Assembly (NCBI GenBank): GCA_002328025.1
Contig: DCVE01000013.1
Location: 42,579-106,578 of the forward strand
DNA: 64,000 nt
Direction: 5' to 3'
DNA from: Patescibacteria group bacterium UBA2196
GTDB lineage: Bacteria > Patescibacteriota > Patescibacteriia > UBA2196
Shown here: one piece after another, positions 1 through 64,000 of the stretch
How positions within the stretch are numbered: position 1 is the stretch's first letter
Layout of the letters: the number at the start of each line of letters is the position of its first letter
The notes under the pieces: model-generated
What the model was told of the DNA's origin: nothing
Database searches by the model: none
What the model saw: the letters and a program-made list of their open reading frames with translations, nothing else
Translations under genes and position numbers: made by a program

Positions 1-58
1 AGCAATTGTTTATCATGATTATTATTTTCCGACCACTAAAAATAAAAATCGTTATTTT

Positions 59-406
59 TTGATGGAGAAAAACAGGTTGTATATAATTTTAAAATTTTAT
101 AAACTCAAAACTCTATTGTTAATTTGGCCAATGTTGCTTTTTATGGATTTGGGACAACTTTATTTTGCTTTAAAAAGTGGTTATTTTTGGCAGTGGTTAG
201 AGGTTCATTTTTGGTTTTTAATTAATATAAAATCTTGGCTAAAAGCTCGTAAAAAAATTCAAGTGGCAAGAGAAATTGACGACGTTGAGTTGACAAAGAA
301 TTTTGTCAGTCAAATAAAGTTTCAAGAGGTTAGTAATTTTTTGTTAGACAAAATTGCTAATCCAGTTATGAAATTTTATTGGCAGCAGATTAAAAAATTT
401 ATTTAA
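59..406 (+). CDS. hypothetical protein (possibly partial/edge ORF)
   Basis: ORF track; no recognisable motifs; low-complexity AT-rich. Confidence 0.3.
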   Translation: MMEKNRLYIILKFYKLKTLLLIWPMLLFMDLGQLYFALKSGYFWQWLEVHFWFLINIKSWLKARKKIQVAREIDDVELTKNFVSQIKFQEVSNFLLDKIANPVMKFYWQQIKKFI

Positions 407-413
407 TTTTTTT

Positions 414-1529
414 ATGAAAATAGCTCAAATAACGTGTGTTTATCCGCCTTATGGTGGTGGAATTGGAAAAGTTGCCGCCATGCAAAGCAATGGTTTGTCT
501 GAATATGGTGAAAGCGTGGAGGTGTTTACGCCTGACTTTGGTGGTGAAAAAATAACAGGCAAAAATTTTAAAATTAATTACTTGAAGCCGGTTGTCAAAT
601 ATGGTAACGCGGCTTTTTTGCCGCAACTTTTATGGCGACTAAAAGGTTTTGATACAATAATTTTACATTATCCTTTTTTTGGTACACTAGAAATCTTATG
701 GTTTATAAAAAAAATCGGTTTTTGGAGAGGTAAGATTTTTGTTTATTATCACATGGATTTTATACCAACAAATTTATTTTTGAAGTTTTTTTCTTTACCT
801 AGTCGTATGATTTTAAAATCATTTTTAAAAATGGCCGTCAAAATTATGGTGCAGTCACTTGATTATACGATGCATTCTAAATTAAAAAATTTTTATTTGG
901 CGTATAAAGATAAATTTGTAGAAATAGCTTTGGGAGCTGATTTAAAACCAATAGTTTATAAACAACAACAGATGGTCAATGAAAATTTTATTTTGTTTGT
1001 GGGCGGAATGGATCGGGCGCATTATTTTAAAGGGGTGGATGTTTTATTAAACGCATTTAGCCAATTAGTTTTACAACACCAAAAGATAAAACTGTTTTTA
1101 GTTGGCGATGGTGATTTACGGGCAGAATATGAAAAATTAGCTATGGATTTGGGTTTAACAGAAAAAGTAAAATTTTTTGGCAGAGTAAATGATGTAGAAA
1201 AAGAACAGCTTTATAGTGAATGTGAATTTTTAGTTTTACCGTCGATTAATTCCGGTGAGGCATTTGGTATGGTATTGGTGGAGGCCATGACTTATAACAA
1301 AGCAGTTGTGGCAACGGATTTGTCTGGTGTGCGCATGGTGTGTAAAGACGGAATTAATGGGCTTTTAGCGCGGCCTGGAGATATAAAAGATTTAGCAGAA
1401 AAAATGCAGATACTTTTGGCAGATCAAAAATTACGCAGTAGGTTTGGCGAAGCTGGCAGAAAAATGGTAGAAGAAAAATTTAATTGGAAAGCGCATGTTA
1501 ATAAGTTGGAAGAAATTTTAAATTTTTAA
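414..1529 (+). CDS. glycosyltransferase family 1 (GT4-like)
   Basis: C-terminal GT1 motif EAFGMVLVEAM...; typical 370 aa length. Confidence 0.8.
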   Translation: MKIAQITCVYPPYGGGIGKVAAMQSNGLSEYGESVEVFTPDFGGEKITGKNFKINYLKPVVKYGNAAFLPQLLWRLKGFDTIILHYPFFGTLEILWFIKKIGFWRGKIFVYYHMDFIPTNLFLKFFSLPSRMILKSFLKMAVKIMVQSLDYTMHSKLKNFYLAYKDKFVEIALGADLKPIVYKQQQMVNENFILFVGGMDRAHYFKGVDVLLNAFSQLVLQHQKIKLFLVGDGDLRAEYEKLAMDLGLTEKVKFFGRVNDVEKEQLYSECEFLVLPSINSGEAFGMVLVEAMTYNKAVVATDLSGVRMVCKDGINGLLARPGDIKDLAEKMQILLADQKLRSRFGEAGRKMVEEKFNWKAHVNKLEEILNF

Positions 1530-1532
1530 TTT

Positions 1533-2249
1533 ATGGTTTATATTGTTATTCCAACCTATAATGAAAAAGAAAATATTGAAAAATTGGTACGCGAAATTTG
1601 TAAACAACCAATTAGAGGTCTACGTGTTTTAATTGTGGATGACAATTCTCCCGATGGCACCGGTAAAATAGCCGATAAACTAAGTTTAGAATTACCGGTG
1701 GATGTTTTACATCGTGAAAAAAAACAGGGTTTGGGCGTGGCCTATCGAGCGGGATTTAAATATGCTTTGCAAAAAGGCGCTGATTTTATTTTTGAAATGG
1801 ATGCTGATTTTTCGCATCAGCCTCAAGATTTATCGCGGTTGCTTCTAGAATGTCAAAATGGTGCGGCTTTAGCTATTGGTTCACGAAAGGTTAAGGGCGG
1901 CAAGATTATAGGTTGGAATTTTAAAAGAAAATTATACTCCAACGGTGCCATGTGGCTGGCTAAAATTTTATTAGGTTTAAAAACACGTGATATTACGGCT
2001 GGTTTTCGCTGTTTTCGAGCCGAAACTTTAAAAAAGATAGATTATGAGAATATCCAGAGTAATGGCTATGCTTTCCAAGTAGAAATGGTTTATCGTTTAG
2101 AAAAAGCTGGTCTAAAAATTACAGAAGTGCCAGTCGTTTTTCCAGATCGAGAATTTGGAAAATCAAAGTTGAATAGAAAAGATATAATTGAATTTTTTAG
2201 GAAAGTATTTAAACTTTTTTTGTATCGTATTTGTAAAAATAAAGTATGA
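1533..2249 (+). CDS. GT2 polyprenol-phosphate glycosyltransferase (dolichol-P-mannose synthase-like)
   Basis: N-terminal IVIPTYNE...VDDNSPDGT; DxD-type GT-A fold signature; start is 4 bp after the upstream stop. Confidence 0.8.
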   Translation: MVYIVIPTYNEKENIEKLVREICKQPIRGLRVLIVDDNSPDGTGKIADKLSLELPVDVLHREKKQGLGVAYRAGFKYALQKGADFIFEMDADFSHQPQDLSRLLLECQNGAALAIGSRKVKGGKIIGWNFKRKLYSNGAMWLAKILLGLKTRDITAGFRCFRAETLKKIDYENIQSNGYAFQVEMVYRLEKAGLKITEVPVVFPDREFGKSKLNRKDIIEFFRKVFKLFLYRICKNKV

Positions 2250-3601
2250 ATTATTTATTGAAAAACAAATTTAATATTTTATTTGTAGTATTTTTTTTGT
2301 TGCTCTTTGCTTTTCGTTTACATAATGCTATAAATTTTAATTCTTACTGGGGTTATGATGGTGGAGCGCATTTGGAATACATAAAAACTGCGATGCAAAA
2401 CTGGAGACTGCCGACAATGGCAGAAAACTATTTGGCCTGGCATGAGCCGGGTTTTTATTTTTTAAACGCTTTATTGGGGTGGGCAACGCAACCAATTTGT
2501 CAGGCTAACTTTTTGGGTTGTACAATTAAAATTTTACAAATAATCTCTTCTTTTATAAGTGTTTTTTTAATTTTTTTAGTTTATAAAATAGCACAAAAGT
2601 TTTCAAGTGATAAAAAAGTTTGGCTGGCGTCCGTAATTGGTAGCAGTTTAATTTCGGTGATGACCGAAACGGCCAATTATTTGACCAATGAATTATGGGT
2701 GGCTTTTTTAACACTCTTATTAATTTATTATTTTATTATTTTTTCACAAAAAGGCTGGAACAAAAAAAGAATTATTTTAATGGGCATACTTTCTGGTGTG
2801 GCCTTGTTAATAAAATTGTCGGCAGTTATCTTTGTGTTGGCGCTTTTGATATGGTTTGTTTATAAAGCCTTTTATGAGTGCAAAATTAAATGGTTGTGGT
2901 ATGGCTTATTGTTTTTAGTGGTGGCGGGCGGTATTTATGCGCCGTGGATTTTTTATAAACAAAAACATTTTGGGAATGGTTTGTCTATAAATATTTATGA
3001 AGACCAACTTAATGACAAAGGAATTTTATCTAAAAATTTTTTTTTGCACGTTAGTGGTGAGATATTTAGGCAGCCGTTTTGGATGAGTTCAAAAGATTCT
3101 TTTTTTAGTGTGGTGTTTGCCGATGCTTTTAGCGATTATTATACAATTGCCAATAATGTTGATAAAAATAATTTAAATTTTCCAGCCGACCAGAAAATTT
3201 TGACTGAAAGCGGTAATTTGGTAAGTGTTAAAAAATTTCAATTTTCAATTTTATTGTTATATTTTTCTTTGGTGTTTATTTTTATTTTTGCTGCTGGCGT
3301 GCTAGGATTATTTTGGTATTGGATAAAAAATGGTTTTAGACCGAATGTTAACTTTTTCTTTCTAATTTTTATTGGTGGTTCTTTTTTAGCCCTGGCTTTT
3401 AATGTGTACAAATTTCCGTTTTTGGAGCGCGGAACTTTAAAAGCGAGTTTTATTCTGTCAGTTTGGCCGTTACTCATGATTATCAGCTGGGCCTGGCTGA
3501 GTATGGTTTTAAAAAAATTTAAATTTGAATTTTTATGGTTAGCGGTTTGGTTTTTGATTTTAATTTGGTCAGTTTTTTCTGTGGCTATTAATTGGATATA
3601 A
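2246..3601 (+). CDS. integral membrane GT-C fold glycosyltransferase (ArnT/PMT-like)
   Basis: more than 10 predicted TM helices; sits downstream of the GT2 polyprenol-P sugar synthase, the typical pairing. Confidence 0.6.
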   Translation: MNYLLKNKFNILFVVFFLLLFAFRLHNAINFNSYWGYDGGAHLEYIKTAMQNWRLPTMAENYLAWHEPGFYFLNALLGWATQPICQANFLGCTIKILQIISSFISVFLIFLVYKIAQKFSSDKKVWLASVIGSSLISVMTETANYLTNELWVAFLTLLLIYYFIIFSQKGWNKKRIILMGILSGVALLIKLSAVIFVLALLIWFVYKAFYECKIKWLWYGLLFLVVAGGIYAPWIFYKQKHFGNGLSINIYEDQLNDKGILSKNFFLHVSGEIFRQPFWMSSKDSFFSVVFADAFSDYYTIANNVDKNNLNFPADQKILTESGNLVSVKKFQFSILLLYFSLVFIFIFAAGVLGLFWYWIKNGFRPNVNFFFLIFIGGSFLALAFNVYKFPFLERGTLKASFILSVWPLLMIISWAWLSMVLKKFKFEFLWLAVWFLILIWSVFSVAINWI

Positions 3602-3607
3602 TATTTT

Positions 3608-4792
3608 ATGAAAATTTGTTTAATCAATAATTTATACGATCCCTATACCAAAGGTGGGGCAGAAACAGTGGTAAAAGCTACAGCTGATGGTTTGGTTAAA
3701 AACGGACACACCGTCATGATAATTACCGCCGGTAGAAAAGATGAAACAATTGAGCAAGATATTAAAATTTACCGCATCAGGGCGTGGAATTTTTTTTCTT
3801 TTTTTGACATTGATAAAAAACCAGCTTTTCTGCGTTTAGTGTGGTGGTTTTTTAATATTTTTAATTTAAGTGTTGTTAAAAAAGTTGAAAGAATTTTACA
3901 ACAAGAACACCCAGATTTGGTGCATACGCACAACTTAAGTGGTTTGAGTTTTTTATTACCACGCAGTATTAAAAAATTAAAAATAAAACACATCCATACT
4001 TTGCATGATATTCAATTGGTTTATCCGTCTGGGCAATTAATTTATGATCAAGAAAAGAATTTTATTAACACCTTTTTTTTAAGGGTTTGGTATGAAAAAT
4101 TAGTACGTACGTTGTTTAATTCGCCACAAATAATTATTTCACCTTCGCAGTGGCTGTTAGATTTTTATCTGAAAAAGAATTTTTTTACCCACAGTCAAAA
4201 GGAATTGGTTTTAAACCCAAGCACTCAAATTTTTGATGGTCAACTTAGATTACCAAAAATTAAAGTTGATGAATTTAATTTTTTATATGTGGGCAGGGTG
4301 GAAGAATATAAAGGGATTATGTTATTAATACAAGCTTTTAAAAAAATATCCATGAGTGATAAAAAGGTTTTTTTACACATTGCTGGTACTGGACGCGAAA
4401 TGAAAAAAGCACATAGTTTGGCTGCAGAAAGCGAAAATATTTTTTTCTATGGTCAATTAGAAAGAGAACGTTTGACAGATTTGTACGGACAGGCGCAAGT
4501 TTTGATATTACCAACTTTGACCTATGAAAACGCGCCAACAGTTATTGTGGAAGCTTTTAGCCGTGGTTTGCCTGTTATTGCCTCTAATCTTGGCGGGATT
4601 ATTGAATTAGTACAAGAAGATAAGACGGGTTTTTTGTTTAAACCAGGCGACATTGAGGGTTTGGTAAAAACCATGTTGAATGTTTTAGATAATGACAACC
4701 TAAATAATTTAAGTCAGAATTGTTGGCAACGCGCTAAAAAACATAATTTAGACATGTATATAAAAAGGCTGGAAGAAATTTATTTAAGCTAA
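3608..4792 (+). CDS. glycosyltransferase family 1
   Basis: KICLINNLYDPYTKGGAE N-term; C-term E-x7-E GT1 motif (VIVEAFSRGLPVIAS). Confidence 0.75.
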   Translation: MKICLINNLYDPYTKGGAETVVKATADGLVKNGHTVMIITAGRKDETIEQDIKIYRIRAWNFFSFFDIDKKPAFLRLVWWFFNIFNLSVVKKVERILQQEHPDLVHTHNLSGLSFLLPRSIKKLKIKHIHTLHDIQLVYPSGQLIYDQEKNFINTFFLRVWYEKLVRTLFNSPQIIISPSQWLLDFYLKKNFFTHSQKELVLNPSTQIFDGQLRLPKIKVDEFNFLYVGRVEEYKGIMLLIQAFKKISMSDKKVFLHIAGTGREMKKAHSLAAESENIFFYGQLERERLTDLYGQAQVLILPTLTYENAPTVIVEAFSRGLPVIASNLGGIIELVQEDKTGFLFKPGDIEGLVKTMLNVLDNDNLNNLSQNCWQRAKKHNLDMYIKRLEEIYLS

Positions 4793-4829
4793 TTTGCTTA
4801 GATATTTTTTTTGTGTCATAATGTTTTAT

Positions 4830-5501
4830 ATGTCAGATAATAAAGAAAAAACTCAACAGCTTTTGGAAGAAAAAATTAAAGCCTTAAATGAAGCACCAGA
4901 TTTTAAGGAATATTTTAAATTGACGCGCGACATAAATCGCGAGTTTATTGGTACTTGGGAGTTTATAGAAAAATTTTTGGAGCCCGATCCGATTTTATCT
5001 TATAAATTTTTGATTGAAAGTTTTGGTAAAAAAGCTGAATTAGACAAAGAAAATAATAAATTAGAAAAAGATAAAGAAGAAACGATAGAAAAGTTTACTA
5101 AGCAGGTTTTGGATCTTTTTGAAAAACGTGATTTTGAAAAAACTACGCAGCAGCTTTTTTATGTATTACTGGGTAATGTGATGGAACACGTTGGTCAAGC
5201 CGAAACTGATGTAAATAAATTTAATTTAGAAACTGATCTGTACCCAAAATTAAAAATGCCTTTGTCGTTGGCGTTTTTTATGTTTCAAAATTTGGCCTTT
5301 GGGCCAGTCGCTGCCAAAATTAACACCTTAAGTCCAGAGTATTTAAGAAAATATTGCGCATTGGTTTTGGGTTTGTGGCGGACTGTATTTGAACTGATGG
5401 CCTATGAAAGACACATGGCTAAACATGATAAAGGACACCATGCAACCCACCAACATGATGATATGGTGATAAAAAATGATGCACAAAAGGAGCAAGAGTA
5501 A
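4830..5501 (+). CDS. hypothetical protein, His-rich C-terminus
   Basis: ORF track (start moved to internal MSDNK); charged coiled-coil-like; C-term HDKGHHATHQHDD. Confidence 0.5.
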   Translation: MSDNKEKTQQLLEEKIKALNEAPDFKEYFKLTRDINREFIGTWEFIEKFLEPDPILSYKFLIESFGKKAELDKENNKLEKDKEETIEKFTKQVLDLFEKRDFEKTTQQLFYVLLGNVMEHVGQAETDVNKFNLETDLYPKLKMPLSLAFFMFQNLAFGPVAAKINTLSPEYLRKYCALVLGLWRTVFELMAYERHMAKHDKGHHATHQHDDMVIKNDAQKEQE

Positions 5502-5576
5502 GAATAAATGCAATTAATTTTTTGAATTAACTATTACGGATTAGGAAAATAGATTCACTTTTGGGGTGGATCTTTT

Positions 5577-5605
5577 TTGACAAAAACCTTATTTTTTGTT
5601 AATAT
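5577..5605 (+). promoter_or_regulatory. sigma70-like promoter for rnpB
   Basis: TTGACA-17 nt-TAATAT, placing the TSS about 10 nt upstream of the RNase P RNA 5' end. Confidence 0.45.
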
Positions 5606-5616
5606 AAATATTGTCT

Positions 5617-5990
5617 AAGGGGTGGGTGAGCAATCGCCCTAATATCCGCTAATTGGTGGATTGTTGGGGAGGAAAGTCCGGACGCCACACAAAGGATAGT
5701 TCTGAAACAGAACCGAGCATAAGAAATACAAGAAAAATAAGTTACGATCGTTTTATTTTTCTTGGTCAATTTTAAAACTCCGAGCAAGCGCCACAGAAAA
5801 TAAACCGCCTTGTTAGTTAAAAGACTCACGAGGTAAGGATGAAACCGCGGTGTAAGAGACCACGCGCTTCTATGGTGACATAGATTTGGGTAAGCCTTAT
5901 CCGGCGCAAGTCCCTTTAAAAGGACGCGTTAGATAGATGATTGCATTCCGTTTAGACGGAAACAGAATCCGGCTTATGATCCCACCCTTT
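5617..5990 (+). ncRNA. rnpB: RNase P RNA (bacterial type A)
   Basis: conserved P4 strands GGAGGAAAGTCCGGAC and AACAGAATCCGGCTTA; terminal P1 pairing AAGGGGTGGG/CCCACCCTT; GC-rich in an AT-rich background; no ORF. Confidence 0.85.
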
Positions 5991-6012
5991 GGATATATAA
6001 GAATTTTAATTT

Positions 6013-7404
6013 ATGAAAAAAAATGATTTGACCTTTTCAGCTATTTTGGTGCCTTTGGACTATGTTATGTTGATAGCGGCGGCAACAGCTGCCTATTTTT
6101 TGCGTTATGTTTCATGGATCCAGACAATCAGGCCGGTGATTTTTAATTTGGAATTTAATCAATATTTTAATTATGTGTGTTTAATTGCTGTGGGTTGGTT
6201 AGTTATTTTTATTATTGCCGGGTTGTATCAAATTAAGGGTCCGACAAAAATTTTTGACGAGGTAGGTAAAATTTTTTTGGCTTGTTCAACCGGGATGTTG
6301 GCAGTTATTGTTGGAGCGTTTTTTTCGCGTGAACTTTTTAATTCACGTTTTATTTTGTTGGCAGCTTGGATTTTTTCAATTGTGTTTGTGTTATTAGCCA
6401 GATTAATTGTGCGTTTGGTACAATACATTTTGTTGGGTAAGGGTTTGGGAGTCAGGCGGGTGGTAATGATCGGCGCAAACGATTCAGCAGATGATATCGC
6501 TAAGGAAATGTATAGAAATAAACGTTTGGGATATTTGTTGGTGGCTCGTTTTGATGATTTTAATAATGGCACATCAGAAGAATTAGATAAACTTTATCAA
6601 GCTAATAGATTTGATGAAATTATTCAAGCAGATGCCGGTTTGAGTCGTGAACAAAACATGGCATTGTTAGATTTTGCGGACGAAAAACATTTAGTTTTTA
6701 AGTATGCAGCTGATTTTTTTACTACCCAAAGTCCCAGAGTTGATTTGTATACCATTGCTGGTGTACCAGTTGTAGAGGTAAAGCGCACAGTTTTGGATGG
6801 CTGGGGAAAAATTTTAAAACGCGTTTTTGATATTTTTTTTGCCATACTGTCTTTAATTATTTTAATACCGCTGTTTTTGATTATTGCGTTGCTGGTTAAA
6901 GTTGATTCCGTGGGCTCAGTATTTTATGGACAAAAAAGAGTGGGGGTTAAGGGTCAGACGATTATAATTTGGAAGTTCAGATCAATGATAAAAAACGCTG
7001 ATGCTTTGAAAGATAAATTATTGGTGCACAATGAAAGAAAAGATGGTCCGCTTTTTAAAATAACCGATGATCCGCGCTTAACTCGGGTTGGTAAAATTTT
7101 GCGACAATGGAGTCTTGATGAATTACCGCAATTATGGAATGTTTTGCGTGGCAGCATGAGCCTAGTTGGTCCGCGGCCACACTTACCAAAAGAAGTTCAA
7201 AATTATGAAAAACAGCAGAAGAAATTATTAAATATTAAACCGGGTATAACCGGTTTGGCACAGGTTTCCGGTCGTTCAGATTTAGAGTTTGCGGAAGAAG
7301 CGCGTTTGGATATTTTTTATATTGAAAATTGGTCTTTTTGGCTGGACTTAATTATTTTAATTAAAACTCCGTGGGTAGTTTTAGCCCGCAAAGGAGCAAA
7401 ATAA
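6013..7404 (+). CDS. polyprenyl-phosphate sugar phosphotransferase (WbaP/bacterial sugar transferase family)
   Basis: N-terminal TM helices; C-terminal bacterial sugar transferase domain (KFRSM...[21 protein letters not shown]). Confidence 0.85.
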
Positions 7405-7480
7405 ACTTAAAACAGCCGTGGGGCTATTTTTAGTTGGATTTAAGGTTGTGTTTTGGGTATTAAATTGGTAAGATAAAAAA

Positions 7481-8572
7481 ATGAAAATCGCCCTCATTAA
7501 CGACATGTTGGTTCAAGAAGGCGGGCAAGAAAGAGTGTTGCGCGCTTTGCAAGAGCTTTATCCAGAGAGCCCGACTTTTGTTTTAATTTATGATGAACAA
7601 AAAAAAGCCAAGTATTACAGAGAATCAGATTTAAGGGCTTCTTTTTTACAGCACATGCCAGGTATTAAAACAAAGTATCAATGGTATTTACCACTGATGC
7701 CTATGGCCATAGAAGCACATGATTTAAAAGCTTTTGATGTCATTATTTCTTCCAGCTCATCTTTTGCTAAAGGTGTAATTACTAAACCCGAAACCTCCCA
7801 TATTTGTTATTGTCACACACCAACCAGATATTTGTGGTCTGATTTTAAAGGTTATGTAGAAGACCTACCCTATCCTGGTGTAATTAAGAAATTTTTACCA
7901 TTTTATTTATCTTTTTTGCGTAATTGGGATTGGTCAGCGGCACAACGAGTGGATTATTTTTTGAGTAATTCCAAAAACGTGCAAAGTCGTGTTAAAAAAT
8001 ATTATCAAAAAGATTCGACAATAATTTATCCACCAGTTGAGGTGGAGAAATTTTCTATTGCCAATAAAATTAAAGATTACTATTTAATTGGTGGACGGTT
8101 GGTGCCTTATAAGCGTTATGATGTGGCAATTAAGGCTTTTAATAAATTAGATCTACCACTCAAGGTCTTTGGTACTGGGCCAGAAGCGAATAACCTTAGA
8201 AAGATAGCAAAAAATAATATTGAGTTTTTGGGCGAAGTTACAGATGATGAAAAGATGCAACTATATAGTCAAGCGATAGCTTTTATAAATCCACAAGAAG
8301 AAGATTTTGGTATTACAGCCGTGGAAGCGATGGCAGCCGGTCGTCCGGTAATTGCTTATGAAGCCGGAGGTGCCTTAGAGACAGTTGAGCCAAATTTGAG
8401 TGGAGAATTTTTTGAAGATCAAACTTGGGAAAGTTTGGCTAATACAATCATTCATTTTAAACCAGAGAAATATGATGCACAAAAAATACGTGCGCACGCT
8501 GGACAGTTTAGTAAAGAAAATTTTCAGCGTCAAATGATAGAGTTTGTAGATAAAATTAGTAACAAAAAATAG
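7481..8572 (+). CDS. glycosyltransferase family 1
   Basis: GT1 C-terminal motif EDFGITAVEAMAAGRPVIA. Confidence 0.75.
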   Translation: MKIALINDMLVQEGGQERVLRALQELYPESPTFVLIYDEQKKAKYYRESDLRASFLQHMPGIKTKYQWYLPLMPMAIEAHDLKAFDVIISSSSSFAKGVITKPETSHICYCHTPTRYLWSDFKGYVEDLPYPGVIKKFLPFYLSFLRNWDWSAAQRVDYFLSNSKNVQSRVKKYYQKDSTIIYPPVEVEKFSIANKIKDYYLIGGRLVPYKRYDVAIKAFNKLDLPLKVFGTGPEANNLRKIAKNNIEFLGEVTDDEKMQLYSQAIAFINPQEEDFGITAVEAMAAGRPVIAYEAGGALETVEPNLSGEFFEDQTWESLANTIIHFKPEKYDAQKIRAHAGQFSKENFQRQMIEFVDKISNKK

Positions 8573-8576
8573 AAAA

Positions 8577-8612
8577 ACCCTAAGAATAATAATTTTGAGG
8601 GTTTTTATTATT
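8577..8612. terminator. putative bidirectional intrinsic terminator between convergent genes
   Basis: imperfect hairpin AACCCTAAGA...TTTTGAGGGTT flanked by A- and T-runs. Confidence 0.35.
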
Positions 8613-8628
8613 GTGAGAATGTTTTTTA

Positions 8629-10713
8629 TTAATACTTAAAAATCCAGGCTTTGCCGGCCATAATTTCCCAGCTTTCCTTGGCAGTGTTTTTGCCATCAAT
8701 TACAAGTTTTTTGTAGTTAGTCCAATAATCATTAAAGATTAAATATATGTTTTGAACACCGGTAAGCTGTTTAGCAGAGCTAATAAATTTTGGTTGAATA
8801 CCTTGATAAGTAATGTCAAGATAAATTTGATAAAGCGGGGAAGATGTTGGTAGGGGATAATAAAAGAGATTGTTATAATATTTTTTGAAACCAAATTCTT
8901 GTAAAGCAGCAGCCGCAGTTGATTGATTGGCTAGAACCACATAATTATCAGTGATATTTTTTTGTTCAACAAGTTGAACGGCCTGTAGATCGGCTGTGGA
9001 TACGCCGTAGCCTTTGTTTTTTTCTAGACGGTCATAACGCGGATAAGAAAAATAAAAAATTGAGACAGCAATAAAAGATAGTGTAAAAATTAATAAGCTA
9101 ATTTTTTTTGAATCATATTTTTTATCCAGTTTAAAAACAGTGGCTAGATATAATAAAAATGGTAAAGCAAAAAAATAGGCAGCATGTACAAAGCGCATGG
9201 GGAAAATATTTTGTTCGTAACTAATTACAGCACTAAAGTTTAGGCATTTTAATAATAAGGCGTTAAATAATAAAATAAAAATAAGCCAAGGAAAAATAAA
9301 TATTTTTTTATCAGTTATTACGGAATGGGTTTTATAAAATTTCCAAAAACCAAGGCTGCTGCCCAGAATTACTAATAAAATAAAATATTTTTTTAATAAA
9401 TATGGTGCATGTAAAAAAGAGTAAAAAGATAAATAATTGTCTTGCGCCAGCCATGTTTTTAATAATTCTTGGGGCCCATTAAAGTTAAAAGTTAAGTTAA
9501 AATTGGGTAACAAAAAAGTGGCGCTCAAAAAAATTATTGGCAGGATAAAAAGAAATATAAGCACAGAAAAATTAAAGACAAGCTTTTGCTGTGGGCGTGT
9601 TTTAAGCCAACACAACCAACAGCACATTAAAGCCGGCAGGCCTGCTAATGGGTGTATGGCTGTAATGCTAAGGCCCAAAAACCACAATTGGTTAATTTTG
9701 AGGGTTGCGGAATTCAGATTTATGAAAACTAGCCAGACAAAAACAATTAAAAAAAGATTGGCTAAGTGTTGAGGTGTGGTAACAAAAAACGAAAATAAAG
9801 TTAGAAGGGCAGCAAACAAGGCCAAAATTTGGGCCATTTTTTTTTCGGCCATTAATTTTAAAAAAGCAAAATAAGTAACCAACGGTATTAACAATGCACC
9901 CAAAATCGGTGCTAAAAATTTGTCAATAATAGTCAAATTTATGTATGAAATTTTGGCGATAAAAACCGTTAAACCATATTGGCCAATGTAATAGGGTGTT
10001 TGGGGTAAAACAAAACCTTGCGTAAAAATTATTTTTTCGGCAACGCGATGAATAAAAGGGTCAAAGCCGTAGCCAATTTGGTAGATTATAACTGCGACGG
10101 AGGCACTTAAAAAAATTTGTAAGACCACCAGGATGATATTTTTGGAAGAGGGGAATTTAATAATTTCAAATAGCACAAGAAAAGTGGCCAAAAAATAGAG
10201 CAAAAAGAACGGTGTTGGTAAAACTGTCCACGGTGAAACAAGCGCTTCAGAACTACTGTTTATGATTAAAAAGTAAAAGAGTGCAATAAAGAGACCTGAA
10301 TAAATTAGGTTAAGAAAAAAAATAATTTTTTTACTATCTTTTTTATTATTTTCTTCACTACTAATGGATGCAAACGGTTGAGTTGGTGTGGTTTGATTAG
10401 CCGGCAAAAAAATAGTCGTCACCAGCGGCATTAATAACACCAAAAAAATTGAAAAATTAGTTAGCCCCAGAGTATAATAAAGAATTACACTGGACAAGAT
10501 TATCTCAGCTATTAAAAAGATAAAACCTAAAAAAAATCGAAAATATTTTTTTTGACTAAAAAAAATTCGTTGACCAAAATAAAAGCTAAAAAAATAAAAA
10601 TAAATTAAAGTCAGAAGTCCGCCCACAAACGGATTTTTGAATGCCAGCATATTTAACACCAAGACTAAAATTATGAGCAGAGGTTGGATTAAAAATTTGA
10701 TTTTTTGTGACAT
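8629..10713 (-). CDS. large polytopic membrane protein (putative GT-C-like glycosyltransferase/hypothetical)
   Basis: 694 aa, many TM helices, C-terminal soluble domain. Confidence 0.55.
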   Translation of the reverse strand: MSQKIKFLIQPLLIILVLVLNMLAFKNPFVGGLLTLIYFYFFSFYFGQRIFFSQKKYFRFFLGFIFLIAEIILSSVILYYTLGLTNFSIFLVLLMPLVTTIFLPANQTTPTQPFASISSEENNKKDSKKIIFFLNLIYSGLFIALFYFLIINSSSEALVSPWTVLPTPFFLLYFLATFLVLFEIIKFPSSKNIILVVLQIFLSASVAVIIYQIGYGFDPFIHRVAEKIIFTQGFVLPQTPYYIGQYGLTVFIAKISYINLTIIDKFLAPILGALLIPLVTYFAFLKLMAEKKMAQILALFAALLTLFSFFVTTPQHLANLFLIVFVWLVFINLNSATLKINQLWFLGLSITAIHPLAGLPALMCCWLCWLKTRPQQKLVFNFSVLIFLFILPIIFLSATFLLPNFNLTFNFNGPQELLKTWLAQDNYLSFYSFLHAPYLLKKYFILLVILGSSLGFWKFYKTHSVITDKKIFIFPWLIFILLFNALLLKCLNFSAVISYEQNIFPMRFVHAAYFFALPFLLYLATVFKLDKKYDSKKISLLIFTLSFIAVSIFYFSYPRYDRLEKNKGYGVSTADLQAVQLVEQKNITDNYVVLANQSTAAAALQEFGFKKYYNNLFYYPLPTSSPLYQIYLDITYQGIQPKFISSAKQLTGVQNIYLIFNDYWTNYKKLVIDGKNTAKESWEIMAGKAWIFKY

Positions 10714-10836
10714 ATTTTATATGCTAATGATACTTTAAAAAATCATGAAAGGCAAATAATCATAACCAGTAAAAAGTAATAAATTAAAGAAAAAGAGCCT
10801 TTTTATTTTGTTGAGTTAAAATGTTATAATACAACC

Positions 10837-12522
10837 ATGGAGATATTTAATAAAAACAAAGAAATCGTTGTTTTGTCAATTTTGGCGAGTATTTTTTTTG
10901 TATTTTATTCTTTTTTGCCTTTGGCACAGATTATAAAAAGTGAGGTGCCATTTAGTCAAATTGATTTTAAATTCAATACGCCGGATGAAGTGACTAACTA
11001 TTATTTTACTAAACTTTATTCAAAAACTGGTCAGCTGTATTATGTGGAACCATATAGTTTAATGGCGGGTGGGGTGGTCTTTCCACGTTGGGCTAAGCCA
11101 ATGCAAGAAAAAGTGGTGCCGGGAACTTTTCAGGGATTGATGTTGATTTATGGTGCGTTGGCAAAAGTTTTGAGTACTTGGATAATTCTTTTTTTGACAC
11201 CCTTTTTTGCCGTGTTGGGTGTTGTGTTTTTTTATTTATTGCTTAAATTTTGGTTTGAAAAAAAAACGGCTTTTGTGTCGGCTGTTTTAATGTTTTTATT
11301 TCCTGGCTTTTGGTATTATGCTTCACGTACATTGTTTCATAATGTTTTATTTTTGACCTTGCTCTTGGCGGGACTTTATTTTTTGGTTAATTTATTACAG
11401 ACAGATCCTTTGGGTGAGTACAAATTAAAATCAAAACGTAAATTATTTTTAGCCGTGGCAAGTGGTTTATGTATGGGCGGTGCTTTAATTACACGTTCAT
11501 CAGAGTTTGTGTGGGTGTTTTTAATGGTGGTGGGTATTTTAATTTTTTATCGCAAAAATTTTAAACTTAACTTAAAATATTTAGTCTTGTGTTTTTTATT
11601 TTTTTGTTTATGTGGTGTGCCGGTTTTGCATAACAATAAAATTTTATACGGTTCATACTTGGCTAGTGGCTATTCGCAAATGGTAAGCTCTAATTTGGAA
11701 GATTTAGCGCAAATTAGGCCTATTGGTCTAGTACAAGCGTTATTGTTACCGTTTGGTTTTCACCCACAAGTGATGGTAAACCATGTTTTTGTTAAGTATT
11801 TTTGGCAGCTTTTTTGGCCTTGGGTTTTATTTTTTGTTGGTGGAATGGTTGTATTTTTAAAAAATAAAAAAACTAGTGGACAAAAATTATATTTTTATTT
11901 ATTTTTAGTCACTGGATATTTAATGCCATATTATGGGTCTTGGTTTTTTCAAGATAGTGTTAATCCATACTCAGTTAGTATTGGCTCATCTTATATTCGT
12001 TATTTTTTACCACTATTTATTTTGGCTTTGCCATTTGTTGCTTTGATGTTAATTAAGATTTCTGAGATTATAAAAATTAAAAATAAGAAAGTTGTTTTAG
12101 TCGGTTTAATTTTATTCCTGATTGTTTTGGCTGCTAATTTGGTTTATTTTAGTGGGGAAGAAAATTTGATTGCCATAAAAAACAATCTTTTAATTTATCG
12201 TTTACAAGCTCAAGATGTGGTAAATAAAACCCAACCGAGTGATATAATTTTGATGGATGTTTCTAATGATAAAGTTGTTTTTCCAGAAAGACAACATGTG
12301 GTGGTGCCACAGGGTGGGAACGAACTTTTTATGGTGAGCCGTCTTTTAAAAGTAACAGGGGTTTATTTTTTTTATCGTTCGTCCGAAGTCGATCCAACAT
12401 ATTTGAATCAAACGAAGTTTAATCCTTATAATTTAGAAATTTATGATGGGCAAGAAATTAAGGGTGGAGGAATTTTGTTTAAGGTACAACAAAGGGCAGA
12501 ATATTATGTTTTAAATAAGTAG
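10837..12522 (+). CDS. polytopic membrane protein, GT-C fold glycosyltransferase-like
   Basis: 561 aa with more than 10 TM helices; glycosylation-cluster context. Confidence 0.55.
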   Translation: MEIFNKNKEIVVLSILASIFFVFYSFLPLAQIIKSEVPFSQIDFKFNTPDEVTNYYFTKLYSKTGQLYYVEPYSLMAGGVVFPRWAKPMQEKVVPGTFQGLMLIYGALAKVLSTWIILFLTPFFAVLGVVFFYLLLKFWFEKKTAFVSAVLMFLFPGFWYYASRTLFHNVLFLTLLLAGLYFLVNLLQTDPLGEYKLKSKRKLFLAVASGLCMGGALITRSSEFVWVFLMVVGILIFYRKNFKLNLKYLVLCFLFFCLCGVPVLHNNKILYGSYLASGYSQMVSSNLEDLAQIRPIGLVQALLLPFGFHPQVMVNHVFVKYFWQLFWPWVLFFVGGMVVFLKNKKTSGQKLYFYLFLVTGYLMPYYGSWFFQDSVNPYSVSIGSSYIRYFLPLFILALPFVALMLIKISEIIKIKNKKVVLVGLILFLIVLAANLVYFSGEENLIAIKNNLLIYRLQAQDVVNKTQPSDIILMDVSNDKVVFPERQHVVVPQGGNELFMVSRLLKVTGVYFFYRSSEVDPTYLNQTKFNPYNLEIYDGQEIKGGGILFKVQQRAEYYVLNK

Positions 12523-12532
12523 TTTATTTTTT

Positions 12533-13117
12533 ATGATTGTGCGTCTTGTAAAAATATTTTTAATTTTATTTTTTATTGCACTAACCGTTTGGTTGTTGTG
12601 GTTTGATTTTGTACCAGGTAAAAATTTGGTGGTTAATTATGATTTTTGTACCACAAGTCCCATGCTGACAGAATTTTCTCCCGGTGATAGATTGTGGCCA
12701 GTGGAAAAAACCCAAGAAGGGTGTTGGCAAAAAATGGCCAAGAGCCCAGTTTATTTTGATGTACGCACTCCGCAAGTTTTTAAAACAGCTGAAGTTGAAA
12801 TTAAATATAAAAATTTAGGTGAAGAGAAATTTCAAATTGGACCACAAATTATTAAAAATGAGTGGCAGTGGTTTTTGGTTGATATTTTACCAACCGAACA
12901 AACGGGTGAGTGGCAAGTGGTAAAAATTAATTTTAATTTAGAGAATGTTTATCAAGGAGCGCCAATGATGCGTTGGCTTGTTTCGGCGCCCAACCTTGAA
13001 CAAAATCAACAAAGCATTGTAATCGGTGCTATTAAAATTGTTTTTCAAAAAGATCGATTAAGTTTTGTTAACGTCACAGAACAAATAAAAAATTATCTAA
13101 GGAAAATAAAAAGATAA
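12533..13117 (+). CDS. hypothetical protein, N-terminal TM anchor
   Basis: ORF track; single N-terminal TM helix. Confidence 0.5.
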   Translation: MIVRLVKIFLILFFIALTVWLLWFDFVPGKNLVVNYDFCTTSPMLTEFSPGDRLWPVEKTQEGCWQKMAKSPVYFDVRTPQVFKTAEVEIKYKNLGEEKFQIGPQIIKNEWQWFLVDILPTEQTGEWQVVKINFNLENVYQGAPMMRWLVSAPNLEQNQQSIVIGAIKIVFQKDRLSFVNVTEQIKNYLRKIKR

Positions 13118-13120
13118 AAT

Positions 13121-13300
13121 ATGATGAAAGATTTTTTTCAGGATTTTTTTGTTATTAATATGAGTGCTTTTTTCTTTTTTTTCACTTTAGAATTAATTAA
13201 GGAAGGTTTGGTTTCCAATCACTTTAATTTGAATATAATTTTAGTAGTAATTATTTTTTCTGGCTTTTTGGTGCTCATCTATAATTTAAAAAAAAATTAA
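13121..13300 (+). CDS. possible small membrane protein (59 aa)
   Basis: ATG 4 nt after the upstream stop; one hydrophobic helix; below the ORF-track length cutoff. Confidence 0.25.
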   Translation: MMKDFFQDFFVINMSAFFFFFTLELIKEGLVSNHFNLNIILVVIIFSGFLVLIYNLKKN

Positions 13301-13313
13301 TTAAAAAAATTTT

Positions 13314-13733
13314 ATGTCTGACTGCGTTGTTTGTAAAATTATTAATAAAAAAATTCCCGCGGAAATTATTTATGAAGATGATAAATTCATGGCTTTTTTG
13401 GATGTTCATCCTTCGGCGCCAGGTCACACAATGGTGGTGACTAAAAAGCACGTTTCCACCATGTTTGATTTAGAGACAAACAAGCTTGGTGAGTTATATA
13501 AAAAGGTGTGCGAGATTGCCTTGGCGATAAAAAATTCTGAGATTAAAGCGACGGGTTTTAATATCGGAGTGAATCATTGGAAAACAGCTGGGCAAGAATT
13601 AGAACACCTACATGTGCACATTATTCCCCGTTTTGAAGGCGATGGTGGTGGTGCCATACAGTCAATTGTAAACAATGAAAGTAAAGATAGCTTAAGAGAT
13701 ATAGCAGAAAAAATTATAAGCCAGATTGATTAG
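13314..13733 (+). CDS. HIT family protein (histidine triad hydrolase)
   Basis: HIT motif HLHVHIIPR. Confidence 0.85.
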   Translation: MSDCVVCKIINKKIPAEIIYEDDKFMAFLDVHPSAPGHTMVVTKKHVSTMFDLETNKLGELYKKVCEIALAIKNSEIKATGFNIGVNHWKTAGQELEHLHVHIIPRFEGDGGGAIQSIVNNESKDSLRDIAEKIISQID

Positions 13734-15089
13734 TTATTGTATTTGGCTAACAAAAAGACCTTCGGCGGAATTAAACCAATAAAGATTATTACCCTTACTG
13801 TTAATAAGCAGGCGATCGGCTTTTTTGAATTTAGAGAAACTGGTAGTTTCACGGCGATAGTTAATCATCACTAGTTCATTGATGACCAACTCCTCAGTGG
13901 TGAGATACATGATGTGTGTGGGTATTGGATACCAAAGTACGTCTTTAATTTTTGAACCTAATCGTGTAATGAGTTGTTTAGGATTGTCTTTTTTAGCAGT
14001 TTCCCAAATCCAAATTTCATAAGCATTGCCAAAGAGGAAAGAATCTTGCTCTTGACTCCAAGTAATAAAATTGACGTCCGGAATAATCACCTTTTTGGTG
14101 TTGATTTTTTTTTGTTGTGGATCAAAAACGTAGAGCAGTTGATTTTTTTGATCAATTAAATTTATAATACCTGTTGGTGCGGGATAAATTTGATAATTGT
14201 CAGACCACGGTAATGAGCTGACCGGGATTTCTTTGGTTGGATTTGAAGGTGAAAATAATTTTAACTCTATTGCGTTGTCTCTTTCTTTTAGATAGTAGAT
14301 ATCGCCAGTAGAAATAATTTCAAAATCAATAATGTTGTTATTGGAGATTGTTTTGAGGACGACTTGATTGGGAATGATAATTTTATCAATACCAAAACGA
14401 GACAAACCAAGTAGGGTTAGGGGGTTTTGTGGGTCAAAAACAATTTTTTTGTAATTTTCTGGTGCCCAAGCACTAATATTTAAGGTTTGTTGGTTAGAAA
14501 AATCTACCCAATACCAGACGTTGGATACGTTTTTTATTAGCGCTTGATTACCAGATTCGTTAAGGGTAATAGTATTAATTTCTGTACTGTTTATTTTTAC
14601 ACTTTTTAAAGATCCATCTTCAGCATTAAATAGGAAAAGTTCTTTTTTGTTGCCATTTTCATAGGTGGTGGAAAAAGCTAAATGATTTTTTTGTGAGTTA
14701 GAAAAAATTTTAATTTCGGCTTTTAATAAAATTTCTGTAGCTGGATTAGTTTTGAAAAGACGAATATACTGTGCAAAGGCTGTTTCACCAGGGAAAATAC
14801 GCAGATCTTTGGTCCACGGCAGGTAATCCTGTTTTTTGACCTCAACGTGGTATTCGCCGGGGGTCAGGTTTTTTAGACGAGCGGTGGTTTTTTCAGTTAG
14901 CAGCGTTCCATTGAGATAAATATCCGCAGTGTCAGGCTTTGATTCTAAAAATAAAACCCCGGTTTTTTGCCAGGTTTTTTGTTGCCAATTAAATTTATAA
15001 CCTTGAGCCCAAATCAACACTAGGGGCGCAGTGATAAAAAAGACCAAAAAAAATATAATATAAATAATGCGACGGTGGAAAAGAGTCAT
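13734..15089 (-). CDS. hypothetical membrane-anchored protein with PEGA-like domain
   Basis: N-terminal TM helix; PEGA-like LTPGEYHVEV; beta-rich remainder. Confidence 0.5.
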   Translation of the reverse strand: MTLFHRRIIYIIFFLVFFITAPLVLIWAQGYKFNWQQKTWQKTGVLFLESKPDTADIYLNGTLLTEKTTARLKNLTPGEYHVEVKKQDYLPWTKDLRIFPGETAFAQYIRLFKTNPATEILLKAEIKIFSNSQKNHLAFSTTYENGNKKELFLFNAEDGSLKSVKINSTEINTITLNESGNQALIKNVSNVWYWVDFSNQQTLNISAWAPENYKKIVFDPQNPLTLLGLSRFGIDKIIIPNQVVLKTISNNNIIDFEIISTGDIYYLKERDNAIELKLFSPSNPTKEIPVSSLPWSDNYQIYPAPTGIINLIDQKNQLLYVFDPQQKKINTKKVIIPDVNFITWSQEQDSFLFGNAYEIWIWETAKKDNPKQLITRLGSKIKDVLWYPIPTHIMYLTTEELVINELVMINYRRETTSFSKFKKADRLLINSKGNNLYWFNSAEGLFVSQIQ

Positions 15090-15233
15090 GGTGACTTATA
15101 GATTATTTAGATATTAATTTTAATGTTAACAAAAAACCGTTTAAAAATCAATTTTTTGTTTTTTTAAATTGTGCTATAATAAAAAAGTGCTAAGTTTAAT
15201 AAGCATTTTATTTTTTTATATTATTTATATTAT

Positions 15234-16523
15234 ATGGATTATCCGCAACTACACGATGAGGTTAAACAGTCCAATTCAAAAAAAAGGTGGTTGTTTCGTT
15301 TTATAATTGTTATTTTGGTAGGCGTTATAATTTTTATGGCTTTTGGTTTTGGTCGAACGATTGGTAAACGCACCATTACGACACAGGTGCCTGAAACTTC
15401 AGCCAATACCCAGTTTGGCCAAGTGTTGGACAAAGGACAAATACCAGATTATCTAAAAAAAGATGTCAATTTTGATATTTTTTGGCAGGTGTGGAGTAAA
15501 ATTCAAAATGAATACATTGAGCGACCAGTGCCAGAAACAAAACTTTTCTATGGTGCCATGGTGGGTTTGGTGGCGGCACTGGGAGATCCGTACTCTATGT
15601 TTTTAGAGCCGCAAACTTCAAAGGAATTTCAAGCAGAGTTGCAAGGACACTTCGAAGGTATTGGCGCTGAAATTGCTGTAAAAAGTAATCAACTGACAGT
15701 TGTTTCGCCATTGCCAGAATCGCCAGCTGAAAAAGCTGGACTTAAGGCCGGTGATAAGATCGTTTTAATTGACGATTTAACCACGACTGGTCTTGACGCC
15801 AGTCAGGCAGTGCAAAAAATTCGTGGTCCCAAAGGAACTCAGGTGGTTTTGACCATTGCGCGTGGAGATACTTTGGAACAGAAAAAAATTACCATTATTC
15901 GTGATACAATTAAGATTGTTTCTGCATCGTGGAAAATGGAAGAAAAAAATAGTAAAAAAATTGCTGTCATTAAATTATCAAATTTTAATGAAGACACCGA
16001 TAGTCGTCTAATTACGGCAATTAATGAAATTTTAACCAAAAACCCGCAGGGTATTGTATTAGATTTACGTGGCAACCCCGGTGGTTATATAGATCAAGCC
16101 ATTAGCGTTGGTTCGCATTGGGTGAGTGCTGGAAAAACCATTGTGCTGGAAAAGTTTTTTGATAATAAACAAACACAGCATTTGGCCAATGGACGGGCTG
16201 AATTGAAAAATTATAAAACCGTAGTTTTAATTAACAAAGGTTCAGCTTCAGCTTCGGAAATTGTGGCAGGTGCTCTAAAGGACAATCAACTGGCTACCAT
16301 TGTGGGCGAACAAAGTTTTGGTAAGGGTTCAGTCCAAAATTTGGAAGATTTACCAGATGGTTCGGCGATTAAATTAACTGTTGCGCGATGGCTAACGCCC
16401 AACGGTACAACAATTGATAAACAGGGTATTACGCCTGATGTGGTGGTTGAATTAACTGAACAAGATTTTAATGACAATAAAGATCCGCAGTTGGAAAAGG
16501 CGTTGGATTTATTAACACAATAA
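15234..16523 (+). CDS. ctp: carboxyl-terminal processing protease (S41 family, Ctp)
   Basis: PDZ domain plus S41 signature GSASASEIVAGAL; N-terminal TM anchor. Confidence 0.85.
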   Translation: MDYPQLHDEVKQSNSKKRWLFRFIIVILVGVIIFMAFGFGRTIGKRTITTQVPETSANTQFGQVLDKGQIPDYLKKDVNFDIFWQVWSKIQNEYIERPVPETKLFYGAMVGLVAALGDPYSMFLEPQTSKEFQAELQGHFEGIGAEIAVKSNQLTVVSPLPESPAEKAGLKAGDKIVLIDDLTTTGLDASQAVQKIRGPKGTQVVLTIARGDTLEQKKITIIRDTIKIVSASWKMEEKNSKKIAVIKLSNFNEDTDSRLITAINEILTKNPQGIVLDLRGNPGGYIDQAISVGSHWVSAGKTIVLEKFFDNKQTQHLANGRAELKNYKTVVLINKGSASASEIVAGALKDNQLATIVGEQSFGKGSVQNLEDLPDGSAIKLTVARWLTPNGTTIDKQGITPDVVVELTEQDFNDNKDPQLEKALDLLTQ

Positions 16524-16536
16524 TTTTTTAAAAATT

Positions 16537-16995
16537 ATGAAAGTAATATTTTTACAAGACATAAAAAATGTGGCTAAAAAGAATGATATAAAAGAAGTTA
16601 CTGCTGGTTATGCGTTTAATTTTTTATTACCACAAAAAATGGCTGAAGTGGCGACTGATGAGAAAATTAAACAGGCGCAAATAAATAAACAAAAAAATCA
16701 GACTTATGAGAAAAAAGTTAAAACAAAATTACATAAAGGGGCCGCAAAAATTAATAATCAATTAATTCACATTGAAAAAAAAGCCTCTGACAAGGGACAT
16801 TTGTTTGCGGCGGTGTCAGCCGAAGAAGTGGCTGGAGCCATAAAAAATGAATTGGGTTTAGTTTTTGATTCCAAAGATTTAAAAATTAAAGAACACATAA
16901 AAGAAATTGGTACTCACAATGTTGAGGTGGTTTTGGCCAGTCAAAAAATTTTTTTAAAGATTTTAGTGACCGCCACGATTGAAGCGAAGTCTTAA
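16537..16995 (+). CDS. rplI: 50S ribosomal protein L9
   Basis: MKVIFLQDIKNV...AGYAFNFLLPQ L9 N-domain. Confidence 0.85.
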   Translation: MKVIFLQDIKNVAKKNDIKEVTAGYAFNFLLPQKMAEVATDEKIKQAQINKQKNQTYEKKVKTKLHKGAAKINNQLIHIEKKASDKGHLFAAVSAEEVAGAIKNELGLVFDSKDLKIKEHIKEIGTHNVEVVLASQKIFLKILVTATIEAKS

Positions 16996-17002
16996 AAATT
17001 AT

Positions 17003-17030
17003 TGCCGCATTAAAGCGGCTTTTTAAAATA
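17003..17030 (+). terminator. weak intrinsic terminator after rplI
   Basis: GCCGC-ATTAAA-GCGGC followed by TTTTT. Confidence 0.3.
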
Positions 17031-17037
17031 TTTTTTT

Positions 17038-18678
17038 ATGCAGAAGGTTAAAAAATATATTTTTGTGGTGGGCGGTGTGATGTCGTCGGTTGGCAAGGGC
17101 GTGGCAGCCGCTTCGTTGGCTAAAATTTTACAGTCCAAGGGTTATAGTATTGCCAGCATAAAATGTGATATGTATGTAAATGTGGATGCGGGTACCATTC
17201 GGCCGGCAGAGCATGGCGAGGTTTTTGTGGGCGAAGATGGAGTGGAAGCCGACCAGGATTTGGGTAATTATGAAAGGTTTACAAACCAAACTTGCACGCG
17301 TGATAATTATATCACCACGGGCCAGGTTTATCAGGAAGTTATTCGGCGGGAAAGAAATTTGGAATACGATGGCGAGGATGTCGAGGTGGTGCCGGATATT
17401 CCGAATGAAATAATTAGGCGTATTGAGGTTTGTCAAAGAAAAAACAAAGCCGAGGTGACAGTGGTGGAAATTGGTGGCACAGTTGGCGAATATCAAGTTT
17501 TGTTGTTTTTAGAAGCAGCCAGAATGATGAAAGTAAAAAATCCGGCAGATGTGTTTTTTGTCTTGGTTAGTTATTTACCAACCCCAACGATTTTGGGTGA
17601 ACAAAAATCAAAACCAACACAGTATGCCATTCGGACGCTTAATTCAGCTGGTATTATGCCGGATTTTATTTTATGTCGAGCTGATCGAGCGGTTAAAGAA
17701 AATATCAAAAACACCATCAGCACCGTGTGTAGTTTGCCGCACGAACGTATTATTTCTGCGCCAGATGTTTATTCAATTTATGATGTGCCAATTAATTTTG
17801 AAAAAGAAAATTTGGGTCAGGTGATGTTGCAGACCATGGGTTTAAAAGCCAGAACACAAAAACTTGAAGATTGGAAAAAATTAGCTTCTAAAATAAAAAA
17901 AATAAATAAAAAAGTTACTATTGGCATTGTGGGTAAATATTTTAATTTTAAGTCGTGTCGTGATACTTACATTTCTGTTATTGAGGCCATCAACCACGCA
18001 TGTTGGTTTAATAATGTTAAACCAGAAATTTTATGGTTGGATTCAGAAGAATATGAAAAAAATGATAAAAAATTAAAAGAACTAAAAAATGTTGATGGTA
18101 TTATTGTGCCGGGAGGTTTTGGTCAGCGTGGTACAGAAGGTATGCTTTTAGCAGCTCGTTATGCCAGAGAAAATAAAATTCCATATTTTGGTTTGTGTTT
18201 GGGTATGCAAATTATGACCATTGAATTTTCACGGAATGTTTTAAAATTAAAAAAAGCTAATTCAACTGAACTGGATCTAAATACAACCAACCCAGTTATT
18301 GCAACGATGGAAGAGCAAAAGAAAAATATTGCGGAAAAAAATTATGGTGGCACCATGCGTTTGGGTTCTTATAAAGCCAACCTAGAAATAGATTCCTTAA
18401 GTTATAAGGCTTATGGGGAAAAAATAATTTCTGAACGTCATCGCCATCGGTATGAATTTAATAATTATTATCAACAAAGACTAGAAGCAGCTGGTTTAAA
18501 AGTAACTGGTTTCAATCGTGAGCGGGGATTGGTAGAAATTGTGGAGGTAAAAAATCATCCGTGGATGGTGGGTGTACAGTTTCATCCAGAGTTTAAATCG
18601 CGACCGCTTAATCCGCACCCGTTGTTTAAAGATTTTGTCAAAGCTAGTTTAAAGAGAAAAAATAAAATAAAAAAATAG
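17038..18678 (+). CDS. pyrG: CTP synthase
   Basis: YIFVVGGVMSSVGKG N-term; C-terminal glutamine amidotransferase domain (GLCLGMQ). Confidence 0.9.
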   Translation: MQKVKKYIFVVGGVMSSVGKGVAAASLAKILQSKGYSIASIKCDMYVNVDAGTIRPAEHGEVFVGEDGVEADQDLGNYERFTNQTCTRDNYITTGQVYQEVIRRERNLEYDGEDVEVVPDIPNEIIRRIEVCQRKNKAEVTVVEIGGTVGEYQVLLFLEAARMMKVKNPADVFFVLVSYLPTPTILGEQKSKPTQYAIRTLNSAGIMPDFILCRADRAVKENIKNTISTVCSLPHERIISAPDVYSIYDVPINFEKENLGQVMLQTMGLKARTQKLEDWKKLASKIKKINKKVTIGIVGKYFNFKSCRDTYISVIEAINHACWFNNVKPEILWLDSEEYEKNDKKLKELKNVDGIIVPGGFGQRGTEGMLLAARYARENKIPYFGLCLGMQIMTIEFSRNVLKLKKANSTELDLNTTNPVIATMEEQKKNIAEKNYGGTMRLGSYKANLEIDSLSYKAYGEKIISERHRHRYEFNNYYQQRLEAAGLKVTGFNRERGLVEIVEVKNHPWMVGVQFHPEFKSRPLNPHPLFKDFVKASLKRKNKIKK

Positions 18679-18686
18679 AAAAACAA

Positions 18687-18712
18687 AAGACGGCAAAAAA
18701 ATGAGCCGTCTT
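18687..18712. terminator. bidirectional intrinsic terminator between pyrG (+) and rpmA (-)
   Basis: AAGACGGC-loop-GCCGTCTT 8-bp stem flanked by A-run and T-run. Confidence 0.5.
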
Positions 18713-18734
18713 TTGAAATTTGAACTTTATTTTA

Positions 18735-19010
18735 TTATACTAATATACTAACAAATTTTTTCCACTTAAGCTTGCCAACAAAGGTTGTTTTTTTGCGGCG
18801 ATAAAAATGAACCTTACCAGGTTTAATGGCAAACAAGGTATCGTCTTTACCTTTCATGATGTTTTTACCGGGGTTAAACTTGGTGCCACGTTGGCGAATA
18901 ATAATGGCGCCAGCTTTGGCAATTTCGCCTTCATACAACTTAACACCCAAACGCTTAGAGATTGAATCGCGACCCAACTTTGTTGAGCCCTGTGCTTTTC
19001 TATGTGCCAT
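18735..19010 (-). CDS. rpmA: 50S ribosomal protein L27
   Basis: [16 protein letters not shown]...; stands alone without rplU upstream. Confidence 0.9.
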
Positions 19011-19186
19011 ATAAAATAGAAGCGTTAAAATGCAGTTAAGTGCACTAACGCGGAATTAATATTTGTTTTATTCTAACAAATTATAACTTAAGTGTCAAAT
19101 TGTGGAAACAAAGATTATTGTGTATAATGGAGAATGATAACAGTTGGTTTTAAAATTCAAAATTAAGAATTAAAAATTTTAATTGT

Positions 19187-19600
19187 ATGTATAGTTCAAT
19201 AGTTTTAGAGCATTTTAAAAATCCACATAATCAAGGCGTCATTCTTGATGCTGATGCTGTGGGTCAAGTTGGTAATCCAGTGTGCGGTGATATTATGAAG
19301 TTGTATTTAAAATTTAGCGAAGCTGATAAAGATAAGTCCCTTGAAGAAAGGGTGATTGAAGATATAAAGTTTGAAACACTTGGTTGCGGCGCGGCTATTG
19401 CCTCCACTTCCATGCTGACAGATTTGGCCAAAGGCAAAACTGTGGCCGAGGCTTTAAAAATTACTAAACAAAACGTGGCAGATGCTTTGGGCGGTTTGCC
19501 GGCCGTTAAGATTCATTGTTCAATTTTAGCTACAGAGGCTTTAGAAAAAGCAGTAAAAAATTATTCCGCCAGCCTTGAGCGACCGAGCCCCGCAGTATAG
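19187..19600 (+). CDS. iscU: Fe-S cluster assembly scaffold, NifU/IscU N-domain type
   Basis: PVCGDIMKLY...LGCGAAIAS...IHCSILA conserved Cys ligands; last ~10 codons run into a GC-rich repeat element. Confidence 0.8.
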   Translation: MYSSIVLEHFKNPHNQGVILDADAVGQVGNPVCGDIMKLYLKFSEADKDKSLEERVIEDIKFETLGCGAAIASTSMLTDLAKGKTVAEALKITKQNVADALGGLPAVKIHCSILATEALEKAVKNYSASLERPSPAV

Positions 19601-19710
19601 TGGGACGAGGGAGCCGAAAGGTCTTAAATTTAAATTTATAAATCAATCCCTTAAATGAGCCATGGGATCCCTCGGCTCATAGCGACCAAAAAGGCCGCTC
19701 GGGATAAATT
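19580..19710 (+). repeat. GC-rich repeat element region (includes GATCCCTCG...CTCGGGAT copy at 19666-19705)
   Basis: local GC spike; shares terminal motifs with the in-frame insertion in iscS. Confidence 0.4.
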
Positions 19711-19723
19711 ACAAAAAAACATT

Positions 19724-20161
19724 ATGAAAAATCCTATCATACGCACAATTTATTTGTATCTTTTTGCCCTGGTTGGTTTAGCCATGTTAGTCATTGGGCT
19801 TTCTATGATTATTAATTTGGGTTTAAAGACCTGGATTTTTACCCAAGCTGATAGAGTGGATAATTATATGAGCCAGCCAATGCCTCTTTATTTAAACAAA
19901 GAAATGGCTACGGTTGAAAATTTGCAAGCTTGTCAAGATAAATGTTCATTAACAAACGAACAAAAAACTCAAATTGCTAATTGGTTAGCTGATTATGAAA
20001 ATTGGAAAAATACAGAAAAGAATCGTGATCCTAATTTTTATCAAAAACAAAATCGCCAAAGACAAGCCGCTACAGCTATTTCTTTAATTTTGGTTGGTTT
20101 GCCACTTTGGTTATTTCATTGGAGCGTTATAAAAAAAGATAATAAAGAAAAAGAGGTTTAA
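19724..20161 (+). CDS. hypothetical membrane protein (2 TM)
   Basis: ORF track, start moved to internal MKNPII after the repeat element. Confidence 0.5.
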   Translation: MKNPIIRTIYLYLFALVGLAMLVIGLSMIINLGLKTWIFTQADRVDNYMSQPMPLYLNKEMATVENLQACQDKCSLTNEQKTQIANWLADYENWKNTEKNRDPNFYQKQNRQRQAATAISLILVGLPLWLFHWSVIKKDNKEKEV

Positions 20162-20182
20162 TATAATTAAAAATTTAAAAAT

Positions 20183-20413
20183 ATGAATATACAAGAAAAA
20201 ATACAACAAGAGTTAGATTTAATTCGTCCGCATTTACAAATGGATGGGGGAGATGTGGAGCTGGCGGAATTTGACGAAGCTACGGGTGTGTTGAAATTGC
20301 GTTTGCAAGGGCATTGCGCAGGTTGTCCCATGAGTCAAACAACTTTGCAAGAAGGCATTGGCCGGGCCGTGAAAGAGAAAGTTTCGGAAGTTAAAGAAAT
20401 TGTGGCGGTGTAA
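20183..20413 (+). CDS. Nfu/NifU C-terminal-domain Fe-S cluster carrier
   Basis: CAGCPMSQTTL CxxC motif; 76 aa. Confidence 0.7.
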   Translation: MNIQEKIQQELDLIRPHLQMDGGDVELAEFDEATGVLKLRLQGHCAGCPMSQTTLQEGIGRAVKEKVSEVKEIVAV

Positions 20414-20422
20414 AATAATTTT

Positions 20423-21649
20423 ATGCAAAATATATATTTTGATAATGCAGCCACGACGCCAGTAAATAAAAATGTTTTGGAAGTCATGTTGCCATATTTT
20501 TGTGAAATTTATGGCAACGCTTCATCCTTACACTCATTTGGTCAGGAAGCTTTAAAAGCTGTAGATGAAGCGCGCGCTAAAGTGGCAAATTTTTTAGGCT
20601 GTGAGACCAATGAAATAATTTTTACTTCGGGCGCCACAGAAGCGGATAATTTAGCCATTATGGGCGTGGTTTTTGCTAATAATTATTTAGAAAAAAAAAT
20701 ACACATTATCACCACCGAGTTTGAACATCCAGCAGTTTTGGAAACTTGTAAGTATTTGGAAAAACAGGGTGTAGAGGTGAGTTATGTAAAACCAGGTAGT
20801 GATGGGGTTATAAAAGTGGAAGATATTGAAAAAGAAATCAAAGATAATACAATTTTAATTTCGGTGATGTATGTTAATAATGAAATTGGCACCATTCAGC
20901 CAATTAAAGAAATAGGACAATTGGTGAAAAAAATAAATTCAGAGCGTATTACACGAGATCCCTCGACTTCGTCTTCGCTTCGCTCAGACTCTGCTCGGGA
21001 TGACACACTGCGTCAAATTTATTTTCACACCGATGCGGTGCAAGCAGCTTTGTATTGTGAGATGAATGTCGAAAATTTGGGTGTGGATTTGATGGCAATT
21101 TCTGGTCATAAAATTTATGGACCAAAAGGCATTGGTGTTTTGTATATAAAAAAAGGCACGCGCTTGCAAAAAATTCAACACGGTGGTCATCATGAATTTA
21201 ATAAACGCGCTGGTACTTTAAACACGCCTTTAATGGTTGGAATGGGAAAAGCTGTTGAGTTAATTCAAACTAGAGATTTAAATAAAATTAAATTTTTGCG
21301 GGATTATTTGTGGCAAGAGTTGCAAAAAAACATTGTTGATGTTAGTTTAAATGGTTCTTGGGAAGATAGAACGCCCACTAATCTAAATGTTTCTGTGCAA
21401 GGTGTGGAAGGCGAAGCTTTGTTGTTGGGTTTGGATATGGCGGGAATTGCGATTTCCACTGGCTCGGCCTGTTCTTCTGGTTCTCTTGAACCGTCACATG
21501 TATTAATGTCCATTGGTTTGTCGCACGAGGCGGCGCACGGCAGTTTAAGAATAACTTTGGGTGAAGAAAATACAAAAGAAGAGATTGATTATTTTGTGCA
21601 ACAACTTAAGCAGTTGGCGGAAAAGTTTAGACAGATGGCGCCCAAATAA
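20423..21649 (+). CDS. iscS: cysteine desulfurase (IscS/NifS class V aminotransferase)
   Basis: SGHKIYGPKGIG PLP-lysine region; SSGSLEPSHVL active-site Cys loop; ~15-codon GC-rich in-frame insertion. Confidence 0.9.
   Translation: MQNIYFDNAATTPVNKNVLEVMLPYFCEIYGNASSLHSFGQEALKAVDEARAKVANFLGCETNEIIFTSGATEADNLAIMGVVFANNYLEKKIHIITTEFEHPAVLETCKYLEKQGVEVSYVKPGSDGVIKVEDIEKEIKDNTILISVMYVNNEIGTIQPIKEIGQLVKKINSERITRDPSTSSSLRSDSARDDTLRQIYFHTDAVQAALYCEMNVENLGVDLMAISGHKIYGPKGIGVLYIKKGTRLQKIQHGGHHEFNKRAGTLNTPLMVGMGKAVELIQTRDLNKIKFLRDYLWQELQKNIVDVSLNGSWEDRTPTNLNVSVQGVEGEALLLGLDMAGIAISTGSACSSGSLEPSHVLMSIGLSHEAAHGSLRITLGEENTKEEIDYFVQQLKQLAEKFRQMAPK
20957..21001 (+). repeat. in-frame GC-rich insertion element in iscS (GATCCCTCG...CTTCGCTTCGCTCAG...CTCGGGAT)
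   Basis: inserted relative to the conserved IscS core between EIG..KKI and RQIYFHTDA; GC-rich; terminal imperfect inverted repeat. Confidence 0.5.
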
Positions 21650-21728
21650 ATTTTAAAAATGTTTTTCATATAAAACACGTTTTTTTCAAAACAATAGTGA
21701 GTGTGTCATTTACAGGAGGAACCGGATT

Positions 21729-22736
21729 ATGGATATTCTAATAAGTGCACAACAGATTATAAGGCAGGCTAATTTTGTATTACTTCAGAAGGAGTGGCAA
21801 GAAAAGCTTGGCAGAGAATTTGGTCATGTTTTTTTAGCATATGGAACACAAACAGATGTAGAGTATTTTTGTGTTCATGAGGATTGGTATAAATTTAGAG
21901 ACAAAGGACTTTTTGTTTTGGTTGGGGGAAAAATAACTTCTGGCCAAAATGGAAGAGAGGGTCTCTTGTTGGTCACCGGGCTGGAACCAAAGGAACTTTT
22001 TTTTAATACCAGTCTTTTAAAAAAGGTTTTGCATCAGTGTAAAAGGTATGCCGAAAAAATTAATGCTAAATCGATTGGTTTAGCCGGAATGTTACCTAGT
22101 TTTGTTCAAAGAAAAATACAAAAAAGAGAATTAGATTTGCAAAATGATTTTGGGTCTTTGTTTGTCAAGGGCCTAATGGGGAGCACGTGGTTGGTTTGTA
22201 ATTCCGTTTTAGAGTTGGTAGAACCAAGAACAAAAGTAGCCGTTGTCGGGGTTGGATACCTTGGCGAGTTTGTCGCGGATGTGTTAGAAAGAAGAAATTA
22301 TAAAGTAACAAGATGGGACACAAAAAACACTACTAATAATCTAGATGATCTTAGACAGTGTGAACTTATTATAGGGCTTACACCAAATGGAGATGATTTA
22401 TTTGGGTATGCCGAGTTGATGAAGGGCTCTAATGTTAGGAAAGTTTTATTTGACACTCACCCAGTCCCGTCACAACGCACGGTGGATGTTTTAAACCTGG
22501 CTAATATCAAGGTCTTTAAAGCCATAGCTCGTTCTAATGGGGTTGAAACTAGGCCGGCACTTCCAAATTTTGACAAGAAAGACATGCCTGGTTGTATGGT
22601 GGATGGGTATGTGCGTTCGTCAAAAATCGGTGATAATACGGGTGGCGTGAGTTATGACTGTTTTGATCAAGCCGCAAGTCAACTTGGAATTCAAACTCCG
22701 TTACTTGAGCTCACTCCCGAGCTCGAGTTAGTCTAG
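21729..22736 (+). CDS. hypothetical protein with Rossmann NAD(P)-binding motif
   Basis: VAVVGVGYLGEFV...KVTRWD GxGxxG signature; GC-richer codon usage than neighbours. Confidence 0.5.
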   Translation: MDILISAQQIIRQANFVLLQKEWQEKLGREFGHVFLAYGTQTDVEYFCVHEDWYKFRDKGLFVLVGGKITSGQNGREGLLLVTGLEPKELFFNTSLLKKVLHQCKRYAEKINAKSIGLAGMLPSFVQRKIQKRELDLQNDFGSLFVKGLMGSTWLVCNSVLELVEPRTKVAVVGVGYLGEFVADVLERRNYKVTRWDTKNTTNNLDDLRQCELIIGLTPNGDDLFGYAELMKGSNVRKVLFDTHPVPSQRTVDVLNLANIKVFKAIARSNGVETRPALPNFDKKDMPGCMVDGYVRSSKIGDNTGGVSYDCFDQAASQLGIQTPLLELTPELELV

Positions 22737-22758
22737 TGAGTGCATGTAAAAGTTTTTA

Positions 22759-22800
22759 CGCCGTGACCTTACAATTTACAAACAGGTCACGGTTTTTTAT
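22759..22800 (+). terminator. intrinsic terminator
   Basis: CCGTGACC-16 nt loop-GGTCACGG followed by T6. Confidence 0.5.
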
Positions 22801-22828
22801 TTTTTATAAAAATGATATAATATATTTA

Positions 22829-25063
22829 ATGAATTTTATTTTTGATTACAAAAATATAATTTTGGTTGTTATTGCCCTATGCAATTTGATTTTAGGTTTT
22901 TTTGTTTTGTTTAATGGACTAAAAAGAAATAGAAAAATTAATATTTATTATTTTTTACTAAGCATCGTGGTTTCTTTGTGGGCTTTTGGCATGATTATGT
23001 ATCGAGGTTCGGTTGAGGTGGTAGATAAAATTGTGTGGTGCCGGTGGTTATATGTTTTTGCCACATTTATTCCAACCGCATTTATCTTTTTTTGTTATAA
23101 TTTTTCTGGCCGTGAAATAAAATTTCGCTGGTGGTACAAATTAATAATATTGGTGTTAAATTATGGCGTTGTTTGGATCTCTTTGTGGCCAACGGGCGGT
23201 GTAATTATGGATGTCACAAAAAGAGCTTTTTTTGAGGATCAGATTATTTTTGGTCCGTTGTATATGTTGTACAACATTTATGTACCAGCCATGTTCGCGT
23301 GGGGATTTTGGATTTTATATTACAAATATCGTCAGACGGATGGAATTGCCAAGATGCAAATTAAATATGTTTTTTGGGGAACATTTTTATCTTCAGCCTT
23401 GGGCATGAGTACCAATTTAATTTTACCAACCTTTGATTATTTTGAATTGAATTGGTTGGGGCAGGCTTTAACTTTGGTGATGGTGGGATTTATTGCTTAT
23501 GCCATTATTCGCTATCGCCTGATGGATATTAAGATGGTTTTTTCAAAATCCATTATTTATTTTTTCTTGGTTTTGTTTGTGACCGGATTGTTTAGTTTTT
23601 TTACCCTGTGGACTGGGAGCAGTTTAATTCCGAGCTTAAACATAACTCAAAAAGTTTTATTAACGGTGATGATTTCGTTTATGGTGGTGCTAATAATGGA
23701 TCCATTAAAAAAATTATTAGCTAAAATTACTGATAAAATATTTTTTCGAACCAGAATTGACCACATAAAAGTTATTAAAACACTGACGGATATTATTGCT
23801 TCGGAAATTGATAAACGGGTTTTGATAAACAAATTATGTTTTGGTGCCAGGCAAGAATTGCGCGTGACGGCTTTTAAAATATATTTAAAAAATAAAATTA
23901 GTGGCGTGTTTGGACCGGCTGTGGCCTTGGATAAAAAAGAGAATGCGTTTTCGGTTGCTAGCGGCAAAGCCTTGGAAAAATATTTTAATAAAAACAGGCA
24001 GGTAATATTTGTGGAAGAATTTTTATACGAACATAATTTTTTGGGGCATAAAGACGAATTGTTGGAGCGTAAAAAAAATAAAAAAACAAAAGACGATTTG
24101 GTTTTGATGATTGCGCAGATTGATGCCGAATTAATAGTTCCAATTTTTCATGAAGAAGTTTTAACAGCTTTCTTTGTTGTGGGTAAAAAATTATCAGGTG
24201 AGCAGTTTGATAAGCAAGATTTAAATTTGTTAGATTCGGTGGCCAGTCAGTTTTCATCAGCTTTGGAAAAGGCCGAACTGTATAATCAAGCGCAAAAATT
24301 TAGTCAAAAATTGAAACACGAAGTGGAAAAAGCCACCAGTGACTTAAGGCATGCCAATGAACATTTAAAAAAATTGGATGAAGCAAAAACCGAATTTATT
24401 TCCGTGGCATCGCATCAGTTGCGTACTCCACTTTCTGGAATTAAGGGCTATCTGTCTATGCTAAAAGATGGTGACTTTGGAGTTTTGGAACCGAAAAAGA
24501 AAAAAATTGTCAGTGATGTTTTGGTTAATACCGAGCGTATGGTGCGCTTGGTAAACATTTTTCTCAATATTTCTCGCATTGAATCTGGTCGTTTAAAACT
24601 GGAAAAAACCAAATTTGATATTACAAACATGACCAAAGAAACTTTGCGTGAACTAAAAACCGATGCTGAGAGTAAGGGTCTAAAATTAGAATTTGCTGGC
24701 GTTCAGGAAAAGATAATGGTGAATGCCGACTGCGATAAATTACATGACGTGTTGATGAACTTGGTGGATAACAGTATAAAATATACAGAAAAGGGCGGGG
24801 TGACGGTTGAGTTACATAAAAAGAATGGTTTAGTCAGAGTCATGGTTAGCGATACTGGCATTGGAATTACTAAAGATGACATTGATGGTTTGTTTATCAA
24901 ATTTGGACGGGGTAAAAAAATTGCCCAAATTAATACCGCTGGTTCTGGATTGGGATTATTTATTGCTAAAAAAATAGTTGAACTGCACAATGGAAAAATT
25001 TGGGCAGAATCAGACGGCGAGGGAAAGGGTAGCGCGTTTAGTTTTGAAATTCCGGTTGAGTAG
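22829..25063 (+). CDS. sensor histidine kinase with multi-TM N-terminal sensor domain
   Basis: HisKA H-box SHQLRTPL; HATPase_c N/G boxes (DTGIGI, GSGLGL); start placed after the terminator at MNFIF. Confidence 0.8.
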   Translation: MNFIFDYKNIILVVIALCNLILGFFVLFNGLKRNRKINIYYFLLSIVVSLWAFGMIMYRGSVEVVDKIVWCRWLYVFATFIPTAFIFFCYNFSGREIKFRWWYKLIILVLNYGVVWISLWPTGGVIMDVTKRAFFEDQIIFGPLYMLYNIYVPAMFAWGFWILYYKYRQTDGIAKMQIKYVFWGTFLSSALGMSTNLILPTFDYFELNWLGQALTLVMVGFIAYAIIRYRLMDIKMVFSKSIIYFFLVLFVTGLFSFFTLWTGSSLIPSLNITQKVLLTVMISFMVVLIMDPLKKLLAKITDKIFFRTRIDHIKVIKTLTDIIASEIDKRVLINKLCFGARQELRVTAFKIYLKNKISGVFGPAVALDKKENAFSVASGKALEKYFNKNRQVIFVEEFLYEHNFLGHKDELLERKKNKKTKDDLVLMIAQIDAELIVPIFHEEVLTAFFVVGKKLSGEQFDKQDLNLLDSVASQFSSALEKAELYNQAQKFSQKLKHEVEKATSDLRHANEHLKKLDEAKTEFISVASHQLRTPLSGIKGYLSMLKDGDFGVLEPKKKKIVSDVLVNTERMVRLVNIFLNISRIESGRLKLEKTKFDITNMTKETLRELKTDAESKGLKLEFAGVQEKIMVNADCDKLHDVLMNLVDNSIKYTEKGGVTVELHKKNGLVRVMVSDTGIGITKDDIDGLFIKFGRGKKIAQINTAGSGLGLFIAKKIVELHNGKIWAESDGEGKGSAFSFEIPVE

Positions 25064-25191
25064 CTTATAAAATAAAAGTTTAACTGTTTTTTATATTGAG
25101 AGTGTTGGAATTGAGATTTTATGACTTGCAAACATCAAAATTGGCAGGTTTTTTTATTTGGTTTTTAAAGTATGGTATAATATAAGTAATT

Positions 25192-26193
25192 ATGTTTAGA
25201 CAATCATTGCTTAAAAAAATTAAAAAAAGTGGTTTAATCGGTCGTGGCTGCAATAATTTTTTGGTGGCTGAAAAATGGGAAATGGTAAAGCGTGTAAAAG
25301 GCGCGGAAAAGTTCGTGGTGTGTAATATTTCCGAATCAGAGCCGGGTATATTTAAAGATAAATATATTTTGGAAAAATGGCCACAATTGGTGTTGGATGG
25401 TATTAATTTAGCCATGCATGAAATTAAAGCTAAAAAAGGTTTTGTCTATCTAAATCCACTGTATTATGGTGAATTTCAAGCCAGTCTGGAACAAATAATT
25501 TTAAAAAATAATTATAGTATCGAATTATTTGAGAAGCCCTTGCACGACTATGTGGGTGGAGAAGAAACAGCGGTTTTAAACTCTATGCAAGGTTTGAGAG
25601 TTGAGCCGCGCTTAAAACCACCCTATCCAACCAAAGTTGGTTTTTATGGTGCGCCGACACTAATTCACAACTGTGAAACTTTTTATGCCGTGTCTCTAAC
25701 AAATTCTGGTGTTTATAAAAATACTCGTTTTTATTGTTTGTCTGGTGTTGATAGAGCAAATGATGTAAAAGAATTAGCAACTGATTTAACGGTTCGTGCG
25801 GTTTTACAAGAATTTGATCATACACCAAGCGTTGATTTTTTTTATCAAGTTGGCGGAGGAGCGGCTGGTTTTTGTTATAATTACAAGCAATTGAATCGTA
25901 AATTTGAAGGCTCTCCAGCCATTATTATTTATAAAAACAATGATTCTGAACAGGCAATTGTGATGAAATGGTTGGATTTTTTTCGTAAAGAATCTTGTGG
26001 TCAGTGTGTGCCATGTCGGGAGGGAACTTTTCGTTTGCGTAATTTGATGTATACATATTATCAAGGTGGAAAACTTGATAAAAAAGCTTTTGATGATTTA
26101 ATTTTGTCATTACAAAAAACTAGCTTATGTGCTTTGGGAAGAACTGCTACAAATGCCGTGGTTTCGTATTTTAAAAACGTAAAAGGAATATGA
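25192..26193 (+). CDS. NuoF-like flavoprotein subunit (hydrogenase diaphorase-type, short)
   Basis: GGEETAVLNSMQG (NuoF GEETALL motif); CGQCVPCREG N3 4Fe-4S motif; FMN motif degenerate (GRGCNNF); translationally coupled to hydA. Confidence 0.75.
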   Translation: MFRQSLLKKIKKSGLIGRGCNNFLVAEKWEMVKRVKGAEKFVVCNISESEPGIFKDKYILEKWPQLVLDGINLAMHEIKAKKGFVYLNPLYYGEFQASLEQIILKNNYSIELFEKPLHDYVGGEETAVLNSMQGLRVEPRLKPPYPTKVGFYGAPTLIHNCETFYAVSLTNSGVYKNTRFYCLSGVDRANDVKELATDLTVRAVLQEFDHTPSVDFFYQVGGGAAGFCYNYKQLNRKFEGSPAIIIYKNNDSEQAIVMKWLDFFRKESCGQCVPCREGTFRLRNLMYTYYQGGKLDKKAFDDLILSLQKTSLCALGRTATNAVVSYFKNVKGI

Positions 26194-28139
26194 AAAAAAT
26201 AAAATTTTATATTAATAATAAAGAATATACTGCTTTGGAAAATGATTCTGTTTTGGACGTGGCTTTACGAGAAGGACTAAATGTTCCGCATTTGTGTAAA
26301 CATCCGGATTTGGCCATTAAAGGTAATTGTCGTTTGTGTTTGGTACAAGTGGAAAATAAAGGTGTGGTGACAGCCTGTTCGACTGTGGTGGAAAAAGGGA
26401 TGCAAATTTTTTTAGAAACCGAAGAAGTTAAAAGCTTACGCAAGACAAATTTGGAGCTTATTTTTTCTGAACATCAGGAAAAGTGTGCCACTTGTTTGTA
26501 CCAAGATAATTGTCAAATATTAAAATATGCAGCTGAATTTGGTATAAAAATTTCGCGTTTTGAAGACAGAAAAAAACATTATTCAACCTGGCAGTTTGGT
26601 GATTCCATACGGTTTGATAGTTCTAAATGTATTGATTGTCGAAATTGTGTGGAAGTTTGCGATAAACAAGCCTGTAGTTTTTATGAAATTGCAGAAAGAG
26701 GAGTTGAAACAATCATTAAACCCAAAGGAGAAGTTGGTGGAATTACCTCCCCCCACCCCCTCCTTCTAAAGGAGGGGAGCTTAGATCTGTTAAAAAATGA
26801 TGTAGATAAATTTGATTGTACTTATTGTGGGCAATGTGTGACACATTGTCCGGTGGGAGCAATTAGCGGGGTATCGCATTGGGAGGAAGTTGAAAAATTA
26901 TTAAAAGATCGAGCTGGAAAAATTTTGGTTGTTGAAATTGCTCCGTCTATTCGTGTCTCTATTGGTGAAGAGTTTAATGAACCATACGGTAAGATTGTGA
27001 CTGGGCAATTAGCGGCTTCTATGAAAGCTTTGGGGTTTGATTATGCTTTTGATGTCAATTTGGGTGCCGATTTTACCACTTATGAGGAAGCACAAGAAGT
27101 GGTGGAAATGGTTTTGAATAATAAATCGCGTCCATTATTTACTTCGTGTTGTCCGGCGTGGGTAAAATTTGTTGAATTTTATTATCCGGAATTTATTGCC
27201 CATTTGACTAGTGCTAATTCACCGCACATGTGTTCTGGACCAATTATTAAAACCTATTTTGCCGATTATTTAAAAAAAGATCCACGCGATATTGTGGTGG
27301 TTTCAATTATGCCGTGTACCTCAAAAAAACATGAAATTAATTTAGAGACGCACACCATTGATTTGGGTTGGTGTTTGGAAAGATTGGATTTACCTAACAT
27401 TAAAAATATTTGTCCGGATAGAAAACAACTACAGGGCGTAAAAATAAAAGCCGTGGATTATGTTTTAACCACGCGTGAATACGCCCATCTTTTGCATAAA
27501 CACAAGATTGATTTATCAAAACTTAAAGCAGAAAAATTAGACAAACCTTTGGGCGTCTATTCTGGTGCCGGAGCAATTTATGGCGCGACCGGTGGAGTTA
27601 TGGAATCAGCTCTTAGAAGCGCGGATTATTTTTTCCGAGTCTGGGATGAAACCGATTCATTAAAATCAGTGGTCAAAGGAGAAAATTATAAATTGAAAAA
27701 GAAAAGATTTTCTAAATTATTACAAAGTCGCATTGAGTTTAAAGAAGTGCGTGGTCAAAATGGAATTAAAGAAGCCAGGGTAAAGGTGGGGGGGCGTAAG
27801 TTAAATGTTGCGGTCGTTAATGGTTTGGGTAATGCTAAAAAAATTTTGGATGACCTTAAAGCCGGTAAGGTAAAATATGATTATGTGGAGGTTATGGCCT
27901 GCCCGGGTGGTTGTATTGGTGGTGGTGGTCAGCCCATTCCGACTAATTCAAAAATTAGAGCCCAACGCGCCAACGCAGTTTATGAAATTGATAAAAACTT
28001 AGCCATTCGTACAGCTCACGAAAATCCAAGTCTTTTGGAGGTGTATAATAAATATTTTAAGGGTGATAAAGAAATAATTGAAAAAGTTTTACACAGTAAA
28101 TTTAAGGTTAAACAAAAAACAGGATATACGATAGTATAA
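26190..28139 (+). CDS. hydA: [FeFe] hydrogenase catalytic subunit with N-terminal 2Fe-2S and 4Fe-4S ferredoxin domains
   Basis: H-cluster motifs TSCCPAW (L1), MPCTSKKHE (L2), EVMACPGGCIGGGGQP (L3); CIDCRNCVEVC and CTYCGQCVTHCP ferredoxin motifs. Confidence 0.85.
   Translation: MKKIKFYINNKEYTALENDSVLDVALREGLNVPHLCKHPDLAIKGNCRLCLVQVENKGVVTACSTVVEKGMQIFLETEEVKSLRKTNLELIFSEHQEKCATCLYQDNCQILKYAAEFGIKISRFEDRKKHYSTWQFGDSIRFDSSKCIDCRNCVEVCDKQACSFYEIAERGVETIIKPKGEVGGITSPHPLLLKEGSLDLLKNDVDKFDCTYCGQCVTHCPVGAISGVSHWEEVEKLLKDRAGKILVVEIAPSIRVSIGEEFNEPYGKIVTGQLAASMKALGFDYAFDVNLGADFTTYEEAQEVVEMVLNNKSRPLFTSCCPAWVKFVEFYYPEFIAHLTSANSPHMCSGPIIKTYFADYLKKDPRDIVVVSIMPCTSKKHEINLETHTIDLGWCLERLDLPNIKNICPDRKQLQGVKIKAVDYVLTTREYAHLLHKHKIDLSKLKAEKLDKPLGVYSGAGAIYGATGGVMESALRSADYFFRVWDETDSLKSVVKGENYKLKKKRFSKLLQSRIEFKEVRGQNGIKEARVKVGGRKLNVAVVNGLGNAKKILDDLKAGKVKYDYVEVMACPGGCIGGGGQPIPTNSKIRAQRANAVYEIDKNLAIRTAHENPSLLEVYNKYFKGDKEIIEKVLHSKFKVKQKTGYTIV
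26757..26777 (+). repeat. perfect 9-bp palindrome CCCCTCCTT-CTA-AAGGAGGGG inside hydA (in-frame)
   Basis: seen directly; same element as at 41611-41631 in alaS. Confidence 0.6.
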
Positions 28140-28146
28140 ATTTTAA

Positions 28147-29436
28147 ATGTTTAAGATTATGGCGTACCTAGAATCAATTAAATTTGTTAAAAACAAATCC
28201 GCCGACTGGCGGAATAAAACTGTTTTAGTTCGTTGTGATTTTGATGTGCCTTTAGATGCCGACAAAATTAAAGACGACAGCCGATTAAAAGCGAGTCTTT
28301 TGACAATTAAATTTTTATTAAAAAATAAATGCCAGATAATTTTAATGGGACATTTGGGTCGGCCAAATGGAAAGGTTGTTTTGGAATTAGGTTTAAAGCC
28401 AGTCCAGCAACGTTTGGAAGAATTGTTAAAAACAAAAATTGAATTAGTTAAGTTTGGTGAAATTAGTCCTTCGGTAAAAAATAAACGAGATGAAAAAAAC
28501 AAGATTATAATGTTAGAAAATCTACGTTTTTGGTTGGGTGAAGAAAAGAATGATAAAAATTTTGCACGACAATTGGCGAGTTTGGCTGATATATATGTAA
28601 ATGAAGCGTTTGCTGTGTCGCATCGTGCGTGTGCATCGGTGGATGCCATAAAAAATTATTTACCCAGTTATGCCGGATTTAATTTAACCAAAGAAATTGA
28701 AAAATTGTCACAAGTTTTAAATCGACCACCCAGACCTTTGGTGGCTATTATTGGTGGAGCAAAAATTGAAACCAAACTACCGGTTTTGGATAAATTTTTG
28801 GCTAAAGCTGATTATTTATTGGTGGGTGGGGCGATTGCCAATAATTTTTTTAAAATTTTGAATTATGAAGTCGGCCAGTCTTTGATTGATCGAGAGTATT
28901 TACCAGCAGCTAAAAAATTGTGGCAAAAATCAAAGAGTGGTGCGCTTAATTTTGTGGTAAAGGATAAACAGTTGGTTGTTGATAACGAGCTTATTGGCAG
29001 TAAATTAGATTTAGCAACAATAAAAAATTTACGTCACAAAATAGTTTTACCAATTGACGTGGCAGTTAAAAATTTAAAAACACAAGAAAAAGAAATAAAA
29101 ACACCAAATCAAGTTAATTTAAATGATAAAATTTTGGATATTGGACCGCAAACACTGGAGTTTTATGGACGTATAATAAAAGGCGCTCGTTGTGTTGTTT
29201 GGAATGGACCTATGGGGCAGTTTGAAGCACCAGAATTTGCTTTAGGAACTTTTGGTGTGGCCGAGTTAATTATTAAGTCGCGTGCGCGCGCAGTTATGGG
29301 TGGTGGAGAGACCGAGGAAGCCTTAAAAGGTGTTTTACATAATAAAGAATTACCCAGAAGAATTTTCGTTTCCACTGGTGGCGGGGCGATGTTAGAATTT
29401 TTAGGTGGTAAGAAATTACCGGGACTAGAAAAATAA
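28147..29436 (+). CDS. pgk: phosphoglycerate kinase
   Basis: VLVRCDFDVPLD N-term; GGGA...GG C-terminal motifs. Confidence 0.9.
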   Translation: MFKIMAYLESIKFVKNKSADWRNKTVLVRCDFDVPLDADKIKDDSRLKASLLTIKFLLKNKCQIILMGHLGRPNGKVVLELGLKPVQQRLEELLKTKIELVKFGEISPSVKNKRDEKNKIIMLENLRFWLGEEKNDKNFARQLASLADIYVNEAFAVSHRACASVDAIKNYLPSYAGFNLTKEIEKLSQVLNRPPRPLVAIIGGAKIETKLPVLDKFLAKADYLLVGGAIANNFFKILNYEVGQSLIDREYLPAAKKLWQKSKSGALNFVVKDKQLVVDNELIGSKLDLATIKNLRHKIVLPIDVAVKNLKTQEKEIKTPNQVNLNDKILDIGPQTLEFYGRIIKGARCVVWNGPMGQFEAPEFALGTFGVAELIIKSRARAVMGGGETEEALKGVLHNKELPRRIFVSTGGGAMLEFLGGKKLPGLEK

Positions 29437-29473
29437 ATTTAATCGTTAGTTTAAAATTTAAAAATAAAAATAT

Positions 29474-30757
29474 ATGAAAAAAAATACCATTGCTAAACTT
29501 TATGCGCGCGAGATTCTTGATTCACGTGGCAACCCAACCTTAGAAACAGAAGTAACTTTGGATTGTGGTTTAAAGGCCAAAGCCAGCGTACCAGCTGGCG
29601 CGTCAATTGGCGAACACGAAGCTGTTGAACTGCGCGATATGGATAAAAAAAGATATGGCGGTCAGGGTGTTTTAAAAGCCGTTGAAAATGTGAATAAAAA
29701 AATAGCCAAAAAAGTTTTTGGTTTGGAAATTTTAAAACAACAAGAAATTGATCGCGCCATGCTTAAACTGGATGGTACCAGTGGTAAAGCATATTTGGGT
29801 GCCAATGCTATTTTGTCAGTTTCTTTGGCATGTGCCAGGGCCGGGGCTTTGATGGAAAATTTAGAACTTTATGCTTATCTAAGAAAAATTTATCAACTAC
29901 CAACAACCAGTCGTCAGTTGCCGGTGCCAATGTTTAATATTTTTAATGGTGGTAAACATGCGGATACAAATTTGAATTTGCAGGAATTTATGATTGTGCC
30001 GTTTGGAATAAAAGGTTTGGGTGAGCAGGTGAGAGCTGGCGCCGAAATTTTTCATGCTTTGGGTGAGGTGTTACGCAGTAACTATTTTGATACTGATGTG
30101 GGCAATGAGGGCGGCTATGCGCCGAACCTAGATTCAACCGTGCAAGCGTTTGACATGATTATGGAAGCGATTGACAAAGCGGGTTATCACGCCGGCAATC
30201 AGGTGGGTTTGGCTTTGGATGTGGGTGCTTCAGAACTTTATGATCCGCAAAAAAGATTATATGTTTTTGACCTTGATGATCATTATTTTATTACTGATCA
30301 ATTAATTTCTTTGTACCGTGATTGGGCACATAAGTATCCAATTTTTTCCATTGAAGACGGATTGGCAGAAAACGATTGGGAGGGGTGGGAAGATTTAACC
30401 AATGAATTTAAACGTTTTAAACCCCTAGCTTCCAGACAAAAAATGTTTTTGGTGGGTGATGATCTTTTTACGACTAACTCGGAAAGATTAAAAGCTGGGA
30501 TAAAGCGCGGTGTGGGTAACGCGGTTATTTTAAAACCCAATCAAATTGGAACTTTGTCAGAGAGTGTGGAATTTGCTAAAATAGCTCAAGCTGCCGGTTA
30601 TACCATTGTGACTTCGCATCGCTCTGGCGAGACAACAGATGATTTTGTGGCTGATTTAGCGGTGGCTTTAAATTCTGATTTTGTAAAATTTGGTTCACTG
30701 GCACGTGGAGAAAGGGTGGTAAAATATAATCGTTTAATGGAGATAGAAAATAAATAG
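29474..30757 (+). CDS. eno: enolase
   Basis: AREILDSRGNPT N-term; SHRSGETTD motif. Confidence 0.9.
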   Translation: MKKNTIAKLYAREILDSRGNPTLETEVTLDCGLKAKASVPAGASIGEHEAVELRDMDKKRYGGQGVLKAVENVNKKIAKKVFGLEILKQQEIDRAMLKLDGTSGKAYLGANAILSVSLACARAGALMENLELYAYLRKIYQLPTTSRQLPVPMFNIFNGGKHADTNLNLQEFMIVPFGIKGLGEQVRAGAEIFHALGEVLRSNYFDTDVGNEGGYAPNLDSTVQAFDMIMEAIDKAGYHAGNQVGLALDVGASELYDPQKRLYVFDLDDHYFITDQLISLYRDWAHKYPIFSIEDGLAENDWEGWEDLTNEFKRFKPLASRQKMFLVGDDLFTTNSERLKAGIKRGVGNAVILKPNQIGTLSESVEFAKIAQAAGYTIVTSHRSGETTDDFVADLAVALNSDFVKFGSLARGERVVKYNRLMEIENK

Positions 30758-30764
30758 AGGATAT

Positions 30765-32384
30765 ATGTCGCATAAAAATTTAAAACAATTCAAACAAAGT
30801 CCGCTAGTGATGGTAATTTTAGATGGCTGGGGAATTAATAAGGCCTATAACGGGAATGCCATTACTGGGGCTAGTGTACCAGTATTTGATACACTCTGGA
30901 AAAATTATCCACACACGGAGTTGTGTGCCTCTGGCAGGTGTGTGGGCTTGCCAGCCATGCAGGATGGTAATTCAGAAGCTGGTCATTTTAATTTGGGTGC
31001 GGGTCGAATTGTTGATCAAGATACTCTGATGGTTTCTAAGGCTATTAGCAGTGGACTTTTTTTTAAAAATCCAGCCCTTAAAGCCAGTCTTAAACATTTA
31101 AAAAGAACTGGTGGTAGTTTGCATTTAATGGGATTGCTATCAGGTTGGCAATCGGCGCACGCGGATCCAGATCATCTTTTGGCATTGCTGACATTTTATC
31201 GCCAAGAAGGTGTAAAGGAAATTTTTTTACATCTTTTTACTGACGGTCGTGATTCTTATCGTTTTGGTGCGTTAGATTTTTTAAAAAAGATAAGAAAAGA
31301 AATGCGTGGTGGTGAAAAAATTGCTACAATTTGTGGTCGTTATTATGCCATGGATAGAAAAAAACAATGGGATCGTATAGAAAAGACATATCAGGCCATA
31401 GTTGCAGGTAAAGCTGTATATTATTCCAAAACAGCTGAAGAAGCCATTAAGCAGGCTTATGATCGTGGTGAGAGTGATGAATTTATTGTGCCAACCGTGA
31501 TGGTTACTGGTGGTAAATGTGATAGTAAGGGTGTGTGTACGGGTGGTAAACCAATTACGGAAATTAAAAACGGTGATGCTGTAGTTTTTTTTAACCTAAG
31601 ATCTGATCGCGCCAGAGAGCTAACTAAGACTTTTGTACAAGCGGATTTTAATAAGATGAATGTGGGGTCTTTTGTACGTACTCGGATTTTGAAAGATTTA
31701 TTGTTTGTTTCCATGACTGATTTTGGACCTGATTTAGACAGTATCTTAACTGCTTTTCCGTCGCAAAATTTAAAAAATACATTACCCATGGTTTTGGCTG
31801 ATATGCGACAACTGTATATTGCGGAAAATGAAAAATACGCCCATGTAACATATTTTTTTAATGGTGGTTATGCTGATCCACTGAATGGTGAAGATAGAAT
31901 AATGATTCCGTCGTTAGATGTATCATCATATGATTTACAACCAGAAATGTCAGCTTTGAAGATCACTGAAAAAGTTGTGAGTGATTTGAAAAATAATAAA
32001 TATGATTTTATTTTAGTTAATTTTGCCAATCCAGATATGGTGGGGCACACTGGTAATTTGGCTGCCGGTATTAAGGCTTGTGAAACAGTGGATACTTGTG
32101 TGGGTAAGATTTTAAAAATTTTGACAGAAAAAGAAGGTATTTTATTAGTGACGGCAGATCATGGTAATGTGGAAGAAATGATTGATGAAAAAACAGGCAA
32201 GATAGACACCCAGCATTCTTCTTTCCCTGTACCGTTTATTATTGCTGACAAAAGAATAAAAAATATAAAAAATTATAAGTTAAAAAATAAAGGTATTTTG
32301 GCCAATGTGGCGCCGACAATTTTAGATTTATTGGGTAAAACGAAACCCAGAGAGATGACAGAAACCTCACTTATAGTTCATTAA
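30765..32384 (+). CDS. gpmI: 2,3-bisphosphoglycerate-independent phosphoglycerate mutase (copy 1)
   Basis: MVILDGWG...GNSEAGH (catalytic Ser); ADHGN C-terminal metal site. Confidence 0.85.
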   Translation: MSHKNLKQFKQSPLVMVILDGWGINKAYNGNAITGASVPVFDTLWKNYPHTELCASGRCVGLPAMQDGNSEAGHFNLGAGRIVDQDTLMVSKAISSGLFFKNPALKASLKHLKRTGGSLHLMGLLSGWQSAHADPDHLLALLTFYRQEGVKEIFLHLFTDGRDSYRFGALDFLKKIRKEMRGGEKIATICGRYYAMDRKKQWDRIEKTYQAIVAGKAVYYSKTAEEAIKQAYDRGESDEFIVPTVMVTGGKCDSKGVCTGGKPITEIKNGDAVVFFNLRSDRARELTKTFVQADFNKMNVGSFVRTRILKDLLFVSMTDFGPDLDSILTAFPSQNLKNTLPMVLADMRQLYIAENEKYAHVTYFFNGGYADPLNGEDRIMIPSLDVSSYDLQPEMSALKITEKVVSDLKNNKYDFILVNFANPDMVGHTGNLAAGIKACETVDTCVGKILKILTEKEGILLVTADHGNVEEMIDEKTGKIDTQHSSFPVPFIIADKRIKNIKNYKLKNKGILANVAPTILDLLGKTKPREMTETSLIVH

Positions 32385-32395
32385 TTTTAATTTTT

Positions 32396-33994
32396 ATGCA
32401 TGTAGATAATAATTTAAAAGATACAAGACCCAAACCGGTGATGCTTGTAATTTTGGATGGTTGGGGTGTGGCGCCAGCTTTAATTAGTAATGCTATTACG
32501 CAGGCTAAAACACCCAATTTTAATAAATACGTGCAACAGTATTTTAGTACGACCTTGCAAGCTTCAGGTGAAGCGGTGGGTTTGCCGTTTGGTGAAATGG
32601 GTAATTCCGAGGTCGGTCATTTAAATATTGGTGCTGGCAAAATTGTATTTCAAGAATTACCACGCATAAATAAAGCTATTTTGGAAGGCAAATTTTTTGA
32701 AAATTCAATTTTAATTAAAGCTTGTTTAGCCGCTAAAAAAAATAAAAGTACTTTGCATATAGTTGGTTTAATCTCAACTGGTGGGGTGCATGCTTCAGTA
32801 GATCATCTTTATGCGTTGTTGGAGCTTGCTAAAAAACAACAGCTAAAAAATGTTTTTGTACATGCTATTTTGGATGGACGTGATATGGGTTATAATTCTG
32901 GTTTAGATTTATTGCGTCAGGTGAAAAAAAAAATGCAGGAGATTGGCGTAGGTAAAATTGCCACAGTGTGCGGTCGTTTTTGGGCCATGGATCGTGATAA
33001 CCATTGGGAACGTATAAGTGAAGCCTACCAGGCCATGGTTTATGGAATGGCAGAATTTAAGGGCGAGGATATCTTTGAAATTATACAAACAGCATATGAA
33101 GGTGGGGTTTATGATGAAGAATTAAAACCAATAGTGTGTTTGGACACAATTGCTCAACCTTTGGCCACAATTAAAGATAAAGATGCGGTGATATTTTTTA
33201 ATTTTCGTGCTGATCGTGCTAGAGAATTGACGCGTGCTTTTGTGTTGCCGGGTTTTGAAAAATTTAGGCGTGTGGAGTATCTAGCCAATTTATATTTTGT
33301 GACCATGACACAATATGAAAAACAATTACCTGTGGATGTGGCTTTTCCACCCGAGCATATTACTATGCCGCTGGCAAAAGTTTTAAGTGGACAGGGTTTG
33401 AAACAGTTACACATAGCCGAGACTGAAAAATACGCGCACGTAACATGTTTTTTTAACGGCGGCTTAGAAGAGACGTTGCCGGGTGAATATAGAATTTTAG
33501 TTCCATCACCGCGAGTGGAAAGTTATGCTGAAAAACCAGAAATGTCCGCTGGCGAAATAAAAAACAATTTAATTAAGGAAATCGCTAACAATAAGTTTGA
33601 TTTTATAGTTGTTAATTTTGCCAATCCGGATATGGTCAGTCATACAGGTGATCAAAAAGCTACTGTCAAAGCTTTGGAAAAAGTTGATAAATGTGTGGGT
33701 GAAATTGTGGAGGCGGTTTTAGCTTATGGCGGCGTGACTTTAATAACCGCAGACCATGGTAACGCCGAGTGTTTGGTGAATGATAAAACTGGTGAAATTA
33801 ATAAAGAACACTCTACCGCCCCAGTGCCTTTTTTAATTGTTGGGCAGGCCTTCAAAAGTCAATATATTGGTGAAGAAACAGTGGATTTGACATTACTAAC
33901 ACCTTCAGGGGTGTTGGCCGATATCGCGCCGACCATTTTAAAAATTATGCAAATTGAACAACCTAAAGAAATGACCGGTAGAAGTTTAATTTAG
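32396..33994 (+). CDS. gpmI: 2,3-bisphosphoglycerate-independent phosphoglycerate mutase (copy 2, tandem paralog)
   Basis: LVILDGWG...GNSEVGH; ADHGN; clearly homologous to copy 1 but divergent. Confidence 0.85.
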   Translation: MHVDNNLKDTRPKPVMLVILDGWGVAPALISNAITQAKTPNFNKYVQQYFSTTLQASGEAVGLPFGEMGNSEVGHLNIGAGKIVFQELPRINKAILEGKFFENSILIKACLAAKKNKSTLHIVGLISTGGVHASVDHLYALLELAKKQQLKNVFVHAILDGRDMGYNSGLDLLRQVKKKMQEIGVGKIATVCGRFWAMDRDNHWERISEAYQAMVYGMAEFKGEDIFEIIQTAYEGGVYDEELKPIVCLDTIAQPLATIKDKDAVIFFNFRADRARELTRAFVLPGFEKFRRVEYLANLYFVTMTQYEKQLPVDVAFPPEHITMPLAKVLSGQGLKQLHIAETEKYAHVTCFFNGGLEETLPGEYRILVPSPRVESYAEKPEMSAGEIKNNLIKEIANNKFDFIVVNFANPDMVSHTGDQKATVKALEKVDKCVGEIVEAVLAYGGVTLITADHGNAECLVNDKTGEINKEHSTAPVPFLIVGQAFKSQYIGEETVDLTLLTPSGVLADIAPTILKIMQIEQPKEMTGRSLI

Positions 33995-34011
33995 AATTTA
34001 AATTATTTGAT

Positions 34012-34872
34012 ATGCCCGAACTACCAGAGGTGGAAACAATAAAATTAGATCTGTACAAGCTGATTGTTAATAGAAAAATTGTGGCAGTCGAAGTCAGTTT
34101 GCTCAAACAGATAAAAAATCCTTTGAAGTATTTTTTAAAAAATATTGTTGGTGTCAAAATTAAACAAATCAAACGGCGAGCTAAAAATTTATTTTTGGAG
34201 TTGGATAATGGGTATTTTTTGGTTTTTCACCTTAAAATGACTGGTCAATTAATTTATCGTTCAAAAAAAGGTTGGCTGGCTGGTGGCGGGCATTCCATTA
34301 GACAAGATTTAAAAAAATTGCCGAATAAATATTCACATGTTATATTTACTTTTGAAAATGGTGCTAGGTTGTTTTTTAACGACATGCGCCAGTTTGGGTG
34401 GGTAAAATTAGTTGATAAAAAAGAATTGGAACAAATGTTTAAAAAAATAGGTCCTGAGCCATTGGACAAGGGTTTAACAGCTGATAAATTTATGGCATTG
34501 CTGGTTAAGAAAAAAACAGCCATAAAATCGTTGTTAATGGAGCAGGACTTTGTGGCTGGGGTTGGTAATATCTATGCCTCAGAAGCCTGCTTTTGTGCTG
34601 GCATTGCACCAATCCGACAGGCAAATTCTTTAAGCCCCAGCGAAGCAAAAAAATTATTATTATGTTTAAAGAAGATTCTAAGGTTGGCTATTGAAAAAAA
34701 GGGCACTTCGGTGGTTGACTATGTGGATGCTTTTGGTGAACGGGGGCAGATGTCAAGGTTTTTAAAAGTTTATGGTCGTGTTAGTCAGCCATGTCTTAAA
34801 TGTGGTATACCTTTAAAAATCATGAGGCAGGCTCAACGCACAACAGTGTTTTGCTCTCATTGTCAAAAATAA
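34012..34872 (+). CDS. mutM: formamidopyrimidine-DNA glycosylase
   Basis: MPELPEVET N-terminal catalytic Pro; C-terminal CxxC...CxxC zinc finger. Confidence 0.85.
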   Translation: MPELPEVETIKLDLYKLIVNRKIVAVEVSLLKQIKNPLKYFLKNIVGVKIKQIKRRAKNLFLELDNGYFLVFHLKMTGQLIYRSKKGWLAGGGHSIRQDLKKLPNKYSHVIFTFENGARLFFNDMRQFGWVKLVDKKELEQMFKKIGPEPLDKGLTADKFMALLVKKKTAIKSLLMEQDFVAGVGNIYASEACFCAGIAPIRQANSLSPSEAKKLLLCLKKILRLAIEKKGTSVVDYVDAFGERGQMSRFLKVYGRVSQPCLKCGIPLKIMRQAQRTTVFCSHCQK

Positions 34873-34890
34873 TTTTTTATTGTTTAATTT

Positions 34891-35442
34891 ATGTGGTTTT
34901 TAGGTTTTGATTATAAAATTTTTACGGTCATTAATTCTTTAGCTGGTAAATATCACTGGCTGGATTTAGTCGCCATTATTTGTGCCAAGTATTTAGTTTT
35001 TGTAATTTTTGGCGCGGCACTGGGTTGGTGGATTAGTTTGCATAAATCTAAGGCGACTTCTGCTTGGCCAGTTCAAGGTAAAAAGAAATGGTTGGCTTTG
35101 GGTCATTTGGGCTTGACCGCGGTGGGTGTTTATTTAATAAATAATTTAATAGCCTTAATTCATTTTCGCGAGCGACCTTTTTTACACGAAGGTGTCAAAC
35201 AGATGGTTAATCCAATGTCAGAGAAATCTTTTCCCTCTGATCATGCAGCAGCTTCTTTTGCTGTGGCCGCAGTGATATTTTTTTATAATAAAGCTTTGGG
35301 CGGTTTTTTATTTGTTTTGGCAATTTTGGTAGGCTTAGGTAGAATTTATACCGGTGTGCATTACCCCTTGGATGTTTTGGGTGGAGCGGTGGTGGGTATT
35401 TTAGCCGCTGTTATTATTAAGATGGTTTTGAAGAGAAAATAA
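34891..35442 (+). CDS. PAP2 family phosphatase (undecaprenyl-diphosphatase-like)
   Basis: PAP2 motifs SFPSDHAAASFA and GVHYPLDVLGG. Confidence 0.75.
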   Translation: MWFLGFDYKIFTVINSLAGKYHWLDLVAIICAKYLVFVIFGAALGWWISLHKSKATSAWPVQGKKKWLALGHLGLTAVGVYLINNLIALIHFRERPFLHEGVKQMVNPMSEKSFPSDHAAASFAVAAVIFFYNKALGGFLFVLAILVGLGRIYTGVHYPLDVLGGAVVGILAAVIIKMVLKRK

Positions 35443-35461
35443 AAATTAAATTTTTTTCAAC

Positions 35462-35493
35462 AAAAACAGATTTAGGGTCTGTTTTTGTTTTTT
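35462..35493 (+). terminator. intrinsic terminator
   Basis: AAACAGA-TTTAGGG-TCTGTTT followed by T-run. Confidence 0.5.
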
Positions 35494-35494
35494 T

Positions 35495-35580
35495 GGTGGA
35501 TAAGTGGTGGTTGTTGATTGGGTAAAATTGGTATATAATAGTAGTAGAGTGGTGCAAAGTGGGATAAAGTGGATAACTAT
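35495..35580 (+). promoter_or_regulatory. mraZ promoter with phased GTGG direct repeats (putative MraZ operator)
   Basis: TTGTTG-17-TATAAT (35511-35539); GTGG at 35549, 35559, 35569 (exact 10-bp phasing) plus 35496 and 35504. Confidence 0.5.
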
Positions 35581-35593
35581 TAAATTCTAAATT

Positions 35594-36025
35594 ATGTTTA
35601 TTGGCGAGTACCAACATAATCTCGACGATAAAAATCGTCTAGCCATACCCGCCAAATTTCGGTTGAGTTTAAAGCAGGGTGCATATGTAACCAGAGGATT
35701 TGATAATTGTCTATTTTTATTAACAACCAAAGAGTGGCAAAAATTGGTGGACAAATTGGCAGCTTTACCAATTGGTAAAGCCGAGGCCAGAGGTTTTTCA
35801 CGTATTATGTTGGCAGGTGCCATGGATGTTAAACCAGACAACTTGGGACGGATTTTAATTCCGGATTATTTAAAAAAATATGCGGGCATTGATAAGAAAG
35901 TAATAGTGGCGGGATTAAACAGTCGTTTAGAAATTTGGGATGAAAATAAGTGGCAGACCTATAAAACACAGATTGAAAAACAGGCTGATAAATTGGCTGA
36001 GACGATGGGGGAGATGGGAATTTAA
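35594..36025 (+). CDS. mraZ: transcriptional regulator MraZ
   Basis: MFIGEYQHNLDDKNRLAIPAKFR; two DxxxR repeats. Confidence 0.9.
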   Translation: MFIGEYQHNLDDKNRLAIPAKFRLSLKQGAYVTRGFDNCLFLLTTKEWQKLVDKLAALPIGKAEARGFSRIMLAGAMDVKPDNLGRILIPDYLKKYAGIDKKVIVAGLNSRLEIWDENKWQTYKTQIEKQADKLAETMGEMGI

Positions 36026-36054
36026 TATTATTAATTTTAAAAAAGCAAGGCACA

Positions 36055-36939
36055 ATGTCAGTTCATATTCCAGTTTTAGTTAAAGAAGTTTTGGAATACT
36101 TAAATCCGCAAGCGGGGCAAAAATTTATTGATGCTACTTTGGGTGGTGGCGGACATACACAGGAAATTTTGCAACGGATTGGAGCAAATGGAAAAATATT
36201 AGCCTTGGATGCTGACTGTGGAGCGGTTGAAAAAGGTATAAAATTATTTTCTGGTAAGAATTTAAGTATAGTCAATGCTAATTTTGGAAATCTAAAAGAA
36301 GTAGCTGAAAAATATGGTTTTTTGCAGGTGGATGGAATTTTGGCCGATTTGGGATTATCTTCAGATCAGCTGGAAAATTCAGGTCGTGGTTTTACTTTTC
36401 AAAAAGATGAACCGTTGGATATGCGTTTTGACACAGGATTGGAGATCAGCGCGGCTGATATTCTCAATTTTTATAGTCAGGATGAATTAAAGATTATTTT
36501 TGAAAATTATGGCGAATATCGTTTGGCAGGTCAGCTAGCCGTTCAGATTAGAAAAATTAGAAAGAAAAAGCCCTTTAAAACAACGTTTGATTTAGTGGAA
36601 GCGGTTCGTCAGGTACAGACTTATCAAGGACGTGGCAGGATTCATCCAGCTACGTTGGTATTTCAAGCTTTGCGGGTAGCGGTTAATCAAGAATTGGAAG
36701 TTTTGGCCAATTTTTTGCCGCAAGCCATTGATTTGTTGGTATCTGGCGGTCGTTTGGCAGTCATAGCTTTTCAGGGCGCGGAAGACAGGATGGTGAAAGT
36801 TTTTTTTCGGACTAATGCAAGAAAAGAAAATCCAAATTTAAAAATTTTAACTAAAAAGCCAATTATGCCGACCTTTGATGAAATAAAAAATAATCTTCGT
36901 GGTCGCAGTGCAAAGCTACGTGTGGTGGAGAAAATATAA
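36055..36939 (+). CDS. rsmH: 16S rRNA (cytosine1402-N4)-methyltransferase
   Basis: DATLGGGGH SAM motif; dcw position after mraZ. Confidence 0.9.
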   Translation: MSVHIPVLVKEVLEYLNPQAGQKFIDATLGGGGHTQEILQRIGANGKILALDADCGAVEKGIKLFSGKNLSIVNANFGNLKEVAEKYGFLQVDGILADLGLSSDQLENSGRGFTFQKDEPLDMRFDTGLEISAADILNFYSQDELKIIFENYGEYRLAGQLAVQIRKIRKKKPFKTTFDLVEAVRQVQTYQGRGRIHPATLVFQALRVAVNQELEVLANFLPQAIDLLVSGGRLAVIAFQGAEDRMVKVFFRTNARKENPNLKILTKKPIMPTFDEIKNNLRGRSAKLRVVEKI

Positions 36940-36969
36940 TTTTAATATTACAAAATAAAAATAAAAATT

Positions 36970-37341
36970 ATGTCTAAATATTTCTCTTTGTGTGCCAGAC
37001 GGGAAAAAAATATTAAAACCAAGCAAACCACGAAAGATAGAACCAAGAGAGTGGTTAATCTTTTTAATGTGGGGCGTGTTTTTTTGGTAATTTCTATTGT
37101 TGGTTTGGCGGGATTGTATGTTTTTTCAGTCAATAATGATTCGGCTAAGGGTTTTGAATTATCACGTTTGGAAAACCAACAAAAGATTTTGATGGAACAA
37201 AATAAACAAATGGAAGACAAGTTACAACAATCAAAATCATTAGTCAAGGTACAAGAGAAGGTGAGTGTTTTAAATATGGTGAATGTCGAGGCAATTGAAT
37301 ATTTACAATTGGACAATAATACCGTTGCTTTAGCCAAATAA
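36970..37341 (+). CDS. ftsL: FtsL-like cell division protein (TM plus coiled coil)
   Basis: single TM and coiled-coil between rsmH and ftsI. Confidence 0.5.
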   Translation: MSKYFSLCARREKNIKTKQTTKDRTKRVVNLFNVGRVFLVISIVGLAGLYVFSVNNDSAKGFELSRLENQQKILMEQNKQMEDKLQQSKSLVKVQEKVSVLNMVNVEAIEYLQLDNNTVALAK

Positions 37342-37352
37342 TTTATAATGTC

Positions 37353-39101
37353 ATGACACGGTTTCGCGGTTCGACAAAAAACAACGAAGAGCGTGCGGGG
37401 AGCACTGCCAGAATAAAATTCATAGCCGTGCTCTTTTTAGTTTTAGCGGCTGTTTTTTTGGCTCGACTTTTTTATTTACAAGTTTTTAAACATAATGTAT
37501 ATAAAAAACTGGCCACAGCCCAACATGAAAACACACAAAAACTTTTGCCGGCCCGTGGCATGATTTATGCCACTGATAAGGATGGACGTGATTTTTGTAT
37601 TGCTGATAATCAGGATTTGTATTTATTGTTTGCAGTGCCAGTTGAAATTGAAAATGCCAGTGAGACAGTGGACAAAATTATTACGGTTTTAAGCCTTGAG
37701 CAAAAAGAAAAAGATAAAATTTTAGCTCAATTAAAAAAAAATAACGATCCTTATGAACCATTAAAACACTATTTAAATGAAGAAGAAAAAGATAAACTGA
37801 AAGATTTAAATATTACGGGTTTGGGTTTTTCACGAGAGACCAAGAGATATTATCCAGAGGGAGATGTGTTTGCCCATCTGAATGGTTTTGTCGGTTTTAG
37901 TGAAGACAAAACAGTTGGACAGTATGGTCTAGAGGAATATTTTGAATCCGAACTAAAGGGCAAAAATGGGATTTTAAAATCAGAGACCGACCCAGCTGGA
38001 CGTTTAATTGCTGTGGGTGAATATGATATGACACCAGCGGAAGATGGAGCAAACCTATATCTTAATATTGATCTGGCGATGCAATTTAAAGCTTGTGAAA
38101 CTTTAAAAAAAGCTGTAAAAAATTATGAAGCACAGGGTGGAGTAGTAATTATTCAAAATCCCAATGATGGTGCTATTTTGGCTTTGTGTGTGGAGCCAAG
38201 CTTTGATCCAAATAATTATGGTCAGGTTAAAAATGTTAATTTTTTTATCAACCAAGCCGTTAGTTCTTTATATGAACCGGGTTCAATTTTTAAACCAATT
38301 ACCATGGCAGCAGCTTTGGATACTTTAAGCGTGGAGCCTGATACGACCTATGAAGACAAGGGGTTTTTAATATATGGTAAAGATAAAATTACCAACGCCA
38401 TGGATAAAAAATACGGGGTGGTTAATATGACACAGGTTTTGGAAAATTCAATAAACACTGGTGCGGTTTTTGTGGCAATTGCGGCAGGTCGAGAAAATAT
38501 GAAAAAATATGTCAGTGATTTTGGTTTTGGCACACACTTAGGAATTGATTTACCCAGAGAAGCTAAGGGCGACATAAGTTCATTAGATAGAAAAAGCGAG
38601 ATATATTTGGCCACTGCATCTTTTGGACAAGGTGTTGCAGTGACACCGCTACAAATGGTAAATGCTTTTTCTGCTATTGCTAATGGTGGTATGTTGTATA
38701 AACCATGGGTGGTAAAAAAAATAGTTAAGGTTAATGGGGAAATTGAGGAATTCAAAGCCCAACAGATTCGGCGGGTTATTAGTTCAAAAAGCGCCAATGT
38801 GTTAAGGGCTATGCTAGTTTCAGTGGTTAAAAACAGTCATTCGGGCGTGGCAAAAATTCCAGGCTATTTTGTAGCTGGTAAGACTGGTACGGCACAAATT
38901 CCGGCCAAAAGTGGGGGGTATTTAAATGCTTATAACCATTCTTTTGTGGGTTTTGCTCCGGCCACTAAGCCCAGATTTACGTTGTTTGTTAAAATTACTA
39001 ATCCGGCTAAGGGCGCCTTTGCTGAATCCACAGCCGGGCCGGTGTTTGCGGAAGTTATGAGATATCTGTTAAACTATTATCAAGTTCCAACTGATGAATA
39101 A
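37353..39101 (+). CDS. ftsI: penicillin-binding protein (FtsI/PBP2-type transpeptidase)
   Basis: SIFK (SxxK), SIN (SxN), KTGT motifs; N-terminal TM. Confidence 0.85.
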   Translation: MTRFRGSTKNNEERAGSTARIKFIAVLFLVLAAVFLARLFYLQVFKHNVYKKLATAQHENTQKLLPARGMIYATDKDGRDFCIADNQDLYLLFAVPVEIENASETVDKIITVLSLEQKEKDKILAQLKKNNDPYEPLKHYLNEEEKDKLKDLNITGLGFSRETKRYYPEGDVFAHLNGFVGFSEDKTVGQYGLEEYFESELKGKNGILKSETDPAGRLIAVGEYDMTPAEDGANLYLNIDLAMQFKACETLKKAVKNYEAQGGVVIIQNPNDGAILALCVEPSFDPNNYGQVKNVNFFINQAVSSLYEPGSIFKPITMAAALDTLSVEPDTTYEDKGFLIYGKDKITNAMDKKYGVVNMTQVLENSINTGAVFVAIAAGRENMKKYVSDFGFGTHLGIDLPREAKGDISSLDRKSEIYLATASFGQGVAVTPLQMVNAFSAIANGGMLYKPWVVKKIVKVNGEIEEFKAQQIRRVISSKSANVLRAMLVSVVKNSHSGVAKIPGYFVAGKTGTAQIPAKSGGYLNAYNHSFVGFAPATKPRFTLFVKITNPAKGAFAESTAGPVFAEVMRYLLNYYQVPTDE

Positions 39102-39116
39102 AAATAATTTTAAAAT

Positions 39117-40400
39117 ATGTCTTTTTTGAAAGAAATTATTGATAATCTTTTAGCCTTTATGGCGCGTAAGATTATTAAAAAATATAAACCAAAGATTATT
39201 GGTATTACTGGCAGTTTTGGTAAAACCTCAACCAAAGAAGCTGTTTTTCATGTATTAAAAAATAGTTATAGGGTTAGAAGCAACATCAAAAACTATAACA
39301 CGGAAATTGGTTTACCTTTGACCATTATTGATGCCCATGCTGGTGGAAAAAACCCTTTAGTTTGGTTGGCAATTTTTATTCAAGCAAGCTGGCTTTTACT
39401 TTTTAGGGATAAAAATTATCCCAAGGTTTTGATTTTAGAAATGGGTGCGGATCATCCGGGTGATATAGGACACCTTATAACCATCGCACCATGCGATATT
39501 GCAGTGGTGACGACGGTTGGTGAGACGCATCTGGAATTTTTTGGAGACATAGATAATGTCAAAGCAGAAAAAGAAGTTATAGTCACACATTTAAATTCTA
39601 AAGCGGTGGCCATTTTAAACCACGATGATGAGTTGGTATGGGACATGCGGCGATCTACGCGAGCCAAAATTTTATCTTTTGGTTTTGTGGATCAGGCAGA
39701 TTTTAGAGCCAGTGGTTTAATTTATGCAGAAGATGAGGCGGGACAATTTTCTCATTTGAGTTTTAAAATTTTTTATCAAGGTAAAACAGTTTTAGTTAAT
39801 ACAAGACATTGCATGGCCAGGTCGCATGTCTGTGCTTTTTTGGCTGGTGTGGCTGTGGGCGTGGCTGGTGGCCTTGATTTTAATGAAGCAGTAAATAAAT
39901 TAGAGGATTTTAAGCCACCAAAGGGTAGAATGAATTTGATTGCTGGGATAAAAGGAACAAAAATTATTGATGATACCTATAATTCTTCTCCCCAAGCGGC
40001 TGTGTCAGCCTTGGAAGTTTTAAAACAGTTACCAGCACTTGGCAGAAAAATTGCTGTTCTGGGTGATATGTTGGAATTGGGCGTGGCGTCGGAAACCTTA
40101 CACGAGATGGTGGGGGTTAAGGCTGGAGAAATAAAATTAGATTTGCTAATAACTTTTGGTGAACGAGCGCGCGCAATAGGACATGGCGCAAAAGAAGCCG
40201 GTTTGGCAATAAATAATATATTTAGTTTTACAGATCAAGAGCAAGCCGGTCGTTTTGTACAGGATAAAATTGTGACCAATGATTTAATTTTGGTTAAGGG
40301 TTCACAGGGTATGCGCATGGAAAAAATAGTCAAAGAAATCATGGCCGAACCTTTGTTGGCCAGTCAGCTTTTAGTGCGACAAGAAGATGAATGGATTTAA
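39117..40400 (+). CDS. murF: UDP-N-acetylmuramoyl-tripeptide--D-alanyl-D-alanine ligase
   Basis: GITGSFGKTSTKE P-loop; DDTYNSSPQAA (MurF DDSYNANP-type motif). Confidence 0.8.
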   Translation: MSFLKEIIDNLLAFMARKIIKKYKPKIIGITGSFGKTSTKEAVFHVLKNSYRVRSNIKNYNTEIGLPLTIIDAHAGGKNPLVWLAIFIQASWLLLFRDKNYPKVLILEMGADHPGDIGHLITIAPCDIAVVTTVGETHLEFFGDIDNVKAEKEVIVTHLNSKAVAILNHDDELVWDMRRSTRAKILSFGFVDQADFRASGLIYAEDEAGQFSHLSFKIFYQGKTVLVNTRHCMARSHVCAFLAGVAVGVAGGLDFNEAVNKLEDFKPPKGRMNLIAGIKGTKIIDDTYNSSPQAAVSALEVLKQLPALGRKIAVLGDMLELGVASETLHEMVGVKAGEIKLDLLITFGERARAIGHGAKEAGLAINNIFSFTDQEQAGRFVQDKIVTNDLILVKGSQGMRMEKIVKEIMAEPLLASQLLVRQEDEWI

Positions 40401-40403
40401 AAT

Positions 40404-40431
40404 TTGACAAGTTTTTTAGAATCATTATAAT
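40404..40431 (+). promoter_or_regulatory. sigma70-like promoter
   Basis: TTGACA-16-TATAAT immediately after the murF stop. Confidence 0.45.
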
Positions 40432-40526
40432 GAAAATTGAAAAATATATTATATAAAATTTTTAAGTTTGCTTTTGATATTTTTTGAGATATAAAAAAAC
40501 AAAAAGTAAACTCGTCAAAAAAGTCT

Positions 40527-40665
40527 TATGAAAGAATGTAAATATTGCGGCATGCCACTTAATGACAATGCGCAAGAAAACGTTTGTGACTTTTGTGCGA
40601 ATGACGATGGTAAAGAAATGTTGGCGGTAAATGTGGAAGAGGAAGATTTGGCCGAAGAATTTTAG
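40527..40665 (+). pseudogene. small CxxC...CxxC zinc-ribbon-like ORF interrupted by a 1-nt frameshift (A-run at 40560-40562)
   Basis: frame 0 gives MKECKYCGMPLK*; a +1 shift continues ...NDNAQENVCDFCANDDGKEMLAVNVEEEDLAEEF* ending 9 nt before a strong terminator; bracketed by promoter and terminator. Confidence 0.3.
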
Positions 40666-40676
40666 TCAGGATTTTG

Positions 40677-40710
40677 AAAAGCCCTTTATTTTAGTAAAGG
40701 GCTTTTATGT
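40677..40710 (+). terminator. intrinsic terminator
   Basis: AAAGCCCTTTA-TTTTAG-TAAAGGGCTTT followed by a T-rich run. Confidence 0.55.
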
Positions 40711-40765
40711 TTGCTTTATTGATTTTTTTTTGTTAAAATAGTCAATAGAAAGGGATGATTTTAGT

Positions 40766-42751
40766 ATGACTTCCAAAGAATTGCGTCAAAGATATATTGA
40801 GTTTTTTAAAAAAAATGGGCATGTAGAAATTCCCAGTGCTTCTTTGATTCCGGAAAATGACCCTTCTATTCTTTTTACCACTGCTGGTATGAGTCCACTC
40901 GTGCCATTTCTTTTAGGTGAAAAACATCCGGCTGGCAATAAATTAGTTAATTCGCAAAAATGTATTAGAACAGGTGACATTGATGGTGTTGGTGATGCTT
41001 GCCACCATACTTTTTTTGAAATGTTGGGTCATTGGAGTTTGAATGATTATTTTAAAACTGAAGCCATTGAATTGACTTATAAATTTATTACTGAAGATTT
41101 AAAAATAGATCAAAAATATCTGGCCGTTTCTGTTTTTGTTGGAGATAATGATGCGCCGTTTGATGCCGAAAGTTATCAAAAATGGCAAGAGCTGGGTTTT
41201 TCTGAAAAAAGAATTACTAAATTACCCAAAAAAGATAATTGGTGGGAATTGCCTGGAAATTCTGGGCCGTGTGGGCCAGATACAGAAATGTTTTATTGGA
41301 CTGGGGACAAAAATTCTGTGCCAGAAGTTTTTGATCCGCAAAATAAAAATTGGGTAGAAATTGGCAATGATGTTTTGATGCAATATGAAAAAATTGGCGA
41401 AAACAAATATCAACCTGCCAAACAAAAAAATATTGATAATGGCACAGGTTTGGAAAGACTTTTAGCAGTTATGAACGGTCTTGATGATAATTATCAAACA
41501 GATTTATTTTTACCAATAATTGAGGAAATTGAAAAGTTAAGCGGGAAAAAATATACCCCTCTGTCCGCAGTAGCGGACTCCTCCCCTTATCAAGGGGAGG
41601 ATAAGAACATCCCCTCCTTTCTAAGGAGGGGCCTCACGACGGAGTCGGAGGGGGAGATAAAATCAATGCGTATTATCGCCGACCATTTGCGCGCGGCCAC
41701 TTTTATCATGGCTGATCCGGCTGGTATTGCGCCTTCAAACACAGATCAAGGCTATGTGGTTAGAAAGTTAATTCGTCGAGCTATTCGTCATGGTAAATTA
41801 ATTGGCATTGATCAGAATTTTTGTGTTGAAATTGCTGAAGTAGTAATTAATAATATGCAGGATATTTATGCAGAACTAGAAACTAATAAAAAATTTGTTT
41901 TAGATAATATAAATTTAGAAGAAGAAAAATTTAGAAAAACATTGCAAGACGGAGAAAAGAAATTAAATAAAATTTTTGATAAGGTTGAAATATTTGAAGA
42001 AATGGAGGAAGGTGACAAACTAGAAACTTATAATTTTGCTGATTACAGTGGTTTAGGTAAAGACTTTTTTGTCTTATCTTCCGAATATGGTTATCCTTTG
42101 GAATTAAGTTTAGAAGCTTTGGATGAAAAAAAAGAGAGATTAGGTGATGGTAAAATACCAAAAGAGGAAAAAGAAAAAATACAACGGAAATTTGATGATT
42201 TTAAAGAAAAAGTGATTAAAAGTTATAATATTGAAATGCAAAAACATCAAGATCTTTCGCGCACTGCCAGCGCTGGCAAATTTAAAGGTGGCTTAGCCAA
42301 TCAAAGCGAAATGGCTGTTAAATACCATACTGTTTCGCATTTATTATTGCAAGCTTTAAGAATGGTCTTGGGCGAACATGTTTTTCAAAAAGGTTCTAAC
42401 ATTACCGACGAAAGATTGCGTTCAGATTTTTCTCATGGGGGAAAAATGACACCAGAACAAATTGTCCAAGTTGAAAACATAGTTAATGAACAAATACAAA
42501 AAAATTTAACAGTCGAATGTAATGAAATGAGTTTAGATGAAGCTAAAAATCAAGGCGCCATGGGAGTTTTTGCCAATAAATATGGTGAGCGAGTTAAGGT
42601 ATACACAGTTGGCGATGACCATTTTTGTTTTTCTAAAGAAATTTGTGGCGGACCACATGTAAAGAATACTGGCGAATTAGGCCATTTAAAAATAATAAAA
42701 GAGGAGGCCAGTTCAGCGGGCGTCAGAAGAATTAAAGCAATTTTAGAATAA
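40766..42751 (+). CDS. alaS: alanine--tRNA ligase (short form: catalytic plus editing domains, no C-Ala domain)
   Basis: class II motifs (FTTAGM, HHTFFEMLGHWS); editing-domain HxxxH / CGGPHV; only 661 aa; ~100-nt GC-rich palindromic insertion. Confidence 0.85.
   Translation: MTSKELRQRYIEFFKKNGHVEIPSASLIPENDPSILFTTAGMSPLVPFLLGEKHPAGNKLVNSQKCIRTGDIDGVGDACHHTFFEMLGHWSLNDYFKTEAIELTYKFITEDLKIDQKYLAVSVFVGDNDAPFDAESYQKWQELGFSEKRITKLPKKDNWWELPGNSGPCGPDTEMFYWTGDKNSVPEVFDPQNKNWVEIGNDVLMQYEKIGENKYQPAKQKNIDNGTGLERLLAVMNGLDDNYQTDLFLPIIEEIEKLSGKKYTPLSAVADSSPYQGEDKNIPSFLRRGLTTESEGEIKSMRIIADHLRAATFIMADPAGIAPSNTDQGYVVRKLIRRAIRHGKLIGIDQNFCVEIAEVVINNMQDIYAELETNKKFVLDNINLEEEKFRKTLQDGEKKLNKIFDKVEIFEEMEEGDKLETYNFADYSGLGKDFFVLSSEYGYPLELSLEALDEKKERLGDGKIPKEEKEKIQRKFDDFKEKVIKSYNIEMQKHQDLSRTASAGKFKGGLANQSEMAVKYHTVSHLLLQALRMVLGEHVFQKGSNITDERLRSDFSHGGKMTPEQIVQVENIVNEQIQKNLTVECNEMSLDEAKNQGAMGVFANKYGERVKVYTVGDDHFCFSKEICGGPHVKNTGELGHLKIIKEEASSAGVRRIKAILE
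41560..41660 (+). repeat. GC-rich palindromic insertion in alaS (hairpins at 41564-41577, 41580-41600, 41611-41631)
   Basis: CCTCCCCTT-ATC-AAGGGGAGG and CCCCTCCTT-TCT-AAGGAGGGG perfect 9-bp stems; in-frame (…SAVADSSPYQGEDKNIPSFLRRGLTTESEGEIKS…). Confidence 0.55.
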
Positions 42752-42761
42752 ATTTAAAAAT

Positions 42762-43970
42762 ATGGATTTTAAAAATATACACCCACAAAATAGTTATCGC
42801 ACTTTTACTCCAGCACCAACACCTCCAAGACGGTGGAAAAAAAAGTTGGCTTTTTTGGTTTTTTTGGCAGCGGTATTTTATGTTCTATTTGTATATATTT
42901 TACCAAGTGTAGAAGTGACAGTTTTTTTATCAGCGGAAAATTTTGATAAAGAATATGATATAACTTTGGATCAAAACGTAAGTGGTGAGGTAACGGCTGG
43001 GAATGTTTTTCCAGCTAAGTTTTATCAAGTTTCTGGTGAAGATCGGGGTAACTTTAAGGCCACAGGACAAAAAAATACCGGTGATAAAGCCAGTGGTAAT
43101 GTTACTTTTTATAATTTTACTGGACGCTCACAACCAGTTACCAAAGAAATGGAGCTTAAACACAGTTCTGGTCAGATTTATTTTTTAAAAAATGAATTGA
43201 CTATTCCAGCCGCTCAAATTTCTGATCTGGGAGAAATAGTCGCTGGCAAGATTATTGGTGAGATTGAAGCCCAAGAGGCTGGTGAAGTTTACAATCAAAA
43301 ACCAGGTCGGGTGGTCATTCCCATTGTGGCCAATGAAATTCAGGATAAAATTTATGGTGAAACAGATGACTTGGGTGGCGGAACATCAAAAATTACTCAG
43401 GTTGTTTCACAGGAAGATTTAAACAACGCGCAAATTGATTTATCTAATAGACTGTCACCTAAATTAAAAGATAAAATTAAAAATCAAATTAAAAAAGACA
43501 GTGAGATAATGCGCAACGAATTAACGATCTTGGAGATAGATAATGTGGATAAAAGCACTGAAATTAATAAGGAAGTGTCTGACTTTGAAATGAAAATTAA
43601 TGCGACACTTAAGGCCTTGGTTTATGATGAAGTGGTATTAAAAAAATACTTGAAATCTAAAATACTTTTGGATTTACCAGATAATAAGATGGTGGCTGAA
43701 GACGATTTAGGACAATTGGAAATTACAGTCAAGGAGATGGATCTGGCTTTGGGGGTGGTAAAAATTAAGGTTAGGGCGCAACATAAAGTTTTACCCAAGA
43801 CGGATGTAAGCGTTATCAAGGACAGTATAAAAGGCTTAAAAGAGCAGGATGCGCGTCGTTATGTGTTAAGTTTGCCGAACGTGCGCGATGCGCGGTTTGT
43901 GTTCACTTATAATTTACTTGACAAAATACCCAATAATTTGAATAAAATTAAGATAAAGGTTGGAAATTAA
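42762..43970 (+). CDS. hypothetical protein, N-terminal TM anchor
   Basis: ORF track; Pro-rich N-term then TM, then soluble domain. Confidence 0.5.
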   Translation: MDFKNIHPQNSYRTFTPAPTPPRRWKKKLAFLVFLAAVFYVLFVYILPSVEVTVFLSAENFDKEYDITLDQNVSGEVTAGNVFPAKFYQVSGEDRGNFKATGQKNTGDKASGNVTFYNFTGRSQPVTKEMELKHSSGQIYFLKNELTIPAAQISDLGEIVAGKIIGEIEAQEAGEVYNQKPGRVVIPIVANEIQDKIYGETDDLGGGTSKITQVVSQEDLNNAQIDLSNRLSPKLKDKIKNQIKKDSEIMRNELTILEIDNVDKSTEINKEVSDFEMKINATLKALVYDEVVLKKYLKSKILLDLPDNKMVAEDDLGQLEITVKEMDLALGVVKIKVRAQHKVLPKTDVSVIKDSIKGLKEQDARRYVLSLPNVRDARFVFTYNLLDKIPNNLNKIKIKVGN

Positions 43971-43977
43971 AGCCCTC

Positions 43978-44006
43978 TTGACAGATATTTAACCATACTT
44001 TATAAT
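43978..44006 (+). promoter_or_regulatory. consensus sigma70 promoter of the infA-ribosomal protein operon
   Basis: TTGACA-17-TATAAT; ~125-nt 5' UTR. Confidence 0.55.
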
Positions 44007-44134
44007 AAAACTATATTAAAAAGCTAACTAACAATGGAATATTTATCTAAACTATCAAGAATTGTGAGTAATTCTAATTTTTAGAGTTATCTCATATTTT
44101 TTTATGCTTTGGATAAAAATAGACTAATAAAATA

Positions 44135-44491
44135 ATGTCAGAAAACACACTTAGTCAAAACGTTAATAATCAAGTTGATGAAACGCCAGAAATCCCGGCG
44201 GCAGAAGTTTTGCCGGTTGTTGAACCTAATCAGGTTCAAAATCAGACACCCCAAGATAGTTTTAATAATTTTAAAGTTAACAAAAAGGGTTTTATTGAGG
44301 TGGACGGTGAGGTGATAGAAACCTTGCCCAGTATTACCTTTAGGGTGCGTTTGGAAAATAATTATCAAGTGGTGGCCAGATTATCCGGTCGCATGCGGAT
44401 GAATAAAATTATGCTTTTGCCGGGTGATAAAGTTAAAGTGGAACTAACACTCTACGATTTGACAAAAGGCAGAATAACTTATCGTTATTAA
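44135..44491 (+). CDS. infA: translation initiation factor IF-1 with ~45 aa N-terminal extension
   Basis: S1-like core [22 protein letters not shown]...KGRITYRY. Confidence 0.8.
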
Positions 44492-44497
44492 ATTTTT

Positions 44498-44614
44498 ATG
44501 AAGGTAAAATCTTCGGTTAAAAAAATTTGTAAAGATTGTCAAACTGTACGTCGTAAAAACAGAGTTTTTGTGGTGTGCAAAAAAAATCCTAAACACAAAC
44601 AAAGACAGGGTTAA
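44498..44614 (+). CDS. rpmJ: 50S ribosomal protein L36
   Basis: [38 protein letters not shown] (38 aa); found manually, below the ORF-track cutoff. Confidence 0.85.
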
Positions 44615-44626
44615 TTATATTTTTTT

Positions 44627-45016
44627 ATGGCTAGAATTGCCGGTATCAATTTACCTAATGATAAGAAAGTTGAATACGCCTTGCCGTATCTTTATGGCAT
44701 TGGTTTAACAATTTCAAAGAAAATTTTAAAGGAATTAAAAATTGATGACAACAAACGAGTCAAAGATCTTTCTGAAGAGGAGGTTAATTCTTTGCGGGTG
44801 GAAATTGAAAAAAAATATCGCGTGGAAGGTGAGCTACGCCGTGAAGTAATTTCTAATATCAAAAGATTAAAAGAAATTAATTCTTATCGTGGTTCAAGAC
44901 ACGCCAAGAATTTACCAGCCAGAGGTCAACGCACCAAAACCAATTGCCGGACCGTCAAAGGTAATGTGCGCAAAACCATGGGTTCGGGTCGCAAAACTTC
45001 GGCGCAGAAAACCTAA
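44627..45016 (+). CDS. rpsM: 30S ribosomal protein S13
   Basis: [10 protein letters not shown]. Confidence 0.9.
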
Positions 45017-45047
45017 TTAGTATACTTATTTAATAAATATCAATACA

Positions 45048-45587
45048 ATGTCTACTGATGATAATAAAATTATAACTGATGAATTAGCTCAGCCAAAAGA
45101 TTCTATCAATGAGGTTGATTTAGAACAGGTGGCTCAAGATGGGGACGTGGCTGTTGAGGTTGTTGATGATAATGGAATTGTAGAAGAAAAAACCGTTGTT
45201 ACCAAAGGGAGAAAAAAGAAAAAGAAAGAACCTTTTTTGCGTGGTGGACGTGGTCAAATTCATATTAAATCATCTTATAACAACACCATTGTTACCATTA
45301 CTGATTTAAATGGTTCGGTTTTAGCTTGGTCTTCAGCTGGTAAGTGTGGTTTTAAGGGTCCTAAAAAATCAACACCATACGCGGCTGGTGTGATTGTTAA
45401 ATCTTTGGTTGATAAAATTAAAGCTTTGGGCATTAAAGAAACTGACGTCGAAGTTAAAGGTGTTGGTATGGGTCGTGAGGCAGCGGTGCGCGCTTTGGGC
45501 GCAAATGGCGTGCAGGTGGTGTCAGTAAAAGATGTAACACCGGTCAAACACGGTGGTGTAAGATCAAAACGTCCCAGAAGAGTTTAA
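45048..45587 (+). CDS. rpsK: 30S ribosomal protein S11 (N-terminal acidic extension)
   Basis: GQIHIKSSYNNTIVTITDLNG core. Confidence 0.9.
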   Translation: MSTDDNKIITDELAQPKDSINEVDLEQVAQDGDVAVEVVDDNGIVEEKTVVTKGRKKKKKEPFLRGGRGQIHIKSSYNNTIVTITDLNGSVLAWSSAGKCGFKGPKKSTPYAAGVIVKSLVDKIKALGIKETDVEVKGVGMGREAAVRALGANGVQVVSVKDVTPVKHGGVRSKRPRRV

Positions 45588-45613
45588 TTATTTTGTGATT
45601 TAATTTTTTATTT

Positions 45614-46246
45614 ATGTCTCATTTTTCTGGTGCACAATGCAAAAGATGTCGTAGATTGGGAGTCAAGCTTTGCTCTAAAGGCGAGCGTGGTTTGGGTTCT
45701 AAATGTGCTTTGGCCAGAAGAAATTATCCACCTGGTGTGCATGGTCCAAAGGGTTATGGTCGAATTAGCGATTATGGTTTGCATTTGCAAGAAAAACAAA
45801 AATTAAGAGTGATTTACGGAATTATGGAAAAACAGTTGCGTAAGTATTTTGAGGAAGCCAAAAGAGAAAAAACCAACACCGGTTTTAAATTATTAGAATT
45901 ATTAGAAAGACGTTTTGATAATATTATTTATCGTTTAGGTTTGGCATCTTCCAGACGTCAGGCTAGGCAGATGGTGGGGCATAATCATTTTAAAGTTAAT
46001 GGCAAAAAAATGAATATTCCCTCTTACACAGTCAAAAGAGGCGATGTAATTAGTATTGCCAAAGAAAAATCTTTAACCAAGGGTCAAATTGCCGAGAACA
46101 TAAAGACAATGGCCAAAAAAGAAATTCCAGTTTGGTTATTTTGGGATGAACAAAATAAAAAAGGCCAAGTTGTCGAATTACCGCAAAATAATGATTTGGA
46201 TGTTGGTGTGGACACCCGTTTAATTGTGGAATTTTATTCACGCTAA
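45614..46246 (+). CDS. rpsD: 30S ribosomal protein S4
   Basis: CxxC zinc motif near N-terminus; S4 domain. Confidence 0.9.
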   Translation: MSHFSGAQCKRCRRLGVKLCSKGERGLGSKCALARRNYPPGVHGPKGYGRISDYGLHLQEKQKLRVIYGIMEKQLRKYFEEAKREKTNTGFKLLELLERRFDNIIYRLGLASSRRQARQMVGHNHFKVNGKKMNIPSYTVKRGDVISIAKEKSLTKGQIAENIKTMAKKEIPVWLFWDEQNKKGQVVELPQNNDLDVGVDTRLIVEFYSR

Positions 46247-46269
46247 ATTTATAAAATAAATATAAATAT

Positions 46270-47109
46270 ATGGAAAACATCCCATTGGCAAAAAAAATAA
46301 CTTTTCATCCTGATACGGAAAACTATGCCAAAAACAAAGGTTATTTTACTATTGAACCGCTGTTTCCCGGTTATGGTTTAACTTTGGGTAATGTTTTAAG
46401 ACGAGTGTTGCTATCATCTTTATCAGGCGCGGCCATTGTGGCGGTTAAAATTAATGGTGTTAGTCATGAATTTTCCACAATTGATTGGATCAAAGAGGAT
46501 GTCTTGGATATTATTTTAAATTTAAAACAGATTAGAATTAAGGTTGGTCCAGAGGTGGATTTTCCGCTCAAATTAACTTTGAGCGTCAAGGGTCAAAAAG
46601 AAGTTACGGCCGGTGATTTTGAAAAAATGGCCGGACTTGAAGTTATTAATACAGATCAAAAAATTGCCACCCTAACCGACCACGCGGCACGTTTAGAAAT
46701 GGAAGTTTATGTGGATTATGGTCGGGGTTATTTACCAACCGAAGCCAGAGAAAATAAAAATTATGAAATTAACACTATGATGGTGGATGCAATTTTTACA
46801 CCCATAAAAAGAGTTGGTTATGATATTGAAAATGTGCGTGTTTTGCAGATGACCAACTGGGATAAATTAATTTTAAAAATTGAAACTGACGGTACCATAA
46901 CCTGTGAAGACGCGTTTAAACAGGCGGTCAACATTATCTTGGAACAATTTTCTGGTTTATTAAATAAAGAAATAGCTGAGGATAATCACAAAAAAACAGT
47001 TGAAGCGCAAGCCCCAGACATGGTTGAAGATGAATCAGTGGATGACAACGAGTCAGATTCTGAAGAAAAGCCTAAAAAAAGAGGTAAAAAAAAGAAAGAT
47101 GAAGTTTAA
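46270..47109 (+). CDS. rpoA: DNA-directed RNA polymerase subunit alpha (NTD only; acidic/basic tail replaces alpha-CTD)
   Basis: alpha-NTD conserved; 279 aa; C-terminus ...DESVDDNESDSEEKPKKRGKKKKDEV with no helix-hairpin-helix. Confidence 0.8.
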   Translation: MENIPLAKKITFHPDTENYAKNKGYFTIEPLFPGYGLTLGNVLRRVLLSSLSGAAIVAVKINGVSHEFSTIDWIKEDVLDIILNLKQIRIKVGPEVDFPLKLTLSVKGQKEVTAGDFEKMAGLEVINTDQKIATLTDHAARLEMEVYVDYGRGYLPTEARENKNYEINTMMVDAIFTPIKRVGYDIENVRVLQMTNWDKLILKIETDGTITCEDAFKQAVNIILEQFSGLLNKEIAEDNHKKTVEAQAPDMVEDESVDDNESDSEEKPKKRGKKKKDEV

Positions 47110-47134
47110 TATAAAATTTAGTTAAAGAATTAAT

Positions 47135-47485
47135 ATGCGACACCAAAACAGTCAAAAAACACTGGATAGAAAAAGTGGTCCGCGCACAGCTTTGTTAAAA
47201 GGTTTGGCGCAGAGTTTAATTTTGTATGAAAAAATTCAAACCACCGAAGCCAAAGCCAAGGTTATAAAACCAGTGGTGGAAAAAATGATTACGCGCGCCA
47301 AGGTTGATTCATTGCACAATCGGCGTGAATTGATGAAGTTTTTACCAACCCAAAATGCAGTCAGAAAAATATTTGATGTTTTGGGCCCACGTTTTAAAGA
47401 ACGTAAGGGCGGTTATTTAAGAATTACTAAATTAGGTGCGCGTCAGGGTGATGCCGCACAAATGGCACAAATAGAATTTGTATAA
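47135..47485 (+). CDS. rplQ: 50S ribosomal protein L17
   Basis: MRHQNSQKTLDRKSGPR. Confidence 0.9.
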   Translation: MRHQNSQKTLDRKSGPRTALLKGLAQSLILYEKIQTTEAKAKVIKPVVEKMITRAKVDSLHNRRELMKFLPTQNAVRKIFDVLGPRFKERKGGYLRITKLGARQGDAAQMAQIEFV

Positions 47486-47490
47486 AATAT

Positions 47491-47838
47491 ATGGCAGAAA
47501 ACATTTACACAATTGATGCAACCAATAAAGCCGTGGGACGTTTGGCGACAGAAATCGCTATAATTTTGCGTGGTAAAAACAAGCCCACCTTTGCTCCCAA
47601 CATGGAAAGTGATAACATGGTAGTGGTTAAGAATATAAAGTTTTTGAAATTTACTGGTAAAAAATTACAGCAAAAGGTTTACAAACACCACACCAACTAT
47701 CCGGGTCATCTAAGAAGTATCAAGATGTCTGATATTCAAAAAGAAAACCCAGCCAAAGTTTTAGAAATGGCAGTTTTACGTATGTTACCTGCAGTAAAAT
47801 TTAGAAAAAAAATGATGCAGAAATTGAGTTTTGAATAA
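47491..47838 (+). CDS. rplM: 50S ribosomal protein L13 (short)
   Basis: ATNKAVGRLATEIA...GKNKPTF. Confidence 0.85.
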   Translation: MAENIYTIDATNKAVGRLATEIAIILRGKNKPTFAPNMESDNMVVVKNIKFLKFTGKKLQQKVYKHHTNYPGHLRSIKMSDIQKENPAKVLEMAVLRMLPAVKFRKKMMQKLSFE

Positions 47839-47857
47839 TTAAAAGTAAGCAATAAAT

Positions 47858-48271
47858 ATGTCAGAAAATAAATTAACTACAAAAGAATATTTTCAAGGTT
47901 TGGGTCGCCGCAAAGCAGCCATTGCTCAAGTTAGACTATATGCAGAAGGCACAGGCGAAACAACCATTAACGGTAAACAGGCTGATGTGTTTTTTCCTTA
48001 TTTTGAATTTAAAGATCAGGCTTTTTCTCCACTCAAAATTTTAGGTTTGGAAAAAAAGTTTGATATGTCAGTTAAAGTTGCGGGTGGCGGTTATAGAGGT
48101 CAGGCTGAAGCAATTAAATTGGGGGTGGCCAGAGCTTTGGTGGTTTTTAATGAAGAGAACAAAAAAGTTTTACGTGCCAGCGGATTTTTAAGTCGTGACC
48201 CCAGAATTAAAGAACGTAAGAAGCCGGGCTTGAAGCGCGCACGTCGTGCGCCACAGTGGGCAAAACGTTAA
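47858..48271 (+). CDS. rpsI: 30S ribosomal protein S9
   Basis: GLGRRKAAIAQVRL...C-terminal KRARRAPQWAKR. Confidence 0.9.
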   Translation: MSENKLTTKEYFQGLGRRKAAIAQVRLYAEGTGETTINGKQADVFFPYFEFKDQAFSPLKILGLEKKFDMSVKVAGGGYRGQAEAIKLGVARALVVFNEENKKVLRASGFLSRDPRIKERKKPGLKRARRAPQWAKR

Positions 48272-48296
48272 TTTATTGGTTTATATACTTTTTAAA

Positions 48297-48322
48297 AGCC
48301 CTGTTGTGTACAGGGTTTTTAT
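48297..48322 (+). terminator. intrinsic terminator ending the ribosomal operon
   Basis: CCCTGT-TGTGT-ACAGGG followed by T5. Confidence 0.5.
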
Positions 48323-48324
48323 AT

Positions 48325-48353
48325 TTGACATTTTTATTAAACTGTGTTATAAT
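48325..48353 (+). promoter_or_regulatory. consensus sigma70 promoter (extended -10) driving the GC-rich island
   Basis: TTGACA-17-TGtTATAAT. Confidence 0.5.
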
Positions 48354-48402
48354 ATATTTAGCTAATATAAACAAAAATTCCTTTAAAATGAGTTGAGAGG
48401 AG

Positions 48403-49585
48403 GTGATTTCTTTGTCTCGTCAGATGAATTGCATTCAGTGGGTTCTGGTAGTTTTGGTGGTTGGATTGTTTATCTTTAACCACCGGGAAGTTATCGTAAA
48501 GCAGTACCGTGATAACACGCCCGTATTGACGAGCGAAGAAATCACGGAATTGGAAAACAATGTGGAAAAAGTATATGCCACGGCCAAAGAAAAAATAGAT
48601 GCCGAGACATATACACCGCTGGATTGGCAGCGGGATATCTATTTTTTAAAGTTAAAAATTATTCGTACCATGGGGGGGCACGTACAGCTCTGGGAGCTAT
48701 CGTTTCTATGAGCTGGCTGAAGAAGCCTATCAGTATACCATTGATAGGTATTACACCCCCAAGAGTGATGATCCAAAAAGAACATTGTTTTTTCAGCAAG
48801 AGGTTAACAATGCTCAGGCTCAAGTCATGGCGGAAAACAATGAAAGGGTTGACTGGGCTAAAATATTTAGCCAGCTTCATCTGTTCATGCTGGCTTTTCT
48901 GCCATATTCTTTGCTGATCGTCCTTATTCGCCGTTCAGCAAGATATAAATTATGGCAGATATATTCGGCCGGAGATATCGTCTGGGTCATAATTGCGATT
49001 GGCTTGAGCGTTTTTGGGGCCATCGCTTACCGCCCCGACAATTTCATCCAGAAGCGCGTTGATTCGCAACTGCAAATCTGGAAGGAAAGAATCGGTGCAA
49101 GAGGTTGGCGTTTGGCTTTGGCGTATTTGGTGGCGATTGTTATTTCTTTGGCCACTTTATTTCGCCCGGCCAAATCGCAGGCCCAGACAGTAGTCGAGAC
49201 CAAGATTGTTAGTATGGTCCCAGCTGCCACCATCGCCAATCAACAGGAAGAATCCGACGAGCAGCAAGTTTTTTTCCCAGAAAAGATCGTCGGATTTTTG
49301 CGGAGATTTTTTGAAGAAATTATGAAGGGGATTGAGACTGTTGTTTACAGTTTATTTTCTCTTCTTATTATCCATTTTTTTTCTCCTCCGCTAGAGTTTG
49401 TCTGGGGGATGTGGGCCAGGCCACCAGATGATATTCGTCTTTGGACGATCCGAGCCCTTGGTTCTCGCGCTCCTGCGAATTTTGTTCAATTTAATTCACG
49501 AATTAATTGGACAAAAAACAAAGGAGTTTATCATGAGAACCAAAATTGTAGTTTTTATAATCTTGGCGCTTTTTGCTGTAGCTAG
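48403..49585 (+). pseudogene. polytopic membrane protein gene split by a frameshift at a G7 tract (48670-48676); GC-rich island
   Basis: frame 1 ORF 48403-48711 and frame 2 ORF (open from 48656 to 49585) join across GGGGGGG; both halves carry TM helices; the intermediate ORF 48624-48917 is an out-of-frame artefact. Confidence 0.45.
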
Positions 49586-50132
49586 CGCCAAAGACCCGTC
49601 CAACACTGTGAAGTTTAATGTCGCCACAAGCGGCGGTAAAAACAGTGTTTCGGTAATTGTTTTCCATCTACGGGAAAATACTGGTTTTTTAAGTATTATT
49701 CCTCAGAACGGGATTCAAGCCGGGGTTGGACCAAATTTTTGGATAAACACGCGAGGAGTTAAGGGCTGTCTTTTTACCCCCTTGGCTCTTTGCTCTGTGC
49801 AGGACGATCAAGAAGGAATCGGGGTAGGCGAGGTAAGACTTTGGAACATCTTTTTGGCCTCAAGCGGGTCAGTAAAGGTAAGTTCATTGTCTTATTATTC
49901 CTGGCCTTTGATTCAATCCAAAACCAGGAGTTTTTATACAAAAGACCAGGTTACTTTTAGTAATTTTGGTCTGCGGATTGAGAGCGCTTGGCTTAAAGAT
50001 TGGTCCAACTTGGTCGGACCTGTATATCAATTTAACATCCATCCCAAGTTGAACATGCTTTTCTTCTTAAACCTGAATAAGGAAGTTAAAGAAAAGCGTT
50101 CACTGAAGATGGAGATGAGTGTTAGTTTCTAA
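49533..50132 (+). CDS. secreted beta-rich protein with signal peptide and C-terminal aromatic beta-signal-like motif
   Basis: RBS AAAGGAG 7 nt upstream; signal peptide MRTKIVVFIILALFAVASA; C-terminal ...LKMEMSVSF (alternating hydrophobics, terminal Phe); ~180 aa. Confidence 0.5.
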   Translation: MRTKIVVFIILALFAVASAKDPSNTVKFNVATSGGKNSVSVIVFHLRENTGFLSIIPQNGIQAGVGPNFWINTRGVKGCLFTPLALCSVQDDQEGIGVGEVRLWNIFLASSGSVKVSSLSYYSWPLIQSKTRSFYTKDQVTFSNFGLRIESAWLKDWSNLVGPVYQFNIHPKLNMLFFLNLNKEVKEKRSLKMEMSVSF

Positions 50133-50138
50133 TCAATT

Positions 50139-50170
50139 GCGGGTCGCCGAAAGGACGACCCGTTTTTTAT
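50139..50170 (+). terminator. intrinsic terminator closing the GC-rich island
   Basis: CGGGTCG-CCGAAAGGA-CGACCCG followed by T6. Confidence 0.6.
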
Positions 50171-50212
50171 TTTTGTAAAATTGGTATTTTTTTGCTATAA
50201 TCCATATAAAAT

Positions 50213-51691
50213 ATGGTGGCACAAAAAACCTTAACTCAAAATGCGACCTATTACACCGGAGCGCTAATATTACAAAAGATTTTAGCGTTTGTTTATTTTA
50301 CTTTTTTAGCGCGCGGACTTGGAGTAGAAGATTTGGGCAAATACAGTTTTGCCTTTTCTTTTACCACTATTTTTAGCGTGTTTGTGGATGTGGGTTTAAA
50401 TTCTGTTTTGACCCGCGAGATTGCCAAGGATAGAAATAAAACCCAAGAAATTTTGGCCAATGTTTTGGGGGTAAAAACAGTTTTAAGTTTTTTCACCTAT
50501 GCATTGATTGTGGCTTTGGTAAATTTTATGGGCTATCCAGAGTTGACCAAAAATTTGGTATATTTGACCGGCTTAATTATGTTGTTGGATACTTTTTCTG
50601 CCACTTTTTGGGGTGTGCTGCGAGGTAATCAAAATTTAAAATATGAAAGCATTGGCATAGTTTTATTTCAATTTTTGGTGGTGGGCATGGGCATGGTTTT
50701 GTTGGCGGCTGGCGTCGGGGTGGTGCCACAGGTGTTGGCAGTCGTGGTTGGCAGTTCATTTTTATTTGTTTATTCTTTTTTAGAAATGCGTCGTCGCCTA
50801 CATGTGCCGTTTAAAATTAGTTGGAATAAAAAATTGGTAAAAGAATTGTTAAAAATTTCTATACCTTTTGCTTTAACAGGAATTTTAGCGCGTCTTAATA
50901 CGCAGGTGGACACCATTTTTTTATCAAAGGTTGGTTGTGCCACGCAAGCTGTGTGTGATTCAAATGTGGGTATTTATTCGGTGGCGACCAAAATTACTTT
51001 AGCTTTGCATTTTATTCCTTTGGCCTTTGTAGCCGCGCTTTTTCCGGCTTTTTCTGAATATTATGCCACTAATAAAGAAAAATTGGCGCGCACTTTTGAA
51101 AAATCAATGCGTTATTTGATGTTGGTTAGTATCCCCATGGCGTTGGGAATTTTGGTCTTGGCGTCAGATTTCGTGCCAAAAGTTTTTGGAGTCGAATATG
51201 CGGCCGCGGTGTTACCTTTGCAAATTTTAATGGTTTCTTTGGTTTTTTTATTTTTAACTTTTCCAGTTGGTTCACTGTTAAACGCAACTTCCAGGCAAAT
51301 TGATAATACCAAGCAAATTGCCATTGCCGCGCTTATTAATTTTTTATTAAATTTATTTTTAGTTCCCAAGATGACCTATGTTGGCGGTGCTTTGTCTTCA
51401 TTAATTAGCACTTTGGTCTTATTTTATCTGGGTATAAGGATTTCTAATCAGGTTTTGAATTATGATAAAAAATATTTATTAAAAAGTTTTTTTCTGTGTT
51501 TGGTGGCGGGTCTGCTGATGAGCTTGGTTTTGTGGCTGTTGCTGTTTAAGATTAATTTTATAATTTTAATTGCTTTGGGCGTTGTAATTTATTTTGTTTT
51601 ATTATTATTTTTTAAGGTTTTGACAAAAGACGATATTAATGAAATACTGCTGTCTTTGAAACTAAAAAAGTCATTTTATGACAAAGGATAA
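50213..51691 (+). CDS. polysaccharide/O-antigen flippase (Wzx, MOP superfamily)
   Basis: 12-14 TM helices; polysaccharide biosynthesis protein pattern; preceded by TTGTAA-17-TGcTATAAT promoter. Confidence 0.8.
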   Translation: MVAQKTLTQNATYYTGALILQKILAFVYFTFLARGLGVEDLGKYSFAFSFTTIFSVFVDVGLNSVLTREIAKDRNKTQEILANVLGVKTVLSFFTYALIVALVNFMGYPELTKNLVYLTGLIMLLDTFSATFWGVLRGNQNLKYESIGIVLFQFLVVGMGMVLLAAGVGVVPQVLAVVVGSSFLFVYSFLEMRRRLHVPFKISWNKKLVKELLKISIPFALTGILARLNTQVDTIFLSKVGCATQAVCDSNVGIYSVATKITLALHFIPLAFVAALFPAFSEYYATNKEKLARTFEKSMRYLMLVSIPMALGILVLASDFVPKVFGVEYAAAVLPLQILMVSLVFLFLTFPVGSLLNATSRQIDNTKQIAIAALINFLLNLFLVPKMTYVGGALSSLISTLVLFYLGIRISNQVLNYDKKYLLKSFFLCLVAGLLMSLVLWLLLFKINFIILIALGVVIYFVLLLFFKVLTKDDINEILLSLKLKKSFYDKG

Positions 51692-52748
51692 AACACTATT
51701 AGTCACTTTGGATTTTCCTCCGCTTCTCGGCGGTGTAGCAAATTATTATTTTGAACGGGTGAAAGCAATGTCAAAAGATGAGATTGTGGTTTTGGTTGAT
51801 GAATTAAAAACTGAGGGTTTAAAACTGGAAATGGGAGCAAAAATTTATCGTTTTAAGTTTTTGCAGCGATTTATTTGGCCGCATTGGTTATTTTTAATTT
51901 GGTATATTTATAAAATAGTAAAAAAAGAAAAAATAAATAAAATTTGGGTCGGGCAAGTTTTGCCAGTTGGCACGGCCGTGTGGGTGGTGAGTAAAATTTT
52001 AAATATTCCATATTTTGTTTCATGTCATGGCAATGACCTACTTAGGGCTAAAAAAAATAAGCGCAAATTTAAATTAGCCAAGAAAATTTTAGCTGACGCT
52101 GAATTTGTGGAAGCCAATACGGAATTTACTAAAAATATTTTAGTTAACGATTTTGAAATTTCAGCAGAAAGAATAAAAATTGTTTACCCAATTAATACTT
52201 TAAAAAAGGCAATGGTGGATTTACAAAAAGTGGGGGAGTTAAAGGAAAAATATAATTTAAAAGATAAAAAAGTTTTATTAACTGTGGGGCGTCTGGTGGA
52301 ATCCAAAGGCATTGATTTAGTTTTGCAAGCTTTGCCAAAAGTTTGGCAAAGTGTGCCAAACCTGGTTTATTTAGTTATTGGCGATGGACCAGATAAAAAC
52401 AGATTAATGCAAATTGTTAATAAATTGCCGCAGAATATAAAACCAAATATTGTCTTTGTTGGTGCAGTACCATATCTTGAACTGCCAAATTATTATGCCT
52501 TGGCGAGTGCCTTTATTTTAACTCCGCGTTCCACCCCTCTCATTTATAAGGAGAGGAAGGGAGAGGTAAACACAGATACAGAGAGTTTTGGGGTGGTTTA
52601 TTTGGAGGCTCAAGAGTTTGGTTTGCCAGTTGTGGCTGGCAAGGTGGGTGGAGCTTTAGAAATTGCTAAAAATTATAACCAAATGCATTTAATTGATTCT
52701 GAAAATAATAATGAAATTATTGAGAAGATAATAGAAATAATAAAATAA
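51678..52748 (+). CDS. glycosyltransferase family 1 with in-frame palindromic insertion before the E-x7-E motif
   Basis: ESFGVVYLEAQEFGLPVVAG GT1 motif; insertion RSTPLIYKERKGEVNTDT encoded by 52534-52580. Confidence 0.75.
   Translation: MTKDKTLLVTLDFPPLLGGVANYYFERVKAMSKDEIVVLVDELKTEGLKLEMGAKIYRFKFLQRFIWPHWLFLIWYIYKIVKKEKINKIWVGQVLPVGTAVWVVSKILNIPYFVSCHGNDLLRAKKNKRKFKLAKKILADAEFVEANTEFTKNILVNDFEISAERIKIVYPINTLKKAMVDLQKVGELKEKYNLKDKKVLLTVGRLVESKGIDLVLQALPKVWQSVPNLVYLVIGDGPDKNRLMQIVNKLPQNIKPNIVFVGAVPYLELPNYYALASAFILTPRSTPLIYKERKGEVNTDTESFGVVYLEAQEFGLPVVAGKVGGALEIAKNYNQMHLIDSENNNEIIEKIIEIIK
52534..52580 (+). repeat. GC-rich palindromic in-frame insertion in GT1 gene (CCCTCTC-loop-GAGAGG...)
   Basis: CCTCTC/GAGAGG inverted repeat with 9-nt loop; GC spike inside an AT-rich gene. 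Confidence 0.4.
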
Positions 52749-52754
52749 AAAAAA

Positions 52755-52776
52755 ACGGCGACCTGGCGATCGCCGT
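52755..52776. terminator. bidirectional hairpin terminator between convergent genes
   Basis: ACGGCGA-CCTGGCGA-TCGCCGT flanked by A-run and T/A-run. Confidence 0.45.
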
Positions 52777-52793
52777 AACGCAAAAAATGTAGA

Positions 52794-52985
52794 CTAAAAA
52801 ACCAGCTCGAAGAGGTCCAAGAACTGGTCTTCTAATCTTGAAGCGGTCGTGTTTTTAACACCAACACCAAGGTGGCGATAGTAAACCTTTTTGGTGTTTA
52901 CGTTAAAATGTTGGACGATGACATGTAGGTCTGGTCGCACTCCAATGCCCTTACCTACAAATAGATCACCCTTGGAAATAATCAC
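52794..52985 (-). CDS. small hypothetical protein (63 aa)
   Basis: ORF track; GC-richer than surroundings; no recognisable family. Confidence 0.35.
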   Translation of the reverse strand: MIISKGDLFVGKGIGVRPDLHVIVQHFNVNTKKVYYRHLGVGVKNTTASRLEDQFLDLFELVF

Positions 52986-53039
52986 AATTCCTCCTTGTGG
53001 ATATGAATATTTTTTTATATTATACGCTATTTAAAAATT

Positions 53040-53759
53040 ATGTCAAGACTATCTGTTATCATTCCGGTTTATAATAATGCAAAAAATTTGTTAAAGTGTC
53101 TGCAAAGTTTGCAACAGCAGACAATTTTTGGTTTGTGGCCACAACAGGTGGAAATAATAGTTGTGGATGATGGAAGTATTTCTCCAATTGTCATTCCAGA
53201 TTTTATTCTGGATGATAAAATAAAAACATATCACATTGCACACGCGGGTGCAGCCAAGGCCAGAAATTTTGGTTTTGCCAAATCCACTGGCCAATATATT
53301 TTTTTCTGTGACAGCGATGTGGTTTTTTTAAAAAATAATGCTTTAGAAAAAATGCTAGCCATGTTGGAAACACACACAGACAAAGGATATTGTTATGCAG
53401 CTTTTAAATATGGTTTAAAAACTTTTCCTCTTTTTCCATTTGACGCAGAAAAATTAAAACACAATAATTATATTTCCACCATGACTTTGGTTCGTCGTAG
53501 CGCTTTAGAAAAATTAGTTTTTCCCAATTTGCCTTTTGACGAAGCTTTAAAAAGATTTCAGGACTGGGATTTGTGGCTGGCTTTATTGGAAAAAGGGGAG
53601 ACAGGTGTTTTTTTAGATGAAGTTTTGTGGCAGGCGCAGGTTGGCGGTTCCATGAGCAAGTGGTTGCCAAAAATATTTTATAAATTATTTAAAAATAATT
53701 TAAAGGTGCAAGAGTATCAAAAAGCCAAAGCAACGATGGAAAAGAAATATGGTTTATAA
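53040..53759 (+). CDS. glycosyltransferase family 2
   Basis: LSVIIPVYNNAKNL...IIVVDDGS GT-A N-terminus; DSD motif. Confidence 0.75.
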   Translation: MSRLSVIIPVYNNAKNLLKCLQSLQQQTIFGLWPQQVEIIVVDDGSISPIVIPDFILDDKIKTYHIAHAGAAKARNFGFAKSTGQYIFFCDSDVVFLKNNALEKMLAMLETHTDKGYCYAAFKYGLKTFPLFPFDAEKLKHNNYISTMTLVRRSALEKLVFPNLPFDEALKRFQDWDLWLALLEKGETGVFLDEVLWQAQVGGSMSKWLPKIFYKLFKNNLKVQEYQKAKATMEKKYGL

Positions 53760-53819
53760 AATTAGATTATTTTTTTTGGCTAACGTTAAATGAAATTATG
53801 GCTTAAAAACTTTATTTAC

Positions 53820-53848
53820 TTGACTTTTTTAAAATCTTTAAATATAAT
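53820..53848 (+). promoter_or_regulatory. consensus sigma70 promoter for the candidate ncRNA
   Basis: TTGACT-17-TATAAT. Confidence 0.45.
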
Positions 53849-53854
53849 AATTAT

Positions 53855-54224
53855 GCAAGGTCTTGGAGCGACCTTTGCACATTGCAGGGCTTTTTAACAC
53901 AAAACGGGAGGATGGGAATGCAACTCAAATTTGAAATATGAGTTACATAGAGGTCGACTGCCTGAAATAAAGTTTCAAGGACGCGGGAAACTGCGATCCG
54001 AAACTTCAGGTGGTTTTTCCTCACCCGGCGACATTTCAGGGGATTTTTAATCCCCTCCCTCACACCCATACCACACCGAAAAGTCTCATTGAGACGCTAA
54101 GCTCACGGCACTATTGAGAGCACAGCGTTTTCATACATACGGACCTAGTAAGTTTCTGTGGGTCGGGTTGATTTTAAGGGCTAGAACTCTGCTGTACCTC
54201 GGTACACAGTTCAGCCCTTTTTTT
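53855..54224 (+). ncRNA. candidate structured non-coding RNA of unknown class (~370 nt)
   Basis: bracketed by a consensus promoter and a strong terminator (GGGCT.GAACT...AGTTC.AGCCC plus T7 at 54178-54224); GC ~48% in a 30% GC genome; only tiny ORFs; 5' hairpin AAGGTC/GACCTT; internal GGGGATTTTTAATCCCC hairpin. Confidence 0.35.
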
Positions 54225-54325
54225 ATTTGCTTTATATTGTTTTTTCTTTTAAAATTAGAGTGTATTTTGGGTTATTTGTTGGTTGGCCAGCGATATATAT
54301 TTAATAGTTAATTATTCATCTTTTT

Positions 54326-54397
54326 GCCCCCATCGTCTAATGGTTAGGACACATGGTTCTCAGCCATGTAATTGGGGTTCGATTCCCCATAGGGGTA
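54326..54397 (+). tRNA. tRNA-Glu (anticodon CUC)
   Basis: cloverleaf by eye: D-stem GTCT/GGAC; anticodon stem CATGG/CCATG with loop TTCTCAG; T-arm TGGGG-TTCGATT-CCCCA; acceptor has one C-A mismatch and a G-U pair; CCA not encoded. Confidence 0.65.
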
Positions 54398-54452
54398 AGA
54401 AGATGAATAGTTAATTGGGTGGTGTGAATTTTATTATCCGTGAATATTATTT

Positions 54453-55586
54453 ATGAGAAAGAAATTACCTTTTTTGCAAGCCATTGCAGTTTTGGTGGGC
54501 ACCACAGTCGGCGCTGGAATTTTGGGTTTGCCGTATGTTTTTGCGCAGGCTGGTTTTTGGACTGGCTTTTTGGTTTTAGTTGTGGTTGGCTTGGCCATGC
54601 TGTGTTTAAATTTAATGTTTGGTGAAATTGTTTTAAGAACAAGCGGTCAGCATCAAATTTCGGGTTATGTGGAAAAATATTTAGGCAAATTTTGGAAAAG
54701 ATTTGTGTCCGTATTTTTAGCCATAACTTTGTTTGGCGCTTTGCTGGCTTATTTTGTGGCCATTGGTCAGGCCTTGGCTGCCATTATTGGCGGACCAGCT
54801 TTGATGTTTAGTTTATTATTTTATGTTGTTTTTGCCGCTTTGGTTTTTAAAGGTGTGGGCGTGATTAAAAATGCAGAATTTATCTTGGGCTGTCTGGTGT
54901 GGTTGGTGTTTTTTGTGTTAATTATTTTTTCGTGGCCGCACGTAAAAACCAGTCACATAACCGTTTTTAATTTTAAAAATATCCTGGCGCCTTTGGGGGT
55001 GTTGTTGTTTGCTTATTCGGGTAGTATTTCTATTCCAGCCATGAAAGAAATTTTGGTGGGTAAAGAAAAATTATTTAAAAAAGCAATTCTAATTGGAGTT
55101 TTAATCCCGGGGATTTTTTATGCCATTTTTTCTTGGGCTGTAGTTGGCGCGACTGGCCTTAATACAAGCGAAGTTGCCACCATTGGTTTGGGCCAACTAG
55201 TTGGACCTTTTATTTTGGTCGTCGGAAATATTTTTGCTTGTTTAACCATGAGCACGGGATTTTTGGCTGTTGGTTTAACACTAAAAGGAATGTTTAATTA
55301 TGACTATAAAATAAAACATTTTTGGGCCTGGCTTTTGACTATGGCTGTGCCATTGGTGATTTATTTTTTAGGTTTACATGATTTTATTAACATTCTCGGT
55401 TTGGCTGGCGCCCTTGGTTTTGGTGTGGAGGGCGTGGTTTACGTGTTAACATTTTGGTATGCGCGTAAAAAAAGTGAACGTCAGCCAGAATATGTTTTGT
55501 CAACTGTTTTTGCTGTTATGGCCTCATTTTTTTTATTTTTAGTTTTTGGCAGTGGATTATTTTATACTTTAACTAATATTTTTTAA
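54453..55586 (+). CDS. amino acid permease (aromatic amino acid/TyrP-Mtr-like family)
   Basis: 11 TM helices; N-terminal VGTTVGAGILGLPY motif. Confidence 0.65.
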   Translation: MRKKLPFLQAIAVLVGTTVGAGILGLPYVFAQAGFWTGFLVLVVVGLAMLCLNLMFGEIVLRTSGQHQISGYVEKYLGKFWKRFVSVFLAITLFGALLAYFVAIGQALAAIIGGPALMFSLLFYVVFAALVFKGVGVIKNAEFILGCLVWLVFFVLIIFSWPHVKTSHITVFNFKNILAPLGVLLFAYSGSISIPAMKEILVGKEKLFKKAILIGVLIPGIFYAIFSWAVVGATGLNTSEVATIGLGQLVGPFILVVGNIFACLTMSTGFLAVGLTLKGMFNYDYKIKHFWAWLLTMAVPLVIYFLGLHDFINILGLAGALGFGVEGVVYVLTFWYARKKSERQPEYVLSTVFAVMASFFLFLVFGSGLFYTLTNIF

Positions 55587-55595
55587 TTTTATTAT

Positions 55596-56264
55596 ATGTC
55601 AAAAGTTGTTTTTGATATTGAAACCCGTGGTTTTGAGGGTGATGAGTTGGATCCAATTATAAAAGAAAACCTGCTCAAAAACGTTGTTACAGAAGAAGAA
55701 CAAGTAGATGTTTTGGCACGCAGCGGACTTTTGCCAATTAGCGGGGAAGTGGTGGCGATTGCCATGTTAAATCCAGACACCAACAAGGGTAAAATTTATT
55801 TTCAGGCGCCGGAATTGGAAAATAAAAATTATGAGCAGAATGGGGTGGAATTTATAGTGGCGACAGAAAAAGAAATTTTAGAAAAATTTTGGTTGGATAT
55901 AAAATTTTATGATCAAATCATAACCTATAACGGTCGTGGTTTTGATGTGCCGTTTATTATTTTTCGTTCCATTGCTTTGGGGATCAAACCAACCAAAAAT
56001 TTAATGCCATATCGTTACAGTTCAAAGGACCATTTTGATATTTTGGATCAATTAACTTTTTATGGCGCGTTTAGAAAATTTTCTTTGGAAGTTTTGTGTC
56101 GTGCGTTTGGGATAAAAAATCCCAAAGAAGAAGGCGTGTCTGGCCTGGCTATTAATGATTTGTTTAAAAGCAAAGACTATCAAACCATTGCCGAATATTG
56201 CATGCGTGATGTGGTGGCGACCAAAGATTTGTACGAAAAAGTGAAATCTTTTATAGAAATTTAA
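55596..56264 (+). CDS. DnaQ-fold 3'-5' exonuclease related to PolB exonuclease domain
   Basis: Exo I FDIET, Exo II YNGRGFDVPF, Exo III YCMRD motifs. Confidence 0.7.
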   Translation: MSKVVFDIETRGFEGDELDPIIKENLLKNVVTEEEQVDVLARSGLLPISGEVVAIAMLNPDTNKGKIYFQAPELENKNYEQNGVEFIVATEKEILEKFWLDIKFYDQIITYNGRGFDVPFIIFRSIALGIKPTKNLMPYRYSSKDHFDILDQLTFYGAFRKFSLEVLCRAFGIKNPKEEGVSGLAINDLFKSKDYQTIAEYCMRDVVATKDLYEKVKSFIEI

Positions 56265-56268
56265 AATT

Positions 56269-57357
56269 ATGAAAATTTTATTTGCTGGCGGCGGAACCAT
56301 GGGTTCGGTATCACCACTGCTGGCTATGGGTCAAAAAATTAAAACAGAACTTAATCAGCGCAATCAAGTTGCGGAATTTTTGTGGTTGGGAACCAAAAAC
56401 GGGCCCGAGAGGGAAGTGGTAGAAAAAAATAATATACGATTTTTGGTCATAGCGGCCGGCAAATTGCGACGTTATTTTGATTGGCGTAATGTGTTGGATG
56501 GTTTTAATATTTTTATGGCTATGTGGCAAAGTTTTTTTATTTTAATAAAATTTCGGCCGCAAGTTATTTTAACAGCTGGTTCTTTTGTGGCTGTGCCAGT
56601 GGCGGTGGTGGGTTGGATTTTGGGCATCCCAGTTTTTGTGCACCAGCAAGATGTTGAGTTTGGTTTGGCTAATAAAATTATGGCTTTTTTTGCCAAGAAA
56701 ATTACCGTGGCTTTGGAAAAATCTAGATGTGATTTTCCAGCTAGGAAAACATTTTTGGTTGGAAATCCTATTCGTCAATTTTCAAATAAATTTCAAATTT
56801 TAAATCTAAAATTTCAAAACACCTTGCCAACCATTTTAATTCTTGGTGGCGGAACCGGGGCTTTAGCTGTTAATGAACTGGTTTGGAATTCTTTAGAAGA
56901 ATTAACAAAATTTTGTAATATAATTCATGTAACTGGAAAATACAAAGCAATTAATAATGAGTCTGAAATTACCTGCCTTGCCGGTAGGCAGGTGAATTAT
57001 AAAGAAAATTATAAATCTTTTGAATTTTTAAATGAAGAAATGTTTGAAGTCATGCAAAATTCTGAACTGGTAATTTCTCGTGCTGGCATGGGTTTTTTAA
57101 CCGAGCTAGCATATTTTAGTAAGCCAACCATTATTATCCCGATGCCCAAGACGCACCAAGAAGCCAATGCAAAATATTTTGACGCTAAAAATGCGGGCGT
57201 ATATTTGCGACAGACAGAATTGACACCAAAAATTTTTGTGACGGAAATACACACTCTGTTAGATGATGAAAATAAGAAAAAAGATATGGGGAAAAATATG
57301 CATAATATTTTTATTGATTATAGTGGAGAAAAATTTTTGGCAGAAATTTTAAATTAA
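56269..57357 (+). CDS. murG: undecaprenyldiphospho-muramoylpentapeptide beta-N-acetylglucosaminyltransferase
   Basis: MKILFAGGGTMGSVSPLLA; GGGTGA C-terminal motif; GT28 architecture. Confidence 0.85.
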   Translation: MKILFAGGGTMGSVSPLLAMGQKIKTELNQRNQVAEFLWLGTKNGPEREVVEKNNIRFLVIAAGKLRRYFDWRNVLDGFNIFMAMWQSFFILIKFRPQVILTAGSFVAVPVAVVGWILGIPVFVHQQDVEFGLANKIMAFFAKKITVALEKSRCDFPARKTFLVGNPIRQFSNKFQILNLKFQNTLPTILILGGGTGALAVNELVWNSLEELTKFCNIIHVTGKYKAINNESEITCLAGRQVNYKENYKSFEFLNEEMFEVMQNSELVISRAGMGFLTELAYFSKPTIIIPMPKTHQEANAKYFDAKNAGVYLRQTELTPKIFVTEIHTLLDDENKKKDMGKNMHNIFIDYSGEKFLAEILN

Positions 57358-57361
57358 AATT

Positions 57362-58792
57362 ATGTTAGAACAAGAATTACTTAAAAAATTATTCCAACAA
57401 CATTTTAATGAAGAAGCCTTGGAAATAAAAGCTCTAAAAGGCGATGGCTCGGATCGCACTGTTTATCGTCTAACCAGTCAAAATAATACAGCCATTGGTG
57501 TGCATGGTAAAAATCGTAAAGAAAACGAAGCTTTTATTTCTTTTTCCAAAACACTGGCCGCACAAAAAATAAATGTGCCAGAAATTTATCTTTCAGATTT
57601 AGATCAGCATGTTTATTTAGAAGAAGATTTGGGTGATGAACTTTTGTTTACTTGGTTGGATAAAATTAGAAAAGAACAAAACAGTTTTAGTCCAGAGATA
57701 ATTGAAATGTATAAAAAGGTTTTAACGATTTTACCAACCATGCAAGCTGTGGCTGGACAAAAAATCAATTATGGATTGTGTTATCAGCACATAGAATTTG
57801 CGCACGAATCCATGTTGTGGGATATGCATTATTTTAAGTGGAATTTTTTAAATTTATTTTATAAAGATAATATTGATAATGAATTGTTGGAAAAAGATTT
57901 TAATGCTTTGGCCGATGTTTTAATACAGGAAGACAGAAATTTTTTTATGTACCGTGATTTTCAGTCAAGAAATATCATGCTAAAAAATAACGAACCATAT
58001 TTTATAGATTATCAATCTGGCCGGCGTGGCGCTTTGCAATATGATTTAGCCTCTTTGTTGTATGATGCCAAAGCTAAAATTCCACAAGAAACCAGAGAGG
58101 AGTTGTTAAATTTTTATTTGGGCGAGGTTAATAAGATCATCAAAGTTGAACCCGAAAGATTTAAAAAATATTTTTATGGTTTTGTCTTAATTCGTATTAT
58201 GCAGGCTTTGGGCGCGTATGGTTTTTTAGGTATTGTTAAAAATAAACCAAATTTTTTAAGCAGTATTCCTTTGGCCATTGAAAATTTAAAAACTATACAA
58301 AAACAGTGTTCTTTTTTGGCCGATTTACCCAGTCTAAATAAAATTATTAGTAGATTGTGTGAAATAGATAGTTGGCAAGAAAGCATGCCAGAAAATAAAA
58401 AATTAACTGTAAAGATATTTAGTTTTGGTTTTAAATATCCAGAACGCCCATTGGACGAAGCGGGTAATGGTGGGGGATTTGTTTTTGATTGTCGTGGTTT
58501 GGCCAACCCTTTTTGGGAAGAAAAATTAAAAAAATTAAGCGGTTTGGATGATGATATTAAGATTTTTTTAGATAGCAAAGAAAGAGTGCGGAATTTTTTA
58601 TTGCATGTTTACGAGTTGATAGATTTAACGATTTTAAGCTATCAAACCAAAGGTTACACAGATTTAATGGTTTCTTTTGGTTGCACTGGTGGTTTGCATC
58701 GTTCGGTTTATTGTGCAGAAAGATTAGCTGAGCATTTAAAAAACAAGGGTATTAAAGTTAGCGTAGAACATTTAGCTTTAAAAAATTTATGA
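57362..58792 (+). CDS. APH-fold sugar kinase (AmgK-like) fused to a RapZ C-terminal-like domain
   Basis: kinase motifs YRDFQSRNIML / IDYQ; C-terminal ~140 aa aligns by eye with the RapZ CTD (FSFGFKYP...FVFDCRGLANPFW...FGCTGGLHRSVY vs RapZ ESFGFKHGIP...YVFDVRFLPNPHW...IGCTGGKHRSVY). Confidence 0.6.
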   Translation: MLEQELLKKLFQQHFNEEALEIKALKGDGSDRTVYRLTSQNNTAIGVHGKNRKENEAFISFSKTLAAQKINVPEIYLSDLDQHVYLEEDLGDELLFTWLDKIRKEQNSFSPEIIEMYKKVLTILPTMQAVAGQKINYGLCYQHIEFAHESMLWDMHYFKWNFLNLFYKDNIDNELLEKDFNALADVLIQEDRNFFMYRDFQSRNIMLKNNEPYFIDYQSGRRGALQYDLASLLYDAKAKIPQETREELLNFYLGEVNKIIKVEPERFKKYFYGFVLIRIMQALGAYGFLGIVKNKPNFLSSIPLAIENLKTIQKQCSFLADLPSLNKIISRLCEIDSWQESMPENKKLTVKIFSFGFKYPERPLDEAGNGGGFVFDCRGLANPFWEEKLKKLSGLDDDIKIFLDSKERVRNFLLHVYELIDLTILSYQTKGYTDLMVSFGCTGGLHRSVYCAERLAEHLKNKGIKVSVEHLALKNL

Positions 58793-59526
58793 AAGCTTTG
58801 ATTTTGGCTGCCGGTTTCGGTACTCGGCTTAGACCTTTGACCGACACGATACCCAAGCCTTTGGTTCAAATTGGTTCTCTAACTTTTTTAGAGAGAGCGA
58901 TTAATTATTTAAAAAATTTTGGTGTTCAAGAAATAGCCATCAACAGTCATTATTTGGCTGAAAAATTGGAAAATTTTATTAAACAAAAAAAAGATTGGGG
59001 CGTGCCAATAAAAATATTTTTTGAACCAGAAATATCGGGTGTTGGTGGTGCTATAAAAAATGCAGCCAATTTTTTAAAAGATTCTGATCCTTTCATTGTT
59101 TTTAATGCTGATATTTTGACAGATATTGATTTAAATTTAGCTTTCAATTTTTTTAAAAAAAGTCAAAGTTTGGCAACTTTATTAGTTAATAATAGAAAAA
59201 CACAAAGACCTCTTTTGGTTGATAAAAATAATTATTTGGTGGGGCATTTGGATAAAACAACAAAGGTTCAAAAATTGGCCGTGACTAATTACGAAAAACC
59301 TTTAAAGGAAGTTGGTTTTACAGGTATACATATTGTTTCGCCAAAAATTTTTGATTTAATGCCCAAAAGCGCTAAATTTAGCGTAGTGGATTTTTATTTA
59401 GATTTGGTTATCCAGGCACATTTAATTAATGTTTTAGAATTTAATGAGGCTTATTGGCAAGATGTGGGAACTTTTGAGCGTTTAAAACAGACAGAAGCAG
59501 ACATCAGAAGTGGTAAAATAAAATAA
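58789..59526 (+). CDS. sugar-1-phosphate nucleotidyltransferase (MurU-like)
   Basis: MKALILAAGFGTRLRPLT nucleotidyltransferase motif; overlaps the upstream kinase gene by 4 nt. Confidence 0.7.
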   Translation: MKALILAAGFGTRLRPLTDTIPKPLVQIGSLTFLERAINYLKNFGVQEIAINSHYLAEKLENFIKQKKDWGVPIKIFFEPEISGVGGAIKNAANFLKDSDPFIVFNADILTDIDLNLAFNFFKKSQSLATLLVNNRKTQRPLLVDKNNYLVGHLDKTTKVQKLAVTNYEKPLKEVGFTGIHIVSPKIFDLMPKSAKFSVVDFYLDLVIQAHLINVLEFNEAYWQDVGTFERLKQTEADIRSGKIK

Positions 59527-59559
59527 TTTATTTAATCCAGTGATTAATAAAAAAGATAA

Positions 59560-59592
59560 TTCTCGGTGCTTTTTAGCACAGAGTTTTTAGTT
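59560..59592 (+). terminator. weak intrinsic terminator
   Basis: CTCGGTGC-TTTTTA-GCACAGAG followed by T5; then TTGACT-17-TAAGAT promoter for mreB. Confidence 0.35.
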
Positions 59593-59654
59593 GGTCGTAT
59601 TTTTGACTTAATCGGGCATAATTGGTAAGATTGAGTTGATTTTAAGTAGTTTTT

Positions 59655-60662
59655 ATGTTTATAAAAAAGATTGCCATTGACTTGGGTACAACTTACACCT
59701 TAGTTTTTTTACCTGGCAAGGGCATTATTATTAATGAACCTTCGGTGGTGGCTTATAGCACCAGTGATAAAAAAGTTTTGGCAGTTGGTGATGAAGCTAA
59801 AGAAATGTTGGGACGCACTCCTGATACTATTATGGCTGCGCGACCGTTAAAGGATGGTGTAATTGCTGATTATAAAACCACGGAAGCCATGTTAAGATAT
59901 TTTATTAACAAAGCGCTGGGTGGTGTGCGTTTATTTCGACCAGAAGTGATGGTGGCGGTACCGGCCGGCATTACATCCACCGAAAAAAGGGCTGTAGTTG
60001 ACGCTACGCTGTCGGCAGGCGCAAAAGCGGCTTATATTATAAAAGAACCGATTGCGGCCGCTATTGGGGCCAATGTGCCGATTGGTTCAGCTTCTGGACA
60101 CATGATTGTGGATATGGGTGGTGGAACCTCAGAAGTGGCAGTTATTTCTCTGGGTGGTATTGTGGCCAACACTTCGGTGCGTATTGGTGGTAATAAAATT
60201 GACGCGGCTATTCAAGAATTTATTCGACGCAAATATAATTTGGCAATTGGTGAGCGCACAGCTGAAGACATAAAAATTCAAGTTGGTTCAGCATTATTTT
60301 TGGATAAACCTTTAAAAATGGAAGCCAAGGGCCGTGACATGATTTCGGGTTTACCGCGCATGATAGAAGTTACATCCAATGATGTGACCGAAGCAGTGCA
60401 AGATGAATTGATTGGTATTGTGGGCGCGGTCAAAGACGTTTTGTATAAAACTCCACCTGAACTTTCGGCTGATGTGATGGACAAGGGCATGGTGCTTTCT
60501 GGTGGCACATCACTTTTAAGAAATATGGATAAACTGTTGTCTCAAGCTACAGGTATTCCGGCTTATAATGCCGAAGATGGATTGTTGTGCGTGGCCAAGG
60601 GAACTGGCATTGCTTTAGATAATTTGGAGGCTTATAAACGTAGTATTTTGGCAACCAAATAA
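59655..60662 (+). CDS. mreB: rod shape-determining protein MreB
   Basis: IDLGTTYTLV, DMGGGTSEVAV actin-fold motifs. Confidence 0.9.
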   Translation: MFIKKIAIDLGTTYTLVFLPGKGIIINEPSVVAYSTSDKKVLAVGDEAKEMLGRTPDTIMAARPLKDGVIADYKTTEAMLRYFINKALGGVRLFRPEVMVAVPAGITSTEKRAVVDATLSAGAKAAYIIKEPIAAAIGANVPIGSASGHMIVDMGGGTSEVAVISLGGIVANTSVRIGGNKIDAAIQEFIRRKYNLAIGERTAEDIKIQVGSALFLDKPLKMEAKGRDMISGLPRMIEVTSNDVTEAVQDELIGIVGAVKDVLYKTPPELSADVMDKGMVLSGGTSLLRNMDKLLSQATGIPAYNAEDGLLCVAKGTGIALDNLEAYKRSILATK

Positions 60663-60670
60663 AACTATTT

Positions 60671-61768
60671 ATGAAAATTTTAATTGTCCATGATCGTTTT
60701 ATGTTTCGCGGTGGTGCCGAACGTTTAGTTTTGATTATGGCTAAAGCTTTGCAGGCTGATTTGATGACTGAATTTTGGATAGACGGCGAAACATTTGAAC
60801 GGGCTGAAGCGCCCGGTAAGCTGTTTGTTTTGGATAAAGGTAATCCAGCTTATGAGGTTTTACGATATTTTCGTGCACAATTTAATTTTTTATTTAAGAC
60901 CAGAAAAATTGTTCGTCGGTATGACGTGGTGATTTTTTCTGGTAATAATTGTTTGATTGCAAATTGGCATTTAAAAAGAAATCAAAAAAGATTTATTTAT
61001 TGCCATTCGCCAGTCAGACATGTTTTTGATTTGTATAAAAAATTTCGTGCTCAAAGGCCGGAACTGTGGAAAAAAATTATTTATTATGACATTGGCGCCT
61101 GGGGTATCCGATTAATTTATTGGTTTAATTTAATGTCTTTTAAAAAAGTTATTGCTAATTCAAAAAATACTCAGGCGCGTCTGTGGAAATATTGCCGAAA
61201 AAAATCTGAGGTTATTTGGCCGCCCATTCAAACTAACAAATTCAAATGGATTTCCTGTGGCGATTATTATTTATCTTTTGCGCGAGTTGATAAATTAAAA
61301 AGAGTGGGGGACATTGTTAAAGCTTTTCAAAAAATGCCAAATAAAAAATTGGTTGTTTGCTCAGCTGGCGATGATTTTGAAAATGTAAAAAGTTTAGCTA
61401 GAGGTTTTAATAATATTGAAATTAGGGGCTGGCAAAGCGACGAAGAACTTAGGTTGCTCATTGGTAATTGTATTGCCACGCTTTATATTCCTATTGATGA
61501 AGATTTTGGTATGACGCCTTTGGAGGCGATGTCGGCCGGCAAACCTTGCATCGGAGTTTTTGATGGGGGATTAAAGGAAACCATTGTTGATGAAAAAACC
61601 GGTAAGTTTATAACGGCAGATTATATACTTGATGATATTATTAAAGTTGTAGAATGGCTATCACCAGAGCAAGCTTTAAAAATGCGTGCGAATTGTGAAA
61701 CTCAAGCTGAAAAGTTTAGCGAAGATAAATTTATAGACAAGATACAAAAAGTAATTAGTGAATTATAA
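60671..61768 (+). CDS. glycosyltransferase family 1
   Basis: EDFGMTPLEAMSAGKPCIGV motif. Confidence 0.75.
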   Translation: MKILIVHDRFMFRGGAERLVLIMAKALQADLMTEFWIDGETFERAEAPGKLFVLDKGNPAYEVLRYFRAQFNFLFKTRKIVRRYDVVIFSGNNCLIANWHLKRNQKRFIYCHSPVRHVFDLYKKFRAQRPELWKKIIYYDIGAWGIRLIYWFNLMSFKKVIANSKNTQARLWKYCRKKSEVIWPPIQTNKFKWISCGDYYLSFARVDKLKRVGDIVKAFQKMPNKKLVVCSAGDDFENVKSLARGFNNIEIRGWQSDEELRLLIGNCIATLYIPIDEDFGMTPLEAMSAGKPCIGVFDGGLKETIVDEKTGKFITADYILDDIIKVVEWLSPEQALKMRANCETQAEKFSEDKFIDKIQKVISEL

Positions 61769-61905
61769 ACTTATAATTGGTAATTATCGTATTGGCATCA
61801 TCCAAAGTTACGATAGCAATTTGGGCGGAGGCTTTTTAAAAAAGCCGTAACCAGATATGCGCTGTTATCTGGTGTTTTATTTTTAAATTTCCCCCCTTCC
61901 TTATT

Positions 61906-62569
61906 TTATTTTATCAACAGCATCGTATTGAATCTGTAATGGTTTATTTTATCCTCTAACACTCCGGCTCTTTGGTCGACTAGTTTCAAAGGTTTCAATA
62001 CGGATTTAAGTTCAAACATGGAGTATGCTTTTGAATAATGCCCGTTTTGAATCTTATATTTCTTGCCCTTAAAGAGACCTGGTAGCGATTCATCAAATTC
62101 AGAAAAAATGGTATACCCCATGGCTTTTAATAGCACCCTTTACATTTTCCAAATAAGTCTTTTTATATTGACTTCTGATGTGATCCAAAACGCTCCAATC
62201 AATAACGATATCGAAAGCCCCTAGGTCTTTTAAAATATTTTTTACCGTGAGATCGGCAATTTTCAAATGCACTTTTTTGTCACCCCTGAATCTTTTTCGA
62301 CAAAGTTTTATGGCCTCTTTGGAAAAATCAACCCCCCAAACTTCAAATCCGAGTTTGCGAAAATATTCCATATGTCTTCCGTCGCCGCATCCGACATCCA
62401 AAATCCTCTTGGCAGAAGTATTTTTTGCTAGCTTATTTTTCTTGACAATATCAACCACGGATCTGCTCGGCGCGTATTCCCAGCTAAATTTTCGCTCGCG
62501 CCGTTTCTCATTGTTCGAAAAAGCTTTTCTGTAAAATGCCAGCTCATTTATTAAATGTTCCTTTTTCAT
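61906..62569 (-). pseudogene. class I SAM-dependent methyltransferase, frameshifted at a C4/G4 run (~62119-62122)
   Basis: ILDVGCGDGRHMEYF SAM motif in ORF 62099-62569; MTase C-terminus (..YTIFSEFDESLPGLF..) continues in ORF 61906-62136 in another frame. Confidence 0.55.
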
Positions 62570-62772
62570 TTTTTGTAAAAAATATTTTAATAAATAGAAA
62601 AAAAGGGGGGGATTTAAAAATATAATTTTACTTAATGGCGGAGACTATGGGAAGTTTGGTGGCGGTATAATTTGCGTCCAAGCACTCACCGCCAACAAAT
62701 TTGGGTGAATGACTGAGCGAAGCGAAGGAGTGAACTTCATGGTTTCTGTTAGCTGATGTTGGGCTGTTTTTT

Positions 62773-63387
62773 TTAATTAAGCTTTAATGTTGGTTCAACA
62801 ACATCTCTTATTTCTTGGCATCCAATTGCTTTGCCCGAGCCATCATCAAAGCCACTCCCGCAAGAATTTACAAAGAGGAGCCAACGGCTATTAAGCTTTG
62901 TTGGGTAGGCGTCTCCGCCTGCAGCGCAAATGTCAAAATCTTTCTTGAATTGGTCGAGTGAAGTGTATTCAGCTTTGTTGGGCAGAAGCGTTACGACAAA
63001 AGTGTCAGATTCTTGACTTGCACCAGTGTACTTGAAGTTATAGACGGTTTTGGTTGCACCGCTGAATTTTGAAACCAAGCTGTTAAAATAACTTGCCGTC
63101 CGTTCATTACCACATTCTTGAGCCATTGAAACCAGTTGGTCAGCGGTGTAACCAAATGGTGCTGTTGTTTTGGAAACAGAAGCGGAGACGCCACTTGTTG
63201 AATAAGCGAGAGGTTCCTTTGGATCCTCTTTGTCTGCAGTTGTTGTCTTGGTTGTGTCAGTTGTTATATTAGCGACTTCTTCTTGAATAACCTTGTTTTG
63301 TTGCCACCAATAAATTCCACCACCGACAACAACTGCGGTGACGAGGATGGCGAGGGCGATTGCCCACACATTGCTTTTTGATTCCAT
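62773..63387 (-). CDS. membrane-anchored Cys-containing extracellular protein (hypothetical)
   Basis: N-terminal TM anchor; Thr/Lys-rich linker; 6 Cys; GC ~45%. Confidence 0.5.
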   Translation of the reverse strand: MESKSNVWAIALAILVTAVVVGGGIYWWQQNKVIQEEVANITTDTTKTTTADKEDPKEPLAYSTSGVSASVSKTTAPFGYTADQLVSMAQECGNERTASYFNSLVSKFSGATKTVYNFKYTGASQESDTFVVTLLPNKAEYTSLDQFKKDFDICAAGGDAYPTKLNSRWLLFVNSCGSGFDDGSGKAIGCQEIRDVVEPTLKLN

Positions 63388-63737
63388 AGTGATTTGGGTT
63401 AATTAGTAAATAAATTATATGTTAAGTGTTTGGATAAAAACAGCCCAATTTCCGCACAACGTTTGCTTGTATGCGATGTTTTGCACCGATTCAAGCGGTA
63501 ATTACTTTCAGTTTAGCAGATTTGTTTTTAGATTTGAAGACTTTGTATTATCGCCATTCAGAGGTGCAAAATATGGGTGGAGTAAAAATGACATTCCATA
63601 AAATTACAAAGAGTCATTTTTACGGAACCGCATACAAGCTGTTAAACGATGTAATTAAAAATCAATTCCTTATTATTCTTTTGCCAAGACACTTTTTTGG
63701 TTTTTCAAATGTAATGAATTTTATTTTTTTCGTTTTT

Positions 63738-63780
63738 GGCTTTCGACAAGAGGGGATTAAGGGGTGAATTGTCGAAAGCC
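63738..63780. repeat. perfect 12-bp inverted repeat GGCTTTCGACAA...TTGTCGAAAGCC with 19-nt G-rich loop
   Basis: seen directly; lies between a partial minus-strand gene and the next minus gene; no adjacent U-run in either orientation. Confidence 0.4.
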
Positions 63781-63791
63781 AAAAACACCTT

Positions 63792-64000
63792 TTATTCTTC
63801 AAGTAATCTGTTTATTGTTTTTGGCCATTCCGCTAATGATTTATCTGTTAGTAAAGCAATTAATTCTTGACTGTCCATTTTTCTTTTTTTGCGAAACAAC
63901 CTAAAACTCTCAACAGCATTCGATATTATTTTCTTATACTTATTCTCAAAAAGTTCTCTAAGTGTATTTTGATATAATTCATCATCTTTCTTTGGTTCAA
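63792..64000 (-). CDS. partial CDS (C-terminal end; continues beyond window edge)
   Basis: open minus-strand frame from the window end to stop at 63792-63794 (...MDSQELIALLTDKSLAEWPKTINRLLEE*); not in the ORF track because it is incomplete. Confidence 0.4.
   Translation of the reverse strand, partial: EPKKDDELYQNTLRELFENKYKKIISNAVESFRLFRKKRKMDSQELIALLTDKSLAEWPKTINRLLEE

Follow-up and report, generated by a model that had tools for sequence, protein, structure and literature searches.

What ends the IscU protein encoded in this AT-rich genome fragment, and where does the sequence behind its gene come from? The window (the whole stretch of DNA analysed, 64 kb) has a GC content of 35.4%, and the genomes nearest to it are Patescibacteria/CPR MAGs that are Kuenenbacteria-like. 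At the locus, an L27 gene on the minus strand is followed by the genes for IscU/NifU_N, a DUF5671 membrane protein, NifU_C and IscS, of which the last four are placed as follows:

19187..19600, plus strand, IscU/NifU_N scaffold gene (ORF of 137 aa; PF01592 on the identical protein)
19724..20161, plus strand, DUF5671 membrane-protein gene (ORF; start chosen from orthologues)
20183-20413, NifU_C gene, between the DUF5671 gene and the IscS gene
20423..21649, plus strand, IscS/NifS cysteine desulfurase gene, host of the repeat copy C described below (ORF of 408 aa; PF00266)

In the ORF translation the C-terminus of IscU reads ...KNYSASLERPSPAV before the stop, and its final 12 codons (19565-19600), SASLERPSPAV plus the stop codon, have a GC content of 66.7% versus 38.9% for the remaining IscU gene. 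The first-pass annotation had described both this tail and the spacer behind it as GC-rich, which is correct for the tail but not for the spacer as a whole: the latter is 123 nt long, has 41.5% GC overall and is made up of two GC-rich blocks (66% and 56.5%) flanking a 41-nt linker of 22% GC (19622-19662). The same 137-aa IscU, identical throughout, is found on eight independently assembled contigs, and the sequence of the tail is therefore not an assembly artefact. The annotation had further held that a repeat element replaced the native C-terminus, and had proposed a comparison with orthologues, among which conservation of the terminal residues would speak against replacement. Such conservation was not found: SASLERPSPAV is absent from all of the ~30 nearest IscU homologues (76-88% identity), which carry short K/N-rich tails (for example KNNLQLKK, KKIN, REKSI and LRN) after ...ATEALEKA(I/V)xxY/L.

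The repeat itself is recognized by the paired ends GATCCCTCG...CTCGGGAT, which occur twice in the window, at 19666-19705 (23-nt interior) and at 20957-21001 (28-nt interior), versus no occurrence in 100 dinucleotide-preserving shuffles, so that the reported presence of an element at the IscU end and in the spacer is borne out. In addition, GATCCCTCG is present with one mismatch on the minus strand at 19606-19614, where it makes up, together with CTCGGTCG, a degenerate, inverted copy (copy A) of which GAGCGACCGAGCC is the outer arm. The copies and the DNA between the first two are:

19572..19621, minus strand, copy A, a degenerate inverted hairpin repeat (core 19577-19614)
19622..19662, no strand assigned, AT-rich linker between copies A and B (22% GC; defined by composition)
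19663..19708, plus strand, copy B, GATCCCTCG-N23-CTCGGGAT (core 19666-19705; exact pattern match)
20952..21005, plus strand, copy C, CGAGATCCCTCG-N28-CTCGGGATGACA, in frame in the IscS gene (pattern match)

Thus three copies, not the two first counted, lie inside 1.45 kb of the Fe-S locus, and the insertion that had been proposed within IscS is real. A scan of the 64-kb window uncovered no copies beyond A, B and C, and a generic repeat finder run on the window did not pick up the element, reporting nothing but AT-rich families due to chance. The elements of the window are 40-54 nt long, with ATCCC...GGGAT termini in B and C that are degenerate in A. Beyond what had been noted before, two copies facing opposite ways are present in the spacer, and the element can be assigned to the Ssn-related hairpin repeats.

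Copy A reads GCTCCCTCG-N18-CTCGGTCG on the minus strand, accounts for the block of 66% GC (19572-19621) and holds in its loop the IscU stop codon TAG (19598-19600). Copies A and B enclose merely 41-51 nt of AT-rich DNA. Copy B (56.5% GC over 19663-19708) is intergenic and sits within the 5' leader of the DUF5671 gene, whose real start is most likely the ATG at 19724 (MKNPIIR...), as judged from the orthologues in six relatives (L001, L002, L088, L171, L172 and L173), which are 145-146 aa long and begin with MKNPIIR. Gene callers assign 168 aa to this protein, and an ORF opening further upstream, at 19655, would include copy B in the protein, an example of an annotation trap in which ORFs are stretched over repeats. 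Copy C is full-length and encodes ...TRDPSTSSSLRSDSARDDT... in IscS; its minus-strand sequence is TGTCATCCCGAG...CGAGGGATCTCG, also written TGTCATCCCGAG...GGGATCTCG. It is the sole copy of the window with both conserved flanks and was also recovered by generic terminus scans.

The origin of the tail became apparent from the alleles in relatives. In L088, the sister of the window on the IscS tree, the sites of A, B and C are all empty: its IscU terminates in EEYKNNLQLKK, only 20 nt separate the IscU and DUF5671 genes, and its uninserted IscS of 388 aa reads ...AERNNKIYLHTD... at the insertion point. Another IscU homologue (P0016) ends in the odd tail EGCHPEPR. On the basis that CAT CCC GAG is the complement of CTCGGGATG, an inverted intact copy was predicted behind this tail from the peptide CHPEPR and was then found in the DNA of L087, where IscU enters the intact inverted copy TGTCATCCCGAGCCCCGATAGCAATCGAGGGCGAGGGATCTCG and stops at a TAG within it (...SLEGCHPEPR). 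At this 3' site of IscU, the inverted copy of L087 is followed by a gene of 279 nt for a 92-aa GIY-YIG protein and then by a direct copy. The intact L087 copy and a degenerate copy in L172, which occupy the same site, can both be aligned with copy A of the window, and the linker at 19622-19662 sits where L087 has the GIY-YIG (ssn) gene. L172 carries a gene-less A+B pair as in the window, with ~15 nt between the copies, and L001 has B alone at the IscU-DUF5671 site. The ends of the L001 copy are identical to those of copy B and 17 of the 23 interior bases are shared, and the remainder of the spacer is unrelated between window and L001.

Because the L088 sites are empty and the L087 IscU ends in a copy of the element, the element is best regarded as the source of the tail and of most of the spacer. 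The proposal that the element replaced the IscU C-terminus along with most of the spacer is upheld in this way, by a tail unique among some 30 homologues, an empty sister allele and a relative caught with an intact copy; by sequence comparison, then, the last 12 codons of IscU (19565-19600) are derived from the repeat element. The alternative that the resemblance arose by chance, or that a poorly constrained C-terminus and spacer simply diverged in this lineage, could draw on the variability of IscU tails among relatives and on the degeneracy of copy A, but it leaves unexplained why the motif pair is missing from all shuffles, why several genomes share identical ends of 9+8 nt at three sites and why the prediction of the inverted L087 copy from CHPEPR was confirmed. 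We assign it a practically negligible probability.

The third copy provides an independent view of the element within a coding sequence. The IscS protein matches solved cysteine desulfurases with an E-value of 4.7e-99, and its residues 174-197 have no counterpart in any of the solved IscS structures, in which the flanking blocks are contiguous; copy C would lie in a surface loop of IscS. Compared to other CPR IscS proteins, those of the window, L001, L002 and L087 carry an insertion of ~16-20 aa at the element (~16-24 aa when the solved proteins are included), and copy C is absent from L088, L171, L173 and L172. The copy is in frame in all four lineages (element lengths of 45, 42 and 39 nt), its ends are conserved at the nucleotide level, and its interiors differ in sequence while their lengths remain multiples of three; the conserved protein has accommodated an in-frame insertion without disruption. 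L087 harbours at least 4 copies in 16 kb, three of which share the interior TCGTCCCGAAGCGTCGGGACTC at unrelated loci. Two nucleotides distinguish the copy in its IscS gene from two intergenic copies, which suggests recent insertion or gene conversion.

On an IscS tree of 10 taxa, with the groups ((L088, window), L001) and ((L173, L171), L002) and with L172 and L087, the presence and absence of copy C require at least three gains or at least three losses, and the A/B site is as patchy among relatives as copy C. Whether copies arrived repeatedly at the same positions or were lost repeatedly is not decided by the 10-taxon tree, and either course implies turnover. The boundaries of the unit are consistent in five L087 copies, starting after an A and enclosing CGAGATCC...GGATGACA. 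No target-site duplication is visible in these five copies or in the comparison of filled with empty alleles, and at IscS the filled alleles also differ from the empty ones by ~10 unexplained bases 3' of GACA, such that this junction is not clean.

GC-rich hairpins between genes could also be cis-acting RNA of the Fe-S operon transcript, serving as terminator, attenuator, processing site or stabiliser. Folded as RNA, the 166-nt region is indeed modestly more stable than shuffles (z of -3.1 for the plus and -2.7 for the minus strand), and the hairpin of copy A (z of -2.85) is followed by a U-rich stretch. Yet there was no Rfam match at the element even with E-values up to 10 (19400-21200), gathering thresholds applied to the whole window yielded RNase P and one tRNA only, and a promoter/terminator scan of 18600-21800 detected no plus-strand terminator-like site. 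Moreover, the motif is also part of the IscS coding sequence, L088 as the closest relative makes do with a hairpin-free 20-nt spacer, and GIY-YIG genes accompany the motif across unrelated contexts and phyla. A cis-acting RNA, which we consider very unlikely, was dropped as the main explanation on the grounds that the sister genome does without the element and that a copy lies in coding sequence.

Across genomes, the ends (CGA)GATCCCTCG...CTCGGGAT(GACA) are conserved in intergenic and coding copies alike and the interiors vary, the consistent family unit being CGAGATCCC...GGGATGACA; further copies, short forms included, are present in the relatives. The terminal stem of the element covaries: within its 5 bp, two positions are variable, and of 96 distinct elements 81 have complementary bases there versus 35.7 expected from the marginals, giving the pairs ATCCC/GGGAT, ATTCC/GGAAT, ATCTC/GAGAT and ATTTC/GAAAT.

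Hairpin repeats next to a gene for a small GIY-YIG protein are known from Neisseria, where NTS repeats (CGTCATTCCCGCGMAVGCGGGAATCYRG) and the broader Ssn-related motifs (SRM) flank ssnA, the gene for a single-domain GIY-YIG nuclease of 94 aa (Chenal et al. 2025, Nat Commun, PMC11893778). SsnA binds the hairpin in single-stranded DNA (ssDNA) and cuts near the NTS, cleaving only the strand that bears GTCAT and needing sequence 5' of the cleavage site; the GTCAT flank is called crucial to the interaction (PMC11893778). The GIY-YIG protein of L087 finds the ssnA orthologue of N. gonorrhoeae by tblastn (E-value of 8e-8), and the orthologue so retrieved has canonical NTS repeats on its flanks. When a profile of the CPR GIY-YIG protein was aligned with this orthologue by hhalign, the probability was 99.7% and the E-value 1.7e-25; by both comparisons, the element-associated CPR protein classes as an SsnA homologue. 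NCBIfam holds no specific family for it, and its relatives in the PDB are of the UPF0213 type only. The GIY-YIG gene of L017 was set aside as a member of another subfamily, being UPF0213-type and without flanking elements.

The association of element and gene was quantified at 80 metagenome loci that encode GIY-YIG homologues. Elements with these ends occur there at a density of 1.12 per kb up to 200 nt from the gene versus 0.09 elsewhere, a 12-fold difference, and the typical layout is an inverted copy upstream and a direct copy downstream. GTCAT is ~5-fold enriched upstream (56/76 loci) and ATGAC ~5-fold downstream (54/73 loci), and the same order of copy, gene and copy is found in a second CPR genome (L174). 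As tblastn of the 64-kb window detected no GIY-YIG/ssn homologue, the association is known from the relatives only.

The family resembles SRM/NTS elements as a short inverted repeat that can form a hairpin and bears a non-palindromic flank of fixed orientation (5'-(C/T)GTCAT-stem-loop-stem-ATC...), which in the window is kept by copy C; it is multi-copy, and in relatives copies lie on both sides of a single-domain GIY-YIG gene of ~95 aa. The window copies share the SRM ends TGTCATCC...GGATCTCG. They differ in that a 5-bp terminal stem is followed by TCG...CTCG and by a long, variable interior of 18-28 nt, in their Patescibacteria/CPR host (a lineage unmentioned in PMC11893778), and in that an essential gene contains one copy in frame and a second copy has altered the C-terminus of a protein, whereas NTS are located within genes in 2% of cases (PMC11893778). 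Also, the GTCAT ends mostly point away from the gene in the present Ssn subfamily but towards it in one gonococcal locus.

The published SRM pattern, HGTCWYN(0-2)YYVSBRHN(0-5)WNVSBRGN(0-2)RNCYNB, has no match in the 64-kb window. The window copies escape it through a stem that continues with TCG...CTCG and through their long interior, and neither copy C nor the short forms of the TCG type conform to it. Of the 80 homologue loci, a single one has a pattern-matching SRM within 250 nt, as opposed to 11 loci with the TCG type and 17 with the generic ends, and the element was therefore filed as a putative variant SRM subtype with a longer loop, outside the published search pattern, of a kind known since 2025. 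SRMs that do conform to the pattern were found in the relatives L002, L087 and L171 as well as at the Neisseria locus, and the canonical SRM of one relative is identical to a gonococcal NTS over 24 nt.

In REP/REPIN-RAYT and IS200/IS605 systems, too, a small nuclease whose gene lies between or next to hairpin repeats recognizes these in single-stranded form, an analogy also drawn by the Ssn authors (PMC11893778). The elements might instead belong to another class of mobile repeats, either REP/REPIN with a Y1 transposase (RAYT) or conventional MITEs, which have inverted repeats at their termini and depend on a DDE transposase: the gene-less inverted doublet of A and B is REPIN-like, and the related genome L171 has a Y1_Tnp gene (16031-16507). 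However, the ends match those of SRMs and not the GT[AG]G heads of REPs, the gene between or beside the copies encodes a GIY-YIG enzyme and not an HUH/Y1 or DDE transposase, and no target-site duplication was seen. No Y1 gene adjoins any copy examined, that of L171 being unflanked and 5.6 kb from the locus. We deem an origin from either class highly improbable. With the oriented flanks on opposite strands, we infer that the cutting of two ends on the same strand, as in IS200/IS605, is not simply transferable to these elements. REPIN-style pairing of A with B was considered and discarded, since in the fold of minimum energy both copies pair internally. A literature search found no relevant description of GIY-YIG-linked MITEs or of Patescibacteria palindromic elements.

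On balance, we interpret 19572-19708 as two decayed, oppositely oriented hairpin repeats of the SRM/NTS class, with A and B best read as the ends of a cassette, and give this reading a probability of roughly 0.78. An SRM-ssn-SRM cassette would have inserted just past the last conserved helix of IscU, with the inverted copy A and the direct copy B as its ends, and the nuclease gene would since have been lost from the window; alternatively, A and B may have been a gene-less doublet from the start. IscU now runs into copy A, has an additional 11-residue tail rich in S, A, P and R and stops at the TAG in the hairpin loop, with copy B in the leader of the DUF5671 gene and the third copy, C, adding ~18-20 residues to IscS. 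The copies would have spread by the action of Ssn on ssDNA hairpins.

It is also conceivable that the copies are still functional Ssn targets that mark the Fe-S operon, where cleavage of incoming or replicating ssDNA would modulate recombination or transformation. The clustering of all three copies in 1.45 kb, with none elsewhere in the 64 kb, is in line with this idea, as are the retention of both conserved flanks by copy C and the identity of the B ends in window and L001 despite the unrelated remainder of the spacer; in Neisseria, clusters of NTS around key genes and an effect on transformation are documented (PMC11893778). By contrast, the GTCAT flank is present in C (TGTCATCCCGAG, minus strand) and lost in A (GAGCGACCGAG) and B (TTTATCCCGAG). 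In the SRM convention (5'-GTCAT...), copy A lies on the plus strand, and GTCAT has decayed there to GAGCGAC; copy B has lost its GAC(A) flank and reads GGGATAAA. Folded as ssDNA, moreover, copies A, B and C do no better than shuffles (z of +0.78, -0.86 and +0.26, respectively), in contrast to the intact copies of L087 (-2.9 and -2.5) and the Neisseria NTS (-4.4). The window has no ssn gene, the sister L088 lacks all three copies, and A and B probably result from one insertion, so that the clustering amounts to two events. We therefore judge functional targets at this locus to be unlikely.

The three copies of the window look decayed. As A and B are without GTCAT and all three fold weakly, we infer that they are inert passengers, that is, decaying relics whose sole present role would lie in the residues they add to proteins. 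Taken alone, the window thus holds three relic repeats along with a harmless IscU tail and a harmless IscS loop.

A broader and more tentative proposition, on which we would not wager, is that SRM-ssn-SRM cassettes are an active, mobile class of IS-like elements driven by the GIY-YIG ssDNA nuclease, whose hairpin ends would persist as solo copies and gene-less doublets, would land in frame in essential genes of CPR bacteria and would be homogenised in their interiors within a genome, for which the IscS copy of L087 and its two near-identical intergenic counterparts may serve as an example. The authors of the Neisseria work describe the NTS-ssnA-NTS architecture as IS-like and put forward mobility as a hypothesis only (PMC11893778). 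If cassettes of this kind were mobile, the IscU-DUF5671 site would constitute a natural four-state allele series for testing mobility, comprising the empty site of L088, the gene-bearing cassette of L087, the gene-less doublet of the window and L172, and the single end of L001. The first description of Ssn nucleases and their hairpin repeats dates from 2025, and mobility is suspected; what this locus adds are the CPR host, insertions into Fe-S genes that are in frame or rewrite a C-terminus, the allele series and a subtype missed by the published pattern. The Fe-S locus thereby offers a system for studying how such elements move and how often they alter proteins in reduced, AT-rich genomes.

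A precedent for repeats within proteins comes from the Rickettsia palindromic elements (RPE), reportedly described by Ogata et al. 2000 as selfish repeats that sit in frame in protein-coding genes. Like these, the present elements are palindromic, GC-biased and set in a reduced genome rich in AT; in both cases housekeeping proteins tolerate them in frame, and close relatives differ in whether they carry them. RPEs are ~100-150 bp long; the elements here, compared with them by description only, are shorter (40-55 nt) and tied to a GIY-YIG gene. Rickettsia is among the species with more than 300 SRM elements (PMC11893778), and RPEs may possibly be linked to SRM-type elements.

Short intact copies were also encountered on 12 viral contigs, versus ~0.2 expected by a rough estimate. 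None of the stretches fetched from these 12 contigs contains an ssn homologue, and a phage vector for the elements is on that account unsupported. Finally, the GIY-YIG family comprises 2779 matches, and some of its members read through the element themselves, ending in tails such as ...ILRIGLSASAQDDNKL.

Automatic gene calls start the DUF5671 membrane protein gene at the ATG at window position 19655, yielding a protein of 168 aa that includes window 19655-19723 and in which copy B of the Ssn-related motif (SRM) repeats (19663-19708) is 'translated' as MSHGIPRLIATKKAARDKLQKNI. DUF5671 orthologues are 145-146 aa long and their first residues, MKNPIIR, correspond to window 19724. The 168-aa call is likely an annotation artefact due to the repeat. 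In two related CPR genomes (L171 and L172), called genes that have a canonical SRM at their 5' end acquire from it an apparent N-terminal extension, the calls being of 110 aa versus ~76 for NifU_C and of 154 aa versus ~137 for a HIT protein:
L171 10926-11008, canonical SRM at the 5' end of a called gene
L172 3573-3600, canonical SRM at the 5' end of a called gene

In a further CPR genome (L002 2684-2711), ATTCCCGCTTTCGCGGGAATGAC is identical to a copy of the Neisseria form of the repeat (NTS) at the N. gonorrhoeae ssnA locus (L170 454-477), a striking case of cross-phylum repeat conservation. The orientation of the repeats around ssn genes differs: in N. gonorrhoeae the repeats on either side of ssnA (L170) have their GTCAT ends pointing towards it, whereas at CPR loci (L087, L174) and at most metagenome loci encoding GIY-YIG homologues (L090-L169), within this Ssn subfamily, they point away from the gene. 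Short intact copies of the form GAGATCCCTCG-N5-14-CTCGGGATGAC were found on twelve viral or proviral IMG/VR contigs (L178-L189, mostly 60-70% GC), and no ssn homologue was detectable on any of them within the stretch fetched.

The Fe-S locus itself varies among relatives. In two genomes the IscU-DUF5671 spacer has, in place of copy A, a run of TTCGCGTA(A/G)(A/T)T units, a short repeat unrelated to it:
L001 3060-3105, run of units
L171 10430-10470, run of units
The Kuenenbacteria IscS gene (L002 4250-4312) carries a second in-frame insertion at a different position, TPSFSSDKSGLKAGDTAAV, consisting of three short perfect hairpins (CCGAGC/GCTCGG, TCCGGC/GCCGGA and ACAGC/GCTGT). In L087 the DUF5671 gene is missing, its place being taken by an ssn cassette (10170-10448), and an additional 107-aa ORF lies between NifU_C and IscS. 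Downstream of the Fe-S locus, at a distance of ~5.6 kb, L171 has a Y1_Tnp (IS200/RAYT-like) gene (16031-16507), which adjoins no SRM copy. Five independent Logan assemblies (L082-L086) break within an AT-rich low-complexity stretch (window 19100-19186), at window ~19151, which lies 36 nt before the start of IscU.

Hairpins also lie in frame in two other ORFs of the window:
41556-41664, 109-nt GC-rich block with three hairpins, within an AlaRS-like ORF (40766-42751)
26745-26785, CCCCTCC...GGAGGGG-type hairpin, within an Fe-hydrogenase/NuoG-like ORF (26190-28139, 649 aa)
The block in the AlaRS-like ORF (hairpins GTCCGC-AGTA-GCGGAC, CTCCCC-TTATCAA-GGGGAG and CCCCTCC-TTTCTAA-GGAGGGG; peptide ...TPLSAVADSSPYQGEDKNIPSFLRRGLTTESEGEI...) belongs to a sequence family distinct from the SRM copies, and the hairpin in the Fe-hydrogenase/NuoG-like ORF (peptide ...GGITSPHPLLLKEGSLDLL...) looks like a member of the same family as this insertion.

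Follow-up and report, generated by a model that had tools for sequence, protein, structure and literature searches.

A probable copy of a CGTC/TGTC-tagged hairpin repeat, translated in-frame in the cysteine desulfurase of a Patescibacteria bacterium

Why does an essential Fe-S enzyme of an ultra-small bacterium contain a GC-rich insert that encodes a run of Ser and Arg? The question is raised by a 64-kb window (the whole stretch of DNA that was analysed, 64,000 nucleotides from the Patescibacteria group bacterium UBA2196), in which a block within the gene iscS has a G+C content of 58%, compared with 35% for the AT-rich window, which its gene content and its homologues also assign to the Patescibacteria. 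A first-pass annotation, made from the sequence of the window, had described the block as a short GC-rich repeat element inserted in-frame in iscS. Our analysis suggests that the block is probably a copy of a small non-coding hairpin repeat, of the CGTC/TGTC-tagged REP superfamily and the Ssn-related motifs, which is tolerated in-frame and translated as a functionless loop. The insert would then be explained as tolerated selfish or domesticated DNA, and not as a new protein feature. The host gene and the copies of the repeat in the window are the following:

20423..21649, + strand: host gene, a NifS/IscS-type cysteine desulfurase (class-V aminotransferase), 408 aa; Pfam Aminotran_5, E 7e-83
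20953..21005, + strand: in-frame unit in iscS, consisting of ACGA, GATCCCTCG...CTCGGGAT (20957-21001) and a GACA tag; exact pattern match
20971..20989, + strand: degenerate inner hairpin of the iscS unit, GTCT-TCGCTTCGCTC-AGAC; sequence read directly
19666..19705, + strand: second copy, intergenic, between nifU and a DUF5671 gene; same termini, pattern match
19572..19622, - strand: third copy, degenerate and reverse-oriented, at the 3' end of the nifU ORF; GCTCCCTCG with one mismatch
62711..62727, - strand: 17-nt remnant TCCTTCGCTTCGCTCAG of a copy of the short form, which has lost outer stem and tag; exact 15-mer match

A search of the 64-kb window with the pattern GATCCCTCG-N(15-45)-CTCGGGAT gives exactly two matches, 19666-19705 and 20957-21001, both on the + strand. 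The chance expectation for this pattern is 0.00 and no match occurs in 100 dinucleotide-preserving shuffles, which upholds the earlier claim of a GC-rich block in iscS with a second copy nearby. The 15-mer CTTCGCTTCGCTCAG, which had been noted to recur in inverted orientation, is likewise found as exact matches at 20973-20987 (+) and 62713-62727 (-). Generic repeat finding on the whole window, in which AT-rich low-complexity matches dominated, missed the hairpin-repeat family. As to the extent of the element, the 45 nt originally assigned to it agree with the termini at 20957-21001 and fall short of the conserved unit, which comprises ACGA, the 45 nt and GACA (20953-21005); family copies from relatives and from other phyla show the same conserved flanks, ACGR and GAC(A). 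On the reverse strand the iscS unit reads TGTC-AT-CCCGAG...CTCGAGGG-AT-C-TCGT.

The translation of the ORF at 20423-21649, which reads ...ERITRDPSTSSSLRSDSARDDTLRQIYFHTDAVQ and contains RDPSTSSSLRSDSARDDTL, shows that the insert encodes residues ~179-198 of the 408-aa desulfurase. Matches to IscS/NifS proteins in the PDB (E 1e-95 to 1e-99) are obtained as two stretches split around query residues ~174-197, for which the solved cysteine desulfurases have no counterpart. In an AlphaFold2 model of the host protein (mean pLDDT 87), residues 182-194 have a pLDDT below 50, and the insert is placed between a helix (161-178) and a strand (200-204) that bears the PLP-binding His/Asp (FHTDAVQ). The catalytic residues of the host protein are intact: H102, D204, Q207, K230 and C350 are kept and are invariant in the orthologue alignment. 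The insert is a predicted disordered surface loop of the desulfurase, in line with the low-complexity loop in an open frame that the first-pass annotation had seen in this PLP enzyme, and the fold type suggests that the loop is far from the PLP cofactor.

Comparison with relatives shows that the insert is polymorphic. The closest relative found (L001-L003) has 85% DNA identity and is collinear over positions 10776-31750 of the window (~21 kb). At its iscS site there is a clean gap of 60 nt, which confirms the in-frame insertion and raises the number of extra codons from the "about 15" first estimated to 20. The spacing between nifU and the DUF5671 gene is only ~20 nt in L001, compared with ~125 nt in the window. 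In L004, which is more distant than L001, both copies are present at the same places, with conserved termini and different interiors. The alternative of relatives that share the same length at this position without the repeat motifs, against which the annotation had cautioned, is not what the close relatives show: in these the extra length is either absent or present together with the motifs.

Of direct relevance to the fate of the insert are the lengths of the copies. The six intragenic units compared all have lengths divisible by three and no stop in the sense frame, whereas intergenic family copies can be of any length, a difference that fits translation of the insert and not its removal. 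Patescibacteria are known for insertions in their rRNA genes, and the block could in principle be an intron-like or intein-like intervening sequence that is removed from the mRNA or the protein. In addition to the frame-preserving lengths, however, no intron or intein signature is present, 45-60 nt is far too short for such an element, and Rfam searches gave no family either at gathering thresholds (window and 18 element-bearing loci) or at permissive E-values (19400-21200), all of which makes this explanation scarcely conceivable.

The hairpin-repeat interpretation draws much of its support from copies in other genomes. A collection with one genome per species was scanned using the two termini only as the query. 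The same termini, which the first-pass annotation had proposed to search for beyond the window, recur at more than 120 genome loci (a lower bound) in many phyla; those among the matches listed include Acidobacteriota, Verrucomicrobiota, Gemmatimonadota, Planctomycetota, Omnitrophota, Chloroflexota, Bacteroidota, Bacillota, Patescibacteria and others. The three bases that follow the pattern, although not included in the query, are G, A and C in 92, 91 and 89%, respectively, of the 149 copies among the matches listed; in the same copies the fourth base is A in 61%, and the base before the pattern is A in 64%. The iscS copy in the window also has G, A, C and A after the pattern. The motif is, in addition, carried by 85 viral contigs.

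Most family copies among the matches listed are 22-23 nt in length, such as GATCCCTCGCTTCGCTCGGGAT, and longer copies contain a nested hairpin. The iscS unit has the same core as short-form copies such as this one and that at 7079-7103 of L207. The 15-mer at 20973-20987 lies inside the degenerate inner hairpin and corresponds to the family core TCGCTTCGCTC, and the 17-nt remnant at 62711-62727 is identical to the core of the L207 copy, GATCCTTCGCTTCGCTCAGGATGACA; the shared 15-mer is therefore the family core and no separate repeat. On the other strand, the family unit reads (T/C)GTC-AT-CCCGAGC-GAA-GCGAGGG-AT-C: the tag is unpaired, the stem opens with two A-T pairs and contains an internal loop of tandem G-A, the terminal loop is GAA, and the palindrome is followed by a C. 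L018 (Kiritimatiellae) has the tag CGTC, and the iscS copy and the majority of copies in relatives have TGTC; the stem begins with A-T, T-A in all copies. The canonical short form has nine stem positions with two mismatches and a 3-nt loop, and the iscS copy of the window has a 5-bp outer stem and a 28-nt interior. Inverted pairs of copies, 50-200 nt apart and folding into long hairpins, are frequent. In other phyla, the GAC tags point outward in 15 of the 17 pairs examined, and inward in L045 and L030.

The stem of the repeat shows compensatory change. Using anchors without a pairing requirement (GAT NNN ... NNN ATGAC), the variable outer-stem triplets of 11 Patescibacteria loci were found to covary in three classes, CCC/GGG (13), TCC/GGA (13) and CCT/AGG (12). 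Of the 260 anchor-only matches, 45 have fully complementary triplets, where 8.9 would be expected and shuffles give no more than 17. The iscS site has an outer stem of ATCCC/GGGAT in the window and in L208, of ATTCC/GGAAT in L207 and of ATCCT/AGGAT in L214, with a T-G wobble in L004. Orthologues have entirely different inner hairpin sequences, and pairing is kept in L004, L207, L208 and L209 (z -1.1 to -3.5). These sequence comparisons show that the structure is under constraint as a nucleic acid. The iscS unit of the window folds no better than shuffles, as RNA or DNA and on either strand (z +0.15 for RNA and +0.5 for DNA), and hence is not itself a good hairpin; it is a decayed copy in which the inner hairpin has been lost. 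The iscS copies of L210 and L214 also fold no better than shuffles.

The compensatory changes in the stem alter the encoded peptide, for instance to DSS...RND in L207, and thus bear on the idea that the insert is a functional protein loop specific to the lineage and under amino-acid-level selection for the motif DPS...RDD. DPS and RDD do recur in-frame in the inserts of many orthologues. They are, however, the translation of the conserved DNA termini GAT CCC TCG and CGG GAT GAC, and the same DNA termini are found in intergenic copies and in other frames. Conservation does not extend to the residues of the interior, disorder is predicted for the loop, and sister lineages lack it altogether. Selection of the loop as a protein feature is highly improbable and is contradicted by the evidence at the nucleotide level. 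If the insert is a tolerated hairpin repeat, as we favour, a note of caution follows for annotation, since odd peptides like DPS...RDD in proteins from metagenome-assembled genomes may be translated repeat DNA.

Repeats of this general kind have been described before. Members of the CGTC-tagged REP superfamily have an unpaired CGTC tag, often TGTC, or CCTC, a stem that almost always opens with complementary A-T at positions one and two, and a short tail (Di Nocera, De Gregorio and Rocco 2013, BMC Genomics 14:522, PMC3733652). In this superfamily, head-to-head (HH) dimers with the tags outward predominate, intragenic units occur in several species, and Neisseria dRS3 as well as Rickettsia RPE-4 and RPE-6 are included as members (PMC3733652). 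The units described here share with it the unpaired CGTC/TGTC tag, the stem start of two A-T pairs, the short tail, the tags-outward dimers, the in-frame intragenic units and the lack of a transposase. They differ in that the described stems have 8-9 uninterrupted bp and loops of 4-5 nt, whereas the present units have 5 bp, an internal loop, a variable inner stem and interiors of up to ~30 nt; the present phyla also go well beyond the five reported.

The insert also resembles the Rickettsia palindromic elements (RPE), which are palindromic repeats located in-frame in conserved essential genes, translated as extra surface peptides and variable in presence and absence among relatives. The iscS insert conforms to such an in-frame element in that its length is a multiple of three, it has no stop, it occupies a surface position and it is absent from the close relative L001. 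RPE-1, in contrast, is ~100-150 bp in length and a family of its own; the present host is an AT-rich Patescibacteria genome, and in the present family the same codon position is filled in many lineages by genome-specific variants.

A further relationship is to the Neisseria Transformation Sequence (NTS), which contains dRS3 and reads CGTCATTCCCGCGMAVGCGGGAATCYRG (Chenal et al. 2025, Nat Commun 16:2388, PMC11893778). NTS and Ssn-related motifs (SRM) flank ssnA, which encodes a 94-aa single-domain GIY-YIG nuclease; SsnA binds ssDNA only and does not bind RNA (PMC11893778). For SsnA binding, no base is more critical than the C that directly follows the palindrome, cleavage depends on the 3 nt upstream of the palindrome, and the identity of the NTS loop is dispensable, as the loop can be replaced or extended (PMC11893778). 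The non-palindromic invariant bases of the present family (GTC upstream and C downstream on the tag strand) are these same critical bases, and its variable part is the loop. On the tag strand, both families consist of (C/T)GTC, AT, a GC-rich stem, a loop, the second arm, AT and C; the oriented hairpin characteristic of the SRM is seen in the iscS copy, the reverse strand of which reads TGTC-ATCCC...GGGAT-C.

The published SRM pattern (HGTCWY N0-2 YYVSBRH N0-5 WNVSBRG N0-2 RNCYNB) has no match in the window, its position B being incompatible with the internal GA mismatch. In each of L208, L209, L211, L212 and L214 the pattern picks up one or two copies of the short form, and short NTS-like forms such as TGTCATTCCGGCGAAAGCCGGGATCCAG are present in Patescibacteria relatives. 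The present variant differs from SRM/NTS in its conserved 2+2 internal mismatch (GA/AG), its long interior and its often nested hairpin. In addition, the window copy is intragenic and decayed, whereas NTS is intragenic in only 2% of cases in N. meningitidis.

The likeness to SRM/NTS extends to inverted pairs of copies and to the genes that these flank. L208, the Patescibacteria relative that carries orthologue P0010, has a GIY-YIG ORF inside its isc operon (9068-9379, 103 aa, MKRSKNYCVYIM...VFYTGIS...), flanked by copies at 9017-9055 (-) and 9390-9431 (+). A tblastn search with this protein matches loci for which the DNA pattern had been the sole retrieval criterion. In two of these, L018 and L074 (Terriglobia), the GIY-YIG gene has a (-) copy upstream and a (+) copy downstream within 150 nt; a weaker match, in L026 (Gemmatimonadales), has no copy within 150 nt. 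The GIY-YIG genes of L208, L018 and L074 are flanked on both sides by the same variant of the repeat, and their products, of 96-103 aa, contain the Pfam GIY-YIG domain only. The GIY Tyr, the YIG Tyr and the Glu of these proteins occupy positions roughly equivalent to those of Y6, Y17 and E64 in Nm SsnA. By their size, single-domain make-up and flanking architecture, the three proteins are candidate nucleases of the Ssn family (cd10448). In tblastn searches with them, no homologue was found in the window, in the closest relatives (21 kb of L001) or in the 85 motif-bearing viral contigs.

Since NTS-like short copies are present in relatives and GIY-YIG genes are flanked by copies, we file the element as a member of SRM/NTS, in a variant form to which the published pattern is blind; sequence architecture establishes this family membership. 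Literature searches with sequence strings, and on REPs in Patescibacteria, gave no result. The kind itself is already described; new here are its occurrence in Patescibacteria, the bulged long-loop variant and the in-frame location in iscS. The NTS/SRM (CGTC-REP) family is thereby extended to Patescibacteria and to a bulged long-loop form that is missed by the published pattern, ranges from Acidobacteriota to Bacillota and flanks GIY-YIG genes.

The two copies near nifU in the window can be viewed against the arrangement in L208. The DUF5671 gene, judged from relatives, has its real start at the ATG at 19725, which makes the copy at 19666-19705 intergenic. This copy is absent in L001 and present in L004. 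It ends in GATAA and not in GATGAC, so that it has no GAC tag, and belongs to a sub-family; on the tag strand it keeps the C, and TTT replaces GTC. Its interior consists of two small hairpins (folding z -2.4 and -4.1 relative to shuffles), and near-identical copies of the GATAA sub-family occur in L212 at non-orthologous places. The degenerate copy at 19572-19622 supplies the last ~9 codons of the nifU ORF. It aligns with the copy at 9017-9055 (-) of L208, at the same place after nifU, and 33 nt of it (19576-19608) are extra relative to L001. Together, the copies at 19572-19622 (-) and 19666-19705 (+) form a tags-outward dimer exactly where L208 has the arrangement motif-ssn-motif, and one may speculate that the window dimer is a relic of such a cassette.

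The enzyme gene and the dimers also invite comparison with GTAG-type REPIN/RAYT systems, which likewise have short GC-rich hairpin repeats, inverted doublets and a single-copy enzyme gene flanked by repeats, and which differ in the tag and in the enzyme class (HUH-Y1 transposase versus GIY-YIG nuclease here). Could the block be a classical REP/REPIN that owes its mobility to a REP-associated tyrosine transposase (RAYT, HUH-Y1)? The dimers with outward tags look like REPINs, and the relatives L207 and L211 have RAYT-like genes, located syntenically after mgsA. Against NCBIfam REP_Tyr_transpos (cut-off 80), the L211 protein reaches 96.5 bits and the L207 protein 64 bits, which is below the cut-off; the L207 protein also scores 25.9 bits against Pfam Y1_Tnp (cut-off 23). 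The RAYT gene of L211, however, is flanked by another repeat, TGTAACTCCGAACTTTAGTTCGGA with inverted variants (TGTAACTCC...GGA), and not by the hairpin family of iscS, and nothing comparable lies beside the RAYT-like gene of L207. Moreover, the tag is TGTC and not GTAG, no dedicated transposase is associated with CGTC-type REPs (PMC3733652), and the hairpin unit flanks GIY-YIG genes instead. Mobilisation by a RAYT is accordingly very unlikely.

The position of both clear copies on the sense strand of one operon, and their retention in L004, would also be expected of a cis-acting RNA element of the isc operon transcript, such as a hairpin for stability, processing or protein binding. Several copies are located in and around the isc genes of relatives, and an action at the RNA level has been proposed for CGTC and GTAG REPs (PMC3733652). 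The family, however, adjoins many unrelated genes on both strands. The internal loop on the sense strand is U-C/C-U, and the stabler tandem G-A is on the other strand. SsnA lacks RNA binding (PMC11893778), the Rfam searches gave no match, and L001 is without both copies. We therefore consider a role as an RNA element decidedly unlikely.

If the block is instead a hairpin repeat of the SRM/NTS kind, its functional form would be ssDNA of the strand with the sequence TGTC-AT-stem...stem-AT-C. The hairpin and the C that follows it would be bound by Ssn, a single-domain GIY-YIG nuclease of ~100 aa, which would cut a few bases upstream of the GTC tag, and the loop of the repeat could be long or contain a nested hairpin. 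One such unit would have come to occupy the helix-to-strand surface loop of the cysteine desulfurase, where it would be tolerated since its length is divisible by three, no stop interrupts the sense frame (DPS...RDD) and the loop is far from the PLP site. Translation of the insert would yield a disordered Ser/Arg/Asp-rich loop that has no function in its own right. Ssn may act on these copies in the lineage of the window, and the copies were presumably spread or homogenised by a ssDNA mechanism or by gene conversion. Ssn is a nuclease for which no transposition activity has been demonstrated, and thus does not in itself explain how the copies spread.

The history of the iscS site is informative in this respect. 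At least five sister pairs in a tree of 55 orthologues combine a filled with an empty site (filled and empty, respectively, in P0001 and P0003, P0004 and P0007, P0015 and P0017, P0011 and P0029, and P0032 and P0020), and all empty sites share the same 25-aa segment length. The interior of the iscS copy in L208 is 91% identical to two other copies of L208 and at most 72% identical to the orthologous iscS copies of other genomes. The alternating sites and the genome-specific interiors point to repeated precise loss, site-directed gain or copy correction, and together they provide a tractable natural data set on how repeats spread. A metagenome scan with a protein alignment returned orthologues of at most 53% identity, none with an insert among the matches listed. 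For junction and target-site rules, the window and L001 offer one clean gap with ambiguous edges, and L210 and L211 are too diverged.

A more far-reaching interpretation, which we regard as unlikely, is true mobility of the Ssn-associated hairpins, which would insert and excise precisely and in a site-directed manner, or replace copies in a targeted one. In that case the small GIY-YIG nuclease would belong to a ssDNA "cut and rejoin" mobility system, beyond its role as a restriction-like nuclease, and the natural series of filled and empty sites would yield the junction rules. As for the window itself, the density of copies per 10 kb is 3-7 in L207, L208 and L212, compared with ~0.8 in the window and L001. 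This low density, together with the lack of a GIY-YIG homologue in the window, is consistent with a family that is decaying in the window lineage, and the iscS copy may be an old relic in a lineage where the family dwindles.

REP-associated tyrosine transposases (RAYTs) are encoded downstream of mgsA in relatives; the stretches concerned are L211 14575-14690 and 15165-15445, and L207 14669-15259. Copies of TGTAACTCCGAACTTTAGTTCGGA, both tandem and inverted, flank the L211 RAYT; they make up a second REP family, with no copy in the window. The RAYT-like ORF of L207 holds its own in-frame GC-rich hairpins (about 14950-15020). A second in-frame insert, near residue 90 (VTPAFRPDSSELKLG...), is found in the iscS orthologues P0004, P0005, P0006 and P0008, and its DNA can be read in the relative encoding P0004:

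L210, about 5690-5740: residue-90 insert, reading ...TCCGAGCTGAAGCTCGGAGTTATAC...

This DNA resembles the RAYT-flanking repeat, and iscS is, therefore, colonised at two sites by two repeat families. The orthologue alignment also reveals more repeat-like in-frame peptides at several sites in P0019, P0032 and P0034 (SARNASHSEAGG, KPARNATHSVAGG, HAELVSASNKILKQVQDD...VILNLFQDQDD), which resemble translated copies of other widespread hairpin repeats.

In-frame hairpins are also present in other genes of the window:

26745-26785: GC-rich hairpin CCCCTCCTTCTAAAGGAGGGG, different from the iscS element, in the Fe-hydrogenase/NuoG-like ORF 26190-28139
41555-41660: GC-rich block of three hairpins, approximately 100 nt, including CCCCTCCTTTCTAAGGAGGGG, in the alaS ORF 40766-42751

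The former is translated as ...ITSPHPLLLKEGSL... within the NuoG-like protein, and is probably shared with the closest relative, L001, since whole-region alignment of the two shows no length difference of at least 12 nt at this position. The latter lengthens the alanyl-tRNA synthetase by about 33 residues (TPLSAVADSSPYQGEDKNIPSFLRRGLTTESEGE), and looks like a member of the same repeat family as the hairpin at 26757 in the NuoG-like gene.

The sub-family of iscS-type copies that end in GATAA instead of GATGAC (GATCCCTCGGCTCAYAGCGACC.AAAAGGCCGCTCGGGATAA) is represented at the following sites:

Window, 19666-19707: GATAA-ended copy
L004 (a more distant relative), 9114-9153: GATAA-ended copy
L212, 9947-9988: GATAA-ended copy
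L212, 14871-14912: GATAA-ended copy

In L212, a distant genome, a copy whose location is not orthologous to that in the window shares about 90% identity with the window copy, far above the identity of the flanking DNA. The GAC-tagged motif of the iscS-type element is also present in 85 IMG/VR viral contigs (L215-L294), some of which carry three to four copies each; tblastn detected no homologue of ssn, the small single-domain GIY-YIG nuclease gene, in these 85 contigs. Within the window, an intergenic hairpin (TTTGGTGGCGGT...CACCGCCAACAAA, 62640-62700) that has no Rfam match adjoins the 17-nt repeat remnant.

Opposite window position 20417, L001 carries an extra 501 nt (9494-9994), absent from the window, with a tRNA-Thr_ED (D-aminoacyl-tRNA deacylase-like) gene; ahead of this gene lies TGTCATTCCCACGTAAGTGGGAATCCAG, a short hairpin that is NTS-like. 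Elsewhere, window segments 31818-32057 and 33413-33652, offset by 1595 nt, share 72-80% identity, which points to a tandem pair of phosphoglycerate mutase (iPGM) paralogues.

Follow-up and report, generated by a model that had tools for sequence, protein, structure and literature searches.

A short NuoF-like protein coupled to a group A [FeFe] hydrogenase in Patescibacteria: a candidate minimal, non-bifurcating, NAD(H)-linked module with a variant flavin loop

The two-gene module described here is best explained as a minimal, non-bifurcating, NAD(H)-linked [FeFe] hydrogenase of group A. In this reading, to which we assign a probability of roughly 55%, a NuoF/HydB core and an M3-type HydA would form a heterodimer or an alpha2-beta2 complex. 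The module lies within a 64-kb stretch of Patescibacteria DNA, hereafter the window, and its features are listed in Table 1. Judged from alignments, the unusual glycine-rich loop of the NuoF-like protein is a conserved, derived and selected variant of one CPR branch and no decayed motif.

Table 1. Coordinates of the hydrogenase module, its cofactor motifs and the genes that follow it
Feature	Position	Strand	Details
NuoF-like gene (NuoF/HydB core)	25192..26193	+	333 aa
Glycine-rich loop GRGCNNF (canonical GRGGAGF), residues 17-23	25240..25260	+	translation
CGQCVPC, N3-type [4Fe-4S] ligands C269, C272, C275	25996..26016	+	aligned to Aquifex C347/C350/C353
Cys313, fourth N3 ligand (LCALG)	26128..26130	+	aligned to Aquifex C393
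ATGA overlap, NuoF-like stop codon / HydA start codon	26190..26193	+	
hydA, M3-type group A [FeFe]-hydrogenase catalytic subunit	26190..28139	+	649 aa
HydA N-terminal [2Fe-2S] ligands C36, C47, C50, C63 (NuoG-N1b-like)	26295..26378	+	
HydA His-ligated [4Fe-4S], HxxxCxxCxxxxxC, H95, C99, C102, C108	26472..26513	+	
HydA two CxxCxxCxxxC [4Fe-4S] motifs, C147-C157 and C210-C220	26628..26849	+	~38-aa insertion between
H-cluster motif P1, TSCCPAW, residue 318	27141..27161	+	
H-cluster motif P2, MPCTSKKHE, residue 374	27309..27335	+	
H-cluster motif P3, EVMACPGGCIGGGGQP, residue 567	27888..27935	+	
pgk	28147-29436	+	begins 7 nt after hydA stop; translation, Pfam PGK
eno	29474-30757	+	translation, Pfam Enolase
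gpmI, two copies	30765-32384 and 32396-33994	+	translations

An earlier note on this DNA had described a translationally coupled NuoF-like and HydA pair, and the ORF coordinates reproduce that layout exactly. The four-nucleotide overlap of the two genes suggests translational coupling, and the sequence AAGGA stands 4 nt upstream of the HydA ATG. Lower-glycolysis genes (pgk-eno-gpmI-gpmI, 28147..33994) follow directly 3' of hydA, all on the + strand, and probably belong to one transcript with the module. A scan of the + strand from hydA to 34200 returned no terminator-like sites, a weak result as counts equalled those of shuffled sequence; both the promoter and the terminator scans were uninformative for this reason. 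The order nuoF-hydA-pgk-eno recurs at four further loci (L085-L088), and gap adjoins the module in relatives. This operon-like link to pgk, eno and gpmI, together with gap in relatives, suggests that the module serves to re-oxidise glycolytic NADH, and it strengthens the fermentative, CPR-type lifestyle proposed earlier. A histidine kinase gene precedes the module only in the window's copies (L002, L003) and in L088, a relative with 89% identity. A sensory (group C) hydrogenase tied to this kinase was considered and rejected: HydA carries full group A motifs and has no PAS or sensor domains, and the restricted occurrence of the kinase weakens the link further.

HydA is matched by Pfam Fe_hyd_lg_C (3.6e-84) and also by Fer2_4, NADH-G_4Fe-4S_3, two Fer4 and Fe_hyd_SSU. 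All three H-cluster motifs that the earlier note reported are in place with complete cysteines, under the group A definitions TSCCPxW (P1), MPCxxKxxE (P2) and ExMACxxGCxxGGGQP (P3), and the proton-relay Cys motifs are complete as well. Among NCBIfam models the top match is the NADH-dependent A6 type (595 bits; clostridial ferredoxin type, 464). Scores stay narrowly below the cut-off of the group A model TIGR02512 (401.4 versus 405.95) and below that of the A6 model NF040763 (595 versus 765), which counts against our reading, with the match split by three lineage-specific insertions (~168-205, 388-421 and 479-513); the group B1 model scores 167 against a cut-off of 450. The protein resembles both T. 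maritima HydA (1e-95) and CpI (~1e-108). A dN/dS of 0.057 indicates strong purifying selection on the gene. No HydE, HydF or HydG gene was found by ORF inspection of the window or within ±10 kb of 17 related CPR loci; the one radical-SAM gene among the neighbours, beside L087, encodes a generic SPASM-type protein, not HydE/G. Since no maturase gene lies near any locus, an active H-cluster in the window's pair is assumed.

The NuoF-like protein matches Pfam Complex1_51K (3e-26, 92.6 bits versus a cut-off of 31.2) and NADH_4Fe-4S (9e-18, 64.3 bits versus 23.5). Its three domains are Rossmann-like (FMN/NADH), beta-grasp (SLBB-like and shortened) and four-helix (N3 [4Fe-4S]), and the chain stops 4 residues past the N3 domain. 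Pfam SLBB gave no match; nonetheless the AF2 model (pLDDT 93.4; 85-88 in the loop region) shows the beta-grasp strands. By Foldseek the model superposes on Aquifex NuoF and T. maritima HydB (TmHydB) with TM 0.88-0.91, and the NuoF fold is thus intact in the predicted structure. The closest solved match is TmHydB, residues 183-546 of 626 (1.3e-46). Neither Pfam nor the alignment to TmHydB revealed a NuoE-like domain, an N-terminal 2Fe-2S domain or a C-terminal ferredoxin domain. The nucleotide-binding and N3 motifs noted earlier are retained, GGEETAV at residues 122-128 and all four cluster cysteines; the Aquifex residues aligned with the first three are named N3 ligands in PMC6560083. The full set of cysteines is 20, 44, 161, 182, 228, 269, 272, 275 and 313. 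The protein is no respiratory NuoF, because it scores far below the cut-off of the equivalog TIGR01959 (185.5 versus 558.65).

Published marker positions were also compared. The non-bifurcating states are K/S/A at TmHydB-234 and Tyr at the Nqo1-Y180 position (Losey 2020, PMC7311640). The NuoF-like protein has K55 at the position of TmHydB M234, and its Tyr120 aligns to TmHydB F312 and Aquifex Y180; the Nqo1-Y180 equivalent was used here as the published Phe/Tyr position '367' disagrees with TmHydB numbering in our alignment. Position 232 is Ile, matching neither published state, and the SLBB motif reads GGAAG versus GGPSG in bifurcating enzymes.

The canonical loop GxGG(A/G)(G/A)[FY] is changed in the NuoF-like protein, where Cys20 stands in place of Aquifex Gly68 and two Asn replace Ala69 and Gly70. 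The earlier note had read these residues correctly; its description of the loop as degenerate does not hold. Sequences with Cys at this position are monophyletic (68/69) and form a clade nested in a family of short NuoF proteins that spans the CPR and otherwise keeps GRGG. Cys is found in all 68 sequences of the clade, which share the form GRGC(N/G)(N/T/S)F; the sister CPR group has Gly throughout (61/61). The NuoF-like gene has a dN/dS of 0.12, close to pgk (0.105) and nifS (0.096). In the alignment of FMN contacts proposed earlier, the contacts tabulated outside the variant loop positions are conserved relative to Aquifex NuoF. Taking contact roles from PMC11677225 and PMC9299107 and tabulating conservation in Aquifex numbering, we found K76, W77, N92, E95, E97, K102, D103, G183, P203, P204, N220, E222 and T223 in 68/68 Cys-clade members, F71, Y180 and E185 in 67/68, E184 in 66/68, and Lys (60) or Arg (8) at K202. 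Across the Cys clade, conservation of these other NADH/FMN contacts reaches 97% or more and matches or exceeds that of the GRGG sister group. The loop is therefore not degenerate: it is fixed in a monophyletic clade, purifying selection acts on the gene and the rest of the NADH/FMN pocket is conserved. Three co-substitutions of the clade (S49, D119, C161) cluster within pocket motifs. The pocket is remodelled yet probably functional, and the evidence leans towards retention of flavin.

The glycine-rich loop holds FMN in Nqo1, HydB and StnB, and all 67 non-CPR homologues examined have GG at loop positions 3-4, with Gly where the NuoF-like protein has Cys20; hence flavin affinity or geometry could be seriously altered. 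In Aquifex NuoF the inhibitor NADH-OH is hydrogen-bonded through its nicotinamide-derived group to the carbonyl of Gly67, and water links Gly67/Gly68 to the FMN ribityl (PMC11677225, PMC9299107). Because Cys20 is the Gly68 equivalent, beside these contacts, the Cys clade might place a reactive thiol at the flavin/nicotinamide interface. The result would be a chemistry new to the NuoF family or a changed or lost cofactor with another electron donor, a speculation to which we give a low probability. Such a thiol could, for example, act as a thiol-gated or flavin-adduct switch in place of the missing N1a/NuoE gate. A new metal site formed by Cys20, Cys161, Cys182 and Cys228 was considered and rejected as unsupported. 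Cys20 predates Cys161, as a GRGCCNF group carries Leu161; moreover, Cys228 is present in Aquifex and T. maritima, and residues 182 and 228 belong to the beta-grasp domain.

An HMM built from seven HydC/NuoE proteins found no match in the six-frame translation of the window (best E = 0.56), in agreement with the earlier note. Among the genome-scan matches listed, the same HMM found nothing beside 13 CPR loci and, as a positive control, picked up NuoE as a gene or a domain next to almost every non-CPR NuoF locus. That scan of genome contigs with the family alignment returned mostly non-CPR NuoF loci and, among the matches listed, one Cys-type locus (L005); the contexts of L085-L088 were gathered separately, via contigs encoding Cys-clade proteins, which brings the related CPR loci to 17. 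PF01257 is absent within ±10 kb of L085-L088. The same two-gene module occurs in Falkow-, Moran-, Gottesman- and Kuenenbacteria-like genomes. Two relatives are single-chain fusions of a short NuoF and HydA (P0135, 885 aa; P0140, 918 aa), which argues for a direct NuoF-HydA partnership without NuoE, and a third (P0138) has only a cluster-less NuoE remnant, suggesting stepwise NuoE loss. Accessory genes of the CPR loci encode a TM1266-like protein and a ~175-aa membrane protein; the former, an 'iron-only hydrogenase system regulator', adjoins hydA in L006, L009 and L085. The module is described nowhere in the literature that we searched on CPR/Patescibacteria [FeFe] hydrogenases.

Going by the homologous HydABC and complex I, NADH would stack on a flavin in the Rossmann-like pocket, and the flavin would pass single electrons to the N3-type cluster (C269/272/275/313). 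By the same analogy electrons would enter HydA at its N-terminal [2Fe-2S] cluster and run through the His-ligated [4Fe-4S] and the two ferredoxin-type [4Fe-4S] clusters to the H-cluster, where H2 would be released. Gene anatomy, complete motifs, the lack of a nearby NuoE, clade structure, conservation, selection and fold rest on the analysis itself; flavin occupancy, NADH as donor, the catalytic direction and the subunit complex are predictions. With no NuoE/N1a branch and no HydB-CT clusters, the pair should have no ferredoxin site and should not bifurcate. Re-oxidation of glycolytic NADH to H2 would require a low H2 pressure, in keeping with a fermenter that depends on partners. In the GRGC(N/G)(N/T/S)F loop, selection would have remodelled the pocket of one CPR subclade with function kept. 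All characterised NuoF-type modules in the literature we found have a NuoE-type partner or fused domain, S. aciditrophicus HydB included; a stable NuoE-less NuoF is a prediction, and the consistent presence of NuoE counts against our reading.

The pair might instead have lost its flavin. In that case the GRGC-type protein would serve as an Fe-S (N3) adaptor or structural subunit devoid of flavin, with HydA fed by ferredoxin (e.g. from PFOR), as CpI is. The FMN-binding loop of all solved homologues is altered here at three consecutive positions, including an otherwise invariant Gly at the fourth; the M3 cluster set of HydA is that of ferredoxin-dependent CpI; and in a distant family member (P0149) the loop is fully scrambled. 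Cofactor auxotrophy is, moreover, common among CPR bacteria. However, flavin loss predicts drift of the NADH/FMN contacts, which the Cys clade instead conserves, and the low dN/dS of the NuoF-like gene speaks against it. Asn-Asn or Gly-Thr in place of Ala-Gly would suit a loop with unusual backbone angles, and the substitutions S49, D119 and C161 look like retuning and less like decay. We therefore consider flavin loss unlikely, if somewhat less so than the thiol chemistry above.

Slightly less probable than either is a module that is catalytically inactive or runs chiefly as an uptake hydrogenase (H2 to NADH), owing to missing HydE/F/G or a high-H2 habitat. The lack of maturase genes around the 17 loci (the L087 radical-SAM being of SPASM type) and the reversibility of the S. 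aciditrophicus HydAB reaction (PMC7311640) fit such a module, but strong selection on hydA, complete H-cluster and proton-relay motifs and the regulator gene next to hydA in three loci do not, and the glycolytic context favours NADH disposal. An ordinary trimeric, bifurcating HydABC with its NuoE-like and other subunits encoded elsewhere appears very improbable. The sequence read covers 64 kb of the genome, HydDB-style schemes would class a HydA beside a NuoF-like gene as group A3, and the nearest structural relatives are bifurcating HydABC subunits. Yet every known bifurcating enzyme requires the HydB-CT and N-terminal cluster domains, which are missing here, and the protein starts short: it matches TIGR01959 from position 35, begins near residue 48 of the 410-aa NuoF of locus L045 and has no in-frame upstream extension. 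The absence of NuoE at 17 CPR loci, against its presence at nearly all non-CPR loci among the matches listed, the NuoF-HydA fusions and the remnant in P0138 also oppose a distant NuoE. Overall, the minimal, non-bifurcating NAD(H)-linked hydrogenase remains our preferred reading.

If active, the pair would be smaller than any other known NADH-type diaphorase-hydrogenase, with a NuoF core that has neither NuoE/N1a nor a bifurcation domain. It would offer a natural minimal system for what NuoE and N1a add to NuoF-type enzymes, complex I included, and would separate the parts needed for bifurcation from those needed for plain NADH:H2 coupling. CPR bacteria, which have no respiratory chains, would gain a direct, genetically linked route from glycolytic NADH to H2, and this route bears on their dependence on H2-consuming partners. 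Neighbourhood-based subtyping of group A in metagenomes would probably return 'A3 bifurcating', a label at odds with the domains present. Flavin binding in the NuoF family could be studied through the conserved Gly-to-Cys loop, which serves as a natural experiment.

Compared with known systems, the architecture fits the minimal, possibly non-bifurcating design suggested in the earlier note. Of the HydDB group A3/Bfu traits, the NuoF-type FMN/NADH core with an N3-like cluster adjoining HydA is present, and the NuoE-like HydC/BfuC, the HydB-CT B3/B4 clusters and the N-terminal [2Fe-2S] domain are all missing. The bifurcating T. maritima HydABC (7P5H, Bfu family) has the core path proposed here, FMN to B-cluster to HydA clusters to H-cluster, whereas the window's pair has no HydC, no HydB N-terminal 2Fe-2S domain, no HydB-CT 2x[4Fe-4S] with Zn hinge and no C-terminal domain in HydA. 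The zinc hinge sits in HydB-CT, past the end of the NuoF-like protein, and was not considered further. These missing parts are those held responsible for bifurcation, and the C-terminal 2x[4Fe-4S] domain of HydB is found in all characterised bifurcating enzymes and missing from non-bifurcating ones (PMC9499530, PMC9304861). The top structural match is Aquifex aeolicus NuoEF (6HL2, TM 0.88-0.90), whose NuoF NADH contacts and N3 ligands are matched one for one, but the window's protein has no NuoE/N1a and lacks ~45 N-terminal residues. C. pasteurianum CpI, a monomeric, ferredoxin-dependent M3 enzyme, has a domain and cluster set identical to that of HydA but no diaphorase partner, while the window's HydA is coupled to a NuoF-like subunit and fused to it in relatives.

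The NuoE-like module of non-bifurcating NADH-dependent hydrogenases, separate or fused, is missing from the window and from the 17 CPR loci. The trimeric, NADH-dependent, non-bifurcating S. wolfei Hyd1ABC (PMC5626996) combines, as here, HydA with a NuoF-like subunit without C-terminal clusters. L045 is an uncharacterised trimeric locus that resembles it and has the TM1266-like protein and the ~175-aa membrane protein in common with the CPR loci. Both, unlike the window's pair, have a separate NuoE-like gamma subunit, a NuoF of ~410 aa and the canonical GRGG(A/G)GF loop. S. aciditrophicus HydB is a 66 kDa NuoE-like (HydC)-NuoF fusion that keeps the N1a-type 2Fe-2S and was purified with FMN, in contrast to the 333-aa, NuoE-less protein of the window with its GRGCNNF loop. 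S. aciditrophicus HydAB needs no ferredoxin to form H2 from NADH and reaches 2.2-40 Pa H2; its reaction is reversible (PMC7311640). Like the window's pair, it is encoded by two genes and comprises an M3-type HydA and a NuoF-like beta subunit without C-terminal bifurcation clusters. The two also have the Lys at TmHydB-234 and the Tyr at the Nqo1-Y180 position in common, and NADH-H2 coupling without ferredoxin is predicted for both.

The two genes that the earlier note had described as a hydrogenase pair, encoding a NuoF-like protein and HydA, are located where it placed them and overlap by ATGA, with a Shine-Dalgarno-like AAGGA directly upstream (see the table). HydA matches Fe_hyd_lg_C (3.6e-84), Fer2_4, NADH-G_4Fe-4S_3, two Fer4 domains and Fe_hyd_SSU. 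We found all three of its reported H-cluster motifs (TSCCPAW, MPCTSKKHE and EVMACPGGCIGGGGQP), and no ligand is missing from its [2Fe-2S] cluster, its His-ligated [4Fe-4S] cluster or its two ferredoxin-type [4Fe-4S] clusters. The NuoF-like protein matches Complex1_51K (3e-26) and NADH_4Fe-4S (9e-18). As noted earlier, it reads GRGCNNF where NuoF has GRGGAGF, retains GGEET, and carries the N3 cysteines: CGQCVPC together with Cys313 aligns with ligands C347/C350/C353/C393 of Aquifex NuoF.

Among solved structures, the NuoF-like protein matches T. maritima HydB best, over residues 183–546 of 626 only (1.3e-46); it therefore corresponds to the NuoF/HydB core alone. The nuoF profile match begins at position 35, no in-frame extension was found 5' of the ORF, and the C-terminus lies four residues past the N3 domain. 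Three things make the protein short: ∼45 lost N-terminal residues, trimmed loops and the lack of HydB's additional cluster domains. An AlphaFold2 model built from a 55-sequence family alignment (mean pLDDT 93.4) matches Aquifex NuoF, TmHydB, NfnB and FdsB in Foldseek (TM ∼0.9, query-normalised), and predicts an intact core fold.

FMN is held by a glycine-rich loop in NuoF-type proteins, and the earlier note had called this motif degenerate. Our homologue search returned 358 relatives; the best 120 are almost all full-length (∼320–390 aa), many of them named Patescibacteria or Kuenenbacteria. Of 129 aligned CPR sequences, 68 have Cys and 61 have Gly as the fourth residue of the loop; Gly occupies this position in 67/67 non-CPR homologues (fetched loci, among the matches listed). 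A neighbour-joining tree with Aquifex NuoF as root, calculated without support values, groups the Cys forms in a single clade (68 of 69 tips) that lies inside the GRGG-type CPR sequences. Along the tree the loop runs from GRGGAGF through GRGGA(C/S/E)F, GRGC(C/G)NF and GRGCGTF to GRGCN(N/S)F. In Aquifex NuoF, the adenine ring stacks against Phe71 and the adenosine ribose is held by Lys76 and Glu185; the nicotinamide has the Glu95-Ser96-Glu97 triad, Asp103 and Tyr180 around it, and Gly67/Gly68 form a bridge to the ribityl chain and to the ribose of the nicotinamide (PMC11677225, PMC9299107). All tabulated contacts except loop positions 68–70 are at least 97% conserved in the Cys clade, at or above the level of its GRGG sister group; Lys202 (Aquifex numbering; Lys in 60, Arg in 8) is an exception in form only. 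In the later part of this clade, co-substitutions in pocket motifs replaced Gly by Ser49, restoring the complex-I ESE triad, Gly by Asp119, adjoining Tyr120, and Val by Cys161, within the NNVET motif. Compared with one 89%-identical relative (locus L088), in which the loop is identical, dN/dS of the NuoF-like gene is 0.12, versus 0.105 for pgk, 0.096 for nifS and 0.057 for hydA. Asn-Asn or Gly-Thr in place of Ala-Gly would be expected where a tight loop geometry persists. The Cys-clade loop is derived and selected. Jointly, clade structure, pocket conservation, dN/dS and substitution type argue for a nucleotide/flavin pocket that is remodelled and working, and would presumably bind flavin, over a dead one, so that the term degenerate should be dropped. 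In P0149 (327 aa), which belongs to the family only distantly, the loop is scrambled throughout (LRSWNVNDYP) and the pocket motifs are changed as well; it is a candidate for a truly flavin-less derivative.

The reported lack of a NuoE-like gene in the window was borne out. Searched against all six reading frames of the entire window, an HMM built from seven HydC/NuoE proteins of non-CPR loci gave no match (best E = 0.56). As a positive control, it recovered a NuoE gene or fused domain next to nearly all of the fetched non-CPR NuoF homologues. It found none in 13 CPR loci among the matches listed (flanks of at most 10 kb per side), and four further loci of the window's own subclade (L085–L088) have no PF01257 within ±10 kb. 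P0135 (885 aa) and P0140 (918 aa) each fuse a short NuoF and HydA in one chain, and in P0138 (449 aa) NuoF is fused to a NuoE domain reduced to its N-terminal, cluster-less part. Locus L045, from an unclassified bacterium, is trimeric (NuoE, a 410-aa NuoF and HydA); because its accessory genes are the same as those near CPR hydrogenases, its arrangement may resemble the ancestral form. Together, these fusions, the NuoE remnant and the trimeric locus support direct NuoF–HydA pairing and gradual loss of NuoE. In another natural fusion, P0150 (702 aa), a Pro/Thr-rich linker connects a short NuoF with an Oxidored_q6 ([NiFe] small-subunit-like) domain.

By homology with HydABC and complex I, we infer flavin binding, NADH as donor, complex formation and the catalytic direction. 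Hydride from NADH would pass to flavin and electrons then to the N3-type cluster, which lies ∼7 Å from FMN in Aquifex NuoF, and on through the N-terminal [2Fe-2S] and three [4Fe-4S] clusters of HydA to the H-cluster. The NuoE/N1a cluster is off the main electron path in complex I, and therefore its loss need not break electron transfer. HydB-CT clusters (the C-terminal 2x[4Fe-4S] domain of HydB) are reported for every bifurcating enzyme characterised, and non-bifurcating enzymes are reported to lack them (PMC9499530, PMC9304861). The NuoF-like protein lacks these clusters, and its Lys55 and Tyr120 are the non-bifurcating states of Losey 2020 (PMC7311640). Hence the enzyme should be non-bifurcating, as the earlier note had thought possible. 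Neighbourhood-based group A subtyping would probably label the module A3/bifurcating, a label contradicted by its domain content. For a non-bifurcating enzyme, NADH-driven H2 formation would be feasible at low H2 only; S. aciditrophicus HydAB reaches 2.2–40 Pa (PMC7311640).

The neighbourhood fits NADH disposal. pgk begins 7 nt 3' of hydA and is followed by eno and two gpmI copies. The nuoF-hydA-pgk order is conserved in L085–L088, with eno 3' of pgk in L085–L087 (the L088 contig ends within pgk). In 9 of 13 CPR loci (genome scan, among the matches listed) gap lies within a few kb of the module, mostly just upstream. A histidine kinase directly upstream of the hydrogenase genes was seen in L088 and the window's own copies (L002, L003) alone, and no response regulator was seen adjoining the window kinase. 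The 335-aa ORF before it is fast-evolving (52% identity to its L088 orthologue versus 85–96% for all neighbouring genes). In many relatives a conserved membrane protein, absent from the window by tblastn, adjoins hydA; it matches the ECF-transporter S-component weakly and below threshold (E = 2e-4), and so may belong to a vitamin or flavin uptake system. Some CPR relatives carry a TM1266-like gene directly beside hydA; it was seen in relatives only and not in the window.

Features of the window and of loci with relatives (L handles)
Feature	Position	Strand	Remark
RNase P RNA class A	5618-5992	+	169.6 bits
ORF, 335 aa	21729-22736	+	no Pfam family; between nifS and histidine kinase
7TM-HisKA-GAF histidine kinase	22736-25063	+	immediately 5' of hydrogenase genes
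NuoF-like gene	25192-26193	+	333 aa
hydA	26190-28139	+	649 aa
gpmI (cofactor-independent phosphoglycerate mutase)	30765-32384, 32396-33994	+	two tandem diverged copies, 3' of eno
tRNA-Glu(CTC)	54325-54398	+	
Membrane protein, ∼175 aa	L005:13419-13943, L006:4118-4651, L007:8764-9297, L008:4350-4847, L009:4864-5403, L014:13503-14078, L045:8463-8975		
TM1266-like putative 'iron-only hydrogenase system regulator' (PF21699)	L006:3740-4006, L009:4561-4827, L085:13845-14114, L045:8988-9266		

The window as a whole is CPR-like, with 31–42% GC, a gene content typical of small genomes, and nearly all genes on the same strand. GC skew is ∼+0.2 over 62 kb, where genes are nearly all on the + strand. It falls to zero over the last 2 kb (∼61900–64000) as genes turn to the – strand, which may mark a replication origin or terminus boundary. 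A local GC peak at 48000–50200 (0.42 versus ∼0.35) holds only two weakly convincing ORFs (48403–48711 and 48785–49585) and no Rfam or tRNA match. A mechanical ORF at 5599–5829 (–), probably spurious, overlaps the gene for RNase P RNA.

The same short-NuoF–HydA module occurs in L011, a contig labelled Candidatus Woesearchaeota archaeon and binned as DPANN, where the neighbouring genes, judged by eye, encode GAPDH, PGK and a class-I (archaeal-type) aldolase-like protein; this reflects either mis-binning or gene transfer between CPR and DPANN. The hydrogenases published for Woesearchaeota have been described as mostly trimeric with NuoE. In the literature searched we found no description of a NuoE-less NuoF–HydA module or of a GRGC loop. 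The closest functional analogue of the pair is S. aciditrophicus HydAB, whose HydB differs in being a HydC–HydB fusion that contains FMN (PMC7311640), whereas S. wolfei Hyd1ABC, like L045, differs in having a separate NuoE.

Follow-up and report, generated by a model that had tools for sequence, protein, structure and literature searches.

Palindromic repeats that lie in frame within bacterial genes are already known as the Rickettsia palindromic elements (RPEs) and as the intragenic REPs of a few Proteobacteria and Verrucomicrobia. RPE-1 is about 100-150 nt long, and to our knowledge RPEs have no protein-coding partner. New insertions and excisions of REPINs have reportedly been looked for in Pseudomonas by deep population sequencing. 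In yeast mitochondria, the G+C-rich palindromic clusters are mobile hairpins of an A+T-rich genome that occasionally lie in frame, as in var1. The elements RPE-1 to RPE-8 were reportedly described by Ogata et al. in 2000 and 2002. RPE-4 and RPE-6 have been treated as intragenic REPs, and intragenic REPs have been found in Opitutus terrae, Rickettsia conorii, Thauera and Xanthomonas; REPs carry GTAG or CGTC tags (PMC3733652). MITEs such as Correia and Nezha have been reviewed (PMC3184786 and PMC10969869), and I-Bth0305I (PDB 3r3p) has been grouped with VSR, DUF559 and DUF2726 (PMC3424549).

Here we describe the same behaviour in Patescibacteria (CPR) and in central genes, those of an [FeFe] hydrogenase (hydA) and of alanyl-tRNA synthetase (AlaRS, alaS), within a 64-kb stretch of genomic DNA, hereafter the window. 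It is probable, in our judgement, that the palindrome of hydA represents a single unit of a tagged G+C-rich hairpin repeat, inserted ancestrally and tolerated in a loop, that two such units make up the alaS insert as an inverted pair, and that the family has a form carrying a DUF559 gene.

A tagged hairpin lies in frame within hydA

A preliminary description of the window had placed a perfect GC-rich palindrome in frame inside hydA and between ferredoxin-like motifs, and we found it so (Table 1). The hairpin falls within exactly 12 codons of the intact ORF, 26745-26780 (ACC TCC CCC CAC CCC CTC CTT CTA AAG GAG GGG AGC, read as TSPHPLLLKEGS), and two CxxCxxCxxxC ferredoxin-type motifs, at C147..C157 and C210..C220, stand on either side of it. 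The unit fits the cross-phylum consensus ACC(A/T)CCCC-N2-4-CCCCTCCTT-N3-AAGGAGGGG-AG. RNA folding, suggested as a check, gave -16.3 kcal/mol for the hairpin (-9.4 kcal/mol as DNA), the stability of the segment overall being not unusual (z=-1.35). The base composition given in the same description needs correction: the G+C content of the window, put at ~30%, is 35.4%, and the stem, said to be almost entirely C/G where most genes lack GC-only 9-mers, has arms with 6/9 G+C, in a window where G+C-rich 21-mers are common.

Table 1. Positions of the two host genes, their inserts and the repeat units in the window.
Feature	Position	Strand	Basis
[FeFe] hydrogenase large subunit, group A (HydA-like), 649 aa, intact	26190..28139	+	ORF list and homologues with Fe_hyd_lg_C/Fe_hyd_SSU
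Insert-bearing linker of HydA, aa 182-207 (EVGGITSPHPLLLKEGSLDLLKNDVD), between two 4Fe-4S motifs; indel hot spot, hypervariable in orthologues	26733..26810	+	alignment
Complete repeat unit, "right-end" polarity: tag ACCTCCCC 26745-26752, spacer CCAC 26753-26756, hairpin 26757-26777, AG 26778-26779	26745..26779	+	cross-phylum consensus match
Perfect hairpin CCCCTCCTT-CTA-AAGGAGGGG, 9-bp arms, 3-nt loop, read P L L L K E G	26757..26777	+	sequence
Alanine--tRNA ligase, short form, 661 aa, intact ORF; second host gene	40766..42751	+	NCBIfam PRK01584, 690 bits vs cutoff 529
Inverted pair of units, gene-less, long form, ~101 nt, translated in frame as 28 extra residues, aa 267-294	41556..41656	+	fold and homologue comparison
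Left unit: tag-like CCCCTC 41556-41561; small hairpin GTCCGC-AGTA-GCGGAC 41563-41578; main hairpin variant TCCTCCCCTT-ATC-AAGGGGAGGA 41579-41601	41556..41601	+	
Right unit: hairpin CCCCTCCTT-TCT-AAGGAGGGG 41611-41631 (read P S F L R R G); small hairpin CGAC-GGA-GTCG 41637-41647; degenerate tag GAGGGGGAG 41648-41656	41611..41656	+	

When the window was scanned for perfect stems of at least 8 bp with loops of 3-8 nt, only three polypyrimidine/polypurine G+C-rich hairpins were obtained, one in hydA and two in alaS. The 64 kb of the source genome hold two sites with three hairpins, both sites intragenic, and a relaxed scan of the same 64 kb for hairpin and tag motif found no sites beyond hydA and alaS. 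The sharing of the palindrome between hydA and alaS is not due to chance, because 100 dinucleotide-preserving shuffles gave 0 matches. A hairpin at the PGK N-terminus (28196-28215) was considered as a further copy and judged to be a chance one; the sequence there is normally conserved.

The best match of HydA among solved structures is 8a6t HydA1 (E=2e-118), and the protein scores 401 bits for the NCBIfam family FeFe_hydrog_A. In an AlphaFold2 model with a mean pLDDT of 81, aa 182-207 are the sole internal segment below 50 and form a coil; the insert is predicted to add 12 residues to a floppy surface loop that tolerates changes in length. Alignment of 42 HydA sequences showed that what lies between KPKGE and DLLKND..KFDCTYCGQC has no counterpart in the distant homologues, which are Kuenenbacteria-type and others, and that within the close clade it differs in length and sequence; the nearest orthologues free of the insert are ~75% identical. 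The same loop holds other long palindromes in the orthologues of loci L007, L008 and L009, and that of L007 is present twice more between genes within its locus. The HydA loop is a hot spot for repeats generally.

An inverted pair of units in alaS

The preliminary description had also reported the same arms in alaS, where they are indeed present around a TCT loop. The alaS insert can be translated in frame throughout and folds into a four-hairpin multibranch structure that is closed by the outer tags, at -59 kcal/mol (z=-4.9 as RNA, z=-6.2 as DNA). Most AlaRS homologues are without it, and Aquifex AlaRS (3HTZ) has 7 residues where this AlaRS has 35. The insert in alaS of a Kuenenbacteria MAG (L133) also has the small hairpin of the left unit together with a CCTCCCC-type hairpin, and the right-unit segment cctcaCGACGGAGTCGga matches the long-form unit of locus L053 (reverse complement tgcctCGACGGAGTCGggcGGGGTGGTT). 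The alaS insert consists of the same units as hydA carries, arranged as an inverted pair. Both copies lie at hypervariable indel sites that are missing in distant orthologues.

Since identical arms give PLLLKEG in hydA and PSFLRRG in alaS, the repeat units are elements at the DNA level and not peptide motifs. If the extra residues had been selected as a peptide, for example as a partner-binding loop, with the palindromy incidental, one could understand why the insert is retained in two species and why its hosts are essential or central enzymes. This seems to us highly improbable, however, as the reading frame of the shared DNA differs between the two genes, both interspecies substitutions in the hydA hairpin alter the residue (L to I, K to N), the segment is predicted to be disordered and the HydA site is hypervariable among orthologues.

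Both inserts are present in a sister species

The second species is a sister whose HydA is 93% identical. It carries the hydA insert at the same site, with nearly the same residues, and its genome likewise has the alaS insert at the same site. The HydA insert had been suspected to be an indel unique to this genome; the 42-sequence alignment bears out the indel, and the sister species removes the uniqueness. The possibility that related genomes encode the same residues with AT-rich codons, which would have spoken against an inserted element, was not realised, the sister species using the same G+C-rich codons. Because both copies are also fixed in the sister species, there is no sign of recent movement here. 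We suppose that the unit entered the hydrogenase gene in the common ancestor of the source and sister species, and that it could survive because the disordered surface loop tolerates length, the reading frame stayed open and the number of codons was whole.

Between the two species the hydA hairpin shows two substitutions, both of which change the amino acid, and one base pair of the stem is already lost in the sister. In the alaS insert, by comparison, 3/77 stem positions changed vs 5/24 unpaired ones (Fisher p=0.017). This better preservation of stems than of loops could be explained by selection on RNA or DNA structure, and it is one of the points in favour of a selected cis-acting structure in the hydA and alaS mRNA or DNA, serving as a translational pause, for mRNA stabilisation or as a protein-binding site that aids folding or cofactor insertion. 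The folds of the hydA hairpin and the alaS insert are stable, as such a role would have it, and the arms, as read from the sequence, resemble SD (AAGGAGG) and anti-SD (CCTCCTT) motifs, which are functionally linked to translational pausing. We nevertheless consider a cis-acting role unlikely: elsewhere the element is mostly intergenic and occurs in unrelated genes too, the hydA stem of the sister species is short of one base pair, the hydA segment is not unusually stable, and orthologues have a wholly different sequence, or none, at the HydA site. A T-run after the hydA hairpin is absent on both strands, so the hairpin is not an intrinsic terminator here. We also considered whether the hydA unit is unusually conserved between the species and rejected this; its 2 differences in 36 nt compare with 4.6 on average, and since 14% of windows are conserved to that degree, this is not significant.

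The hairpin belongs to a family found in many phyla

The preliminary description had named a single occurrence of the motif as evidence against a repeat, and the motif proved to be repeated, at two sites with three hairpins in the window and in >120 unrelated stretches. Our sample of exact copies comprised at least 152 copies in at least 120 stretches of unrelated genomes, and among the matches listed these fall into ~18 phylum-level groups, as named in the record titles. The 18 specified bases are identical in >120 unrelated genome stretches and in at least 81 viral-contig stretches. Replication slippage or template switching could in principle have produced the palindrome locally and independently, as template switching creates short inverted repeats, or the palindrome could be an assembly artefact. 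We regard both as refuted, because the identical 18 specified bases and the same flanking tag are found in hundreds of unrelated places, and because independent assemblies from different samples (NCBI MAGs, ENA and Logan contigs) agree on the same sequence.

The unit, ~35 bp long, consists of the hairpin, 2-4 nt and the tag GGGG(T/A)GGT. Among the matches listed, at least one of the two 45-nt flanks contains GGGG[AT]GGT in 119/152 copies (78%), vs 0.7% of random 45-nt windows of the same loci; the tag takes the form GGGGTGGT in 93 copies and GGGGAGGT in 33 of these listed matches. The distance between tag and hairpin is mostly 2-5 nt, and a second class with 12-22 nt encloses a small extra hairpin. 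The hydA copy is a ACCTCCCC variant, and the alaS copy is of the long form. Inverted pairs 20-100 nt apart occur in many loci besides alaS, and gene-less pairs in the order hairpin-tag..tag-hairpin were seen in L025, L036 and L096.

Copies elsewhere lie mostly between genes. Solo copies in frame were seen in the genes of MgsA/RarA, Lgt, a beta-CASP RNase and TsaE in other Patescibacteria, and of PanE in a Chitinophaga MAG. The preliminary description knew of no such element in a CPR-like genome. The literature we searched agrees with this, with no description of the element, of in-frame palindromic elements in CPR bacteria or of DUF559 as a mobile element; the family itself is not special to CPR bacteria, since it has members in many phyla and a tie to DUF559 genes.

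Other candidate assignments did not fit. A scan of the window at Rfam gathering thresholds found only RNase P RNA and tRNA-Glu, and when the alaS insert and the DUF559 locus L019 were scanned by E-value, Rfam gave only weak, chance-level matches. Core sites of the attC type (RYYYAAC/GTTRRRY) are matched by some Pontibacter flanks but not by most flanks, and the units pair in inverted, not direct, orientation. Nor do GGGGTGGT and GGGGAGGT agree with GGGGWSAS, a motif of the inverted repeats associated with TIRYT (PMC3733652).

The units are associated with DUF559 genes

The gene flanked by units is DUF559 (PF04480, E=9e-31), a Vsr-like PD-(D/E)XK nuclease. Among the matches listed, it lies 13-100 bp from the palindrome in 8/120 loci, and all-against-all clustering of the ORFs within 120 bp of a hairpin showed DUF559 to be the only family in at least three of these 120 loci. 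When, in a reverse search, 80 loci were picked by DUF559 protein patterns only, an exact palindrome was present within 200 bp in 31 (39%) and the tag was present in the flanks of 67 (84%), values that hold for one subfamily and not for all DUF559, as the query alignment had been built from hairpin-associated genes. The association of the hairpin family with DUF559 is strong and runs both ways.

In most of these loci the layout is hairpin-tag-DUF559-tag-hairpin, and the gene-carrying unit measures ~0.5 kb. The reverse arrangement, with the tags outside DUF559, was seen in L019, a sequence of Pontibacter cellulosilyticus SD6 with DUF559 at 4780-5130; the two arrangements are compatible with units clustering near the gene no less than with a transposon of fixed structure. 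In L117 the whole hairpin-DUF559-hairpin module lies in frame within an MmeI-family gene, and in L091 DUF559 adjoins a Type_ISP_C domain. Neither the 64 kb of the window nor the loci retrieved from related Patescibacteria contained a DUF559 gene. We infer that a trans-acting enzyme, be it DUF559 or a different one, mobilises the units, that those in hydA and alaS persist today as passive passengers, and that frame and loop position were subject to filtering by selection. Single units and gene-less pairs may stand to the DUF559-carrying form as REPs and REPINs stand to the RAYT gene, or MITEs to a transposon. It is possible, if somewhat doubtful, that the hairpin and tag units together with the DUF559 gene they bracket constitute an undescribed pan-bacterial selfish-DNA system, analogous to REP/RAYT and driven by a Vsr-like PD-(D/E)XK nuclease, in which units or the whole module settle in frame in essential genes.

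Comparison with known systems

Could the units simply be classical REPs or REPINs mobilised by RAYT, an IS200/IS605-like Y1 HUH transposase? Much of the architecture is alike. REPs are 20-40 nt hairpins, one end of which is marked by a short conserved tag, occurring as singlets, inverted doublets and clusters, with a small enzyme gene between inverted copies, and some are intragenic (PMC3733652); our family, of ~35 nt, has a tag beside the hairpin in most listed copies, inverted pairs and intragenic members. The tag, however, is GGGG(T/A)GGT and usually stands 2-5 nt off the stem, whereas GTAG or CGTC directly adjoins the stem in REPs. The bracketed gene is DUF559 and not a Y1 HUH transposase, no RAYT-like family recurs beside the hairpin in the 120 loci among the matches listed, and the hairpin core is common to many phyla, a breadth unlike that of REP families, which as a rule keep to one species or genus. 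A RAYT-mobilised origin is therefore most unlikely.

The likeness to RPEs proposed in the preliminary description holds for behaviour and fails for sequence. As with RPEs, an A+T-rich reduced genome has short palindromic repeats that lie in frame in housekeeping genes, where the protein surface tolerates them, and that are translated as part of the protein; neither the hydA nor the alaS ORF is disrupted, and the inserts are missing in most homologues. The hairpin unit is 35 nt in length, however, unlike RPE-1, the record titles name ~18 phyla (among the matches listed) and not one genus, and the family has a protein-coding partner, DUF559. NCBIfam includes RPE domain models, and at E up to 1 the two insert peptides matched 0 of its families. 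Searched with whole proteins, it returned only tRNA-ligase and editing families for AlaRS, and the best 25 of 84 matches of HydA were all hydrogenase or iron-sulfur families. The element is neither an RPE nor a RAYT-type REP.

The gene-less inverted pairs of L025, L036 and L096 share their ends with gene-carrying units, have a short non-coding interior as MITEs do, and look as if they derive from the gene-carrying unit by internal deletion. They differ from MITEs in that no DDE transposase parent was found, the sole recurrent neighbour, DUF559, not being a DDE enzyme, and in that the smallest copies are single ends. Vsr-like homing endonucleases are similar in that a small Vsr-fold nuclease gene acts like selfish DNA, and the in-frame module of L117 recalls them; the DUF559 units, in contrast, have hairpin-bearing inverted ends and no intron or intein context. 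The yeast mitochondrial clusters, which are also G+C-rich mobile hairpins of an A+T-rich genome with occasional in-frame coding insertions, belong to another sequence family and another domain of life and have no such nuclease gene.

If DUF559 mobilises or maintains the units, a widely distributed domain of unknown function would gain a testable role, and a second REP-like system, mechanistically different from the first, would exist. Hypervariable loops in the proteins of reduced genomes would become explicable by repeated insertion followed by decay towards A+T, and selfish DNA of this kind would be one source of lineage-specific protein insertions in the reduced genomes of Patescibacteria. 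In practice, the units inflate and fragment alignments of CPR marker proteins, and they yield spurious small ORFs, such as those for PLLTKEGLGEV-type peptides.

The palindrome in hydA and its counterpart in alaS

The perfect palindrome described previously lies in frame within hydA, between the two CxxCxxCxxxC motifs of the [FeFe] hydrogenase, and the stretch 26745-26780 reads ACC TCC CCC CAC CCC CTC CTT CTA AAG GAG GGG AGC. Its arms recur with a different loop in the alanine--tRNA ligase gene alaS, as had also been noticed. When we searched the window allowing two mismatches, these two sites were the only matches, and the pattern occurred in none of 100 shuffled sequences. Of all perfect hairpins with stems of at least 8 bp detected in a scan, just three are both polypyrimidine/polypurine and G+C-rich: these two and a third, again within alaS. 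Both ORFs are otherwise intact and have the scores of full-length enzymes. The preliminary description put the window at ~30% GC, but we measured 35.4% G+C and found G+C-rich 21-mers to be common, which weakens the argument from composition although the palindrome itself is solid. The arms at both sites (41614-41628, 26760-26775) contain an anti-Shine-Dalgarno-like CCTCCTT and a Shine-Dalgarno-like AAGGAGG, and CCTCCTTTCTAAGGA of the alaS copy is presumably the 16S rRNA 3' end with the following bases in many Firmicutes; this match may be a coincidence or a clue to the origin of the repeat. Another hairpin, AGGGGATT-TTT-AATCCCCT, followed by the C-rich run CCCTCACACCCATACC, lies ~250 nt upstream of a tRNA-Glu gene and has CCCCTCC in common with the repeat, but lacks the tag described below.

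Features of the window and of comparison loci from other genomes (L-numbers)
Sequence	Feature	Position	Strand	Remarks
Window	Class A RNase P RNA, bacterial	5618-5992		Rfam RF00010, 169.6 bits
Window	hydA ORF	26190-28139	+	649 aa; group A [FeFe] hydrogenase by homologues, solved structures and NCBIfam
Window	Perfect palindrome CCCCTCCTT-CTA-AAGGAGGGG	26757-26777		Within hydA
Window	First extra HydA insertion	27339-27452		aa ~384-421
Window	Second extra HydA insertion	27624-27728		aa ~479-513
Window	alaS ORF	40766-42751	+	
Window	Perfect hairpin TCCTCCCCTT-ATC-AAGGGGAGGA	41579-41601		Within alaS; perfect-hairpin scan
Window	Palindrome with the hydA arms, loop TCT	41611-41631		Within alaS
Window	alaS left unit			Tag-like CCCCTC, small hairpin GTCCGC-AGTA-GCGGAC, hairpin variant
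Window	alaS right unit			Hairpin, small hairpin CGAC-GGA-GTCG, GAGGGGGAG
Window	Hairpin with C-rich run	54038-54072		
Window	tRNA-Glu	54325-54398		
L008	Long-form unit (AACCACCCC, small hairpin, CCCCTCCTT..AAGGAGGGG)	14152-14172		Intergenic
L053	Long-form unit, same type	1706-1726		Intergenic
L007	Palindromes; in hydA loop, ~70 nt, TGTCATCCTGAACTTGTTTC...GAAACAAGTTCGGCATGA	6374-6505, 9899-9967, 15419-15454		
L009	hydA loop palindrome GTCATTCCCGCGAAAGCGGGA...TCCTCGCTTTCGCGAGGATGAC	10538-10681		
L008	hydA loop palindrome	10535-10717		
L009	Hairpin, (A)T(T/C)CCCGC-GAAA-GCGGG(A/G)AT type	12317-12336		Phosphoglycerate kinase gene
L010	Hairpin, same type	12739-12758		Phosphoglycerate kinase gene
L007	23S_rRNA_IVP gene	17376-17726		Bracketed by inverted repeats (17322-17786)
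L007	Gene-less pair of the same repeats	7876-7972		
L019	117-aa DUF559 ORF between inverted units	4677-5168		
L117	Hairpin-DUF559-hairpin module in type IIG gene	281-3724	-	
L091	DUF559 and Type_ISP_C in one frame	979-2130	-	

Both features are copies of a tagged hairpin repeat found across phyla

Recurrence of the palindrome extends far beyond its second site in the window. A scan of one genome per species with the pattern CCCCTCCTT-N2-6-AAGGAGGGG found it in at least 120 genome stretches, and among the matches listed, record titles name ~18 phylum-level groups, including Bacteroidota (many Pontibacter and Hymenobacter isolates), Acidobacteriota, Nitrospirota, Pseudomonadota (among them Thiomargarita), Cyanobacteria, Chloroflexota, Planctomycetota, Verrucomicrobiota and Chlamydiota, with Patescibacteria labels on 13 loci. 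The repeat is pan-bacterial. On one side it is flanked by a conserved tag: GGGG(A/T)GGT occurs within 45 nt of the hairpin in 119 of the 152 listed copies, whereas random windows drawn from these loci contain it in 0.7% of cases. Its commonest distance from the stem is 2-5 nt; in a second class it is 12-22 nt away, and a small additional hairpin, of the tGGC..GCC type, lies between.

The short-form consensus is (C/T)T-CCCCTCCTT-N3-AAGGAGGGG-YTR-GGGG(T/A)GGT(T), and the hydA copy, ACCTCCCC-CCAC-hairpin-AG, is the reverse complement of such a unit. The alaS insert consists of two long-form units facing each other across a spacer, and a segment of the right one, CGACGGAGTCG, matches the long-form unit of an unclassified bacterial MAG (L053) almost exactly. 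The whole insert folds, at -59 kcal/mol (z of about -5 for RNA and about -6 for DNA), into a four-hairpin multibranch that the two outer tags close. The hydA and alaS features are therefore copies of this cross-phylum repeat. Conservation is at the level of the DNA and not of the peptide: the arms, though identical, give PLLLKEG in hydA but PSFLRRG in alaS. In the related Patescibacteria genome L008 (70% identity in HydA), the long-form unit is intergenic; therefore the family is also present between genes close to the lineage of the window.

The repeat is tied to DUF559 genes

In Pontibacter cellulosilyticus (L019), the ORF between two inverted units was identified by Pfam as DUF559 (PF04480, E=9e-31). 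When all fetched loci were searched with this protein by tblastn, eight of the palindrome loci proved to hold a DUF559 gene, each at a distance of 13-100 bp from a hairpin. When all ORFs within 120 bp of a hairpin were clustered, DUF559 was the only family present in at least three loci, and no RAYT-like ORF was among these recurrent neighbours. For the reverse test, six hairpin-associated DUF559 proteins were aligned and 80 metagenome-contig loci were retrieved by protein patterns alone; the exact 18-base palindrome lay within 200 bp of the gene in 31 of the 80 and the tag in the flanks of 67, figures that describe one DUF559 subfamily because the query alignment came from hairpin-associated genes. 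By chance, of the order of 1e-8 exact palindromes would be expected in 400 bp. These data show that the repeat family is tied to DUF559.

In the usual arrangement, a hairpin is followed by 2-3 nt, GGGGTGGT, 20-50 nt, the DUF559 ORF, 5-25 nt, ACCACCCC, either 2-3 nt or a small hairpin, the second main hairpin and AG(CT), making a unit of ~0.5 kb with inverted, hairpin-containing ends (L134-L213, e.g. L136, L148, L151, L159, L205). An arrangement with the tags outside was found as well (e.g. L019), and gene-less pairs were seen in both arrangements. We found no description of this layout, or of DUF559 as a repeat partner, in the searchable literature, which includes few subscription journals. 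A selfish role for this fold has precedent, since a review of PD-(D/E)XK enzymes assigns VSR, DUF559, DUF2726 and a group I intron homing endonuclease to one clade (PMC3424549).

Insertions in frame at tolerant sites

In an alignment of 42 HydA homologues, distant proteins (Kuenenbacteria, Paceibacterota, Falkowbacteria and metagenome sequences) pass from ..KPT straight to D..KDC.YCGQC with no residues between, whereas close-clade proteins carry 7 to ~55 additional residues between KPKGE and DLLKND, different in nearly every sequence; the stretch is thus an indel, as had been proposed. In an AlphaFold2 model from this alignment (mean pLDDT 81), residues 182-207 are the sole internal stretch below 50; they form a coil and coincide with the insert linker. 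Of 44 aligned AlaRS homologues, more than 60% have gaps opposite residues 267-294 of the window protein, and the spacing from SGKKYG to ALRVIADH is 7 residues in Aquifex AlaRS (3HTZ) versus 35 here. Both copies are therefore insertions at tolerant sites. HydA of the window clade also differs from every solved [FeFe] hydrogenase by two more insertions; of these, the first is kept across the clade, with conserved cysteines (consensus IDLGWCLERL..NI...C), and is A+T-normal without a palindrome.

In-frame insertion is a habit of this repeat family. Among the matches listed, 4 of the 16 copies in Patescibacteria loci lie in open frame within conserved genes, those for MgsA/RarA (L070), Lgt (L076), a beta-CASP metallo-beta-lactamase RNase (L089) and TsaE (L090), the other 12 being intergenic, and a Chitinophaga MAG (L041) has one copy within PanE. 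In a cyanobacterial chromosome (L117), a complete module sits in frame within an MmeI-family type IIG restriction-modification gene and splits its methyltransferase domain (MmeI_Mtase). Together with L091, where DUF559 and a Type_ISP_C domain occupy one open frame, this shows that selfish nuclease modules sit in frame inside restriction-modification enzymes.

We fetched the DNA of several HydA orthologues and inspected the loop. L007 and L009 each have a palindrome there, and L008 carries a longer, related one. They are unrelated to the window repeat, with translations CHPELVSGS..KQVRHD and VIPAKAG..DPRFREDD; therefore different genomes acquired different repeat families in this loop, which is a general hot spot for palindromes. 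The L007 palindrome has two more copies in its locus, both intergenic, one with perfect 26-bp arms. In L009 and L010, both related genomes, short hairpins of the GCGGGAAT type lie within the gene for phosphoglycerate kinase and suggest further in-frame repeat insertions in glycolytic genes. L007 also holds a second system in which inverted repeats enclose a small ORF and occur without a gene as well: its small 23S_rRNA_IVP (PF05635) gene lies between A+T-rich inverted repeats of 38 nt, and these repeats also form a gene-less pair just downstream of hydA.

The insert is not unique to this genome, a point that the preliminary description had proposed to test. A sister species (NCBI MAGs GCA_964505965.1 and GCA_035388785.1 and a Logan contig; HydA 93% identical in protein, the gene 87% in nucleotides) carries it at the same hydA site in slightly decayed form, CCCCTCCTT-ATA-AATGAGGGG, and its alaS has the ~101-nt insert too. 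Both insertions are older than the split of the two species, and nothing observed here points to recent movement within the lineage. In the alaS insert, 3 of 77 paired and 5 of 24 unpaired positions changed (Fisher p=0.017); conservation of the hydA unit did not significantly exceed that of the remaining gene. The main rival explanation, selection for an RNA or DNA structure, for example a pause site formed by the Shine-Dalgarno-like and anti-Shine-Dalgarno-like arms, fits poorly: in other genomes most copies lie between genes and others within many unrelated genes, the sister hydA stem has already lost one base pair, and HydA orthologues function with unrelated sequence at the loop, or none.

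Relation to known repeats and possible mode of spread

The likeness to Rickettsia palindromic elements (RPEs) suggested earlier holds for behaviour, that of an in-frame palindromic repeat, which is shared also with intragenic REPs (Di Nocera et al., PMC3733652). It does not extend to sequence: no NCBIfam family, RPE or other, matched the insert peptides, and RPE membership was rejected. Classical REP/RAYT membership was rejected as well, because the tag differs and the units bracket DUF559 in place of a Y1 transposase. The element had no Rfam match, and no paper describing the motif was found in the searchable literature, with its few subscription journals. The evidence supports the window features being an in-frame palindromic repeat, an already known kind of element. 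Of greater interest is what was found beyond the window, the pan-bacterial spread and the coupling to DUF559; the strong statistics of this association suggest a REP-like system that uses another nuclease.

The units would be spread by a trans-acting enzyme, for which DUF559 is the obvious candidate, and this could proceed by cleavage and repair, as in homing, or in a REP/RAYT-like way. In the gene-dense genomes of Patescibacteria many insertions would land in genes, and only those that keep the frame, bring no stops and lie in disordered loops would survive. Fixed copies would then be passengers drifting to the A+T bias of the genome, a drift that would yield the hypervariable N/K-rich linkers of other HydA orthologues.

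The exact palindrome was also present in 81 IMG/VR viral-contig stretches (L221-L300; examples are UViG_3300038435_000085, UViG_3300044996_000692 and UViG_3300049983_000004, the last being L214/L226), several contigs having at least six copies, and one viral contig carries both a DUF559 gene and hairpins. Such contigs could be vehicles between phyla, or host-derived or misassigned DNA.
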